Below, one piece after another: positions 1-53,331 of a stretch of 53,331 bases of DNA; positions within the stretch are counted from its first letter, which is position 1; the number at the start of each line of letters is the position of its first letter. The position numbers and the translations under genes are program-made. A model generated the notes under the pieces. That model had not been told where the DNA came from. It worked only from the letters and a program-made list of their open reading frames with translations, and searched no databases. The DNA is from Nitrospirota bacterium (GTDB lineage: Bacteria > Nitrospirota > Thermodesulfovibrionia > Thermodesulfovibrionales > Dissulfurispiraceae): contig JBBIQQ010000001.1 of NCBI GenBank assembly GCA_037442225.1, positions 1-53,331 of the forward strand. Reading direction: 5' to 3'.

Positions 1-2050
1 TGGCGATGCCTTGGGTAATCTCGTCGGCCGCCCGCTTCAGCTCGGTGAGGATCCAGCGATTGATGGTCAGCTTCGTGTCGTTGAGCCACAGCTCGTCGTT
101 GCGCTTGACGCCGTTCATCTCGGCAAAGCGCGTGGCGTTCCAAAGCTTGTTGATGAAATGACGGTATCCTTCAACCCGTTCTTCGGAAAAACGGACGTCA
201 CGCCCCTGAGCGGCGAACGCGGCAAGCGAAAACCTGAAAGCGTCCGCTCCGAACCTTTCTATCATGGACAACGGGTCGATGACATTGCCCTTGGATTTGC
301 TCATCTTCTGCCCTTTTGCGTCCCGAACAAGCGCATGGATATAGACGTCACGGAATGGCACATCGCCCATAAACTTTAAACCCATCATTATCATGCGGGC
401 GACCCAGAAAAAGATAATATCGAAACCAGTAACGAGAACGCTTGTCGGATAAAAAGTCTTTACATCCTGTGTCTCGGCAGGCCAGCCCATGGTCGAAAAA
501 GGCCAGAGCGAGGATGAAAACCAGGTGTCTAGCACATCGGGATCGCGCAGAATCTGACTGCTGCCGCATGCAGGACAGACCGTGAGATCGGTTCTGCTGC
601 ATAACGGCCTCACCTGCCGCGGAATGCGTATTATCTTCGAGCAGGCAACGATGTCTGTATGTGTCAATCCCTTCCGCCTCAGCTCAGTATAGGTTCCTCC
701 TGAGACAATTGAGCCATCTTTCAATCCAAGGGGCTCAAAGAAAATGTGCTCGATCAGGTCTCCCTGAATCTGCTCTTCTGATGTCGTGCAGTCAGGGCAG
801 TACCACACCGGAATCTGATGCCCCCACCAGATCTGACGGGAAACGCACCAATCCTTAATATCGCGCATCCAGCCGAAATAATTATTTTCCCATCCTTCTG
901 GAATAAGATTTATGCGTTTCTGCTCAACCGCGGCGATGGCTTCTTTCGCAAGCGGTTCAATTTTTACATACCACTGTATCGTGTCATATGGCTCGATAAC
1001 CGTCTTGCACCGATAGCAATGCCCCACTGAATGCTTGTGCTTTTTTTCAGCGTCGAGCAACCCAAGCTTTTTGAGATCGCCGACAACTTTCTTTCGGCAT
1101 GCCACGCGATCAAGGCCGGCATAATCAGTACCCGCCTCACTGTTCATATGTCCGTCCTCGGTCATCACATTCAGAAAAGGCAGGTGATGCCGGCGTGCGG
1201 TCGCTTCATCATTAAAATCATGTGATGGGGTAACTTTCACCGCGCCGGTTCCAAACTGCGGATCGACAGAATCATCGGCTATGACAGGGATCTGGCGGCT
1301 GGCAAGGGGCAGGCGAATCTTTTTGCCTACAAATCGGCGGTATCGGGCATCTTCAGGATTGACCGCGACAGCGGTGTCTCCCAGCATGGTTTCAGGACGC
1401 GTCGTTGCTACTGTCAGAGACCCCGGCCCGTCAGCCAGAGGATAGATAATATGATAAAGGCGACCGTCAACTTCCTCGTATTCGACTTCGAGATCCGAAA
1501 GGGCGGTGTGACAGCGCGGGCACCAGTTGATAAGGCGGCTGTCACGATACATAATCCCTTCTTCAAAAAGCCGCGCAAAAACTTCCCGGACAGCCTCTGA
1601 AAGACCGTTGTCAAGCGTAAATCGCTCGCGCGACCAGTCACACGAGGCGCCGAGCTTTTTTAACTGATGGATAATCCTGCCGCCGTATTCACCCTTCCAC
1701 TGCCAGACCCGGTTTATAAACTCGTCACGCCCAAGCCTGTTCCGATCTATTTTGTCTTTTGCCAGATCCCGCTCGACGACATTCTGCGTCGCTATGCCCG
1801 CATGGTCAGTTCCCGGCAACCACAAAACCTTATGGCCGAGCATGCGCTTCCATCGGCTCAAAACATCCTGCACCGTTGCATTCAGCGCATGCCCCATATG
1901 GAGCGAGCCAGTTACGTTGGGCGGAGGGATGACGATGCTGAACGGCTCTCCCTGGGCATCGCCGCGCGGCTGAAAAAGCCCTTCTCTTTCCCAGTATTCA
2001 TAGCACCGGTCTTCTATTTCTTCAGGATTGTACGACTTGCCGATTTTCAT
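1..2050 (-). CDS. valS: valyl-tRNA synthetase, first ~683 codons; the C-terminal part lies beyond the window start
   Basis: Not in the ORF track (no stop inside the window). Own translation from ATG 2050..2048 (AGGAG upstream): MKIGKSYNPEEIEDRCYEYWEREGLF... Contains the HIGH-type motif SLHMGHAL, TRPETMLGD, DVLDTWFSS and KMSKS (KMSKSKGN). The frame is open down to base 1. Confidence 0.95.
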   Translation of the reverse strand, partial: MKIGKSYNPEEIEDRCYEYWEREGLFQPRGDAQGEPFSIVIPPPNVTGSLHMGHALNATVQDVLSRWKRMLGHKVLWLPGTDHAGIATQNVVERDLAKDKIDRNRLGRDEFINRVWQWKGEYGGRIIHQLKKLGASCDWSRERFTLDNGLSEAVREVFARLFEEGIMYRDSRLINWCPRCHTALSDLEVEYEEVDGRLYHIIYPLADGPGSLTVATTRPETMLGDTAVAVNPEDARYRRFVGKKIRLPLASRQIPVIADDSVDPQFGTGAVKVTPSHDFNDEATARRHHLPFLNVMTEDGHMNSEAGTDYAGLDRVACRKKVVGDLKKLGLLDAEKKHKHSVGHCYRCKTVIEPYDTIQWYVKIEPLAKEAIAAVEQKRINLIPEGWENNYFGWMRDIKDWCVSRQIWWGHQIPVWYCPDCTTSEEQIQGDLIEHIFFEPLGLKDGSIVSGGTYTELRRKGLTHTDIVACSKIIRIPRQVRPLCSRTDLTVCPACGSSQILRDPDVLDTWFSSSLWPFSTMGWPAETQDVKTFYPTSVLVTGFDIIFFWVARMIMMGLKFMGDVPFRDVYIHALVRDAKGQKMSKSKGNVIDPLSMIERFGADAFRFSLAAFAAQGRDVRFSEERVEGYRHFINKLWNATRFAEMNGVKRNDELWLNDTKLTINRWILTELKRAADEITQGIA

Positions 2051-2071
2051 TCCCGCTCCTTACTGAAAGAA

Positions 2072-2119
2072 GGAATGCGCAAGAAAGCAGATTCTTTCTT
2101 GCGCATTCCCGGTTTTTTT
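2072..2119. terminator. Perfect 16-bp hairpin between the response-regulator gene and valS
   Basis: ggaatgcgcaagaaag / ctttcttgcgcattcc with 6-nt loop cagatt (2072..2109). T7 run at 2113..2119 on the + strand; TTCTTTC follows the hairpin on the - strand. Confidence 0.6.
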
Positions 2120-2135
2120 GGTCTTCGTGTCCAGC

Positions 2136-3269
2136 CTAGTCAGCGGAAACTGAACGGTTCAGTTCCCGGACCAGAATCGCTTCCGCGACATCCTTGATAG
2201 CTTTCCGGACAGTGGCCTCAAATTCCTTCTGAATTCGCGACCGCTCTGATTGTAGCAATTCGGCAAGCGCTTCATCAACTGCAGTGCGCACCAGCGTGCG
2301 AATTTCGTCCGGCATCAGCGGATTCTGCATCGCTGTCTGAAGTTCACCCCCAGCCGTTCTTTGTTCCACCTGCCGGGCAGAGAGCATCGCATCAGGGTGC
2401 AAAGAAACCTCAGAGGACGTCTCCAACTCAGCGCTGAGCAGTTCGGCAAAAGAAGCTCCGCCCGCAACAGGTGATGGTGAAGCCTGCCCGATCGTAGCGG
2501 CGGCGTCTTTAACAGATGCAGCGGTTTCCTGTATCAGGGTAGCTTCCCACTGGCGGGCAAGTTCGTCATCAACCCCCACTGACGTTGCGGATGCAGCCTG
2601 AGTATTATCAGTCGTCTCCTTATTTTCATCGTCATCTGCCATTGCAGCAACCCACTGATTTGCCAAATCCTCATCGGAAAGCGGTAGCTCACCTAAAGCA
2701 GCAGAGGTGACTGCAGACGCATTTTCATGCCGGGAAGTAAATTCGCTGCTCACCGTAGCCGGCACTGGCGATGGCTGTTCAGGTTCATCAAGAGACTCCG
2801 CCCACTGGCGGGCAAGCTCTGCGTCGAGGCTTGCCTCCTCGTCAGCGACTGTTTTCTTTACAGGTGTTTCTGGATGCGAAAACGGCACGGCTGCTACCGG
2901 CCTGTTTGCAAGAAGGGCCTTGGTTTTGCTGACCAGTTCCCTGGATTCAAAAGGTTTGATGATAATATCATCTGCTCCGGACAAGCGCGCTGAATCTTCG
3001 TCAAATGACTGAAATGCGCCTACCAGCAGAATCACCGGCATGGCGGCTGTCTCAGCATTGTCCTTGATGCTCCGACAGAGAAAAATACCGCTCATGAGAG
3101 GAAGGTCGACATCTGCAAGCACCAGGTCCGGCGGCTGAGTTGAAATTGCCTGCATGGCCGCTTCCCCGTCGCGATATGTTGTAACAGAACATCCTTCCGG
3201 CTCCAGCACCAACTCCACTACCTTCCGGATCGTCTCGCTGTCGTCTGCAAGCACTACCCTGCGCACCAT
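2136..3269 (-). CDS. Response regulator: REC domain (~120 aa) plus ~250-aa acidic repeat-containing C-terminal region with no recognisable output domain
   Basis: VVLADDSETIRK...DLVLADVDLPLMSG...IIIKPF receiver signature. The rest is low complexity with three D-[DE]-L-A-x-Q-W motifs. TAG stop. Confidence 0.85.
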   Translation of the reverse strand: MVRRVVLADDSETIRKVVELVLEPEGCSVTTYRDGEAAMQAISTQPPDLVLADVDLPLMSGIFLCRSIKDNAETAAMPVILLVGAFQSFDEDSARLSGADDIIIKPFESRELVSKTKALLANRPVAAVPFSHPETPVKKTVADEEASLDAELARQWAESLDEPEQPSPVPATVSSEFTSRHENASAVTSAALGELPLSDEDLANQWVAAMADDDENKETTDNTQAASATSVGVDDELARQWEATLIQETAASVKDAAATIGQASPSPVAGGASFAELLSAELETSSEVSLHPDAMLSARQVEQRTAGGELQTAMQNPLMPDEIRTLVRTAVDEALAELLQSERSRIQKEFEATVRKAIKDVAEAILVRELNRSVSAD

Positions 3270-3295
3270 AGATACCCCCCATATGCAGCCGTTCC

Positions 3296-3667
3296 TTATT
3301 TCGCATGCCTCGAGCGATATGACTCTATCGCCTTTCTCAGAGCATCGGCACCCAGATTTGAACAGTGCATCTTCTGCGGCGGGAGTCCTCCGAGCTCTGC
3401 GGCGACAGCCTCTTTGGAAATCGCGAGCGCCTCTTCAAGCGTCTTGCCCTTCACCATCTCTGTAATCATGCTGCTAACGGCGATGGCAGCGCCGCAGCCG
3501 AACGTACGGAACTTGGCATCAACAATAACATCGTTTTCGACCTTGATATAAAGCTCCATCGCGTCACCGCAGGTAGGGTTTCCTTCCATACCCACTCCGT
3601 CGGCATCTTTCATCTCGCCCACATTGCGCGGGTTCATAAAATGATCCATGACTTTTTCCGAATACAT
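3296..3667 (-). CDS. iscU: IscU/NifU N-terminal-type Fe-S scaffold (123 aa)
   Basis: MYSEKVMDHFMNPRNVG...GNPTCGDAMELY...FRTFGCGAAIA...KMHCSNLG gives the three scaffold Cys. Start moved to ATG 3667 (AGGAGG upstream); the 17-codon track extension overlaps the upstream gene. Confidence 0.9.
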   Translation of the reverse strand: MYSEKVMDHFMNPRNVGEMKDADGVGMEGNPTCGDAMELYIKVENDVIVDAKFRTFGCGAAIAVSSMITEMVKGKTLEEALAISKEAVAAELGGLPPQKMHCSNLGADALRKAIESYRSRHAK

Positions 3668-3669
3668 TT

Positions 3670-4875
3670 CTATCCTCCTATATAACGAGAATCGCCCTTG
3701 TTGGTGCCGTGGTCCCACCCTTTTTGCGCATAAGGAGACATCTCGCGAAGCTTGGCCACAATCTTCGGGAACTCGGCGAGCGCATAGTCTATATCTTCCT
3801 CAGTATTTCCACGACCGAGCGTGAATACGATAGATCCCTGCGCCAAAGCAGTCGGCACCCCCAGAGAGAGGAGAACCGGCGACGACTTCAGCGCTTTTGA
3901 CGAACATGCTGAACCGCTTGCAGTATAAATACCCTTCATGGCAAGCATCAGCAACATCGCTTCCCCCTCGATAAACTCTACTACAAAACTTGCATGATTG
4001 GGCAGGCGGTTTTCAGGATGTCCGGTAAGATATACATTCGGCATCCCGATGACGCCCTGTATCAGGCGATCGCGAAGCTTCCGAACATGCTCCATACGGC
4101 CGCTCATCTCCGCACGGGCAAGCTCTGCAGCTTTGCCCATACCAACAATACAGGCAACGTTTTCCGTTCCGGCGCGGCGCCCGCCTTCCTGAATGCCTCC
4201 GTATATGAGAGGCACTATCCTTGTTCCTTCTCTGATATACAATGCGCCAATGCCCTTTGGACCATAAAACTGATGGCCGGTCATACTTAACATATCCACG
4301 CCCAGGTCCTGCACATCGACGGGAATATTCCCGGTTGAAGCAATCGCATCGGTGTGAAACGCAATGCCCCGTTCTTTCACAAGAGCCGCAAGATTTTTAA
4401 TGGACTCCAGAGTGCCTATTTCACGGCTCGCATGAGTAATCGAAACCAGAATGGTGTCCTTGATGATTGCCTTTTTCAGCACATCCGGGTCGACCAGTCC
4501 GTGATTATCAACCGGGAGATAAGTAACGACGAAGCCCTGTTTCTCAAGCAAACGAGCTGAATTCAGCACAGAATGATGTTCCACCTTTGAGACGATGACG
4601 TGGTTGCCCTGCTGCTTCCTCGCAAGCGCTGCCCCGCGCACGGCGAAATTATTCGCCTCCACCCCGCTGGAGGTGAAAACAATCGCCCCCGGCTTCGCGT
4701 TCAGCAGAGCCGCCACCTGAACACGCGCCTTCTCTATGGCATCGCGGGCGCGTATGCCGAGATCATAAACACTCAGGGCATTGCCGAATTCATCCTTGAA
4801 ATACGGCATCATCGCCTCAAGCGCTTCAGGGTGAAGCGGGTTGGTAGCCGCGTGGTCAAAGTAACATTTTTTCAC
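3670..4875 (-). CDS. IscS/NifS-family (class V aminotransferase fold) protein with the PLP-binding lysine replaced by Gln
   Basis: Full-length similarity to IscS/NifS (GPKGIGALY, RAGTENV, catalytic-loop SGSACSS). The expected S-G-H-K motif reads TGHQ (Gln codon at 4270..4272). Confidence 0.85.
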   Translation of the reverse strand: MKKCYFDHAATNPLHPEALEAMMPYFKDEFGNALSVYDLGIRARDAIEKARVQVAALLNAKPGAIVFTSSGVEANNFAVRGAALARKQQGNHVIVSKVEHHSVLNSARLLEKQGFVVTYLPVDNHGLVDPDVLKKAIIKDTILVSITHASREIGTLESIKNLAALVKERGIAFHTDAIASTGNIPVDVQDLGVDMLSMTGHQFYGPKGIGALYIREGTRIVPLIYGGIQEGGRRAGTENVACIVGMGKAAELARAEMSGRMEHVRKLRDRLIQGVIGMPNVYLTGHPENRLPNHASFVVEFIEGEAMLLMLAMKGIYTASGSACSSKALKSSPVLLSLGVPTALAQGSIVFTLGRGNTEEDIDYALAEFPKIVAKLREMSPYAQKGWDHGTNKGDSRYIGG

Positions 4876-4916
4876 ACCGATTCCCTTTCAATGCGCATGC
4901 CGACGCTAACACTCAC

Positions 4917-5174
4917 TCAGTCTGCCAGCTTACGGATATAGAATTTATAATAGTCTTCCGATTCTTCAATCCCGATAAACTCATTGCCGGTGCGAGAGCA
5001 CCATGCAGGAATGTCTTCAATGGCTCCGTCATAGTCCGTCATGATTTCGAGCACCTGATCTTTCTCAAGCTCTCTGATAAGTTCATCCAGCTTCAGCAAA
5101 TGCATCGGGCACATCATGTAAACAATATCAGCGGTGACATCGGCTTTAATGCCTTCGACGAATTTCAGCGTCAT
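4917..5174 (-). CDS. TusA/SirA-like small sulfur-carrier protein (85 aa)
   Basis: Size and the CP-x-H/P motif (MMCPMHLLKL) near the N-terminus. Located between iscR and the iscS-like gene. Confidence 0.6.
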   Translation of the reverse strand: MTLKFVEGIKADVTADIVYMMCPMHLLKLDELIRELEKDQVLEIMTDYDGAIEDIPAWCSRTGNEFIGIEESEDYYKFYIRKLAD

Positions 5175-5641
5175 TGTGTGGCGTGGTCCTTTTTGGTTCT
5201 TTTCACTGCAGTTTTGACCTGCGGTACACCGCCGACATCACCGGCAAGAAGATTGCCGAGCGTAATAGAGCTGAGAAAACCTTCTATCTGATCCCCCAGA
5301 GCTTTCCAGAGGAGATGTGTCACGCAATGCTCGACACGCACGCACCCTTCGCGAGGGTCAATACATGAAGTGAGCGCCACAGGTCCTTCCAGCACTCCCA
5401 GAACTGCTGCAATTGGAATATCGCCGGGTTTCTTCGCCAGAAGATACCCTCCTCCCGGCCCCCTGATGCTCCGGATCAGCCCCGCCCTGCGCAGCTGGCC
5501 GAGAATCTGTTCAAGATAGGCAACGGATACATCCTGACGTTCGGCAATCTCCCTGATGGTCAACGGACGGTCAGGATAGCCGCGTGCTATCTCAAACATT
5601 GCACGAACACCGTACTGCCCTTTTGTCGAGAGGCGAAGCAT
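5171..5641 (-). CDS. iscR: Rrf2-family transcriptional regulator, IscR-like
   Basis: MLRLSTKGQYGVRAMFEIA... winged HTH. Cys cluster C-x6-C-x5-C (TSCIDPREGCVRVEHC). First gene of the isc-like cluster. Confidence 0.85.
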   Translation of the reverse strand: MLRLSTKGQYGVRAMFEIARGYPDRPLTIREIAERQDVSVAYLEQILGQLRRAGLIRSIRGPGGGYLLAKKPGDIPIAAVLGVLEGPVALTSCIDPREGCVRVEHCVTHLLWKALGDQIEGFLSSITLGNLLAGDVGGVPQVKTAVKRTKKDHATQ

Positions 5642-5646
5642 GTAGT

Positions 5647-5680
5647 ATGCTAAAAATAGCCTACTGTTTATGTCAAGTAT
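5647..5680 (-). promoter_or_regulatory. Candidate sigma70 promoter with overlapping IscR type-1-like operator; possibly a leaderless iscR mRNA
   Basis: Minus strand: ATACTTGACATAAACAGTAGGCTAT (5680..5656) matches 22/25 positions of the IscR type-1 consensus ATASYYGACTRWWWYAGTCRRSTAT as I recall it. TTGACA, 18 nt, TAGCAT; the -10 ends 5 nt before the ATG and there is no SD. Confidence 0.5.
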
Positions 5681-5725
5681 TCAGAGAGAAAAAAGTCTTA
5701 CGGTTTTCTGGAGCATGCCTTCCCG

Positions 5726-6352
5726 TTATTTGTTCTTTTCCTGAAACAGTTCTTCATCCTGCTTGCTTTTCATGCGCTTTACCAATTCTTTATAAGAACT
5801 CGTGCGAATTATCTTGCTGAACTGGGTTCGGTAATTATTCACAAGACTCACACCTTCAATGGAAACATCGTAGACTTCCCATTTGGCGCCTTTTGCCAGC
5901 ATGCGATACTCAATCGGAATTTCGACATTCCGCCTAGTGATTATTTTTGTTTTTACGACAGCATATGAGCCGTCAATTTTCTCATCGAGATAGACGATCT
6001 TCTCCTCATTGTATCCATCGATCTTCTTCATATAGGAACGCTCCAGAAGATCTGTGAACAGTGGAATAAACTCTTTCCTCTCCTGCGGAGTTCTCTGCTG
6101 CCAATAGACAGACAAAGAACGTTTCGCCATCTCTTCAAAATCAAAGCGTTCACTAATCACCTTGCTGATGGCGCGGCGGCGCTCAGCTGCCTTGCCGGGT
6201 TTCTTGAGGTTCTTGTCCTTCGTCAAATCAATTACTTTATCAATCGTCGACTTGGCCTGCGCCATAGCTTCGCCCGCATGAGCATTCATCACACTTGCCG
6301 ACGACAGCAACAGCGCCACGATACAAATAAGGCCAATAAAAAAACGGCCCAT
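5726..6352 (-). CDS. mlaC: MlaC/Ttg2D-family periplasmic lipid-binding protein
   Basis: Signal peptide, then KWEVYDVSIEGVSLVNNYRTQF, typical of the family. Start moved to ATG 6352 (GAGAGGGGGA upstream). Confidence 0.8.
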   Translation of the reverse strand: MGRFFIGLICIVALLLSSASVMNAHAGEAMAQAKSTIDKVIDLTKDKNLKKPGKAAERRRAISKVISERFDFEEMAKRSLSVYWQQRTPQERKEFIPLFTDLLERSYMKKIDGYNEEKIVYLDEKIDGSYAVVKTKIITRRNVEIPIEYRMLAKGAKWEVYDVSIEGVSLVNNYRTQFSKIIRTSSYKELVKRMKSKQDEELFQEKNK

Positions 6353-6365
6353 GCGTCCCCCTCTC

Positions 6366-7757
6366 TTACTTTCCCTGCTGATCAACGCCTGTCGTATACT
6401 GAATATTTGCAATCGCCATACGCTGATTGAACTTTGACTTCAGGTTGTTTGCTTTCGAGAGCGCATAGGCTGCGGCGGCATCTCCTACATCCTTGGCATC
6501 GCCAACGCCGACGTCGAAATTAGCAATCGCAGTTACGAGCCATTTTTTCGCACTCTGCACCGCGACTTCCGTATCCGCAATTGATTTTGTCGCCTCATGA
6601 TACTCAAGATACGCCTTTCTGACCTGGAGGGGGATGGCTTCATCCGCAAATCGCTTTTTCTCTACGAGCTTGTTGTACTCTGCCTCGGCTTCCCTGATGC
6701 GCCCCTTGATCATGCCGAAGTCAAACGACCAGCGCATGCCAAGAAATGCCGCTCCATAACTCGATGAGAGCACGTCATTGATATACGGATTCTTCACATG
6801 GTCCCGGTTTGTCGCTCCGGCTAAAACGCCCTTAATCCCCGCAAACAGCATCGGGTACTGACCGCTTTTTTCCGCCTCAATCAGAGACTGACGAGCCTTC
6901 AGCCCCTCTTTTAACTGCGCTACTTCTGGGCGGTATAACGATGCCGCAGTCATCAGTTCTTGCAGTTCTCCCGGTTTGCGAAACTCCATACCAAGAGAAG
7001 AATCCACAATATCAATGACCGTTCCCCTCGAAAGACCCATGCTGGTTGCAAGCGCGTCGCGCACATGCGCAATATTCTTATCCACTTCATTCAGATTGCG
7101 ATTGGCTTCGCCGAGAAATGTCCTCAGCTTGAACAGGTTCATCTCGTCAGCATAGGGTGAGCCTGTATCTATCTGTTTTTGAGCGTTCTTCACGGCATGC
7201 TCAAGATCGTCCTTGACCTCAAGAACAAGGTTTCTGAAGTCTTTTGCAAGCGCAAGACTATAATACAATTCTTTTGTTCTCAGGATAATATCAGAGGTCT
7301 TCTTGGCCGCGCCGCTCTCCGCCGCCTTGACGCCGCTCTCTGCTGCTTGTTTATACGAAGAAATCTTGCCAAATGTATAGATCGGTTGAATTATGGTAAT
7401 GTCGGCACGCCCAAACATACCATTAATCCTGGTGCTGATATCTGCTTGCACAACAGGAGAGACGTCTTCTCTTCTGGCTTCTGGAGACGGACCTGCGAGA
7501 GCGAGCGCCTCAATCTGAGGATACACCGCGCCGTCTGCCTGCTCCTTCTTCGCCCGGTAAACCGCGACGTCATAGCGCGCCTCAGCTATTTCGGGGCTCA
7601 CCGAAACAGCCTTGCTGACACATTCGTCAAGAGTGTAAACACTGCCGGCAGATTTTGCCGGTTCCTGCGCGTACACGCTTCCGCAAAGACACAACACTGC
7701 CAGTACAGCAAGACCACCAAATCCGGTTCGTCTCTTCGTGCTTCCTTGCGCTTTCAT
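6366..7757 (-). CDS. TolC/OEP-family outer-membrane channel protein
   Basis: 463 aa, signal peptide ...LCLCGSVYA, long helical-repeat composition typical of outer membrane efflux proteins. Family call from overall appearance only. Confidence 0.6.
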   Translation of the reverse strand: MKAQGSTKRRTGFGGLAVLAVLCLCGSVYAQEPAKSAGSVYTLDECVSKAVSVSPEIAEARYDVAVYRAKKEQADGAVYPQIEALALAGPSPEARREDVSPVVQADISTRINGMFGRADITIIQPIYTFGKISSYKQAAESGVKAAESGAAKKTSDIILRTKELYYSLALAKDFRNLVLEVKDDLEHAVKNAQKQIDTGSPYADEMNLFKLRTFLGEANRNLNEVDKNIAHVRDALATSMGLSRGTVIDIVDSSLGMEFRKPGELQELMTAASLYRPEVAQLKEGLKARQSLIEAEKSGQYPMLFAGIKGVLAGATNRDHVKNPYINDVLSSSYGAAFLGMRWSFDFGMIKGRIREAEAEYNKLVEKKRFADEAIPLQVRKAYLEYHEATKSIADTEVAVQSAKKWLVTAIANFDVGVGDAKDVGDAAAAYALSKANNLKSKFNQRMAIANIQYTTGVDQQGK

Positions 7758-7766
7758 TGTCTCCTC

Positions 7767-8213
7767 CTATTGCATAGAACCAAACGCGTATTTTGAGATA
7801 ATTTCTTCGATATCAATCGCCGACTCTGTTTCTCTGATTTTACCACCGTGTGCAAGCATATTATCAGAACCGCCCGGGCTCACCTGAATATATTTTTCAC
7901 CGATTAGCCCTTTTGTCCGCACAGACGCAATGACATCTTCCTGCAACTTAACGTCCCGCCTGATGACCATTTCGACCAGCGCCTGATACTGCTCATCCAG
8001 CCTGATACTGCGGACCTTGCCGATTTCAACCCCGGCGATCTCAATCACAGCGCCGGCCTTGATGCCGCCGGCTTTTGCGAAGGTCGCGGTCACGGTATAT
8101 CCCTGATCCCCAATAACCTCAAGCTTGCCGAGCTTGATTGAAAGATATCCGAGTGCCACAATTCCGATAATCAGGAAGAATCCGACAGCAAGTTCCAGGT
8201 CAAATTTTTTCAT
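7767..8213 (-). CDS. mlaD: MlaD (single MCE domain) protein
   Basis: MKKFDLELAVGFFLIIGIVALGYLSI TM anchor plus MCE domain. ATG 8213 with GAGGAGG upstream, overlapping the mlaF stop (ATGA). Confidence 0.85.
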   Translation of the reverse strand: MKKFDLELAVGFFLIIGIVALGYLSIKLGKLEVIGDQGYTVTATFAKAGGIKAGAVIEIAGVEIGKVRSIRLDEQYQALVEMVIRRDVKLQEDVIASVRTKGLIGEKYIQVSPGGSDNMLAHGGKIRETESAIDIEEIISKYAFGSMQ

Positions 8214-9007
8214 AGCTGCCTCCTCTGTTTGCGCAAACTGCATTTTCGGCTGTCTTTTTCACATAAAATGCCTTCCGGATCGTCCACATGGCCGCTTACA
8301 AATCCCCAGACCAGCGGGTCATTTGTCGAAAGCATCTCCTCGGGGGTTCCGACAGCCCGTATCTCTCCCTTGTGCAGAAAAGCTACGCGGTCGACAATGT
8401 CAAAAATTTCCGGGATGTCATGACTGATGATAATGCCGGCGAATCCATGTTTCCTTTGCGTGTCGCGTATCAGGGCATGCGTGGCATGCAGTAGTATCGG
8501 GTCAAGACCCGTCGTCGGCTCATCAAAAAACACCACCTTCGGCTCTGACACCAGCACCCGGGCAAGGGCAACGCGCTTGCGCATCCCTCCGCTCATCTCC
8601 GACGGATATTTATGCTCAATATTGCTCAAACCAACATCTTCGAGCGCCAGGATAACCCGCTTGTAGATTTCCGCCTTGCCGAGCTTTGTTCGCTCTTCCA
8701 GGGGAAACGCGACATTTTCAAAGGCATTCAGAGAATCAAACAAAGCTCCGCCCTGAAATAGCACGCCAACTTTTTTCCTGATTTCCTCAATCTCCCTGCC
8801 CCGCATACTAGAGACATCAATGCCATCAATAATAACGCTTCCGGAATCAGGCTTCAGAAGTCCGGCTATCGTCTTTAAGAGCACCGTCTTGCCGCCGCCG
8901 CTCCGTCCTATGATAGCCATCAACTCTCCATCCCGGATACTCAGGTTCACACCCTGAAGAACCGGCTGCGCACCAAAATTTTTTCTCACATCAGCGACTT
9001 CGATCAT
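8210..9007 (-). CDS. mlaF: MlaF ABC-transporter ATPase
   Basis: Walker A GRSGGGKT, signature SGGMRKR, Walker B VVFFDEPT. Confidence 0.9.
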   Translation of the reverse strand: MIEVADVRKNFGAQPVLQGVNLSIRDGELMAIIGRSGGGKTVLLKTIAGLLKPDSGSVIIDGIDVSSMRGREIEEIRKKVGVLFQGGALFDSLNAFENVAFPLEERTKLGKAEIYKRVILALEDVGLSNIEHKYPSEMSGGMRKRVALARVLVSEPKVVFFDEPTTGLDPILLHATHALIRDTQRKHGFAGIIISHDIPEIFDIVDRVAFLHKGEIRAVGTPEEMLSTNDPLVWGFVSGHVDDPEGILCEKDSRKCSLRKQRRQL

Positions 9008-9787
9008 TTACAGTAACACCGAACCAAGGAAGTAGTCCCAGATGAGAATAAGCACCGAAGAGGTAACAACCGCATCCGTTGTTGCCCTGCTGACACCCTC
9101 GGCTCCAAATCCGGTTTTGTCGGCATAATACCCCTTATAGCAACAAATCCATGAGACGATCACGCCAAAACTCAGCGATTTGTACAGTCCAATCCGAATA
9201 TCCGACCATTCAACCATATGATCCATCTGCGAGAAATAGGTTCCATCGCTCATTCCGAGCATCTTGACGGCGACCAGGTAGCCGCCGTAGATGCCGATAA
9301 CATCAAAGAGAGCGGCAAGTAGCGGAAAGCAGAGCACGGCAGCGGCTAGATTTGGTACCAACAGATAGCGAAGAGGATTCAAAGCCATTGAGGTGATCGC
9401 GTCAATCTGCTCCGACATGCGCATGATGCCTATTTCGGCAGCCAATGCAGACCCAGCCCGGCCAGTCACCATAAGTGCAGAGAGTACAGGCCCTAATTCC
9501 CGGATGAGGCTCAACGCCACAAGCGGGCCCAGGAGTGCTTCGGAGCCAACTTTTCTGAGAGAATAAAAAACCTGCAGAGCTAATACCATTCCGGTAAAAG
9601 CCCCCGTCACGAGCACAATAATCAGCGATTTTGTGCCAAAAAACTGAATGCGGCGCACGAACAACTTGAATTTAAAGGGCGGACTAAAGCTGAGGGCAAC
9701 CCCCTGAAGCAGAAAAAGAAACATATGCCCAAACCGCCTCTGCAGTCCGAGAACCATGGCGCCAACGCCGCGAACAACCTGAAACAT
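9008..9787 (-). CDS. mlaE: MlaE ABC-transporter permease
   Basis: Multi-TM protein directly upstream of mlaF. Start uncertain: track start 9844; ATG 9787 gives a family-typical N-terminus. Confidence 0.8.
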   Translation of the reverse strand: MFQVVRGVGAMVLGLQRRFGHMFLFLLQGVALSFSPPFKFKLFVRRIQFFGTKSLIIVLVTGAFTGMVLALQVFYSLRKVGSEALLGPLVALSLIRELGPVLSALMVTGRAGSALAAEIGIMRMSEQIDAITSMALNPLRYLLVPNLAAAVLCFPLLAALFDVIGIYGGYLVAVKMLGMSDGTYFSQMDHMVEWSDIRIGLYKSLSFGVIVSWICCYKGYYADKTGFGAEGVSRATTDAVVTSSVLILIWDYFLGSVLL

Positions 9788-9867
9788 TGAGAGAAAACCG
9801 CCTTTATCTGTAAACGGAATATTAGCGCAATTATACCACAGCATGTCAGGGCAACAAAGCGGAAAGA

Positions 9868-10782
9868 CTAAATGCGAAGGCTGCCGATGATCTCGCTTAC
9901 GTCAGACAACTTTTCATCGTGGAGAAACTGCTCGAGCTCGTCGATTATGTCGACCGTAGCGGTCGGATTTATAAAATTGGCGGTTCCGACAGCTATGCCG
10001 CGGGCACCCGCAATCAGAAATTCGAGCGCGTCAGCTCCGTTCATAATGCCGCCCATGCCGATAATCGGTATGCGAACGGCATTGAAGACCTCCCAAACCA
10101 TGCGAACAGCAACCGGTTTGATTGCAGGCCCGGACAGTCCGCCTATCTTATTGGCAAGAACAGGCCGACGGGAACGAATGTCAATCGCCATGCCCGTAAT
10201 CGTATTGATAAGAGACACGGCATCGGCCCCTGAATCTTCAGCTACTTTCGCCATATGGGCTATGTTTGTAACATTCGGCGAAAGTTTCACAATCAGAGGA
10301 ACCCGACAGACCTTTCTGACAGATGTGACCACTTCATTCAGCACTTTAGGATCCGTGCCAAACACGCACCATTCCGCCTGCTTGTTCGGACACGAAACAT
10401 TCATTTCAAGCGCATGAATGCCGTCTGTCCGGCTCAGGACTTCAGCGACCTGAATATATTCATCGATGGTATCTCCAAAAAAGTTACAGACAACCTTTGT
10501 GTCGAACCGGCGAAGAAACGGCATCTTATCAGCAATAAACCGCTCAACCCCGATGTTCTGCAGGCCGATGGCATTCAGCATGCCGGAAGCTGTTTCCACG
10601 ATGCGCGGCACCGGATTTCCTTCCTTCGGCTTAAGAGAAAGCCCCTTGACGACAACAGCACCAAGCCGGTTCAGATTAAGAAATTCAGCGTATTCCTCGC
10701 CGTATCCGAATGTGCCGGAAGCGGTCATAACCGGATTTTTCAGAATCAAGCCGCCGATATTCACCCCCAGGGAAGGGTTCAT
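9868..10782 (-). CDS. pyrD: Dihydroorotate dehydrogenase B, catalytic subunit
   Basis: NPVMTASGTFGYG, NVSCPN, GGLSGPAIKP. ATG 10782 overlaps the pyrK stop (ATGA) with GGGAG upstream. Confidence 0.9.
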   Translation of the reverse strand: MNPSLGVNIGGLILKNPVMTASGTFGYGEEYAEFLNLNRLGAVVVKGLSLKPKEGNPVPRIVETASGMLNAIGLQNIGVERFIADKMPFLRRFDTKVVCNFFGDTIDEYIQVAEVLSRTDGIHALEMNVSCPNKQAEWCVFGTDPKVLNEVVTSVRKVCRVPLIVKLSPNVTNIAHMAKVAEDSGADAVSLINTITGMAIDIRSRRPVLANKIGGLSGPAIKPVAVRMVWEVFNAVRIPIIGMGGIMNGADALEFLIAGARGIAVGTANFINPTATVDIIDELEQFLHDEKLSDVSEIIGSLRI

Positions 10783-11573
10783 CGCCGAGACTCCCATACC
10801 ACGGTCGATGCGTTAAATACCGGACCGTCCTTGCAGACGCTTCTGTATTTGCCTTCTGGATAGTCCGCATCCATTATTTTCACCACACAGCCAAGACATG
10901 CTCCCACCCCGCACGCCATATATGCTTCAAGCGAAACGAAACAGCGGGTTCCGACTTCAGCGCATGCATTTGCAACAGCCCGCATCATTGGGGCAGACCC
11001 GCATGTATAAACCGGCAGATGCGCGTTCAGTGCGAGATATTCCTTCAGAGGCTCCGTTATCAGAGATTTTCTGCCGGCCGTGCCGTCATCGGTCGTGATA
11101 ACCGCAGACCCCACGAGAGCCTTGACAGCTTCCGGCATCAACAGCTCATTTGCGGTGCGCCCCCCCCAGAAAAGGACAGCCCTTCCATCTGCCGCGCCAA
11201 GTAGTGAAAACAAAGATGCAATACCGATGCCGCCGGCAACCGCGATAAACTCGCCTGATGGCATTGGATAGGTATTTCCGAGCGGCCCGATTAAAGAAAT
11301 GGTCTCTCCTTCGCGAAGTGCGGCAATTGCTCTGGTTCCCTTCCCCCGGATGCGGTAAAGAAAGGAGATCGTGCCGTTCTCAGCACGAAAATAACTGAAC
11401 GGTCTCTTCAGGAGAGGATCATGCGTTGCTCCCGCCTGCAGCATGTAAAACTGACCCGGATCAGGAACGGCGACCAGGCAATTCGGCTGAAGCGTGAGCA
11501 GACGAAATCCTGTGTTGACGTCAAGGTGTGCAGTAACCGTTGCGCGAAACAATTTAGACAAAATTAATCTCAA
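10779..11573 (-). CDS. pyrK: Dihydroorotate dehydrogenase B electron-transfer subunit
   Basis: FAD/NAD-binding fold (RPFSY) and C-terminal 2Fe-2S Cys cluster CGVGACLGC. Confidence 0.85.
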   Translation of the reverse strand: MRLILSKLFRATVTAHLDVNTGFRLLTLQPNCLVAVPDPGQFYMLQAGATHDPLLKRPFSYFRAENGTISFLYRIRGKGTRAIAALREGETISLIGPLGNTYPMPSGEFIAVAGGIGIASLFSLLGAADGRAVLFWGGRTANELLMPEAVKALVGSAVITTDDGTAGRKSLITEPLKEYLALNAHLPVYTCGSAPMMRAVANACAEVGTRCFVSLEAYMACGVGACLGCVVKIMDADYPEGKYRSVCKDGPVFNASTVVWESRR

Positions 11574-12027
11574 GAATCTCGTATTCGATAATGCGGGCAG
11601 GCGCCTTTACTATGGCGGCATCCCCGACTTCTTTGCCAATAAGCGCCCTGCCGACCGGTGAGGTGATGGATATCTTGCCGCTTTTCACGTCGGCTTCTTC
11701 CATGCCGACAAGAATGAACACATATTCTTCATCAGCCTCGACATCGAGCACTTTCACCGTTGCTCCAAAAGCAACCTTGGACTGGTTGATTGTCGCTGGA
11801 TCTATGACATCTGCAACGGCAAGTTTCCCCTGCAACTCCTGAATGCGGCCTTCGATAAACGACTGGCGTTCCTTGGCGGCATGATATTCAGCGTTTTCAG
11901 AAAGGTCGCCATGCGCCCGCGCTTCTTCGATATCTTTTATGTTCTTCAAACGGTCAACCCGCAGAAGGCGGTCAATTTCGTCCTTCATTTTCTGGTAGCC
12001 GTTCGGAGTAAGCGGAACTCGGTTCAT
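11554..12027 (-). CDS. greA: Transcription elongation factor GreA
   Basis: 157 aa; LTPNGYQKMKDEIDRL...ENAEYHAAKE...SPVGRALIGK. Confidence 0.9.
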   Translation of the reverse strand: MNRVPLTPNGYQKMKDEIDRLLRVDRLKNIKDIEEARAHGDLSENAEYHAAKERQSFIEGRIQELQGKLAVADVIDPATINQSKVAFGATVKVLDVEADEEYVFILVGMEEADVKSGKISITSPVGRALIGKEVGDAAIVKAPARIIEYEILEINFV

Positions 12028-12119
12028 GCTGACGTCTCTCCTTGTCCTGCAAATATAACAGTATTTATTACGATACCATTCCGGATCGGTTTTTTCAAAA
12101 AAACAAACTCGTGGATAAA

Positions 12120-12548
12120 TTATTTTTTCTGACTGGGCAGGGGCATCTTGAATGAATGATTTTCGTCTTCGGTCAGCACTTGGGCGCCGAGAAGCCTGGC
12201 GCTGTTGATCACTATCGGAGCGCGGAGGTTCACGCAGGCACCCGAGGAGTCGATGGAAAGAATGGCAAGCACGACTAAAGATTGCGGGTCGTCAATTTTG
12301 AGCATCGATTCAACGTCGTTGCTCAGCGTGAACGCGTAGTCGGGGAAAAGAGAGAACGGTTCTGTAACGATGAAGGCCAGGTCAGGGTCGTCAGCAGCCT
12401 GAAGCCACCAGATATTGTCTTTGTGTTCAATAAGGGAAAATTGCTTTGCCGCACTAAAGCCAGGAATGCCGATCGGAAAAGAGAGAATCCGCTCCTCTTG
12501 AACGGCAAGCTCTCCAAAGCGGGTCGTCTTGATTTTCAGCATATCCAC
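12120..12548 (-). CDS. fliW: Flagellar assembly factor FliW
   Basis: TTRFGELAVQEERILSFPIGIPGF...WWLQA...FIV family pattern; adjacent to csrA. Confidence 0.9.
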   Translation of the reverse strand: MDMLKIKTTRFGELAVQEERILSFPIGIPGFSAAKQFSLIEHKDNIWWLQAADDPDLAFIVTEPFSLFPDYAFTLSNDVESMLKIDDPQSLVVLAILSIDSSGACVNLRAPIVINSARLLGAQVLTEDENHSFKMPLPSQKK

Positions 12549-12553
12549 CTTTG

Positions 12554-12778
12554 CTACCCCTTTATTTCCAGAAAATCCTTCAGGCTCTCCATATTAAGCT
12601 TCGAGGCTTCGATATTCAACTGCTTCAGTTTGTCGTACAGCTCCTCACGATAAATAGGCATATCGCGCGGAGCATCAATGCCTATTTTCACAAATCCGTT
12701 GCCGATTTCGAGAATCCTGACTTTGATCTGATCTCCAATGGCGATTGTCTGTTCAGGCTTCCGCGTAAGAACGAGCAT
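12554..12778 (-). CDS. csrA: Carbon storage regulator CsrA (FliW-partner type with C-terminal extension)
   Basis: MLVLTRKPEQTIAIGDQIKVRILEI...GIDAPRDMPIYREE. Confidence 0.95.
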   Translation of the reverse strand: MLVLTRKPEQTIAIGDQIKVRILEIGNGFVKIGIDAPRDMPIYREELYDKLKQLNIEASKLNMESLKDFLEIKG

Positions 12779-12789
12779 GTATCATCCTT

Positions 12790-14157
12790 TTACTGAATGA
12801 AATCAAAAAGACTGGTGCGGAACATATCGCGCGAAGCTGTTCTCAATGCCTGCAGGGCTGTTTCGCGCTGTTGCATCTCGGAAACAACACGGGGATAGTC
12901 AGCATCCTGATCATTACTGAGAACTACATTCGTGTCGTCCTCCCGCTCGCCAAGGAAATTCTGCTCAGCATCCAGCTTGTTCAGGCGGGCACCGACTTCC
13001 GCATGCAGTTGATACACTTTTTCAGAAACAGCAGCCAGGTAATCTATCCCCTTGCGCACACGGGCCTGATCGTTATTAATCAGCGCTTCATACAAAAAAT
13101 GCAGCGTGCGGACAATATTGTTTTCGTTCAAATAGTTATTGTTGAAACTGTAATAATCCGGATGTGCAGTATTCGTGATGTAATTATAATTCACAATGTT
13201 GTTCTGAAGCGACATGTTTTTTGAAGCGGTGTCATAGTTCATCGCGGAAATCAGATTCACGTTACCTGATGCTGTTATAGATACCTGATTTTCGAGCCCC
13301 GCCTGTACCGGAGAAACGACAATCCGGTAGTCCGCTCCCCTGTTGGACACATCAACAACCCGCGCCAGAACCGCACTGCCCGCCTGCGCGTTTATGGCCG
13401 CTGCGATATCGTTCAGGGAAGCATTGGCAGCCACGGCAACCAACAGCGCTGATGCTGATGAGGCGGTACGAATCGACAAGCTTCCGCCAGCGGCTCCGAC
13501 AAACGCTGCTGCAGGATTGGCCACCACCGGGCCGCCTGATACCAGACCGCCAAGAGGGTTGGGATCGGTCACTGCCCCGCTGTAAGGAGGCAGAACCTGT
13601 GTCGGCGTTCCGGCAAAGCTGAAGAGAGTACTTGCAGGAATGTTGATTGCAACTTTCACATTCGGACTGATATCCAGCTCAAAAAGGTTCGAGTCGCCAA
13701 GAAACTCACCGGTGTTCGCGTCAATCGGCGTACTATTCGTCTGGTATCCGGAAAATATATACCGGTCCCCGACCTTCGTGTTCGCAATGCCGATAGCACT
13801 CTCAAAAAGCGCCTTTACTTCTTTTGCGATAGCTGTCCTAGAACTGGCGTCCACGGTGGCATTCGCTCCCTGAACCGCAAGCTCACGCCCCCTCGTAAGG
13901 AGATCTGTCAGATTCTGAAAACTGCCGTCGAGCGCGCCGAGCGAACTTTTTGCCGAATCTATAGAGCGGTTGTATTGACCAATCGAAAGAAGCGTCGCCT
14001 TATAGCCGACAATGCGCGACATGCCGGAAGGATCGTCAGATGGCCGGTTAATGCGCTTGCCGGTTGAAAGCTGTTCATTGGCAGTATACATAACGCTCAG
14101 ATTCTTTTGAACATCCGAGAGGAATCGGTCATAAAACATCTTTGTTGTAATACGCAT
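12790..14157 (-). CDS. flgL: Hook-associated protein 3
   Basis: Flagellin-like N-terminus (LSTGKRINRPSDDPSG) and C-terminus; follows flgK. Confidence 0.85.
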   Translation of the reverse strand: MRITTKMFYDRFLSDVQKNLSVMYTANEQLSTGKRINRPSDDPSGMSRIVGYKATLLSIGQYNRSIDSAKSSLGALDGSFQNLTDLLTRGRELAVQGANATVDASSRTAIAKEVKALFESAIGIANTKVGDRYIFSGYQTNSTPIDANTGEFLGDSNLFELDISPNVKVAINIPASTLFSFAGTPTQVLPPYSGAVTDPNPLGGLVSGGPVVANPAAAFVGAAGGSLSIRTASSASALLVAVAANASLNDIAAAINAQAGSAVLARVVDVSNRGADYRIVVSPVQAGLENQVSITASGNVNLISAMNYDTASKNMSLQNNIVNYNYITNTAHPDYYSFNNNYLNENNIVRTLHFLYEALINNDQARVRKGIDYLAAVSEKVYQLHAEVGARLNKLDAEQNFLGEREDDTNVVLSNDQDADYPRVVSEMQQRETALQALRTASRDMFRTSLFDFIQ

Positions 14158-14159
14158 GG

Positions 14160-16142
14160 CTACCTGCCTACCATATTGAGCAGCGTCGTCAGCATTTCAT
14201 CGGCAACTGATATCATTTTGGCGGCCGCCTCATATGATTTCTGAAATTTGATAAGATTGGCAGCCTCTTCGTCAAGGCTGACGCCTGAAAGCTCCTGACG
14301 GCGCAATTCCAGCTGTTCAACCAGCGTGTTCTGGGCGCGAAGACTTGTTTTTGCGGAACCGGCTTTGACGCCGACATCGGACACAATTGACTGGTAATAG
14401 TCCGCTGGCCTGCTCCCCCCAATAATCGGGCGGCTGAAGAGATTTGCCAAAATGCTCGCATTCACATTATCCCCCGGCACGTTCGGATAGACGGACGAGC
14501 CGGTGACCAAGCCGGCAGGTTGAAGCGTTGAGACACCGCTGAAACCGAAAAGCCCTTTCGCTGTCGTAGTTATGGCGGCCCAATCCAGAACCACGACGTT
14601 GCCTGATGTATTTGTTATCGAATAACGGTGTGTCAGCGCATCGAAATTTACAGTATATGTGCCAACGCCCGCTGCTTGCAGAGCTTGCTGCAGGGCCGTC
14701 GATAGCTGCTGCCGCGTATAAGAATCAATATCCGGAGTCAAAGGATCCGCGTCAATCGGAATCTTTGCGGTCCTGAATGTCGCACCGCCGTCCTCACTGA
14801 ATCGAATGACGTTATTCGCATTCGTTACGGTTACCAGATCTCCTGCGGCTGCCGCAATCTTGCGCGGATCGCTTATAGCTATTGATATCTCGCGCGCTGC
14901 GTTCCGATTCATCTGAAACGTAAACGTTTCGTCAGCGGCTGCTGTGCCGGAAAAATTCAGCGATATCCCGTTGAATGTAAGGGTTTGCGTTGCGGCATCA
15001 TACGAACTCGCCACAGCTCCGGCAGGGGTTGAAACCGCAAACGACGTTGTAGCATGAGTATACTGTACCGTATAGAGGGAATAATCGGGGATAGTCGCGC
15101 TCCCCATCGACACAGAACCTATTGACAACCCTCCGGAAACGCTGTCTGATGTCAGCGTCGTCGAAGAAAAAAAGTTACTTCCGGTGGAACCGTCAAGACC
15201 ATAGCCGATGCGATGGTAATAATTGACCTGATCCGCCAGCGAGATGGCAAAGGTATTCATTTTCTCCCTGATTGCCACCATTACGGTATCGCGCAGATCA
15301 AGATTTGCCTTCAGGGACCCTGCCTGGACCAGGGAAGTCACATCGCGCGGCAGCGGTTCTCCGGTGATATTCACATAAAACCGCATGTTCTGGGTTGCCG
15401 GGTCAATGGCTGTACTCAGACTGAAAGCCCTCCCGCCGTCGACTATCGGCGTTCCGCCGATCAAAATACTGTACCTGCCCTGATTATCTTCAAAAGCCGT
15501 CACCCTAACAATCTGATTCAGATTCTCAAGCAGCATGTCCCGCTGGTCTTTGAGATCAAGCGAACCGGGATTTGACGCAATTTTCTCATTGAGATCGGCA
15601 ATGCGGTTCAAGATAGCATTGGCCTCGATAACCAATGTCTGACTTTCTTGAAATATCCGGCTCCGTTCATCATCAAGAGCGATTGCCGAGCGGTTGATGC
15701 GGGTTGCAAGATACTCAGCCTTATTGATAAGCAGCGTCCGCTGCGCGTATGCTTCCGGATACTGGGAAACCTCCTGCCACGCGTTAAAGAAATCCGCGAT
15801 TGCCGGATAAATGCCGGTGTCGGAGGCTTCATTAAACATATTCTCGACATTGATCATGCCTGACTGATACGTTTGCCAATAGGAGAGATTCGCCTTTTCG
15901 GTAATCAGCTGGAGACTGGTAAACGAGTCATACATGCGTTGTACTCCCGCGATGGAGACCCCACGACCGCTCGATCCGCTCGCTACCACAAATCCCCCGC
16001 TCGGAATGCTCTCAAGCATAACGTTCTGCCGGTTATAACCGGCAGTGGCGGAATTTGCCACGTTATGCGCCGTTGCATCGAGAGCGCGGCGTGTTGCAAG
16101 CAGGGACGTTCTTCCGATATCGAAAAGACCAAGTATCGACAT
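14160..16142 (-). CDS. flgK: Hook-associated protein 1
   Basis: LDATAHNVANSATAGYNRQ N-terminus; C-terminal SGVSLDEEAANLIKFQKSYEAAAK. Confidence 0.9.
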   Translation of the reverse strand: MSILGLFDIGRTSLLATRRALDATAHNVANSATAGYNRQNVMLESIPSGGFVVASGSSGRGVSIAGVQRMYDSFTSLQLITEKANLSYWQTYQSGMINVENMFNEASDTGIYPAIADFFNAWQEVSQYPEAYAQRTLLINKAEYLATRINRSAIALDDERSRIFQESQTLVIEANAILNRIADLNEKIASNPGSLDLKDQRDMLLENLNQIVRVTAFEDNQGRYSILIGGTPIVDGGRAFSLSTAIDPATQNMRFYVNITGEPLPRDVTSLVQAGSLKANLDLRDTVMVAIREKMNTFAISLADQVNYYHRIGYGLDGSTGSNFFSSTTLTSDSVSGGLSIGSVSMGSATIPDYSLYTVQYTHATTSFAVSTPAGAVASSYDAATQTLTFNGISLNFSGTAAADETFTFQMNRNAAREISIAISDPRKIAAAAGDLVTVTNANNVIRFSEDGGATFRTAKIPIDADPLTPDIDSYTRQQLSTALQQALQAAGVGTYTVNFDALTHRYSITNTSGNVVVLDWAAITTTAKGLFGFSGVSTLQPAGLVTGSSVYPNVPGDNVNASILANLFSRPIIGGSRPADYYQSIVSDVGVKAGSAKTSLRAQNTLVEQLELRRQELSGVSLDEEAANLIKFQKSYEAAAKMISVADEMLTTLLNMVGR

Positions 16143-16583
16143 TTAGGCCTCCACGGAAAGCTGCCGCTTGGGCTGAATACCGAACGAATCCAGAAAATTA
16201 TAGGAAGTCTTGACGTACTGCAGGGATTTTTCAATCAGCACGCTGTTGAAACGGTTCAGTTCGGCGATACTGCTCACAATCGCCTTGAACTTGGAGGCAA
16301 TGCTGGAAAGTCGGTCACGGTAATCGATTTCAGCAAGCTGTGCAATGTCTGATATGGTTCTGCCGGAGAAGCCGAGCGAAGAAAGAGCCCGCTCCCGGGA
16401 TTCATCGCAGAGGCGGATGCCGGTAATAATAATTTCCTTTTCGCGCAGCAACAGTTCCAGAGCCGCCGGATCGAGACCGACAATTACCTCTCGTTCTTTC
16501 TGTAACAGAACGACCAGTTGGGCGCAGAGTTCAAACTCCTTCTCCAGAATCCTCAGCAATTCTTCATATAATGGAATCAACAA
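16143..16583 (-). CDS. flgN: FlgN-like export chaperone
   Basis: 146-aa helical protein between flgM and flgK; FlgN-like N-terminal pattern. Confidence 0.65.
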   Translation of the reverse strand: MLIPLYEELLRILEKEFELCAQLVVLLQKEREVIVGLDPAALELLLREKEIIITGIRLCDESRERALSSLGFSGRTISDIAQLAEIDYRDRLSSIASKFKAIVSSIAELNRFNSVLIEKSLQYVKTSYNFLDSFGIQPKRQLSVEA

Positions 16584-16863
16584 TAACCTCCTTCAACAGC
16601 TTGTCCGCAACCATCTCTGCCCGAACCGAATACGTACCGGATTCAACGGATTTCCTGATGGTTTCTACTTTTTCGGTCCGGACCTCCGACAGGGCGTTCA
16701 CTGCCGCAATCAGACGACTCATCTCCCCTGCCCCGCGCGAAAGCGTTATCTGGTCTCCGCTTGCCGGAATCTCCCCCGTCTCCGCCGGCTTTTTCCGGAA
16801 AATCGCAGGCTCCGGCTTGTTGATTTCGGGGCTTTTCAGTCCGTCGGTTTTTCTGACATCCAT
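16564..16863 (-). CDS. flgM: Anti-sigma-28 factor FlgM
   Basis: 99 aa; C-terminal EKVETIRKSVESGTYSVRAEMVADKLL. Sigma28 promoter upstream. Confidence 0.85.
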   Translation of the reverse strand: MDVRKTDGLKSPEINKPEPAIFRKKPAETGEIPASGDQITLSRGAGEMSRLIAAVNALSEVRTEKVETIRKSVESGTYSVRAEMVADKLLKEVIVDSII

Positions 16864-16903
16864 TGCGGCACCTCCTGAATAAGTTCACTAATGCTCTCTA
16901 CAT

Positions 16904-16930
16904 ATATCGGAGGAATGCCGCCAAACCTTA
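16904..16930 (-). promoter_or_regulatory. Sigma28 (FliA) promoter of flgM-flgN...
   Basis: Minus strand TAAGGTTT-N11-TCCGATAT versus consensus TAAAGTTT-N11-GCCGATAA, about 40 nt upstream of the flgM ATG. Confidence 0.75.
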
Positions 16931-17629
16931 ACCAAACGTTCCCAGAATTCCAGCCGGGTCAACCGCCACACCATCCTTACGCACTTCAAAGTGAACGTGC
17001 GGGCCGGTAGCTCGTCCGGATGATCCTGATAATGCAATTGCAGTGCCAGGTTTGATAATGTCGCCGAGTTTTACGAGGTTGCGCGCATTGTGACCATACA
17101 GCGTGGTGAGCCCGTCGCCATGATCAATGACAACACAATTACCATATCCATTTGAATAGCCGCTGAAAACAACCTTTCCTTCCGCAACTGTCCGCACGGG
17201 CGAATTTTCTGCGACGGCAATATCTATACCTGCATGGTGACGCATTTTTCCGTCTATCGGATCCAGCCTGAGGCCGAATCCGGAGGTAATTCTTCCCTGC
17301 GTTTGCGACAGCAAAGTTGCCGGATCAGGCAATTGTCCCGAAACAGGAGGTCTGACCGGGAAATCACGTCTTTTTTCAATAACAGATTGGTTTTTCATCA
17401 TTATGTCACCAAATCCAACCCCGCGTTCGGCAAGAGAGTCCGCAATATGAGCAGTTATGGTCGGCAGAAAGCTCCCGATAGTCTTGTTTTTGGCAAAGGA
17501 TGTCTGTTCAAACATAACCTTCAAAAATTCATTCAAAAAAACCGTCTCAACCTTTTTTGCCACTGCAGCAGGATCCTGCCCGGCAGATTTTGTCTGTGCC
17601 TGAATACCCATAATGGCTTGCGGTTTCAT
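16928..17629 (-). CDS. flgJ: FlgJ-like: rod-binding domain fused to an M23 peptidase domain
   Basis: N-terminal VETVFLNEFLKVMFEQ (rod-binding). C-terminal HHAGIDIAV...GYGNCVVIDHGDGL...GPHVHFEV (M23). Confidence 0.8.
   Translation of the reverse strand: MKPQAIMGIQAQTKSAGQDPAAVAKKVETVFLNEFLKVMFEQTSFAKNKTIGSFLPTITAHIADSLAERGVGFGDIMMKNQSVIEKRRDFPVRPPVSGQLPDPATLLSQTQGRITSGFGLRLDPIDGKMRHHAGIDIAVAENSPVRTVAEGKVVFSGYSNGYGNCVVIDHGDGLTTLYGHNARNLVKLGDIIKPGTAIALSGSSGRATGPHVHFEVRKDGVAVDPAGILGTFG
17034..17048 (-). promoter_or_regulatory. Perfect sigma54 core TGGCAC-N5-TTGC inside the 3' end of flgJ; candidate second promoter for flgM
   Basis: Minus strand TGGCACTGCAATTGC, about 170 nt upstream of the flgM ATG. 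Confidence 0.5.
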
Positions 17630-18768
17630 TAAATGATCACCAGATCAGCCTTAAGGCTTCCCGCTGCCTTGATTGCCTGCAGTATGGCAACCAGATCCTT
17701 CGGGCTAACTCCCAGGGTATTCAGAGCCTTCACCAGCTCTCCTATGGTCGGTCCTTTCACCTCAGTCAGAAAAGCCTTCTTCTCTTCGCTCTTAACCTCG
17801 CTCTGCGTCACAGCAACCGTGGCTGCTCCGCGAGGCGCCAGCGGTCCCGGCTGCGATACCTGTATTTCGGTTTTGATTTCAATTGTCAGACCACCATGCG
17901 CCAGAGCAACCGGCGATATGGCAACCCGCTCTCCTATCACCACAGTGCCAGTCCGCTCGTTGACAACCACCCTCGCAGGGACATCAACATCAACCGTCAG
18001 TTGTTCAATAGAAGCCATAAACTCCAATGCGCGGTCACGATACGTCAAGGGCACAGTTATGCCTACAGAAGATGGGCTTTCTACCTTGGCTACTGACTTT
18101 CCAAATTGAGCGTTAATTTTTTCGGCGACCCTCTGCGCGGTGGTAGTATCCTGCGCAGCGAGTATCAGCATCAATTTTTCCTTATTATTCAATTGAACAG
18201 GAACTTCTTTCTCAACAAGAGCTCCGTTGGGAATCATCCCGACATTCGGGTGATTTTTGATGGTCGTACCCCCCCCAGCGACAAAGCCGCCGATGGAGAC
18301 CGGACCCTGTGCTACGGCATAGACTGTTTCATCGACGCCGGTCAGGGGGGTCATGATAAGTGTTCCGCCCTGCAAACTTTTTGCGTCGCCTATCGATGAG
18401 ACGGTAACATCCACTCTGGATCCCGGCTTAATGTTCGTCTGAAGTTTTGCTGTCACCAGCACAGCTGCGATGTTCTTGGTTTTACCTTTCACATCGGCAA
18501 GGTTTACCGCGACACCCATGCGCCGCATCATGTTGACAAACGGCTGATAAATGTAGGTCCCGTCCTTGTCGCCCGTCCCGTTCAAACCGACAATAATGCC
18601 ATAGCCGACGAGTTCATTTTCCCGAACGCCGGAAAAGGTGGAAATGTCCTTAATACGTTCAGCTGATGCGTAATATGGTGCGATGCAGGTAAAAAGAGCC
18701 ACCGCGAAAAAAAACCGGAAAATTGTGCCGCATCGGTGGGAATTTTTTTCAGATTGCCGGGAGAACAT
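17629..18768 (-). CDS. flgI: P-ring protein
   Basis: Signal peptide ...APYYASA then ERIKDI...GYGIVVGLNGTGD. Start moved to ATG 18768 (GAGGA upstream), clear of flgH. Confidence 0.9.
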   Translation of the reverse strand: MFSRQSEKNSHRCGTIFRFFFAVALFTCIAPYYASAERIKDISTFSGVRENELVGYGIIVGLNGTGDKDGTYIYQPFVNMMRRMGVAVNLADVKGKTKNIAAVLVTAKLQTNIKPGSRVDVTVSSIGDAKSLQGGTLIMTPLTGVDETVYAVAQGPVSIGGFVAGGGTTIKNHPNVGMIPNGALVEKEVPVQLNNKEKLMLILAAQDTTTAQRVAEKINAQFGKSVAKVESPSSVGITVPLTYRDRALEFMASIEQLTVDVDVPARVVVNERTGTVVIGERVAISPVALAHGGLTIEIKTEIQVSQPGPLAPRGAATVAVTQSEVKSEEKKAFLTEVKGPTIGELVKALNTLGVSPKDLVAILQAIKAAGSLKADLVII

Positions 18769-18794
18769 GCTTTTATTCCTCAATACGAAAATGT

Positions 18795-19523
18795 TCAGAA
18801 CGGCCATATGTTGTCCAGCAAACGTACGAGCCATCCCTGAGACTGCTTGTCGCCAATGACGCCGTCACCGACCATATAAATTTGTGCATCGCCGACATTT
18901 TGCGACAGCACGGTATTACCAGGGGTGATATCATCGGGCCTGACGATACCTCTCAGCACGATGATTTCCTTTTCATTGTTGACAATGAGTTCCTTGCGGG
19001 ACTCCAGAACCATATTCCCGTTCGGCAGCACTTCAACGACCTTTGCTGTTATACGCGCCGTAAGAGTTCCCTGTCTTGCGGTATCGCCCGTCCCCTTGTA
19101 GCTCGATGTATTGGATCCTTTAGCGTGCGGTGAAAAGACGGCACCTGGCGCATATTGTCCCGCAAGAATAGGCAGCTTGTGGATGCCGAAATCCTTCTTC
19201 ATGCCAAAAATATCGTCTATGGAGTACTCTGCGGATGAGTTGCCGCTCGTATTCGTAGTCGCCTTTTTTGAAGCCGAAGTTGCCTCGGTTATCAGAATAG
19301 TGACAAGGTCATTCACCTGGCGTGCGCGCCGGTCGCTGAACAGCGATTTGTTGTCGCGCCAGAGAGAGCCCTCAGTGCTTGCCGGAGATGGTTCCTTCAC
19401 ATCGACATACCTAGGCGGCATGGGAGCCTCTCTGATTTCCCGAGCATCTTTGAGTCCGTTGCATCCTTGAAGCAATAAAGCAACAAATATAGCATAAGTT
19501 ATTGTTTTGTTTGATTTCATCAT
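18795..19523 (-). CDS. flgH: L-ring lipoprotein
   Basis: Lipobox LLQGC; GSLW...LFSDRRA...; C-terminal GWL.R..D..WPF. Confidence 0.9.
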   Translation of the reverse strand: MMKSNKTITYAIFVALLLQGCNGLKDAREIREAPMPPRYVDVKEPSPASTEGSLWRDNKSLFSDRRARQVNDLVTILITEATSASKKATTNTSGNSSAEYSIDDIFGMKKDFGIHKLPILAGQYAPGAVFSPHAKGSNTSSYKGTGDTARQGTLTARITAKVVEVLPNGNMVLESRKELIVNNEKEIIVLRGIVRPDDITPGNTVLSQNVGDAQIYMVGDGVIGDKQSQGWLVRLLDNIWPF

Positions 19524-20233
19524 ATCTTTACCCTCACGGTATCGCTCGACATCAAAACTCCCATTATCTCCTTTTTTGACGCTTCGCAGTAAACGCGAAC
19601 GGTGCTGCCGACGGTTCCTTCAGAACGCAAAACACCCTTGGTCGTGATAAACACGGAACCGCTGTCAATCTCAACCCTGACCTTCTGTCCGCGCTTCACC
19701 AAACCCGCTATCGCAAAAAAATCCCTCTTCAGCACAAGACCCTCGGTAAGATTGATTCTGAGGGGTTTGTCCAGCAGGTCGTTTTTGTTCATCACGGCCC
19801 CGACCGGAAGGCGGGAGGCTCTCTGCCGGATTAAATAGAAATCGCTATCGCCAAGAATTGTACCCTTCGGAAGCGGCTTGGCAGTAATGAAAACATCTAC
19901 CAGCGATTCATAGAGCACCTCAACGCCTAGTTTGCGAACAGTGTCCCGCTTGTCGAGGAGTTCAACGTTGTAATTTATGCGGTTTCTTCCCCCATACCCA
20001 TCAAAAGAGACGGCTCCAATCCGGTACATGCCTTCTGCGGCAAGCAGTTCCTCCCCATAAAGCACGCGGATGTCCTGCAATTCGACATCACCAGGGACAG
20101 CATCTCGAATTTCCTGCGCGAGACGGGAACGCAGTTGATCGACAAGCGGCGTCGCGCCTGCCAATCCCGTAAAGATAAGACTCCAGAGAATCACCGCCAG
20201 CGTGATGAAAACAATATGAATGTTTCGCCTCAT
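19520..20233 (-). CDS. flgA: P-ring assembly chaperone FlgA
   Basis: Signal peptide, SAF/FlgA-type C-terminus (G..V.V......V...G). Confidence 0.75.
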   Translation of the reverse strand: MRRNIHIVFITLAVILWSLIFTGLAGATPLVDQLRSRLAQEIRDAVPGDVELQDIRVLYGEELLAAEGMYRIGAVSFDGYGGRNRINYNVELLDKRDTVRKLGVEVLYESLVDVFITAKPLPKGTILGDSDFYLIRQRASRLPVGAVMNKNDLLDKPLRINLTEGLVLKRDFFAIAGLVKRGQKVRVEIDSGSVFITTKGVLRSEGTVGSTVRVYCEASKKEIMGVLMSSDTVRVKI

Positions 20234-20238
20234 GTCAT

Positions 20239-21027
20239 TTACCGTTTAAGTCCAATTGTTGTCTGCAGCATTTCGTCGGATGTCTGGACCGACTTGGAAT
20301 TCGTGTCAAACGCACGTTGCGCGATAATCAGATTCGCAAGTTCTTCAACGACGTTAACGTTGGAATGTTCAAGAAATCCCTGATTCAGCGTGCCGCGGCC
20401 CTCAAGCCCAGGCTGTCCAGTAATGGGGTCTCCTGACGCATCAGTCTGGAGAAAAAGGTTTTTCCCGACCGCAAGAAGTCCTGCAGGGTTAATGAAGCGT
20501 GATATTTCGATGGTTCCCACCTGAGTTGGCGTCGTGGAGCCACCCTGTAAAATGGATACCACACCGTCCTGACTTATCGTAATGCTCACGGTATCGCTCG
20601 GAAGAGTAATTGCCGGCTCAAGCGGCAAACCGTCGGCATTGACGATGCGGCCGGTATTGTCCAGCTTGAAGGCACCCGCCCGGGAATATGCAACGGTGCC
20701 ATCGGGACGGTTGATCTGGAAAAAACCCTCCCCTTCGATGACGATATCGAGCGAGTTCCCGGTTGGAATGAAGTCGCCCTGGGTAAAGTGCTTTACGATT
20801 GCGGCAGGTTTTACCCCAAGACCGACCTGCAAGCCGACCGGGAACTGATTGCCTTCCGATGATGTTCCGCCCGGTGTTCTGAGCGTCTGGTAGAGCAAAT
20901 CCTGAAACTCAGCCCTGCCTTTTTTATATCCGGTTGTATTGATGTTGGCAATGTTATTCGAAATGACATCAACATTCAGTGACTGTGCCTGCATTCCGGT
21001 AGCAGCGGTAAACAATGAACGAATCAT
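20239..21027 (-). CDS. flgG: Distal rod protein
   Basis: [15 protein letters not shown]...[11 protein letters not shown]; C-terminal [20 protein letters not shown]. Confidence 0.95.
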
Positions 21028-21036
21028 GAAATCCTC

Positions 21037-21786
21037 CTAAGCCCCTGGCTTTCCGATATCGGTAACAGCTCTCTGGGCAAGATCGTTGAAATTCTGAATG
21101 ACTTTATGAGACATTTCATACTGCCGAAGCGCCGAAATCATATTTACGAGCTCATTAACCGGATTTACATTGGAACGCTCAAGAACTCCCTGGGAAACTT
21201 CAAAATCGACAGCATCAGTTTCTGTGCCGGTAAAAAGGGAGCCGCCGGCATGGCGGATATCGGACAGCTTTGAAACTTTCAGTTCAGCAATAAGAGTATT
21301 GGACTTCTGCTGCACATTGAGCAAATAGATATTGCCATCCGATGATACGCTTAACGTCCCCTCGGTGTTGTCAATCACAACAGGCTGATTGCCCCTGTCC
21401 ATGACCCGGTAGCCATCCGGCGTTGAGAGAAATCCGTCGCGGCTCAGCACAAATGCCCCATTCCGCGTGTAGAACTGCTGACCATTCTTCTCGACAACAA
21501 AAAAAGCGTCTGCGCTCAGGGCGAAATCAAGAGGATTGCCCGTTGTCTGAAACGCCCCGGCGGTCGAGTCAATCGCAAATTTGCCGGTGGATGTCATTGT
21601 TCTGGCATTTGGGTAAACCGAAGGAGGAGCCTGCTGAATTCCTTCTAACGCAGGATAGAAGCGGGATGACAGAATAGTTCTCTTAAAACCGCTCGTATTG
21701 ACATTCGCCAAATTATTGGCGACGTTGTCCATCTCGTTGCTTCGCTGAATGGCTCCCGTTGCCGCAATATACATGCCCTTATACAT
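21037..21786 (-). CDS. flgF: Proximal rod protein
   Basis: MYKGMYIAATGA...NLANVNTSGFK; C-terminal SNVNPVNELVNMISALRQYE. Start moved to ATG 21786 because the track extension overlaps the sigma54 promoter. Confidence 0.85.
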   Translation of the reverse strand: MYKGMYIAATGAIQRSNEMDNVANNLANVNTSGFKRTILSSRFYPALEGIQQAPPSVYPNARTMTSTGKFAIDSTAGAFQTTGNPLDFALSADAFFVVEKNGQQFYTRNGAFVLSRDGFLSTPDGYRVMDRGNQPVVIDNTEGTLSVSSDGNIYLLNVQQKSNTLIAELKVSKLSDIRHAGGSLFTGTETDAVDFEVSQGVLERSNVNPVNELVNMISALRQYEMSHKVIQNFNDLAQRAVTDIGKPGA

Positions 21787-21823
21787 TCTGTCGGCCCCCG
21801 TTGTAAAGAGATTATTTATATCA

Positions 21824-21839
21824 AGCAATTAAAGTGCCA
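21824..21839 (-). promoter_or_regulatory. Sigma54 promoter of flgF-flgG-flgA-flgH-flgI-flgJ
   Basis: Minus strand TGGCACTTTAATTGCT (GG and GC at canonical spacing). Confidence 0.8.
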
Positions 21840-21944
21840 GGCCGTGTCAACGAACGACTGGAAAATGCAAGTATTTGAATAAACAAGATTTATAATGATA
21901 AGCCGAGGAGAAATACTAAAGCGGCAGGCAGCGGCAGCGGAAAA

Positions 21945-22154
21945 TTATGCCTTGATGTTTATGTGTTTTTTTCCGTCAGAGGATTCAGCGGAGTCCTGGT
22001 GGCGCGATTCGTGCTCCGCCTCAGGCTCCTGCGGTATTCCTTCACGCCTGGCGGCTTTTCGCCTGACACGAAGTCCGGCATAAACATATCCAGAGGCGGT
22101 TCTTGATATACCGCTTACCCGGTAGGGTTCCCGAATGCCGTCTTCCAGTGCCAT
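21945..22154 (-). CDS. Hypothetical 69-aa protein (or non-coding transcript) behind a sigma28-like promoter
   Basis: Only open frame in the 360-nt gap between HDOD and flgF: MALEDGIREPYRVSGISRTASGYVYAGLRVRRKAARREG... No family recognised, weak SD. Confidence 0.3.
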   Translation of the reverse strand: MALEDGIREPYRVSGISRTASGYVYAGLRVRRKAARREGIPQEPEAEHESRHQDSAESSDGKKHINIKA

Positions 22155-22163
22155 GATGCCTTG

Positions 22164-22190
22164 TTATCGGCGCAGAACGCAACTTCTTGA
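22164..22190 (-). promoter_or_regulatory. Sigma28-like promoter
   Basis: Minus strand TCAAGAAG-N11-GCCGATAA. The -10 is an exact consensus octamer; the -35 core is TCAA versus TAAA. It ends 9 nt before ATG 22154. Confidence 0.5.
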
Positions 22191-23033
22191 CTAATCGAGC
22201 AACTGCGCTTTCTGCTCCTGATAGGTATTTTTGAACAATGCTTCAACTGCGAAAAACTGCTTGTCACTCAGCCCAAGCACTTCAAAGGGAACCTTATGAT
22301 TGGACATTGGCATGCGCAGCCCAACGCCGAGATTTACACAGATTGAGTCTGCAACGCTTGTTATCCGACAGAGAGATTCGAGAGTCTTATCGTTCAGCAC
22401 GCTGAAGTCAGAGGCATGATGGTATTCCACCACAGCCTCAAGGTTTCTGGGCAGTTTCCACTTGCGGGCTATCAGCCCCCCGACCTGACAGTGATTGAAG
22501 CCAAGCATTTCATATTCAACCTCGGCAAATGACATCCCTGCCTCATAAACCTTTTCGACAATGACTGAATACGATTCGGGCATTGCGTTGTTCAGGATGG
22601 TCTTGCCGACATCATGAATGAGCCCCCCGATCATCGCTTCTTCGGGGGAAAGCAGTTTTGTTTCGAGAGCGAGAAGCGATGCCGCGATAGAGACACCGAG
22701 ACTGTGCTCCCAAAGACGCTGCTCAAAAAGACCGAATTTCCGATGCAGGTCTTTCAGCGATGCCGCAACAACGAGGGACTTCATGGTGTTAAACCCGATG
22801 AGCAGAATTCCGGTTGATATAGTGTCAATGCTGCGATCACGTCCGTAATACGGCGAGTTTGCGATACGGAGCAGACGGGCGGAAAACGCCTGATCGCGTC
22901 CAATGATCCTTTCCAGCTCCTTTATGGAGGAATAATCGTCATTAATCAGCTGAAGCACCTTCATCGCGATAGGCGGAAGGCTTGGAATGTCGACTGTCTC
23001 CAGAATAATTTTTTCGAGGATTTCTTCTTTCAT
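22191..23033 (-). CDS. HDOD-domain signalling protein
   Basis: LPPIAMKVLQLINDDYSS...LWEHSLGVSIAA...GLIHDVGK pattern. Start moved to ATG 23033 (GGAGG upstream). Confidence 0.8.
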   Translation of the reverse strand: MKEEILEKIILETVDIPSLPPIAMKVLQLINDDYSSIKELERIIGRDQAFSARLLRIANSPYYGRDRSIDTISTGILLIGFNTMKSLVVAASLKDLHRKFGLFEQRLWEHSLGVSIAASLLALETKLLSPEEAMIGGLIHDVGKTILNNAMPESYSVIVEKVYEAGMSFAEVEYEMLGFNHCQVGGLIARKWKLPRNLEAVVEYHHASDFSVLNDKTLESLCRITSVADSICVNLGVGLRMPMSNHKVPFEVLGLSDKQFFAVEALFKNTYQEQKAQLLD

Positions 23034-23100
23034 GCATGCCTCCATAAGCCAGTGTCTGACAGTTGATTGTAGCGCAATCGAAGATGAAATACCATACAGA

Positions 23101-24162
23101 TCAAGCCGAATTCACAATTTCCCCCGCTATTTCTTCCAGCGAGAGAATCTTGTCGGCAATCCCTGCGTCTACAACTGCCTTTGGCATGCCGTACACGACA
23201 CAGGATTCCTCATTTTGGGCAAAAATGCGACCGCCGGTTCTCTTCAACTCAGTCATGCCTTTTGCCCCGTCGTTTCCCATCCCCGTCAGAATGACTCCCA
23301 GAGCCCTTCCGGGGAAAGTCTCCGCAACGGAAAGCATAAGAGCGTCGACAGAAGGGCGATAGATGAAATTTTCGCGATCATCTGAAATTGTCACCACAGT
23401 CTCGATTCCCCGTTTGCGGATGACCCGCATATGCCCGCCTCCGGGAGATACCAAGGCAAGACCGGGGCGAAGCGCATCGCCCTCTTTTGCCTCACGCACC
23501 TCTATTTTGCTGAGCTGGTTCAGCCGCTCGGCAAACGGGCCGGTAAAATTCGGAGGCATGTGCTGCGCGATGACAATGGGGAGCGGGAACTCTTTTGGAA
23601 GATTCGGCAATATTTCCTGAAGAGCCTTGGGGCCGCCGGTCGATGTTCCAATGGCAACCACCCCAGCACGGCGATCTCCTGTCGTCCTCATAACCGGCGA
23701 AGCGGAAGTTCGAGCCTGCGAAGCACTTGGTGGGCGCACCGCCGGACGGAAGGCACGACGGGTGACTCCCTGCTTGGCAAGCTGCTTGATTTTATCGATC
23801 AACACTTCCTTCAGGCGGAGAATATTCAGCGACAGATCCGAAAGATTTTTTGGAATGAAATCAACAGCCCCGATTTCTAGCGCTTCCAGCGTCGCATGAG
23901 CGCCTTCGGTTGTCAGAGAGCTTACCATGATGACAGGAACCGGCGTATTCGTCATGATATGCCGCAACGCTGAAATGCCGTCCATGCGGGGCATTTCAAT
24001 ATCCATTGTCACAATATCAGGCTTCAGCTGCACGATTTTTTCAATCGCCTCAAGCCCGTCCCGGGCCACTCCGACAATCTGAATTTCGGGATCCGACTGC
24101 AGCATGTTTGAGAGAGCGCTCCGCATGAACGCGGAATCATCAACAACAAGAACTCTAACCAT
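23101..24162 (-). CDS. cheB: Chemotaxis methylesterase/deamidase CheB
   Basis: REC (VLVVDDSAFMR...MDIEMPRMDG) plus esterase domain (GTSTGGPKAL, GMGNDGA). Confidence 0.95.
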   Translation of the reverse strand: MVRVLVVDDSAFMRSALSNMLQSDPEIQIVGVARDGLEAIEKIVQLKPDIVTMDIEMPRMDGISALRHIMTNTPVPVIMVSSLTTEGAHATLEALEIGAVDFIPKNLSDLSLNILRLKEVLIDKIKQLAKQGVTRRAFRPAVRPPSASQARTSASPVMRTTGDRRAGVVAIGTSTGGPKALQEILPNLPKEFPLPIVIAQHMPPNFTGPFAERLNQLSKIEVREAKEGDALRPGLALVSPGGGHMRVIRKRGIETVVTISDDRENFIYRPSVDALMLSVAETFPGRALGVILTGMGNDGAKGMTELKRTGGRIFAQNEESCVVYGMPKAVVDAGIADKILSLEEIAGEIVNSA

Positions 24163-24214
24163 AAAACCCCTTGTTCATAAATTATTAGAATACCCCTCTT
24201 GCTGCAGACGCATT

Positions 24215-24415
24215 CTAGAAGCCGAAATCCTTGAGCAGATCGTCAACACCTTCCTGCGAGACTTTGTCCGCGCTGGTGCCAGGACCATAATAGGCCGCTT
24301 CTTTTGCCGGCTCCATCTTGACGCCAAAAGTTGCAATCAGGCGGACAAGTTCACTCTCAATCTCTCCAACCAGATTAATAACCTTCTTGATGCTCTGTCC
24401 TGTGAGATCCTGAAA
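24215..24415 (-). other. In-frame continuation of the CheZ domain behind TAG 24416..24418: catalytic motif and CheY-P-binding C-terminal peptide
   Basis: Own translation: FQDLTGQSIKKVINLVGEIESELVRLIATFGVKMEPAKEAAYYGPGTSADKVSQEGVDDLLKDFGF, then TAG at 24215..24217. Confidence 0.85.
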
Positions 24416-25414
24416 CTACTGGGTTGTCAGGATTTCAGTCAGATCGTCCTCAAGCGAGTTTTTGAACGATTTCATGAAGGCGACCGATTCCTCGGGTCCC
24501 GTCATCCTTCGCAAATGAGAAGAGAAGTCATCCATCGCAAGGATATATTTTTCGACGATATTCATTGTCTTGTTCGCCGCGGCTTCCGTCCGGTCGATGA
24601 CGAGTTGCAGCTGATCAACAGCATTCGGCATCTCGGTGACAGCCATATCCTTCAGTTTCGGATCAAGCGCCTCCTTGAAGCTCCGGATCGAGTCATGCAG
24701 TTTGCGCGTAACCTTGCCGACCTCCTTGAACAGTCCGGCATCGCCGAAGCTCATAATCGACTGCATCGCTTCGTCAGCCTTGTCGTAGTCCTGATTCGAC
24801 ACTGCCGTCATGAACTCAACCAGCCGTTCGAACATCACCTGATTTGAAACGTGCCGACCACCGGACTTGCTCTCAAAATATGCCTTTGCATCCACAATTT
24901 CTTTGACAAGCACTTCACCGCCCATGGTCTGGACATGTTTGACAACTTCTACCTTCTCATCTCCCACATCACCGACATTCATCACCTGTTCTTCAAGCAT
25001 GGCCACATCCTCGCCCGGCACAAGCTTTCTGGTGTCAATAAGCACCACAAGACGGTCGTTGACTCTGGCAACTCCTTGCACCTGCTCGATATTTCCCTGC
25101 AGGAAGTTCTCGGCAGGCTCAATTTGATCTTCTTCTATCGTGATGACGCCGGTGATTCCATCGATTAAAACGCCGAAGGTCATGCGTCCGCTTGAAACGA
25201 CAATGACCTTCTGTCCGGGCTCGCTTTCTTCAAGCCCGACAAGCTTTTTCAAATTCACAATGGGAATAATGCGTCCGCGAAGGTTTGTAACACCATCTAT
25301 GTAATTCGGCGCCTGGGGAAGTTTTGTAAGTTGCGGCCGGTTGATAATCTCCTGAACCTTCAGGATTGGAATGGTGTATTCGCAACCATTCATGATGAAA
25401 CCTATATGTTGCAT
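24416..25414 (-). CDS. CheW domain (aa ~1-135) fused to the N-terminal part of a CheZ-like phosphatase; the ORF as called ends at an internal TAG
   Basis: CheW: IPILKVQEIINRPQLTKLPQAPNYIDGVTNLRGRIIPIVNLK. CheZ: VGKVTRKLHDSIRSF...MPNAVDQLQLVIDRTEAAANKTMNIVE. Confidence 0.9.
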   Translation of the reverse strand: MQHIGFIMNGCEYTIPILKVQEIINRPQLTKLPQAPNYIDGVTNLRGRIIPIVNLKKLVGLEESEPGQKVIVVSSGRMTFGVLIDGITGVITIEEDQIEPAENFLQGNIEQVQGVARVNDRLVVLIDTRKLVPGEDVAMLEEQVMNVGDVGDEKVEVVKHVQTMGGEVLVKEIVDAKAYFESKSGGRHVSNQVMFERLVEFMTAVSNQDYDKADEAMQSIMSFGDAGLFKEVGKVTRKLHDSIRSFKEALDPKLKDMAVTEMPNAVDQLQLVIDRTEAAANKTMNIVEKYILAMDDFSSHLRRMTGPEESVAFMKSFKNSLEDDLTEILTTQ

Positions 25415-25454
25415 AAAGCCTCCGTATCGGTCATAATTTCAGGGACAAACCGGC

Positions 25455-27257
25455 CTATTTTCTGCCGGCGAGAAACATTCTGCGGGCGATAACCGCAAGA
25501 TCGAGAATCAGCACAACGCGCCCGTCGCCGGTAATCGTGGCACCCAGTATCCCGCACTCCTCAGATTCTACGCCATTAATCGTCTTGATGACTACTTCTT
25601 CCTGACCTATGAGCTCGTCAACAGCAATACAGAAACGCCGGTCAGCCACCGAGGCCACGAGCACATAGCTGTTTTCCTGATCCTGTGCAGTCCGTGAGCG
25701 CACGCCGAGAACTTCCGACATGACAAAGAGCGGCAGGACTTTTCCCCGAATCGTCAGGACTTGTTGACCGGTAACATTTTTAATGTCGCTTCGCTTGACC
25801 CGAAGCGTCTCCTCAATCATGGATTGCGGCAAGGCGTAGCGCTCCTGCCCGATCCGTATCATCATCGCCTGAATGATGGCGAGTGTCAGCGGCAGGCTGA
25901 TGCGGAAGGTGCTCCCGACATCTTTTTTTGTGACAACCTCGACATAGCCGTTCAGCTTCGCCACGTTCGTCTTGACAACATCCATGCCGACACCGCGGCC
26001 GCTCAATTCCGTCGACACCTCTTTGGTCGAAAAACCAGGAAGAAATATCAGATCAATTGCAGTTTCATCCGACATTTTTTCCGCATCCTCTTCGGAGACA
26101 AGGCCGTTCTTTATTGCCTTGCGCCTGACCGCATCGACATCAATGCCCCGGCCGTCATCGGTCACTTCAATGACAATCTGGGTTCCCTGCTGAACAGCGC
26201 TGATGATAATGCGCCCATTGCGGGACTTACCCTTTACTTCACGCTCAGCATTGTTTTCCAGTCCATGGTCAATGGAGTTGCGGATAATATGGACCATCGG
26301 GTCGCCGATGTTCTCAATGACGCTCTTATCTACTTCGGTATCTTCGCCGAAGATTTCGAGATCGATATCCTTGCCGAGCTGACGGGACATATCGCGAACC
26401 ATGCGCGGAAACTTGGAAAAGACTTTTGCAATCGGCTGCATGCGTATTTTCATGACCGCAAGCTGCAGGTCGGATGTAACGCGGTCGAGAAAGCTGGTCG
26501 TCTCAAGCAGTCCCTCGATATTCTGGTCGCCGCTGTATGTCTGCTCGATCTTCACCGCCAGATTCAGCAGACGATTTCTGGCAAGAACGATCTCGCCCGC
26601 TAGATCCATCACTTTGTCGATGCGGTTCACATCAACCCGGAGCGTCTGAACAACCTCCCGCTCCCTGCTCGTCTGCTGAGGCTGTTCTTCAATGCCTGCC
26701 TGCGGCTTTGGAGGAGGCGGCATGTCATCATTCCGTGTTTCGGCAACAATGTCCTGCTCCGGAGATCTGGCGGACTCCTGCGGCTCAACCTGCGGGACAG
26801 AGGCCTCAGCGACGATAAACGCAGAGGGCGAAGCAGCATAATGCGCGGCAGTGGAAGCCTCAACAGCCATAGGGGCGTCCATTGCGGCATCAAGCCGCTG
26901 CAGCAGTTCGGAAATGTCCTCCTCCGCACCATCGCGCAACTTGACATGCCCAATCAAAACGCGAAGCATATCAACACTGTTGAGAATAGTATCCATCAGT
27001 ACCGGCGAAGGAGCAATGCAGCCTTCGCGAATCCGTTTCATGATGCTTTCCGCACGATGGGCAACATCGATGATCTGCTGAAATCCCAAAAAGCCGGCGG
27101 CGCCCTTCAGCGTATGCATCCCCCTGAATATTTCATTCAGCATCTCTTTATCGTATCCGCGCGACTCCAGCTCAACGAACAGGGGATCGATACGGTCGAG
27201 CGTCTCCTCCGCCTCCGTAACGAATTCCGATATTATTTCGTCCATCTCATCGGCCAT
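25455..27257 (-). CDS. cheA: Chemotaxis histidine kinase CheA
   Basis: Hpt HTLKGAAGFLG, dimerisation and HATPase (DDGRGID, GRGVGMDVV) domains, C-terminal CheW-like domain. Confidence 0.95.
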   Translation of the reverse strand: MADEMDEIISEFVTEAEETLDRIDPLFVELESRGYDKEMLNEIFRGMHTLKGAAGFLGFQQIIDVAHRAESIMKRIREGCIAPSPVLMDTILNSVDMLRVLIGHVKLRDGAEEDISELLQRLDAAMDAPMAVEASTAAHYAASPSAFIVAEASVPQVEPQESARSPEQDIVAETRNDDMPPPPKPQAGIEEQPQQTSREREVVQTLRVDVNRIDKVMDLAGEIVLARNRLLNLAVKIEQTYSGDQNIEGLLETTSFLDRVTSDLQLAVMKIRMQPIAKVFSKFPRMVRDMSRQLGKDIDLEIFGEDTEVDKSVIENIGDPMVHIIRNSIDHGLENNAEREVKGKSRNGRIIISAVQQGTQIVIEVTDDGRGIDVDAVRRKAIKNGLVSEEDAEKMSDETAIDLIFLPGFSTKEVSTELSGRGVGMDVVKTNVAKLNGYVEVVTKKDVGSTFRISLPLTLAIIQAMMIRIGQERYALPQSMIEETLRVKRSDIKNVTGQQVLTIRGKVLPLFVMSEVLGVRSRTAQDQENSYVLVASVADRRFCIAVDELIGQEEVVIKTINGVESEECGILGATITGDGRVVLILDLAVIARRMFLAGRK

Positions 27258-27258
27258 A

Positions 27259-27666
27259 TCAGCCTCCTGCTTTCAACGACGGTTTCCTCTCCGCTATCTT
27301 CTCGAGCTTTTCCTTAAGAACTTCAGCGGTAAACGGTTTCACGACATAATTGTCGACTCCCGCCTTAATTGCTTCGATAACCTTTTCCTTTTCAGCTTCG
27401 GCTGTTACCATGAGAAACGGGACATCTTTCAGTGGAGGCGGCTCAGACCGTATAGCACGGAGCAAATCAATACCTTCCATATTCGGCATGTTCCAGTCAG
27501 AAATAACCAGGCCGAAACCACCGCCTTTCAGCCTGGACAACGCGGCAACGCCGTCTTCCGCTTCATCAATATTTTCGAATCCGAGTTGCTTCAAAAGGTT
27601 CTTGACAATACGACGCATCGTCGGAAAGTCATCAACAACCATCACCTTTATTTTGAAATCAAACAC
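27259..27666 (-). CDS. cheY: CheY response regulator
   Basis: [13 protein letters not shown]...[11 protein letters not shown]...VVKPFT. Probable GTG start at 27666 (GGGAGGGGA upstream); the track ATG is at 27687. Confidence 0.9.
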
Positions 27667-28060
27667 CGTCTTCCCCTCCCTGTGCAAACATCTTTTTTAG
27701 AATCTTCTTGACGCTCGATGTTATCTGTTCGGCATTGGTAGGTTTCACGAGGTAATCATCCACACCCGCGGCTGCCGCTCGCTTCTTTTCTTCTTCGTCA
27801 GCCTCCGTAGTAACCATCAGAATGGGGACATGGCTCCAGTTCGGATCAGCCTTCAGCGTCTTGGTCAATTCAATGCCGTCCATAAACGGCATGTTCATGT
27901 CGGTAACCACAAGATTGATATTTTCAGTCCCCATCTTCTCAAGCGCATCGAGGCCATTTTCGGCTGTAACAACTTCATAGCCCTTGCCTTTCAGGTAGAG
28001 GCTCAGAATTTTGCGTGTTGTCTTATCATCGTCCACCACAAGAATTTTCATTAATTTCAC
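27659..28060 (-). CDS. Second single-domain CheY-like response regulator
   Basis: [13 protein letters not shown]...[12 protein letters not shown]...LVKP. Confidence 0.85.
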
Positions 28061-28086
28061 CTCTTGAGCAACCCTGTTCTGTATAA

Positions 28087-28917
28087 CTAAACTTTTTGGT
28101 AAAGAACGACCCGATTAATAACCGTCGGCCGCAATGCCCTGGTAATGTTATGCAGGCTTTCCGAGGTGCCGACAATCAGTGAGCCTCCGGGCCGCAGCGC
28201 GTCGTACATAAGCGCCAGAGCCTTCTGTTTGGCTTTTTCGTCAAAATATATCAGAACGTTCCGGCAGAATATCACGTCAACGCCGCGAATGGTTTTCACG
28301 TCTTTATCGCTCATCAGATTAATCTTCATAAAACGGACATTTGTTTTGACCGATTCAGCAAGCTTGAAATTCTGGTCCTTGTTTGTGAAATATTTTGATA
28401 GATATGCCGGAGGCACGTTTCGGACGGCATATGAGCCGTACACAGCCGCTCTCGCTGAAGCGAGCACCGACTCGCTGATGTCCGACGCGAGAATATCCTT
28501 TCGGAACCCTGCCAATTCAGGACGCTCCATGAGCATCATGGCAATAGTGTATGCTTCCTCGCCGGTTGAACTCGCCGCCGACCATATCTTGATATCACGG
28601 CGGGCGGCCTTCGTGTTTTCCTCTATGATCTTTTTCAGAAGTTCTCCGCACAGCACGTCAAACTGCTGCGGCTCGCGGAAGAAGAAGGTTTCATTGGTTG
28701 TAATCAGCTCGAAGAGTTTAATCAGCTCATTCCTGTCTCCGCCGAATTTCAGCAGATAGAGGTACTCATCATACCCCTTGAGGTTCCTTTCCTGAACACG
28801 CCGTCCAAGGCGGTTCTCCAGAAAATACTTTTTATTGTCAGGGATAAAAATACCGCTCTGCTCATAGATGAAATCGCGGAGTTGCTTAAAGACATCGTCT
28901 GCCATTGACGCTATCAT
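28087..28917 (-). CDS. cheR: Chemotaxis methyltransferase CheR
   Basis: TNETFFFREPQQF, IWSAASSTGEEAYTIAM, FCRNVLIYF. Confidence 0.95.
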   Translation of the reverse strand: MIASMADDVFKQLRDFIYEQSGIFIPDNKKYFLENRLGRRVQERNLKGYDEYLYLLKFGGDRNELIKLFELITTNETFFFREPQQFDVLCGELLKKIIEENTKAARRDIKIWSAASSTGEEAYTIAMMLMERPELAGFRKDILASDISESVLASARAAVYGSYAVRNVPPAYLSKYFTNKDQNFKLAESVKTNVRFMKINLMSDKDVKTIRGVDVIFCRNVLIYFDEKAKQKALALMYDALRPGGSLIVGTSESLHNITRALRPTVINRVVLYQKV

Positions 28918-30761
28918 AGAAAAGAAAGCACCTCCTCAATTTTTGCGCGGACATCGTCGTTCTTGTGCTCACGGTGCTGCACCAGAAGTTCATACGCCTC
29001 CGGTCCGCCAATCTCCCTGATGGCATCAAGCGCGGACATGACCACCGGAATGAAAGGATCCTCAATCACGGCGCCCAGTTTCTGCAGAGCCGTTTCAGGC
29101 TCACACGCCTTGGCGATTGCTTTGACCGTATAAAACCGGACCCATGGGTCTTCATCTTTCAGGATTGCAAACAGCACTGGAGTGCAGCAATGCGCATCGC
29201 CCATGGCGACAACGGCAATCTTGCGAATATCAGGCTCAGCGTCAGTGATAAAGGAGTTCAGCCGATCAAGCGCCTCAGATGTTGCGACACGCCCCAGACC
29301 CTTGATCGCGGCAAATTTCACATCCCTGTCCTCGTCCTCAGTCAGTTTCAGCAAAATATCGACATCATCAATGGCGCCCACCGCAATCTTGCGAACCTGA
29401 CCGCTGTATGAAGAAAGACCGTCCGCGAACTTTGCGGCATCAATTTTCAAAAGAGATTCAACGATTTTTTCGATAATGTCGGAGAATTTTTCGATGCGCA
29501 AAAGATCAAGCAACGGCTGGAACGCAACCGGCATGCCGATCTTTCCGAGCGCCTCAATGGCGCACTTTCTCACATGAGCGTCAACGTCCTTGAGTGAAGT
29601 CTCCAAAAGAGGCCCTACGCTCGACGGTTCTCCGATATCTCCCAAAGCTTCAGCAGAGGCGCGCCGCAGGTCGCGGCTCGTTGCGGAGAGGCTGTCCATG
29701 AGCATCGGCACTGCGAGTTTGCTGCCGAGATCTCCGAGGATCTCTATGGCAAACGCCTTGCCGCGGTACTTCATCTCCGGAGACGCGAGCAGTTTGAGCA
29801 GTTCAGTTTCTGAGTCTATCGAAAGCAGTGTTCTGCTGACGGCAGAGTGGCGTTCTTCAGTGTCAGGCATGGCCGGATCGAGAACGCCTACAATATCCAC
29901 AAGCAGTGGAACCGCGCTCTTCGCGTTCAGCACTTCAACCCCCCGCAGCGCAATGAACTTGTCCTCCCAGTCGCCTTCTTTCAGCATGCGAATCAGATGC
30001 TCGGTCAGACCGACCATTGCAGGGGTGATTCCAATCTGGACAATGCTCTTTACGATTGCGCTCCGTTCATCATCCGACGCGCTGAAAAGATACGACATGA
30101 GCGTTTCGCTCACTTCGGGCGTGCCGATTTTCCCGAGCGTTTCGATTGCCGAAAAACGGACGACCTCAGACGGGCTCTTAAGCAACTCCACGATAAACGG
30201 CGCGGCCTCAGTAGCTTCAAGTTCTCCAAGAGACTGAAGAGCGTAGAAACAGACCCACTCCTCATCCCTGAGCGCCTCTTCAAGTGAAGGGATAGCGCCC
30301 TCGCAGCCGAGTTCGCCAGCCGCCTTGGCAGCAGCCGCGCGGACGTTGGCGTTTTCATCTTTAAACATGGGAAGCAGGCGCTCGTACTCCACGCCTTCCT
30401 TGATATCGCACATCAGGTCAACCGCGAATTTGCGGATATCTGGATCCTTGTCTTCGAGCAGAACAGTCAAAAACGGCACCGTAACGGCACCGAGGCGGGT
30501 CAGTATGATTAACGCAGTGTTGCGCAGGTAAGTTCCTTCCCGCAACAGCGGCAATACCATATACGCGGTCACCTCTCCGCCCACCGCGATGAGAGAACGC
30601 ATTGCGGCATCCTGAACTCCAGCGCTGGGATCGCTCAGGGACTTGATCAGCGGATATATGGCTCGTTCGTCTCCCTCTGCGAGTTGTTCTGCCGCCTGAC
30701 GCCGGACAGAAGGATCCTGTGCCTGCAGCTTCTGTATGACTTTTGGTAGATTTTTGAGCAT
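28914..30761 (-). CDS. 615-aa HEAT-repeat (PBS-lyase HEAT-like) protein, translationally coupled to cheR
   Basis: Repeated ...D.D..VR..A..ALG.IG...A...L units along the whole length. Its stop overlaps the cheR start by 4 nt. Confidence 0.8.
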   Translation of the reverse strand: MLKNLPKVIQKLQAQDPSVRRQAAEQLAEGDERAIYPLIKSLSDPSAGVQDAAMRSLIAVGGEVTAYMVLPLLREGTYLRNTALIILTRLGAVTVPFLTVLLEDKDPDIRKFAVDLMCDIKEGVEYERLLPMFKDENANVRAAAAKAAGELGCEGAIPSLEEALRDEEWVCFYALQSLGELEATEAAPFIVELLKSPSEVVRFSAIETLGKIGTPEVSETLMSYLFSASDDERSAIVKSIVQIGITPAMVGLTEHLIRMLKEGDWEDKFIALRGVEVLNAKSAVPLLVDIVGVLDPAMPDTEERHSAVSRTLLSIDSETELLKLLASPEMKYRGKAFAIEILGDLGSKLAVPMLMDSLSATSRDLRRASAEALGDIGEPSSVGPLLETSLKDVDAHVRKCAIEALGKIGMPVAFQPLLDLLRIEKFSDIIEKIVESLLKIDAAKFADGLSSYSGQVRKIAVGAIDDVDILLKLTEDEDRDVKFAAIKGLGRVATSEALDRLNSFITDAEPDIRKIAVVAMGDAHCCTPVLFAILKDEDPWVRFYTVKAIAKACEPETALQKLGAVIEDPFIPVVMSALDAIREIGGPEAYELLVQHREHKNDDVRAKIEEVLSFL

Positions 30762-30827
30762 CTCCCCCCCCTCGGTTAATGCTTAACGTAATAATTATAG
30801 CTAATATTTTTAAAAATAACACAAAGA

Positions 30828-31550
30828 TCAGCCGCGAAATGCGTCAAGATGGTTCCGGAGCTTAATCAGCGCCTTGCCGTGCAGCTGGCAGACCCGTGAT
30901 TCGGTAATCCCAAGAACAGCTCCGATTTCCTTCATGGTGAGTTCTTCATAATAATACAAAGTCAGAACGGTACGTTCCTTATCAGGCAGTTCCTCTATGG
31001 CATTGCCGAGTGCTTTTTTGACTTCTTTCAGGCTCAGACGTTCAATCATGTCCGGCTCATCCCGGTCCGCCAGACACTGAAGAATGTCAAGATGCTCTCC
31101 ATCCTGATTCACGCCGAGAGATTCCAGGCTGATCATATTCAGGGCGTTCGCGGTGGACTGAGTCTTGTGAAGTTCCTGCAACGAAATATCGAGACGACCG
31201 GCAACTTCCTCATCGGTCGGAGGCCGTTCAAGCTTGTTCTGCAGGTCATCATAGGCACGCCGAACATCATCGAGCTTGCGGCGTGCGTCCTTGGACGCCC
31301 ACTGCATCGAGCGTATTTCATCAATCATCGCTCCGCGGATGCGAAAATCAGCAAAGGTGCTCAGCGAAGCGTTCATGGCGGGGTTAAAGCGCTCTATCGC
31401 TTCAAGAAGTCCAACGATGCCGGCTGAAACGAGGTCTTCGCTGCTCAGACCAGCAGGCAGCGCAAAGGAATATTTTCCGGCGTAATATTTTATGCGCGGA
31501 AGAAATTGGCGGACCAGGTCGTTCTTCTGCTCCTGCGTAAGTGTCCACAC
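30828..31550 (-). CDS. fliA: Flagellar sigma factor sigma28
   Basis: Sigma70 region 2 (GLLEAIERFNP) and region 4 HTH (LTMKEIGAVLGITESRVCQLH). GTG start. Confidence 0.9.
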   Translation of the reverse strand: MWTLTQEQKNDLVRQFLPRIKYYAGKYSFALPAGLSSEDLVSAGIVGLLEAIERFNPAMNASLSTFADFRIRGAMIDEIRSMQWASKDARRKLDDVRRAYDDLQNKLERPPTDEEVAGRLDISLQELHKTQSTANALNMISLESLGVNQDGEHLDILQCLADRDEPDMIERLSLKEVKKALGNAIEELPDKERTVLTLYYYEELTMKEIGAVLGITESRVCQLHGKALIKLRNHLDAFRG

Positions 31551-31580
31551 ATCAACTGTCTACCATAGGTCGCCTGCAGT

Positions 31581-32396
31581 TCATCCGACGCGCAGCGCGC
31601 GCCGCAGAAAGAACTGCAGGGTTCCGCCGGTATCTCCCAACGGCTGATCAATCAGGCGTTTTGCAATCTGCCCGAGCTTCTTTGCAAACAGACTGTTCGG
31701 ATGCATGACAATATGGCTCTTCTGTGCGATAATTGAGTCTTTCACATTCTGATCATAGAGCAGATAGCCGAGATAATCGATAGATTGATTCAAAAACTTG
31801 TCGGCCACCAGCGACAGCTTGCTGTATGTGTCGAATGCCTCCTTTTCCGACCGCGCCGTATTGACAATGAGCCGGAAATGGCGCATGCGGAAATCATTTT
31901 TCAGCACCTTGATAAGCGCGTAGGCATCAGCAATGGAGGTCGGCTCCGGTGTTGCAATAACAACAACCTCCTGAGCGGCGCTGCAGAAAAACAGGACGTT
32001 ATCCGAAATGCCGGCTCCCGTGTCTATTAGAAAAACGTCAAACTCAATATCAAAGTCTTCCAGTTCGGTCACCAGTTGCAGCCGCTGTTCGACTGAAAGA
32101 CTCGTCAAATCACGAACTCCGGAACCGGCAGGAATAATACTGATGCCGAGCGGTCCGCTCACGACAATATCCTTCAGCCGCTTCTGCCCTGCCAGCACGT
32201 GGCGCAGATTAAACTTCGGCGTAATGCCGAGCATGACATCGATATTGCTTAATCCGACATCGGCATCCATGACCAGCACTTTTTTATTGATGCTGGCATA
32301 GAAGAGCGCGAGATTTGCGACAAAGTTGGTTTTACCGACGCCTCCTTTGCCGCTGGATACCGCAATGATTCTCGGATGTTCAGTTGGCACAGGCAC
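31581..32396 (-). CDS. flhG: MinD/ParA-type ATPase FlhG
   Basis: Deviant Walker A SSGKGGVGKT, position between flhF and fliA, C-terminal amphipathic LQFFLRRALRV. Confidence 0.85.
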   Translation of the reverse strand: MPVPTEHPRIIAVSSGKGGVGKTNFVANLALFYASINKKVLVMDADVGLSNIDVMLGITPKFNLRHVLAGQKRLKDIVVSGPLGISIIPAGSGVRDLTSLSVEQRLQLVTELEDFDIEFDVFLIDTGAGISDNVLFFCSAAQEVVVIATPEPTSIADAYALIKVLKNDFRMRHFRLIVNTARSEKEAFDTYSKLSLVADKFLNQSIDYLGYLLYDQNVKDSIIAQKSHIVMHPNSLFAKKLGQIAKRLIDQPLGDTGGTLQFFLRRALRVG

Positions 32397-33417
32397 CTCC
32401 TGCTATGAGACTCGCAACAAAGTCCGGAGACGGCATCCGGATATCATCAGGCACAGACGGACCGTTGGTAACAAATGAGACCGGACGACTGCTGAGCAGG
32501 GCAAGATTATAGAGCGAACCATATTGGGCGGCGATATCGAGTTTGGGGAACCCGATGGTATCTATCAGCCCGGCATTGATATTCTGCCATATGCGCTCCG
32601 CCGCCTGCGCATTCATGGCCGCATCCATCAATAAACAGCGAGTCAGGGGGAATCCGGATGAAAAGACATCCTCAATATCGCGGAGCAACTCCCTGTAGTT
32701 ATATCCGGGAGTGTCAACGAGGACCGGGCCCCGTTCAATGTCCCGGTAAACCATCCTTGGAAGATCGCTCACCCTTTTCGTCACCTTCAGATCGCATCTG
32801 AGTTCCTGCGAAAGCTCCTTCATATGGGCAAATGAGCCGATGCGCTCAGAGTCGAGCGAGATGAGGCTCAGCCGTTTATGCTTCTGACGAAGCAGGTGGG
32901 CAACTTTGGAAAGCGTAGTGGTTTTGCCTACCCCCGGGGCGCCAAGGAAAAGAAATCCCCGTTCATCCGGCGCTGAAAAACATTGCACCTTCACATCCTG
33001 AGCAATGGCGGACTTCAGGCTCTCGACCGTTTCGTTCGATCGTTCCAGCAGAACAACAGCGAACTGCGGATCGACGCCATGCCTGATCAGAAGGTTGAAG
33101 AGGCCTTTCTTGTTTCCGCCGACACGGAGACCCGGCATGAGAGAAGAGAGTGTCTCCTTCAGATATCCCATCTCTTCGCGCATGCTGCGCAACTCGCCGA
33201 TCAGTTCTTCCATCTCGGCAGAAGACGAGCGACCTGATTCATCATCTCCCGGATCATCGACGGCGGCCGTGACTTCCACCATCGGTTTTTGGAGAAGGCC
33301 GAACCCCGCGTTTTTCATGCTTCTGCTCGACAGAATCATTGCATGATCACCGAGTTCCTGCTTGACCTGTTCAAGGGCTTCCTTGAAACTGCGCCCCGTA
33401 AATTTCCTGATCATCAT
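32380..33417 (-). CDS. flhF: SRP-type GTPase FlhF
   Basis: GAPGVGKTTT, VDTPG; N-terminal MIRKFTGRSFKEALEQVKQELG. Confidence 0.9.
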   Translation of the reverse strand: MMIRKFTGRSFKEALEQVKQELGDHAMILSSRSMKNAGFGLLQKPMVEVTAAVDDPGDDESGRSSSAEMEELIGELRSMREEMGYLKETLSSLMPGLRVGGNKKGLFNLLIRHGVDPQFAVVLLERSNETVESLKSAIAQDVKVQCFSAPDERGFLFLGAPGVGKTTTLSKVAHLLRQKHKRLSLISLDSERIGSFAHMKELSQELRCDLKVTKRVSDLPRMVYRDIERGPVLVDTPGYNYRELLRDIEDVFSSGFPLTRCLLMDAAMNAQAAERIWQNINAGLIDTIGFPKLDIAAQYGSLYNLALLSSRPVSFVTNGPSVPDDIRMPSPDFVASLIAGGACAN

Positions 33418-33451
33418 ACAGACGTCCTCCTCCGCATCCGCCTTGCCTTCA

Positions 33452-35512
33452 TTAATCCAGTCGTATCGTTCCGAGCGAAAGAATCTTCGTATTCGGTGAT
33501 ATTTCGCTGTTTGAAATTACCATAATACTATTGGAAATACGCTCAGTCAGCCGCTTTACAAAACGCCGTATCGTCTGGGAACAAAGCAGAACCGGCTGAT
33601 AGCCGCGGGCCATTCCATCTTCAAAATTCTTCTTGATGCGCTCTGCAAGGCGGTCCGCCGTCATGGGATCAAGAGACAAATACGTCATTCCCTGCGGCGT
33701 TGCCTGTATCGATTCCACAATCAGCCGCTCAATTTTCGGGTCCATCAGCAGCACCGATACGGAACCGTCATAATTCTGCACCTGCCGGGTAATACTGCGC
33801 GCAAGGGCCTGCCGAACATACTCGGTGAGCACTTCAGGATCTTTCGTAACCGCGGCATAATCGGAAAGCGATTCCAGAATGGATTGCAGATCGCGAATGG
33901 AGACACGCTCTTTGAGCAGATTCTGCAAAACTCTCTGCACAACACTGAGGGTCAAAACAGCCGGCACCAAATCGTCAACCACCTTAGGATGCGTTTTGGT
34001 GAGGTTGTCGAGCAATCGCTGCACATCCTGCTTTCCTAGCAGCTCAGCCGCATTCCCCTTGAAAATCTCCGACAGATGCGTGGTAATGACGGATGGAACA
34101 TCAACCACCGTATATCCTGCAACTTGGGCGCGCTCGACATCTTTTTCATCGACCCAGATCGCATCGAGCCCGAACGCAGGGTCTTTGGAGCGGATTCCAT
34201 CAATCTGCTCGGTTTCAGTTCCAGGAGTAATGGCAAGGTGCCTGTTCAGGATAACCTCGCCTGACGCCACCTCGACTCCCTTGATAAGAACAGAGTAGCC
34301 GGTCGGCTTCAGCGTGAGGTTGTCCTTGATATGCACCGGCGGAACAATGAACCCCATTTCGGTGACCATCTGCTTCCGGATTGCCTTAATGCGCGCAAGC
34401 AGCGGGCCTCCTTCTTCCACCAGCGGAATAAGGCCGTATCCGATCTCAAGAGACATCGGGTCTATCGGCAACAGCGACTCTAGCGTCTCTGCCGGCTTTG
34501 CGGGCTCAGCAGCTCCGGGTCCGACAGCGAGCCTTCCAAGAGCTTCTTTCTGCTCCGCGCGGGACAGATAATAGGCTGCGGTTCCTGCGATTGCCGCAAG
34601 CGTCAGGAACGGAAGGTGGGGCAGACCGGGAATCAGCCCGAGCAGCCCGAGAATTCCGGCCGCCGTGCCGAGGGTTTTCGGATTGACCACAACCTGCCTC
34701 ACGATGTCCTCGCCGAGGTTCGCGTCCGAAGCGGCCCGGGTCATGATGAGACCCGACGCCGTGGAGACAATCAGCGCGGGGATCTGCGCGACCAGTCCTT
34801 CACCAACCGTCAGAATTGTGTATGTGGTAACAGCATCACTCATGGACATGCCCTTCTGCAGCACACCTATCATGAATCCGCCAACAATGTTCACCACCAT
34901 GATGAGTATCGCCGCAATGGCATCACCGCGGACAAACTTGCTCGCGCCATCCATCGCGCCGTAAAAATCGGCTTCACGGTTAATTTCCAGTCGCCGGCGT
35001 CTGGCTTCCTTGTCATCGATAAGCCCTGCGTTCAGGTCGGCGTCTATGCTCATCTGCTTGCCAGGCATTGCGTCGAGGGTAAAGCGGGCTGATACTTCGG
35101 CAATCCGGCCCGCGCCTTTTGTGATAACAACAAAGTTAATGACGACAAGAATCAGAAATACAATAAACCCGACGATAAAATTACCGCCAATGACAAACTC
35201 GCCGAAGGCCTTGATGACCTTTCCAGCGGCATCGGTTCCCGTGTCGCCATGCATCAGGATAAGGCGCGTTGCAGCGATATTCAGCGACAGGCGAAGAAGT
35301 GTCGCTATGAGCAGAATCGACGGGAATACAGAAAAATCAAGCGGTTTCTTGGTGTACATCGAAACCAGTATTACAACAATCGAAAGAGTAATGCTGAACG
35401 ACAGCGCCAAGTCGAGCAGAAACGGCGGCATGGGAACAATCATAAAAATGAGAATTATGACGATGCCGACGGCAAGAACTAGGTCACTCTGTCTCAACAG
35501 ACGCTGTATCAT
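33452..35512 (-). CDS. flhA: Export-gate protein FlhA
   Basis: 686 aa, FHIPEP-family TM domain plus cytoplasmic domain. Confidence 0.95.
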   Translation of the reverse strand: MIQRLLRQSDLVLAVGIVIILIFMIVPMPPFLLDLALSFSITLSIVVILVSMYTKKPLDFSVFPSILLIATLLRLSLNIAATRLILMHGDTGTDAAGKVIKAFGEFVIGGNFIVGFIVFLILVVINFVVITKGAGRIAEVSARFTLDAMPGKQMSIDADLNAGLIDDKEARRRRLEINREADFYGAMDGASKFVRGDAIAAILIMVVNIVGGFMIGVLQKGMSMSDAVTTYTILTVGEGLVAQIPALIVSTASGLIMTRAASDANLGEDIVRQVVVNPKTLGTAAGILGLLGLIPGLPHLPFLTLAAIAGTAAYYLSRAEQKEALGRLAVGPGAAEPAKPAETLESLLPIDPMSLEIGYGLIPLVEEGGPLLARIKAIRKQMVTEMGFIVPPVHIKDNLTLKPTGYSVLIKGVEVASGEVILNRHLAITPGTETEQIDGIRSKDPAFGLDAIWVDEKDVERAQVAGYTVVDVPSVITTHLSEIFKGNAAELLGKQDVQRLLDNLTKTHPKVVDDLVPAVLTLSVVQRVLQNLLKERVSIRDLQSILESLSDYAAVTKDPEVLTEYVRQALARSITRQVQNYDGSVSVLLMDPKIERLIVESIQATPQGMTYLSLDPMTADRLAERIKKNFEDGMARGYQPVLLCSQTIRRFVKRLTERISNSIMVISNSEISPNTKILSLGTIRLD

Positions 35513-35515
35513 AAA

Positions 35516-36583
35516 TTAAGAACGAACTCCTTTCCCTTTCAGCTTGTATACGTTTGCGAGGATTGCCGCAACAGCCTTGTAAAACACCTCGGGAATCTCT
35601 TCCCCTATTTGCAGCTTAAATAGAGACCTGGCAAGCGGCTTGTCCTCAAACTGCGGGACTCCGCTTGTCCGGGCGATTTCTTTAATCTTCTCTGCGATAA
35701 GGTTCTGTCCTTTCGCTACCACTTTCGGAGCGCTCATCCCTTGAGAATCGTACTTCAGGCAGATGGCGAAATGTGTCGGATTCGTAATGACAACATCCGC
35801 CTTCGGCACTTCCTGCATCATCCGCTTTCGCGCCATTTCACGCTGAAGGCTTCTGATCCTGGCTTTCACCAGCGGAGATCCCTCTATTTCCTTGTGCTCG
35901 TCCTTGATTTCCTGGCGCGTCATCTTGAGGTTTCTGCCAAAATGCCACCGCTGATAGGCAAAGTCAGCAGCAGCGAACAGAGTGATTACCACGCCAGATA
36001 TCAGAAAAAGCCGGTATATCTGATGAAAAGAAAATGACTGCGCTGCGTGTATATTCATGTCCACCATAAGCGGCAGCATACCAATCTGATCCTTTAGAAT
36101 CAAATACAGCACCACTCCGAGAACGGTTATTTTCAGGACTCCCTTGAGCGCTTCGACAACCATATTGAGACTGAAATACCGCTTGATTCCCTGAAGCGGA
36201 TTCACGCGCGAAAACTGCGGCGACAACGGGGCTGCTGAAAAAAGAAACCCTGTCTGGAGAAAATGCACCGCAGCCGTCACCAGCATCATGCCTCCGAACA
36301 GCGGGAACATAAGCAAGCCGAACTGTATGCCGTCCGCTTTCATAACCTCGACAATAGAACTCTCCGTAATGGTAAATTCAAAACTTCTGCTCAGCCCTGT
36401 ACGCATATAATTCAGCAAGGCATTCAGAACAGCACCGCCGAAAAACAGATAGAGAAACACCGACCACATGGGAATGATGGACGTAATTTCCCTGCTGCGG
36501 GGAACTTCACCCTTATCCCGCGCCTTCTGGCGTTTGCGGGGTGTCGCTTGTTCCGTGCGTTCCTGAAAGGATTCTTCAGCCAT
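35516..36583 (-). CDS. flhB: Export-switch protein FlhB
   Basis: QERTEQATPRKRQKARDKG, autocleavage NPTH (VITNPTHFA). Confidence 0.95.
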   Translation of the reverse strand: MAEESFQERTEQATPRKRQKARDKGEVPRSREITSIIPMWSVFLYLFFGGAVLNALLNYMRTGLSRSFEFTITESSIVEVMKADGIQFGLLMFPLFGGMMLVTAAVHFLQTGFLFSAAPLSPQFSRVNPLQGIKRYFSLNMVVEALKGVLKITVLGVVLYLILKDQIGMLPLMVDMNIHAAQSFSFHQIYRLFLISGVVITLFAAADFAYQRWHFGRNLKMTRQEIKDEHKEIEGSPLVKARIRSLQREMARKRMMQEVPKADVVITNPTHFAICLKYDSQGMSAPKVVAKGQNLIAEKIKEIARTSGVPQFEDKPLARSLFKLQIGEEIPEVFYKAVAAILANVYKLKGKGVRS

Positions 36584-36586
36584 GCC

Positions 36587-37324
36587 TTACCTCGTGAACG
36601 CCATAACGGCATCCCGCATGTGTTCAAACGCCTTGGAAAGCACAAAGAAGGTAAGGCTCAGTGATAAGGCTATGCTTACCAATCCGGAGGTAATGAGGAG
36701 CGGAAAGCTCACAAAAAAGATATTCGCCTGCGGCATCGCCTTGGTGAGGAACCCCATGCCGAGATTAATCAGCACCTGAATGAGAAATATCGGCGCGGCA
36801 ATCTTGAACGCCAGTGGGAACATGAAGGAGTTTAGCTTCAGCACCGCGTCGAACATTCCCTGATACTGAATCGAGGTGATGGCAAAGCTTCTCGCAATCC
36901 CTTCGATAAAAAAGAAGTGCATATCGAGCACAAAAAAGAGCCCCATGGCCAACATTGAATAAAAAAGGCTGAGCGGTCCGAGCACTTCGCCGAACTGCGG
37001 ATTAAATACCGCCGCCACACTAAGACCCATTTGAATGCTGATCCATTGCGCAGCCATCTCGGCTGCCCCGAGTATCAGCCGTGCGCAGAGGCCGATTGCC
37101 AATCCGATGAAAAACGACTCAAACACGGCGGCTGCCGGATTGGCAGACTGAATCTGCACAATCGGGAGCAGCAGAAGCGTCAGTGCAAGCGACAACCCAA
37201 TGCGCATAAATACCGGAGTCATGCGCGCTCCGAGAAATGGAATAAACGCAAGAATCGTCGCCACCCGGATAAAAATGGGGACGAATTTCTCACCGTATGT
37301 CAAAATCAGATTATAGAGTTCCAT
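36587..37324 (-). CDS. fliR: Export-gate protein FliR
   Basis: 245-aa polytopic membrane protein between fliQ and flhB. Confidence 0.9.
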   Translation of the reverse strand: MELYNLILTYGEKFVPIFIRVATILAFIPFLGARMTPVFMRIGLSLALTLLLLPIVQIQSANPAAAVFESFFIGLAIGLCARLILGAAEMAAQWISIQMGLSVAAVFNPQFGEVLGPLSLFYSMLAMGLFFVLDMHFFFIEGIARSFAITSIQYQGMFDAVLKLNSFMFPLAFKIAAPIFLIQVLINLGMGFLTKAMPQANIFFVSFPLLITSGLVSIALSLSLTFFVLSKAFEHMRDAVMAFTR

Positions 37325-37327
37325 ACC

Positions 37328-37597
37328 TTACCGCACATACAGCGGGATGCTCTCATACAGCCCCCGCGTGAAACCGACCATCACCTTGACAATAAACGGC
37401 AGCATCAGCAGAATCGTCAGCAGCACCGCTACAATCTTCGGCACAAACGTCATGGTCATCTCCTGCAGTTGAGTGACCGCCTGAAAGAGGCTGATCAGCA
37501 CCCCGACAACGAGACTCACCAGGAGGATCGGTCCTCCGACAAAAAGCATCGTTTCAAATGTCTGGCGTGAAACCTGATTCAATACCTCGACCGTCAT
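37328..37597 (-). CDS. fliQ: Export-gate protein FliQ (89 aa)
   Basis: GPILLVSLVVGVLISLFQAVTQLQEMTMTFVPKI. ATG 37597 overlaps the fliP stop. Confidence 0.9.
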   Translation of the reverse strand: MTVEVLNQVSRQTFETMLFVGGPILLVSLVVGVLISLFQAVTQLQEMTMTFVPKIVAVLLTILLMLPFIVKVMVGFTRGLYESIPLYVR

Positions 37598-38322
37598 CGA
37601 TACCCCGCAACCAGCGATCCGACCAGAAGCCCCCATCCGTCAACAAGCACAAAGAGCAGAAGCTTGAACGGCATCGACACCATGACCGGCGGCAGCATCA
37701 TCATGCCCATGGAAAGGAGGATGCTCGCAACAACAATATCTATCACCAGAAAAGGCAAAAAAATGAGGAACCCTATCTCGAACGCCTTTTTCAGTTCGCC
37801 GATCGAAAACGCCGGGACAACCACCCGCAACGGCAGATCCATCGGCTTTGCAGGCCGTTCCATCTTGGACATCTTGAGAAACAGCGCCAGATCTTTTTCA
37901 CGGGTCTGTCTCAGCATGAATTCCTTCAGCGGTTCTGACGCGCGGCTCAACGCTTCTTCCGCGTTGATCTCCTTGTTCGCGTATGGAGCATACGCCTTTG
38001 CATAAATGGCATCGACAACCGGCGACATGACAAAAAGTGTAATAAAAAGCGCGAGGCCTATGACCACCTGCGTCGGCGGAACTTGTGGAGTTCCCAGCGC
38101 CTGCCGCAAAAAAGACAACACTACAACAATTCTCGTAAAGCAGGTCATCATGACAAGAACTGCCGGAAGAAGTGACAGGAGTGTCAGGAACGCCAAAAGC
38201 TCCAGCGGACCGCTTAAACCGAACAAGCTGCCTGTCCCGGGAGCCGCTGCCTGCGGCGCGGCAGCAAAAACCGCATCCGCAAACAATAAGAGCGCGGCAA
38301 GTATGGCAAGCGCAAGCGCCAT
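37594..38322 (-). CDS. fliP: Export-gate protein FliP
   Basis: FTRIVVVLSFLRQALGT...AFEIGFLIFLPFLVIDIVVASILLSMGMMMLPP. Confidence 0.95.
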   Translation of the reverse strand: MALALAILAALLLFADAVFAAAPQAAAPGTGSLFGLSGPLELLAFLTLLSLLPAVLVMMTCFTRIVVVLSFLRQALGTPQVPPTQVVIGLALFITLFVMSPVVDAIYAKAYAPYANKEINAEEALSRASEPLKEFMLRQTREKDLALFLKMSKMERPAKPMDLPLRVVVPAFSIGELKKAFEIGFLIFLPFLVIDIVVASILLSMGMMMLPPVMVSMPFKLLLFVLVDGWGLLVGSLVAGYR

Positions 38323-38666
38323 TATTTGCCCCTCCTGCCGAACAACGCGCGGATTCGTTCCAGAGGAGACTCCTGCTGTGCAGTCTGGCTTGCTTCCATG
38401 ACTTTGAGCTCTTTCTCGATAAGGGAAGCTTCCAGTTTTGTCAGTAGCGATATGTTTTGTTCAGCAAGGCCGACAAGCATGTAGTCCTGCGCGACCTTCA
38501 CGATAGCGAGACCGCACTTCGGCCCCAGCGGCTGGTAATGAAGCATTTCAATAATGCCCCGCTGCGGAAGCATTTTCCCCTTTACGAGCTTCAGCACAAG
38601 CACAAGCACCCCAAGCACAAACAGGAGCGCCAGCAGTGCCTTCAGCAGCTCAGATCCGAAATCCAT
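38322..38666 (-). CDS. fliO: FliO
   Basis: 114 aa, single TM, position upstream of fliP. Confidence 0.7.
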   Translation of the reverse strand: MDFGSELLKALLALLFVLGVLVLVLKLVKGKMLPQRGIIEMLHYQPLGPKCGLAIVKVAQDYMLVGLAEQNISLLTKLEASLIEKELKVMEASQTAQQESPLERIRALFGRRGK

Positions 38667-38681
38667 GCTTTCCTCACATCC

Positions 38682-39011
38682 CTATCTCAGCTGACGAACC
38701 CGATCTGCCGGGCTGATAATATCGGTCAACCGGATACCGAACTTATCATTGACAACGACTACTTCACCGCGTCCAATCAGCTTGTCGTTGACGTAAACTT
38801 CCATCGGCTCGCCTGCCAGCTTTTCCAGGGCAACTACCGACCCCTGTCCGAGTTGAAGGAGTTCCTGGACAAGAATCTTGGTCCGGCCAATTACAACGGT
38901 CAGCTCTAACGGTATGTCCAGTATGAAATTGATATCCCGATGTCCAGCGGACGAAGACTGTGCCGGGTCCTGAAGCTCCTGAATCTCCAAATTTTTCGCC
39001 TCCTCTGTCAT
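38682..39011 (-). CDS. fliN: C-ring protein FliN
   Basis: SpoA domain LDIPLELTVVIGRTKILVQELLQLGQGSVVALEKLAGEP. ATG 39011 with GGAGG upstream. Confidence 0.9.
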   Translation of the reverse strand: MTEEAKNLEIQELQDPAQSSSAGHRDINFILDIPLELTVVIGRTKILVQELLQLGQGSVVALEKLAGEPMEVYVNDKLIGRGEVVVVNDKFGIRLTDIISPADRVRQLR

Positions 39012-39068
39012 AATGTCCTCCAAAAACATCCAGCCCGGGCGGCCGCATCTGGTTTGTTTTTCTCCGTG

Positions 39069-40037
39069 TTATTCAAATGGCGCAAGAAATTTCAACGCAT
39101 ACGAGCCCTTATATGCGCCGAACTGCCCTAGGAATTTCGGCACACCTTCGACCAGAATACTGATGTCGTCATCCGCCCTTCTGTCGAGAAGTATGACGTC
39201 AGACTCCCTGAGATCAAGCACCCTATCAACACTGAGAGAAGCCTTGCCGAGTTCTCCGGTAATGGTGACCGCGGTTCCGCGCAACGCATCCTTCAAACGA
39301 TCTATCCATTTTGTATCGAGGTCGTCACGATCAGCGGAAAAAGCGCTGTATAACTGTTCCTTGATAGGCTCCACCGACCCATAGGGGATACAAAGAAATG
39401 CCTTGCATTGTTTTCCTTCTATTTCGAGAACGTACTCGACCTTGATGATAACGTCGACCGGAGTAACAATTGTCACAAACTGCGGGTTCATTTCAGCGCG
39501 GACATAGGTCGGCACAAGGGGATATATCGGCTTCCACGCCTCTTCCATATCCTTGAAAAACATCATCACGACCTTATGAATCATTTTCTGCTCAATCGGC
39601 GTAAACTCCCGGCCCTCGGGCTTATAATGGCCCTTTCCGGTACCGCCGAAGAAATATTCTACCAGCGTGAAAATAAGCTGGGCATCAAAAACCAGGAGAC
39701 CGAACCCCCGCAGAGGCTCCAGACGAAAAACATTGATGCTCGAAGGAAAAGGCACTGAGCGCATGAAGTCATAGAACTTTGTAACATTGACCGTCACATT
39801 GGTAATGTCGACAACACGCCGCAACGCGCCTGCAAGAGAAATGCGGAAGTTGCGCGCAAGCCGCTCATTTGCGATGTCAAGCGAAGGCATGCGCCCGCGT
39901 ACGATTTTTTCCTGCCCGGTAAAATCGTAAGCCTTGACGCCGGAAACTTCGGTCGTCGCTGCCTCTGTTTCAACGTCTCCTTCATTTATGCCGCGTAATA
40001 AGGCATCGACTTCGTCTTGTGAAAGAATATCCTGCAT
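39069..40037 (-). CDS. fliM: C-ring switch protein FliM
   Basis: N-terminal CheY-P-binding LSQDEVDALL; 322 aa. Confidence 0.95.
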   Translation of the reverse strand: MQDILSQDEVDALLRGINEGDVETEAATTEVSGVKAYDFTGQEKIVRGRMPSLDIANERLARNFRISLAGALRRVVDITNVTVNVTKFYDFMRSVPFPSSINVFRLEPLRGFGLLVFDAQLIFTLVEYFFGGTGKGHYKPEGREFTPIEQKMIHKVVMMFFKDMEEAWKPIYPLVPTYVRAEMNPQFVTIVTPVDVIIKVEYVLEIEGKQCKAFLCIPYGSVEPIKEQLYSAFSADRDDLDTKWIDRLKDALRGTAVTITGELGKASLSVDRVLDLRESDVILLDRRADDDISILVEGVPKFLGQFGAYKGSYALKFLAPFE

Positions 40038-40072
40038 TGTTCCCTTGCCGCCCTCGTTCCTCTTTTGGACCG

Positions 40073-40576
40073 TTACTGCATGACGAAATCGGTCAGGTAT
40101 ACATTCTTAACCGAATTCGGACCGAGAATCTGATTCGCCCGGACATTGATTTCGTCCTTTAGTTGCAATTTACCATCCGGATTCATAAGAGAATCGGATG
40201 ACTTGCTCGTCAGAAGCGAAATAACCGCATCGCGCAACTGCGGGATCTTGGCCTTTGCTTTTTCCTGAACTGCTGCATTTGCAAGCTCAAGCTGAACTGA
40301 TATCTTCAAAAATTTATTTGCTCCCTGATCTGTCAGATTAACCACGAACGGATCAAGGGCGAAGTTGACTCCTTCCTCCTGCTTTGTCTCTTTCTTCTCC
40401 ACGTTTTCATTCTTGGGCTTGCTCAGAACCAGAAAATACGCAGCAGCGCCGCCGCCAATCAAAAGCACCACAACTGCAGCAATGATAATCAGGAGCTTCT
40501 TGCTGCCTTTTTTCTTGCCCCCTTCAGACTCATCACCTTCTGCGGGTTTTTCTTCTTTCTCTTTTTCCTTGGCCAT
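40073..40576 (-). CDS. fliL: FliL
   Basis: Lys/Glu-rich N-terminus, TM helix, FliL C-terminal domain. ATG 40576 (AAGGGAGA upstream); the track extension covers the promoter region. Confidence 0.85.
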   Translation of the reverse strand: MAKEKEKEEKPAEGDESEGGKKKGSKKLLIIIAAVVVLLIGGGAAAYFLVLSKPKNENVEKKETKQEEGVNFALDPFVVNLTDQGANKFLKISVQLELANAAVQEKAKAKIPQLRDAVISLLTSKSSDSLMNPDGKLQLKDEINVRANQILGPNSVKNVYLTDFVMQ

Positions 40577-40665
40577 GTAGTCTCCCTTTTCGTAGGTCCT
40601 GGAAGTAGCACTCACAACCCTGCTCAGCCTGACATAAGTAGAGATATGAATCTCACATAGGAGAA

Positions 40666-40681
40666 AGCACGGGACATGCCA
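40666..40681 (-). promoter_or_regulatory. Sigma54 promoter of fliL-fliM-fliN...
   Basis: Minus strand TGGCATGTCCCGTGCT (GG/GC at canonical spacing), about 90 nt upstream of the fliL ATG. Confidence 0.7.
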
Positions 40682-40736
40682 ACCACTATCTAATTGATTT
40701 ATCGGAGGTTTTGAGGAAGATATGGTCAAGAAAATG

Positions 40737-40780
40737 ACGGTTAACTCCCGTTCAAAGGAGCTAACCGTCAAACGGTTAAC
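40737..40780 (-). terminator. flgE terminator with a competing upstream hairpin
   Basis: Minus strand GTTAACCGTttgACGGTTAGCTCCtttgaacgGGAGTTAACCGTCATTTTCTT. The 2:3 stem is 12 bp with one mismatch plus a U-tract. Segment 1 can alternatively pair with segment 2. Confidence 0.55.
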
Positions 40781-40806
40781 TATAGTATAAGCTAATTAGG
40801 CCAGCA

Positions 40807-42090
40807 CTATCGCTTAATCGCGAGAAGCTCGTTCAAAAGTTCATCTGTCGTTGTGATAACTTTCGTATTTGCCTGAAAGCCTCTCTGTGCCGCAATGAGG
40901 CGCACAAACTCCTCGGCAAGATCAACGTTTCCTGCTTCCAGCGAACTGGAAGAAATACTGCCGCGCCCTGATGTCCCCGGTTCACCGATCAGCGGCTGAC
41001 CGGAGCCGTTTGATTCCGCAAAGAGGTTTTTGCCCATTTTCGATAATTCGGTCGGCGCGGTAAACCTGGCCAATACAACCTGCGCTATGTCTCGCACCTG
41101 CCCATTCGTGAACACACCGGACATGATACCGTTGTCGCTTACCGTCAGCGCGCGCAATGAACCTGACGTGTAGCCGTCCTGCGTCTGGAAAATCGTGCTC
41201 GACGGCGAACCATACTGAGTAGTAAAGTTGGAATTATAGCCGAAATTGAAGCCAATCGACTGGGCTGCCGTTGCGCCCCACGCGCTGAAATCAAAAGTGC
41301 CGTTGGTTGCCAGAAGAGGCGCTGTCAGCTGTCCGGCTGTGTTGAACGTCAGTGTTGTGAGCGCGCTTCCGGCTGGGACCTGTACATAGTTCGTGCCGGT
41401 AGCGGAATCGTTGTATGTAGCGTAAACATTCCATGAATTGGGAGCAGTTTTGCGGTAATAAATATTCGTAAGGTGGCTGTTTCCAAGAGTATCGTAAACA
41501 GTAATCGCCGAGGCAAAATTATACGATCCAGCTGCAGGGCCGGTGGTCGTGCTGAGCGACCATGGAACTAACGGAACCGTCTCGCGTGAATCGAGGTTCG
41601 CCTGAATCGAAAGTCCGGTAGATGCATTGGGGGGACTGTTTACTGTGGCCACATTGATGCGGTCAATATTGGCCGTAATGTTGCCCGCACCATCAGCCTG
41701 AAAGCCAAGAAGAAAGTTTCTGCTCGGATTTATGATAAAGCCGTTGCGGTCAACAGAAAACTGGCCTGCCCGGGTATAGAACTGGGCTCCTCCTGGTTCC
41801 AGAACCGTGAAAAATCCGTCCCCGTCGATAGCCAGATCAAGCGGGTTACCGGTCGTCTCAACCGTTCCCTGCCCGAAAAGCTGCTGAATAGAGCCGACGC
41901 GTGAGCCGCGCCCGACCTGCAGATTGCCGCCCCCGCCGAGCGACTGGCTCAGGATATCGCCGAAATTTGCCCGGCTCCCCTTGAATCCCGATGTGTTTAC
42001 GTTGGCGATGTTGTCGCCGATAACGGAAAGTGCCTGTCCGTTTGATCCGAGTCCGCTAACCGCGGTAAAAAGTGACGTAAGCATCGTCAT
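40807..42090 (-). CDS. flgE: Flagellar hook protein
   Basis: LSVIGDNIANVNTSGFK N-terminus; C-terminal GNVDLAEEFVRLIAAQRGFQAN. Confidence 0.95.
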   Translation of the reverse strand: MTMLTSLFTAVSGLGSNGQALSVIGDNIANVNTSGFKGSRANFGDILSQSLGGGGNLQVGRGSRVGSIQQLFGQGTVETTGNPLDLAIDGDGFFTVLEPGGAQFYTRAGQFSVDRNGFIINPSRNFLLGFQADGAGNITANIDRINVATVNSPPNASTGLSIQANLDSRETVPLVPWSLSTTTGPAAGSYNFASAITVYDTLGNSHLTNIYYRKTAPNSWNVYATYNDSATGTNYVQVPAGSALTTLTFNTAGQLTAPLLATNGTFDFSAWGATAAQSIGFNFGYNSNFTTQYGSPSSTIFQTQDGYTSGSLRALTVSDNGIMSGVFTNGQVRDIAQVVLARFTAPTELSKMGKNLFAESNGSGQPLIGEPGTSGRGSISSSSLEAGNVDLAEEFVRLIAAQRGFQANTKVITTTDELLNELLAIKR

Positions 42091-42110
42091 GGTTCTATCC
42101 TCCTTTAGTT

Positions 42111-42536
42111 CTACGGGTTCCGCACTTCGCGGACATCCGCATATGCGATCTCTTTGCCGTTCACAACCAGCTTGACTCCGTCATCAGCCATGATGATGCC
42201 GGTTACCAGTCCCTTATTGCCGCTGACATCAGTAATTTCGCGACCAAGCATCGAGACGGCGGCGGTGTTCTGTTTTTGCTGTTCCGAGAGAAATTTTCCT
42301 AGATTTGCATTCATCGAAGAAATCTGCTCAAGAGAGCTGAAGTTGGCAAGCTGAGCTATGAATTCCGTGTCCTTAACGGGGTTCAGCGGATCCTGATTCC
42401 TGAGTTGCGTTATCAGAAGATTCATGAAGTCCTGTTGATCAAGGGTTTTTTTCGCTTTCGTGAAACTTGCCCCCGTTGATGTTCCGGTATATGCCGGATT
42501 GCTTAATATAGGTGCTGCTGCGCTTGTTGCCGCCAT
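42111..42536 (-). CDS. flgD: Hook-capping protein FlgD
   Basis: LDQQDFMNLLITQLRNQDPLNP. Confidence 0.9.
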   Translation of the reverse strand: MAATSAAAPILSNPAYTGTSTGASFTKAKKTLDQQDFMNLLITQLRNQDPLNPVKDTEFIAQLANFSSLEQISSMNANLGKFLSEQQKQNTAAVSMLGREITDVSGNKGLVTGIIMADDGVKLVVNGKEIAYADVREVRNP

Positions 42537-42550
42537 GTGTCACTCCTCCT

Positions 42551-43663
42551 TTATGCCAGATACTCGAAAAAGTTTTCGCCGGTCTGTCTATCCTGCCGGT
42601 TCTGACGCCCTTGACCGTGCTCTCTTGCCGATCCCTGATCTGCAAGATAATCGTCGTGCAGATCAACCTGAACATCCCCAACCCGTATGCCCGAGATCTC
42701 CAGCTGATGACGAATCTGCGGCAGGGCAGATACAAAAAGCTCTTTGGTAATGCCGGAGTCTACTTTCAGTTCAGCACTCAGAACACCCTGATGTATCCGC
42801 AGGCGAATCTGAACATCTCCGAGTCCGGGCGGGTCGAGGCGCAGAACCATATGTTTCGTTCCTGCTTCTGCGGCGGTACGAATCGGTTCATAAATATCAC
42901 GAATCGATGTTATAGACACATCGCTATTGACGTTCCTGCCGGTAAATACCTCCGCCATCCGATCCCCCCCACCTGTCGCCGAATACACCGAAGATTGCCG
43001 TGATGCCGACACCTCGGCAGCAGGAGCCTCGACATCCTCCAGCTTTGCAGAAATGCTGTCAGATGATTCCGTCACGAATGCCGCAACAACGGTCTTTGCA
43101 GAGTCCGTATGTGATTTGAGTGCAGCAGCGTCTGCTGATATAAGCTCACCAGCATCCCGAACAGTCTGAAGAGAATGAGCCGCTTCAGCCACCGCCTGAG
43201 CAGGCGGCTTCTGAAAGCTCGCTGCTCCAGATGAATTTTTCATATCCTGAAGGTGTTTCGCTGCATTCCCGATTGTCATTTCTTGCGGAATTACGCCTTT
43301 CTCTGACTGCTGAAGGAGCAGTGAACCAAGAATCCCGGCGGCAGCTGACTGCACCTGTTCAGGAGTCATCCGGACAGCTACAGGAAGGTTCGCGAACATC
43401 TGCTGAATCATGCTCAGCATAACCGCATCCCCATGAACGGAAAGATTTATGCAGGCATCGGGCAATAATTCATCTGGTGAAGGAAGAAGATCGCCAATTT
43501 TGTCCTGCTGGTTTGCTTCTGCAACCCGCTGAAGAACCGACCGCATGACCGCAGGAAATCCCTGTCCGGACTGCGCATTGCGATCAGCAGACACATCTAC
43601 CGCAGAACGTCCGGCTTGAACCGACGCAATCTGCGCAAAACCCGGAAGTGGTGCTGCAGTCAT
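42551..43663 (-). CDS. fliK: Hook-length control protein FliK
   Basis: C-terminal Flg_hook domain LRLDPPGLGDVQIRLRIHQGVLSAEL. ATG 43663 (GGAGG upstream); the track GTG extension overlaps the promoter. Confidence 0.8.
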   Translation of the reverse strand: MTAAPLPGFAQIASVQAGRSAVDVSADRNAQSGQGFPAVMRSVLQRVAEANQQDKIGDLLPSPDELLPDACINLSVHGDAVMLSMIQQMFANLPVAVRMTPEQVQSAAAGILGSLLLQQSEKGVIPQEMTIGNAAKHLQDMKNSSGAASFQKPPAQAVAEAAHSLQTVRDAGELISADAAALKSHTDSAKTVVAAFVTESSDSISAKLEDVEAPAAEVSASRQSSVYSATGGGDRMAEVFTGRNVNSDVSITSIRDIYEPIRTAAEAGTKHMVLRLDPPGLGDVQIRLRIHQGVLSAELKVDSGITKELFVSALPQIRHQLEISGIRVGDVQVDLHDDYLADQGSAREHGQGRQNRQDRQTGENFFEYLA

Positions 43664-43697
43664 AGAATACCTCCGCACACAAGATAGCTGAGTAAAA

Positions 43698-43713
43698 AGC
43701 AATGAACATGCCA
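43698..43713 (-). promoter_or_regulatory. Sigma54 promoter of fliK-flgD-flgE
   Basis: Minus strand TGGCATGTTCATTGCT. Confidence 0.8.
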
Positions 43714-43823
43714 CCGTTCCTCATACACACGCTATGCTAAAATTGTTGATATTTATCAGCGAATTGCAAGCTCTGCCTGGAAACGAATGACATCCGGCCG
43801 GCAAGTGAACTCATCAGGAGAAT

Positions 43824-43854
43824 GGCAGTTTTTGCCTGAACGGCAGTTTTTGCC
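43824..43854. repeat. Tandem 13-bp dyads GGCAGTTTTTGCC x2 (18-bp period), 110-140 bp upstream of the fliK sigma54 promoter
   Basis: Exact copies at 43824..43836 and 43842..43854; each is GGCA-N5-TGCC. Confidence 0.7.
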
Positions 43855-43860
43855 GAGGAG

Positions 43861-43884
43861 ATGAAGCTATGAAGCAATGAAACT
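43861..43884. repeat. Three tandem 8-mers ATGAAGCT ATGAAGCA ATGAAACT
   Basis: Read directly at 43861..43884. Confidence 0.6.
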
Positions 43885-43894
43885 GAGAACAAAC

Positions 43895-43912
43895 AGGCAG
43901 GCGCTCCTGCCT
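43895..43912 (-). terminator. Short GC hairpin after the YlxF-like gene
   Basis: aGGCAGG-cgct-CCTGCCt; on the minus strand it is followed by GTTTGTTCTCAGTTT. Confidence 0.4.
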
Positions 43913-43937
43913 TTATCACAGCACGATATTTTCCGGT

Positions 43938-44471
43938 CTATTTCTTCTGGATAAGTTTTTTCGAAAGAGCAGCGGCTTTTTCGGTATCGACCTGTGCCAG
44001 GATCTTTCCAGCAGTCTTCGGCTTCAGAGTCGAAAGTATTTTCAGAGCGGAATCGTCGTCAAGCATCTCGATTCTGCGGGCAGCGTCTTCCGGCTGCATG
44101 GCTTCATACATTTTGGAGACTTTCAGGAGCTGTTCCTGACGCTCCTTGTCAAGAACTTTCTTTGCCTCATCAAACTCCCGTTTCAGTTTCTTGAATTCTT
44201 CGATTTCCTTCTGGATATCTGCTTTCAGAATAGACATGCGCTCTTCTTCCAGCAACTTCGCCGACACCTGCCCGGAAGGCTGTATCGCCGCTTTCCGGCT
44301 TTCCTGCTGCGCATGTATCGTGAGCGAAATCGGAAGCAATACGGCACAGACAAGAGCAACCGTCAGAACAAGACGTCCGGTCCGGCGCCGCGCAGACTTC
44401 CGCTGAGCATCCTGATCAATGTTCTTCGCGTTTTTGTCCGTAGGTGATGACTGCCCGTTCATCAGCATCAT
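43938..44471 (-). CDS. MgtE_N-domain flagellar protein (YlxF/FlbB/MotE-like)
   Basis: TM anchor, coiled coil, then YEAMQPEDAARRIEMLDDDSALKILSTLKPKTAGKILAQV. Same position as B. subtilis ylxF. ATG 44471 with AAGGAG upstream. Confidence 0.7.
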   Translation of the reverse strand: MMLMNGQSSPTDKNAKNIDQDAQRKSARRRTGRLVLTVALVCAVLLPISLTIHAQQESRKAAIQPSGQVSAKLLEEERMSILKADIQKEIEEFKKLKREFDEAKKVLDKERQEQLLKVSKMYEAMQPEDAARRIEMLDDDSALKILSTLKPKTAGKILAQVDTEKAAALSKKLIQKK

Positions 44472-44859
44472 TCTGCTCCTTTCTCTGCTTCTCCTGCTCC
44501 GCGGCCTGCCGCTGTTTTTCATCAAGCCGTTCGAACGTCTTGCGTTCCTTTGACGCTTCCAGCAACAATGCACGTGTCTCATCAACCTGCCTTTGCTTTT
44601 CAGCAATGACCGACTGCTGCCGCCGTATCTGCAGAATCAGATGCTCAGCATAATCCTGCGTCGTGCGAATCTCTGCGATATCCATCAGTTCATCGCCCCC
44701 ACCCGCAAGCTTCGCGCCGATAAGGGCATGTTGCGATTCAAGCGTTTCAAGAGTCTCCTGCTCCGCATGCAGTTCCTTGGAAAGCAGCCCGAACAGACTT
44801 TTTAGTTCGTCTTCCTTCCATCGCTTGAGGCCAAGCAGGCTCTGAATGGAAGTGCTCAT
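44416..44859 (-). CDS. fliJ: FliJ
   Basis: 147-aa coiled-coil protein directly after fliI. Confidence 0.75.
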   Translation of the reverse strand: MSTSIQSLLGLKRWKEDELKSLFGLLSKELHAEQETLETLESQHALIGAKLAGGGDELMDIAEIRTTQDYAEHLILQIRRQQSVIAEKQRQVDETRALLLEASKERKTFERLDEKQRQAAEQEKQRKEQNDADERAVITYGQKREEH

Positions 44860-46190
44860 TGTGCTCCTTCAAAAAGCGCCGCAAGCTGGAAAATCCCCTG
44901 CTCCAACGGCACTCGTTCATCTATTTTCTGTTTCAGAAAGCTCCTGATATGTTCCGTCATGCGGATGGCATAATCAACGTTCGGATTCGTCCCTTCCTTG
45001 TACGCGCCAATGGTAATAACATCTTCATATTTCTTATAGGTGGCCATGATTTCGAGTACGCGCTCCACATGATTTCGATGCTCCTCAGCAATTATGTCCT
45101 TCATGATTCTGCTGATGCTCTGGAGTATGTCAATTGCGGGATACTGGTTCTGGTTTGCAAGGTCCCGGGAGAGTACGATATGGCCGTCAAGCACCGACCG
45201 GGCCGCATCTGCGATAGGTTCATTCATGTCGTCGCCTTCGACCAGCACGGTATAGAGGCCTGTGATTGCCCCCTTCTGCTGCCATGTTCCAGCACTTTCA
45301 ACAAGCTTCGGCAAAAGCTTGAAAACCGACGGGGTATATCCCTTTGTGGTAGGCGGTTCTCCGGCTGCGAGGCCTACTTCACGCTGGGCCATCGCAAAAC
45401 GGGTCAGCGAGTCCATCATAAAGAGAACATCCTTGCCTTCCGAGCGGAAGTACTCCGCAATTGCAGCCGCAACGAACGCACCCCGTATGCGTATCAGCGG
45501 GGACGTGTCGGATGTTGCGATAATCAGAACCGAGCGCCGCAAGCCCTCTTCGCCGAGATCGCGCTCGACAAACTCCCGAACCTCTCTCCCCCGCTCGCCG
45601 ATGAGTGCGATTACATTCACGTCAGCTGCGCTATGGCGGGCCATCATACCAAGCAGAACGCTTTTCCCAACGCCGCTGCCCGCCATTATGCCCACACGCT
45701 GCCCCTTGCCGCAGGTCAGCATGGTATTGATTGCGCGGATGCCAAGATCAAGCGGCTCCGATATGCGCCGGCGCAGCATGGGATTGACCGGTTCGTTATA
45801 GATAGGGAAAAGCCTGCCGCCCACAGCACCCCGGCCGTCAATCGGATTGCCGAGACCGTCGAGAACCCGTCCGAGCAGTTCTTCGCTTGTCTTTACATAG
45901 CGCTGACGCCCGCGCGCAACAATGCGGGCTCCAGAGCCGATCCCCATCAACTCGCCGAGCGGCATCAGCAGGATTTTGTCATCCCTGAAGCCGATCACTT
46001 CGGCTTCAACATATTCCTCACCGTTCAGTCCACTCTGCTGGATTTGACAGACATCGCCGATATTTGTCCTTGGGCCGTCGCCTTCAACCACAAGGCCGAC
46101 ACCCTTGCTGACCCGCCCGTATACTTTGACAGGATCAACATCACGGACGAATTCGCGGCATTTAGCTATCAAGAGCTGTCCGGATTGCAC
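44856..46190 (-). CDS. fliI: Flagellar export ATPase FliI
   Basis: Walker A GSGVGKS, Walker B DVLFMMDSLTR. Probable GTG start at 46193/46190 (AAGAGG upstream) rather than the track start at 46289. Confidence 0.9.
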   Translation of the reverse strand: MQSGQLLIAKCREFVRDVDPVKVYGRVSKGVGLVVEGDGPRTNIGDVCQIQQSGLNGEEYVEAEVIGFRDDKILLMPLGELMGIGSGARIVARGRQRYVKTSEELLGRVLDGLGNPIDGRGAVGGRLFPIYNEPVNPMLRRRISEPLDLGIRAINTMLTCGKGQRVGIMAGSGVGKSVLLGMMARHSAADVNVIALIGERGREVREFVERDLGEEGLRRSVLIIATSDTSPLIRIRGAFVAAAIAEYFRSEGKDVLFMMDSLTRFAMAQREVGLAAGEPPTTKGYTPSVFKLLPKLVESAGTWQQKGAITGLYTVLVEGDDMNEPIADAARSVLDGHIVLSRDLANQNQYPAIDILQSISRIMKDIIAEEHRNHVERVLEIMATYKKYEDVITIGAYKEGTNPNVDYAIRMTEHIRSFLKQKIDERVPLEQGIFQLAALFEGAQ

Positions 46191-46794
46191 CACTGACCTC
46201 TTGGATCTGCTCGTCGATGCGGGCATCCACGGAGCCCGACGCAGCTTCGATATAGCAGCCGCCCGGGAGAATTGACTCACTAGGCTCAAGGAGGATATGT
46301 TTCAGGCCGGAAGATTCTCTCAGATAAGTCAGTTTGTCCTGAATGGTGGCAAAGTCTTCGGGATTAATCCGCACCGTCACCTTTTCCTCAGCATTCGCAA
46401 TTCGCGAGAGCGCGTCCTGAGCAACGGCAATAATAATTGCCTTATCTACTTTGAGAGCTTTATGGATAACTTTCTCGGCAATGTCTATCGAAAGGGCTAT
46501 CAGATCAGGCAGCAGCTCCTCGCCTTTCCGATGCACTGCTTTTTCAAGCTCTGTCAGCATCAGAAACAACCTGTCAACCACCGGATCCATTTGCGCCCGC
46601 GCTTCAGCCATTCCCTTTTCAAAGCCGTCATTGTACCCGCGTTCCGCCGCGTCGTTTTCACGGCGCTTCAGCGCCGCTTCAGGCGCTTCAGTTTTGCTCA
46701 CAATCACCTTTTCAGCAGGTGTCTCGTCGAAGCGCCTCAACGCATACGGACGCAACACGGAGCCCGTCTCCTCAGCCGATGAGTTCTTCGCCAC
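46162..46794 (-). CDS. fliH: FliH
   Basis: Position between fliG and fliI, FliH-type C-terminal domain. Probable GTG 46794 (GGAGG 5 nt upstream); track start 46851. Confidence 0.75.
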   Translation of the reverse strand: MAKNSSAEETGSVLRPYALRRFDETPAEKVIVSKTEAPEAALKRRENDAAERGYNDGFEKGMAEARAQMDPVVDRLFLMLTELEKAVHRKGEELLPDLIALSIDIAEKVIHKALKVDKAIIIAVAQDALSRIANAEEKVTVRINPEDFATIQDKLTYLRESSGLKHILLEPSESILPGGCYIEAASGSVDARIDEQIQEVSGAIRTALDS

Positions 46795-47755
46795 CCTTGC
46801 CTCCGATAATAATCTTGCCCTCTTCTTCCAGACGCTTTGCAACGCGGACAATATTCATCTGCGCCTTCTCGACGTCGGTAATGCGGACCGCGCCTTTTGC
46901 GTCGATCTCATCTTTGAGAATCTGAACGGCACGTTGCGACATATTGCGGAACACCTTATCCTTGAGTTCATCAGAAGTCGCCTTGAGCGCAAGAGCAAGG
47001 TCGTCAGTCGTGATCTCCTTCAGAATCATCTGGATGCCGCGATCGTCGATAGTGTTGAGGTCATCAAAGGTAAACATGAGCTTGCGAATCTCGTCGGCGA
47101 GAATCTGATCCTTTTCTTCAATATTCTTCAGAATGAGATCTTCCGACGAACGGTCAAGCTGATTGAGAATCTCGGCAACCGTGCGGATGCCGCCAATCTT
47201 CCGGCCGCGAGTATAGGTCTGAAGTTGCGTCTGAAGCACGTCCTCAAGCTCCTCGAGCACTGACGGCGATATCTGATCGAGGCTCGCGATGCGAAGCGAT
47301 ACATCGATTTTCAGATGTTCCGGCAGCTTGCCCAGCACTTCAGCTGCCTGAACCGGCTCGAGGTGCGCAAGGATAATGGCAATGGTCTGGGGGTGTTCGC
47401 GGGTGAGCATTGTTGCAATTGCGCTTGAGTCGAGCCAGCGCAGCACATCAAATGCACTTGCCCCGCTCTCAATCTTTTCAATCAGCTTCTTGGCCTGCTC
47501 GTCACCGAACGCCTTATTGAGAATCTTCTTGATATATTCATCATCGACAGACATCAGGGCAGTGCCGGTCTTGTCCTGAAATTCCTCCAGCACCGTTGCG
47601 AGCATTTCAGGCGAGACCTTGACCCGTGACATCATCGGAATTATCCGGCCAAGCTCAATCGGATCAAGATGCTTGAATATTTCCGTTGCAGCGTCTTCAC
47701 CGACAATAGAAAGGAGTGTCGCGGCCTTTTCGACCCCAGTCAGCTTCTTCACCAT
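46772..47755 (-). CDS. fliG: Rotor/switch protein FliG
   Basis: LTGVEKAATLLSIVGED..., EILNQLDR, MFTFDDL. Confidence 0.95.
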   Translation of the reverse strand: MVKKLTGVEKAATLLSIVGEDAATEIFKHLDPIELGRIIPMMSRVKVSPEMLATVLEEFQDKTGTALMSVDDEYIKKILNKAFGDEQAKKLIEKIESGASAFDVLRWLDSSAIATMLTREHPQTIAIILAHLEPVQAAEVLGKLPEHLKIDVSLRIASLDQISPSVLEELEDVLQTQLQTYTRGRKIGGIRTVAEILNQLDRSSEDLILKNIEEKDQILADEIRKLMFTFDDLNTIDDRGIQMILKEITTDDLALALKATSDELKDKVFRNMSQRAVQILKDEIDAKGAVRITDVEKAQMNIVRVAKRLEEEGKIIIGGKGGEELIG

Positions 47756-47761
47756 AGGGGA

Positions 47762-49270
47762 TTACTCCGCCATCCAGTCCTTGAGGACCGTTGCCGCTTT
47801 TTTCGGATCCTGCTTGACAGCGCCCCGCACCTGCTCCTTGAGCACATCTTCCGCCGCAACCTCAGGCACGCCGGCCGCCTGCTGATACCCTGCTATTTCA
47901 GGCGACATTACCCGAACAGGACGCTTGAGAATTTCAATCAGAGGCTTCAGAACGAAGAGCACAAGCAGAACAACAGCAATGGTTGGGACAAGATAGCGCA
48001 GCGCCGTAAAGATTATTCCCTTCCAGTCTGTCTCTGCCTTCAAATCCTCTACCGTCGTCTCAAACGGCACATTCTCGATAATGACCAGATCTCCTCGATC
48101 CTTGTTAAACCCTATCGCGGCACGAACGAGATCGTTATACTTTTTCATGTCGGCTTCCGTGCGAGGCACAAAAACATTCTTCTCGCCTTCTTTCTTATAG
48201 GTCCCGTCAACCAGCACCGCAACCGATACGCTCTTCAGTTCGCCGCGCGGCTGGATAATTTTACTGACGCTCCGGCTCACTTCGTACTGAATGCTCTCAT
48301 TCTGCTTCTGCGAGCCGCCGGTTCCGGCCGCGGCACCGCCCGGCTGAGAACCGGGCTGATTCGAAAGAACCCCCGGTATGCCTGCTGTTGCCGACCCTCC
48401 GGACTTCTCCGAACTTCTCTGTTCATTCCGGACAGCAGTGGTATCCGGATCAAACTTTTCTTCAGTTCTTTCGATCTTCGCAAAGTCAAGCTTCGTCGAG
48501 ACCCGGACAACTGCCTTGCCCTTTCCGACCACACTTTCAAGCATGCTCTGGAGCTTCTGCTGATATTCCTGATCAACGGATTTCTGATACTCAAGCTGCT
48601 TGGCATCGGCCGCTGAGTCCGTTTCAGATGGCTTTGACAAAAGCGTTCCCATACTGTCAATAACAGAGATATGACTCGGGGACAAGCCCTCCACCCCGCT
48701 GGAGACAAGATGCACGATACCGCCGACCTGAGAGCGGCTCAGCGTTCTGCCCGCTCTCAGTTTGAGTACAACTGAGGCTGTTGGCTTTTCTTCTTTGTCG
48801 GTAAAGATGGTCTTTTCAGGAATGGCAATATGCACACGCGCCTGCTCAACCTCGTTCATCTGGCGAATTGTCCTCGCAAGCTCTCCCTGCAGCGCCCGGA
48901 CATAATTCAGCCGCTGCACAAATTCAGTAACCCCTATCTGGTTCTTGTCGAAAAGTTCAAACCCAACCCCGCCACCCTGAGGCATGCCGAGAGCCGCCAG
49001 TTCGAGCCGGAGTTCGTACACTTTGGCGGCGGGAACATAAATGGTATTCCCTTCAACGCGATACGGAACCTTCATCTCCCTGAGCTTGCCGATGACCTGC
49101 CCGGCGTCTTCCTGACCAAGATTGCTGTAGAGTACCTGAATGTCTTCCCGCTGGCTCCAGAACATAATCGCGGCCATCAGCGCGATGCTCAACGCAAGGA
49201 CGCCGCCCAGAGCGAGTTTCTGCTTCAGCGGCCAGAGACGAAACCGTTCTATGAGGTCATTCAGTGCCAT
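47762..49270 (-). CDS. fliF: MS-ring protein FliF
   Basis: 502 aa, N-terminal TM, YscJ/FliF ring-building motifs, C-terminal TM. Confidence 0.9.
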   Translation of the reverse strand: MALNDLIERFRLWPLKQKLALGGVLALSIALMAAIMFWSQREDIQVLYSNLGQEDAGQVIGKLREMKVPYRVEGNTIYVPAAKVYELRLELAALGMPQGGGVGFELFDKNQIGVTEFVQRLNYVRALQGELARTIRQMNEVEQARVHIAIPEKTIFTDKEEKPTASVVLKLRAGRTLSRSQVGGIVHLVSSGVEGLSPSHISVIDSMGTLLSKPSETDSAADAKQLEYQKSVDQEYQQKLQSMLESVVGKGKAVVRVSTKLDFAKIERTEEKFDPDTTAVRNEQRSSEKSGGSATAGIPGVLSNQPGSQPGGAAAGTGGSQKQNESIQYEVSRSVSKIIQPRGELKSVSVAVLVDGTYKKEGEKNVFVPRTEADMKKYNDLVRAAIGFNKDRGDLVIIENVPFETTVEDLKAETDWKGIIFTALRYLVPTIAVVLLVLFVLKPLIEILKRPVRVMSPEIAGYQQAAGVPEVAAEDVLKEQVRGAVKQDPKKAATVLKDWMAE

Positions 49271-49275
49271 TCACG

Positions 49276-49575
49276 TTATACCTGCATTCTTGAGATTTCT
49301 TCATACGCAGTGAGCAGCTTATTACGAACCTGCATGAGCGTCTGTAGCGACATGTCGGCCTTTTCCATTGCGATAACAACGGTGTGGATATCCTTGACCT
49401 CGCCGTTGGCAAACGCCTGAATTGCCTTTTCAGCGTTGTTCTGCACATCCTGCGCTTCCCGCAACGCATCGCTGATAGCCTCGGCAAAAGACGGCCCCGT
49501 GGTTGTATGCTTCTGCTGAAGCGGCTCAGCAATTGGCTGACCACTCAGCCCGCTTATTTTTTGAATTTCGTTCAT
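49276..49575 (-). CDS. fliE: FliE
   Basis: C-terminal EKADMSLQTLMQVRNKLLTAYEEISRMQV. ATG 49575 (GGGGAGG upstream). Confidence 0.85.
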   Translation of the reverse strand: MNEIQKISGLSGQPIAEPLQQKHTTTGPSFAEAISDALREAQDVQNNAEKAIQAFANGEVKDIHTVVIAMEKADMSLQTLMQVRNKLLTAYEEISRMQV

Positions 49576-49602
49576 ATGCGCCTCCCCATGCACTTCCAGA
49601 AA

Positions 49603-50013
49603 CTAAACCTTTGTAATATCCAGTGTTTTCAGAAACATATCCTTATATGTGCTGATGAGCGTCAGATTTGCTTCGTATGCCCGAGACGCCGCCAGCATAT
49701 TCACCATTTCCTCAATAATATTCACGTTCGGCATGCTGACATAGCCCGACGCATCAGCATCCGGATGTGCCGGATCAAAAACCAGGCGCGGCGGGCGATC
49801 ATCCTCAACAACCCGCGGGATATCGACTCCGATCGAGCTTTCATCATACATGAATGAACGGAAAACCACGTCTTTCCGTTTATAGGGGACTCCCTCCGGA
49901 GTTTTTGTCGAATTCACATTCGCCACATTTGATGCAATAACATTGAGGCGGACTTTCTGGGCCTCAAGGGCGGTGGCGCTCACTTTGAGCGAAAGAAACA
50001 TCTCTCTCATCAT
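49603..50013 (-). CDS. flgC: Proximal rod protein FlgC
   Basis: ALEAQKVRLNVIASNVANVNST...; C-terminal VNMLAASRAYEAN. Confidence 0.95.
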   Translation of the reverse strand: MMREMFLSLKVSATALEAQKVRLNVIASNVANVNSTKTPEGVPYKRKDVVFRSFMYDESSIGVDIPRVVEDDRPPRLVFDPAHPDADASGYVSMPNVNIIEEMVNMLAASRAYEANLTLISTYKDMFLKTLDITKV

Positions 50014-50354
50014 GCTCCTCCGCGGAGAACGCTCTTCAGCATACGCACTTTCATCGTCAGAAGCTGCGTTGCGGCATTGTAAATCAGACTGTTCTCGGCA
50101 ACTTTTGCCATCTCCACATCAATATTGACGGTATTTCCGTCCCGGTTGGGTAACGTTGTCATAGGTTCATAAATTACCATGCCACCCTTGAGACTTCCTC
50201 CTGCGAGCGCTTTATCCAGTTCTCCCTGGAAGTCAATATCACGCGCCCGATACCCCGGGGTGTCAGCATTCGCTATATTGGATGTCAAAATTCTCTGCCT
50301 GTAGGCGGAGATGTCGAGCATCGTTGCGAGGGTTTTCATACTGGAATCAGCCAT
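50010..50354 (-). CDS. flgB: Proximal rod protein FlgB
   Basis: YRQRILTSNIANADTPGYRARD. Confidence 0.9.
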   Translation of the reverse strand: MADSSMKTLATMLDISAYRQRILTSNIANADTPGYRARDIDFQGELDKALAGGSLKGGMVIYEPMTTLPNRDGNTVNIDVEMAKVAENSLIYNAATQLLTMKVRMLKSVLRGGA

Positions 50355-50403
50355 TTATATTCTCCTTGGTGCAGGATTGGCATTGAACTATGCTCATTAA
50401 TTA

Positions 50404-50419
50404 AGCAATTCCCGTGCCT
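50404..50419 (-). promoter_or_regulatory. Sigma54 promoter of flgB-flgC-fliE-fliF...
   Basis: Minus strand AGGCACGGGAATTGCT, immediately after the activator-gene stop and about 50 nt upstream of the flgB ATG. Confidence 0.8.
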
Positions 50420-50420
50420 G

Positions 50421-51734
50421 TTAACCGACAATTTCCGACTCTGAAATCGCATATTCCCTGATCTTGTTCCTGATGGTGCGGACGCTCAGCCCCAGCTGTT
50501 CAGCCGTGCGAGTGCGGTTTCCTCCTGTTTCGCGGAGCGTCCTGACAATCATTTCGCGCTCCATATCCTTTATCGTCCCGCACGGCTGGGGTCTTGAGAC
50601 GTCCTCTGCCGGCAGAAGTGTCGCAACCGGCACGGACTGAGAAGACGGCGGCTGCAGCTCATCAGATCCGGAAACTACCGCGGTCCGGTAAATAAAATTC
50701 TCCAGTTCACGCACGTTTCCTTCCCAAGTCTGGATGAATAAATATTCAGCGAGCCCCGGGGAAATTCGAAAAGCCCTGCCCATTTTTTGCGCCAGTCTCT
50801 TCAGGAAGAACCCGGCAAGCGGGAGGATATCGTCCTTTCGGTCACGCAAAGGCGGGATGACTATCGGGAAAACATTGAGCCGATAATATAAATCCTCCCG
50901 GAATCTGCCCTGCTTGACCTCAGCAAGCAGATCCCGGTTTGTGGTCGAGATAACCCTCACATCCAGCGGGATCGGTGACTTGCCGCCGACGCGATCAATC
51001 TCACGTTCCTGAACGGCACGAAGCAGTTTCGCTTGCAACGTCGGTGCCATTTCACTGATTTCATCCAGCAGAAGCGTTCCGTGATTGGCAAGTTCGAATT
51101 TGCCGGTTCGACGATCAACCGCTCCAGTGAAAGCCCCCTTTTCATGCCCGAAAAGCTCTGATTCGAGCAGGCTTTCCGAAATTGCCGCGCAATTTACCGC
51201 GACAAAGGGCTGCCGGAATCGAGTGCTGTGGCGATGCATGGCACGCGCAACGACCTCCTTGCCGGTGCCGCTTTCCCCCGTAAGGAGCACGGTAATATAA
51301 CTTTTGGCAACTTCCCGCACAAGCGTGAGGATGGCCTTCATGGACTGCGACACAGCGATGATGTCAGTCTCATCGGGAGGCATAATGCGTTCAATCGTCG
51401 CGCACAGCGCGTCGAATGAAAAAGGCTTCATAACATAATCGGTCGCTCCAAGCTTCATCGCCTCCACCGCATTCTGAACGGTTCCGAATCCCGTTATCAC
51501 TATGACCGGCACAAAAATGCCGCGCCGACGGATTTCCTGCAAAAATTCGATGCCATTCATTTTTGGCATTTTCATGTCCGTGATAATCAACGAAAAGTCT
51601 GCAAGATTGGCCTTTTGAAGGACATCTGCCGCATTATGAAACACCGTCGGCTGAAAACCAACCCGCTTGAGCGACTCCTCGAGCGCAACCGCCATATCGA
51701 TTTCGTCGTCAACTATCAATACTGTTTTTGTCAT
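50421..51734 (-). CDS. Sigma54-dependent response regulator (REC + AAA+ + Fis-type HTH), FlgR/FlrC/FleR-like
   Basis: IITDMKMPKMNG; GESGTGKE; GAFTGA loop (EKGAFTGAV); C-terminal RTAEQLGLSVRTIRNKI. Confidence 0.9.
   Translation of the reverse strand: MTKTVLIVDDEIDMAVALEESLKRVGFQPTVFHNAADVLQKANLADFSLIITDMKMPKMNGIEFLQEIRRRGIFVPVIVITGFGTVQNAVEAMKLGATDYVMKPFSFDALCATIERIMPPDETDIIAVSQSMKAILTLVREVAKSYITVLLTGESGTGKEVVARAMHRHSTRFRQPFVAVNCAAISESLLESELFGHEKGAFTGAVDRRTGKFELANHGTLLLDEISEMAPTLQAKLLRAVQEREIDRVGGKSPIPLDVRVISTTNRDLLAEVKQGRFREDLYYRLNVFPIVIPPLRDRKDDILPLAGFFLKRLAQKMGRAFRISPGLAEYLFIQTWEGNVRELENFIYRTAVVSGSDELQPPSSQSVPVATLLPAEDVSRPQPCGTIKDMEREMIVRTLRETGGNRTRTAEQLGLSVRTIRNKIREYAISESEIVG
51035..51049 (-). 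promoter_or_regulatory. Intragenic perfect sigma54 core TGGCAC-N5-TTGC inside the activator gene
   Basis: Minus strand TGGCACCGACGTTGC, within codons for ...EMAPTLQAK... Confidence 0.3.
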
Positions 51735-51737
51735 CGG

Positions 51738-52847
51738 CTAGTCATGCCTTTCCAACGGAAAAACAATAGTAAATATCGTGCCTGCGCCCGGAGCGCTCTG
51801 CACCTGAATGCGTCCTGCATGGGCCGCGACAATGCTCGCGGCAATCGACATGCCGAGCCCGGTTCCGCGATCTTTTGTCGAAAAAAACGGCTCAAAAAGC
51901 CGCGCTGACGTTTCCTCATCCATGCCGGCGCCGGTGTCGCTGAAAAGTATATGGACCTCTCCACCGGCACTCGTCATGCTAATTTCTATCTTACCGCCAT
52001 CCGGCATCGCCTGAAAAGCATTCAGCAGAAGGTTGATAAAAGCCTGCCTGAGCAGGCTTCGGTCTGCCAGCATTGCCAAGGGCTCCGATGCTATGAGCGA
52101 AAGCACTATCCTGCTGCCAAGAAAAACGCCCCGGAAATCTTCAACAAGTTCGCTGACTACTTCGCGCAGATCCAGCGCGGCAAAGGACGGGCGGACTCCT
52201 CCCGAAAACCGCAGCATATTATCGAGAGTGTTCACCAGATGCCGCACCGAGTTCGATATTCGCCCGGCGTACGACGCGGTCGGCGTTCCTTCAAGGTCTT
52301 TGGTGAGCAAACTCGCAAAAAGCTCGATACTCCCGAGCGGATTCCGGATTTCGTGGGCAATCTTGGTGACCAGTTCACCCATTGCGGTCATGCGCCGGTT
52401 CCGTTCATTTTCAGCTTCAAGCTCTTTCAGGCGGGTAATGTCCTGAAAAAAAAGCACGCTGCCATCCGTATCTCCATGCTGATTTTTTACGTCTGCGCGG
52501 GAAATGATTGCGGGAAATTCTTTTCCGCCCGCGCACACGACCGTCTGCTCTGAAAAAACCGCAGGCAGAGAAACAGATCCTACTAGGGTGCTCGCCGGGG
52601 CATCCAGCAGACACTCCGCCGTTTTGTTCACCAACTGAACCACGCCGTTGCCGTCGAAATAGACGACGCCGACATCAATACTGTCGAGAATGCTGTTGAG
52701 CAGCTGTTTTTTATGCTCCACCTCGTCGGTCAGAAGGCGCACACGCTCTTCCAGCGTCTGATAATATGCCATGACCGCGGAAGACGCCGAATTGAAACGC
52801 TCTATAGCCTGACCGAGGAGTGTTATATCCTGTGGATTTTCAGCCAT
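51738..52847 (-). CDS. PAS sensor histidine kinase (FlgS/FlrB/FleS-like partner)
   Basis: H-box AHEIRNPLGSI; HATPase DTGAGMD, GTGLGMSIA. No TM segment seen. Confidence 0.85.
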   Translation of the reverse strand: MAENPQDITLLGQAIERFNSASSAVMAYYQTLEERVRLLTDEVEHKKQLLNSILDSIDVGVVYFDGNGVVQLVNKTAECLLDAPASTLVGSVSLPAVFSEQTVVCAGGKEFPAIISRADVKNQHGDTDGSVLFFQDITRLKELEAENERNRRMTAMGELVTKIAHEIRNPLGSIELFASLLTKDLEGTPTASYAGRISNSVRHLVNTLDNMLRFSGGVRPSFAALDLREVVSELVEDFRGVFLGSRIVLSLIASEPLAMLADRSLLRQAFINLLLNAFQAMPDGGKIEISMTSAGGEVHILFSDTGAGMDEETSARLFEPFFSTKDRGTGLGMSIAASIVAAHAGRIQVQSAPGAGTIFTIVFPLERHD

Positions 52848-52853
52848 ACGACA

Positions 52854-53331
52854 TTACCTGTTCAAATACATCTGCGCTGCTTCACCGATTTCTCCCCCGC
52901 CGGCAGCGGCCTTTTCCAGAAACTCGCGATTCTTCGCAAGTTTCCCGTATTGATAGTGCAGCCACTGCTTTTGCCGGTCGTCATCCAGTTTGCTGTCAAG
53001 CGCTTTCCTGTAATATTTCTCGGCCGACCTGCTTTGTCCGCTCAGATACAGGGCATCTGCCGCCTTGATCATGGCATCGGCGTTACCTTGATCAGCTGCC
53101 GAGGCATAATGCTTCAGCGCTGCCTTCTTATCTCCCATCTTCCAGTACAGATCGCCAAGACGTGCTTCGATATGCGGCTGCTTTCCCTGCTTGATTGTTT
53201 TCAGAAACAGCTCGATTGCCCCTTTGACATCACCCTTTTTTTCGGCAATATCTCCCATCACCAGAAGAGCGCTCTGGCCATGCTGTTTACTCGCGAGAAG
53301 GGGTTGCAGCAACTTCATGGCTTCATCATAC
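52854..53331 (-). CDS. Sel1/TPR-repeat protein, 5' end probably beyond the window
   Basis: Repeats such as GDLYWKMGDKKAALKHYASAADQGNADA. The frame stays open upstream of the track ATG (53318) to base 53331. Confidence 0.6.
   Translation of the reverse strand, partial: YDEAMKLLQPLLASKQHGQSALLVMGDIAEKKGDVKGAIELFLKTIKQGKQPHIEARLGDLYWKMGDKKAALKHYASAADQGNADAMIKAADALYLSGQSRSAEKYYRKALDSKLDDDRQKQWLHYQYGKLAKNREFLEKAAAGGGEIGEAAQMYLNR

Follow-up and report, generated by a model that had tools for sequence, protein, structure and literature searches.

The closest described system to the gene analysed here is E. coli CheZ (PDB 1KMI), a protein of 214 aa whose C-terminal peptide, VDDLLDSLGF, binds CheY-P. 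The frame considered here lies on the minus strand of a 53,331-nt stretch of DNA (hereafter the window, positions 1..53331). It aligns directly with the C-terminal half of the E. coli protein, in a region that reads ..ILTTQ[S]FQDLTGQSIKKV.. in the window's family, and carries the similar sequence VDDLLKDFGF; however, it spans 399 aa, with a CheW-like domain fused at the N-terminus, and is interrupted by a TAG at a position that is occupied by Asp140 in E. coli CheZ and by Ser in the window's family.

Nearer in sequence are the CheW-CheZ fusions of Nitrospirota/Dissulfurispiraceae, including P0001 from GCA_964392915.1 and P0005 from GCA_035477855.1, which have the same architecture and length and 88-92% amino acid identity. 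Unlike the window gene, these fusions are uninterrupted and carry Ser (TCA/TCG/TCT) at codon 333, which is TAG in the window.

Two further kinds of system resemble the interruption itself. Young point-nonsense pseudogenes likewise combine a single premature stop with an otherwise intact and recently constrained gene, and share the stop with no relative; the window gene is set apart in that it lacks a second lesion and in that its stop is a candidate for a real change. In programmed readthrough and pyrrolysine UAG decoding, as in the window, an in-frame UAG is followed by a conserved coding frame, but the window stop is unconserved and without a stimulatory structure, and UAG terminates throughout the window.

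An in-frame TAG within a CheW-CheZ frame

The window, whose G+C content is 51.7%, carries nearly all of its long ORFs on the minus strand, tightly packed, and includes one flagellar and chemotaxis supercluster made up of fliG/H/I/J/K, rod genes (assigned by synteny), cheR, two cheY genes, cheA, cheW-cheZ and cheB (Table 1). Within the 332-aa ORF called for cheW-cheZ, the N-terminal CheZ part comprises the first helix of the hairpin and half of the second. Minus-strand translation gives ...DDLTEILTTQ directly before the internal TAG; the 66 codons that follow, which read FQDLTGQSIKKVINLVGEIESELVRLIATFGVKMEPAKEAAYYGPGTSADKVSQEGVDDLLKDFGF, begin with FQDLTGQSIKK, end with LLKDFGF and hold both the D336/Q340 catalytic pair and the C-terminal CheY-P-binding peptide VDDLLKDFGF. 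Sequence and translation agree with the earlier note on this arrangement of a TAG, 66 sense codons and a second TAG. They also agree with its figure of 253 nt for the gap to cheB if translation ends at the first TAG; measured to the cheB ATG at 24162, the second TAG is only 52 nt away, the spacing in orthologous loci being 51-65 nt.

Table 1. Coordinates of the interrupted gene and its neighbours in the window
Feature	Coordinates	Strand	Basis or remark
HEAT-repeat protein, 615 aa	28914..30761	minus	PF13646, E = 2e-79, 7 stretches
cheA, 600 aa	25455..27257	minus	immediately upstream of cheW-cheZ; TAG at the orthologous end
Called ORF, 332 aa	25414..24416	minus	CheW-like domain (aa 3-132), linker, N-terminal CheZ part
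In-frame TAG, codon 333	24418..24416	minus	sequence and translation; aligns with E. coli CheZ D140
CheZ C-terminal part, 66 in-frame sense codons	24218..24415	minus	PF04344, 1KMI alignment
Natural stop TAG of the 399-codon CheW-CheZ frame	24217..24215	minus	same position as the orthologues' stop
cheB, receiver and methylesterase, 353 aa as in the orthologue	23101..24162	minus	synteny and Pfam of orthologous locus L001; next downstream
HDOD/HD-domain protein	22191..23045	minus	
ORF of about 69 aa	21945..22154	minus	no Pfam match

The N-terminal domain belongs to the CheW-like family (PF01584, residues 3-132, E = 5e-33, 114 bits against a cut-off of 23.5). The CheZ profile PF04344 is matched on both sides of the TAG, by the N-terminal fragment at profile positions 3-77 (60.7 bits) and by the 66-residue tail alone at positions 127-203 of 203 (E = 2e-14, 54.4 bits), and the joined frame reaches 125.7 bits against a curated cut-off of 30.7. 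Because the profile is matched by the tail alone as well as by the joined frame, the tail represents the genuine C-terminal part of that CheZ domain rather than a frame that is open by chance.

A PDB sequence search led to E. coli CheZ (1KMI), on which D336 corresponds to D143, Q340 to Q147 and the stop to D140, in the register that the earlier note had given. That note had also stated that the stop replaces the Asp140-aligned residue; the register stands, but the residue lost is a Ser conserved in the family. The window peptide VDDLLKDFGF aligns with VDDLLDSLGF at the 1KMI C-terminus and is invariant or nearly so in the family. The frame thus has the CheZ profile match, the catalytic Asp/Gln of the FQDLTGQ motif and the C-terminal peptide, both motifs being found only after the TAG, and what it does not have is a single uninterrupted frame across the domain, which is broken at codon 333.

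A family of intact CheW-CheZ fusions

A search of a 5.8-billion-protein collection with the joined frame returned 803 homologues, 120 of which were listed. All but one of these 120 are uninterrupted proteins of 380-411 aa with both Pfam domains, the only 332-aa entry among them being the window's own product (P0008). They derive mostly from metagenome-assembled genomes of Nitrospirota/Thermodesulfovibrionales/Dissulfurispiraceae and are annotated "protein phosphatase CheZ". The closest relative among the matches listed, GCA_964392915.1, shows 92% protein identity and 91% DNA identity, and relatives keep the same operon order of cheR, two cheY-like genes, cheA, cheW-cheZ, cheB, an HDOD/HD gene and flagellar rod genes. 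The gene in the window belongs, as an ordinary member, to a family of CheW-CheZ fusions that is widespread in Nitrospirota (Thermodesulfovibrionia/Dissulfurispiraceae).

The gene tables of the orthologous loci list no free-standing cheW among the neighbours, and the only other CheW-like domain lies inside CheA. A local phmmer search of the window for a second cheW or cheZ recovered only the gene itself, at a sensitivity too low to detect even the CheW domain of CheA. An intact CheW-CheZ fusion may act as array scaffold and phosphatase at once. A literature search on such fusions returned nothing relevant, and the term "CheW-CheZ" was not found in any paper of the library searched. A fusion of this kind would tether the phosphatase directly to receptor arrays, and the intact family is more worth study than one broken copy.

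The stop lies at a conserved serine codon and was found in no relative

The alignment column under the stop is Ser in 21 of 21 relatives, in the context TTQ-S-FQDLTGQ, and the eight closest loci, which comprise six distinct sequences at 75-91% nucleotide identity, have TCA, TCG or TCT at codon 333. Close relatives, whose codon at this site the earlier note had proposed to record, all have a Ser codon and none a stop. TAG is a single substitution from TCG, C-to-A on the coding strand; from the TCA of the closest relative two steps are needed, the first of them synonymous.

The site was followed more widely with the degenerate DNA pattern T-x-Q-NNN-F-Q-D-x-T-G-Q, searched in one genome per GTDB species, which matched at least 119 loci. 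A codon census over at least 127 loci (the pattern matches together with the earlier loci) gave Ser 88 times, Gln 17 times, Ala six times, Asp four times and a few other residues, and a stop at the site in 0 of 127 related loci among the matches listed. With TAG at the variable codon, and in a second scan TAA/TGA, the pattern had no match in 241 million JGI metagenome records, a collection that does contain many family members as sources of the homologue search. As relatives carry Ser and neither the census nor the JGI metagenomes yielded a stop, the stop is a singleton among the sequences searched, found in no relative. An exact-protein look-up of the 332-aa product for a second assembly of the same strain came back empty, and no other homologue in the collections searched was more than 92% identical.

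The residue that precedes FQD(L/I)TGQ is clade-specific: a TTQSFQDLTGQ clade has Ser and a TAQQFQDITGQ clade has Gln (CAG/CAA), while among the remaining pattern matches Advenella and two gammaproteobacterial MAGs have Ala, and Syntrophobacteraceae MAGs have Asp. Among the matches listed (loci L005-L123) it is fixed within clades and variable between them.

The sequence after the stop remained under selection

The earlier note had described the 66 downstream codons as perfectly conserved, which overstates the case: the tail differs from that of the closest relative at 4 of 66 residues (62/66 identical), with all 28 family-invariant positions kept. In comparison with the same relative, dN/dS is 0.109 before the stop and 0.086 after it. 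When differences were polarised with two outgroups and assigned to the window's own branch, the part upstream of the stop had accumulated 23 synonymous and 12 non-synonymous changes, and the tail three synonymous and no non-synonymous ones. The tail has about 154 non-synonymous and 44 synonymous sites, for which neutrality along the entire branch would predict about 10 non-synonymous changes per three synonymous; no indels were found in it. Given zero non-synonymous changes against about 10 expected, and no indels, selection has acted on the tail along practically the full length of the branch. It follows that the stop is extremely recent, or not real, or read through, and the last of these is disfavoured because the stop is a singleton and TAG is a normal terminator here.

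An old, decaying pseudogene is ruled out, as the part after the stop shows neither relaxed selection nor additional lesions. Relatives that share the stop above a degenerating frame, which the earlier note had named as the mark of such decay, were not found, the stop being a singleton.

A probable recent nonsense mutation or a possible consensus error

The explanation that we favour, and consider probable, is a candidate recent nonsense mutation at codon 333. One C-to-A change on the coding strand, preceded by at most one synonymous TCA-to-TCG step, would have turned the conserved Ser codon, most likely TCG, into TAG. The change would be very young, and either truly present in the sampled genome or the allele that prevails in the sampled population.

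The main competitor, possible though distinctly less likely, is a sequencing, consensus or assembly artefact in which the true codon is Ser (TCG), the gene is intact at 399 aa, and the T at plus-strand position 24417 has been miscalled or taken from a minority variant. Much of the evidence fits either account. The site is one substitution from the TCG of relatives and the tail is undecayed, observations that keep alive both the very recent mutation and the assembly error that the earlier note had proposed. An artefact would equally be expected to leave zero decay, as seen in the absence of non-synonymous tail changes on the window branch and in the retention of the 28 invariant residues. It would also fit a stop that is a singleton among known family members. 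Judging from its relatives, the contig is most likely metagenome-assembled, and the consensus of such assemblies can be distorted by low coverage or by a mixture of strains. Two further points count against a real mutation, namely that no second assembly of the same strain was found in the collections searched to confirm the TAG and that the TCA of the closest relative is two steps from TAG.

Against an artefact, neither a frameshift nor another interrupted gene is seen elsewhere in the 53-kb window, and the consensus looks accurate. Real segregating nonsense alleles are, per gene, commoner than substitution errors in a good assembly. From the clean consensus and these general base rates, we estimate that a real nonsense allele, segregating or recently fixed, is favoured several-fold over a substitution error that by chance creates a stop. 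A generally poor assembly was also considered and rejected: the overlapping ORF pairs at 43.9-47.8 kb, which had looked suspicious, proved to be intact fliK, fliJ, fliI, fliH and fliG with ORF calls extended upstream, and homologous sequence continues beyond no other stop in the window.

TAG as a terminator and the proposed recoding

The earlier note had raised programmed readthrough or recoding as a means of setting the ratio of a CheW-only scaffold to a full-length, array-tethered phosphatase. Leaky termination, a suppressor tRNA or pyrrolysine could each underlie such reading of the UAG. The intact downstream frame and the purifying selection upon it fit such a mechanism, and no other observation favours it; we regard it as very unlikely, as the stop is present in no relative, TAG is an ordinary terminator here and no downstream structure or element was found.

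The 58 long minus-strand ORFs of the window end in TAG (16), TAA (24) or TGA (18). In the same operon, cheA (600 aa) and cheR (276 aa) have TAG exactly at the orthologous stop, the orthologues having TAG and, in one case, TAA; the full-length cheW-cheZ frame likewise has TAG as its terminator, 67 codons beyond the internal one. Reassignment of TAG in the organism is excluded by these 16 of 58 ORF ends and by the orthologous stops of cheA and cheR. No other in-frame TAG with a homologous continuation was found in the genes of the window.

The local context of the internal TAG also argues against recoding. It is followed by T, a base also present after five other genuine TAG terminators of the window, and in E. 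coli a U in this place makes termination efficient rather than leaky. Folding of the 121 nt at and after the stop is no stronger than that of dinucleotide shuffles (z = +0.89; 163 of 200 shuffles fold at least as well), no Rfam element downstream of the stop scored better than E = 0.78, which is chance level, and no tRNA gene was found in the window. Neither a stop conserved in orthologues nor a downstream structure or known element, as expected of a recoding site, is thus present. Six distinct close sequences have a Ser codon at the site and the JGI records contain no stop; conserved recoding is ruled out by the codon census (at least 127 loci) and the two empty JGI scans. Moreover, the downstream sequence is nearly identical to that of relatives without the stop, and therefore no dedicated recoding signal has evolved.

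A narrower version, in which a near-cognate or suppressor tRNA encoded elsewhere would allow lineage-specific partial readthrough, yielding mostly CheW-only scaffold and a little array-tethered CheZ, is in our view equally improbable; if true, it would be a recent innovation of this one lineage for adjusting phosphatase dosage.

The least probable explanation, to which we give hardly any credence, is a functional split gene in which re-initiation would yield the intact tail as a separate polypeptide able to complement the N-terminal fragment. It is dismissed since the frame has no ATG, GTG or TTG from the stop up to the catalytic motif, its first start being the ATG at codon 367 (VK-M-EP), past D336/Q340 and without a Shine-Dalgarno-like sequence upstream; the sole ORF called in the stretch (24175..24336) is in another frame, and no relative has a split version.

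Predicted consequences of the candidate nonsense mutation

If the candidate nonsense mutation at codon 333 is real, translation would end at the TAG, 253 nt before cheB. The CheW domain would be kept in the 332-aa product, but the catalytic Asp/Gln, the CheY-P-binding peptide and half of the second bundle helix would be missing. With these lost, the product should be phosphatase-dead, to judge from its E. coli counterpart CheZ (1KMI). The strain or population would then be without the CheY-P phosphatase activity of this operon while retaining the CheW domain, with biased flagellar switching as a result. It would be an ordinary cheZ-type loss-of-function variant, and an interruption of this sort is an ordinary, already known kind of event.

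The matter is of little weight beyond annotation. There, the locus is better flagged as a CheW-CheZ gene with an internal stop (a pseudogene or possible sequence error) than as a 332-aa "CheZ".

Other genes of the chemotaxis region

Immediately upstream of cheR, and overlapping it by 4 nt, lies a gene whose product consists almost entirely of HEAT repeats (Table 1); it seems to belong to the chemotaxis operon. On the other side, the HDOD/HD-domain gene that follows cheB is itself followed by the short ORF of about 69 aa, and genes of 66-67 aa occupy the same place in two of the orthologous loci (L001 and L004).
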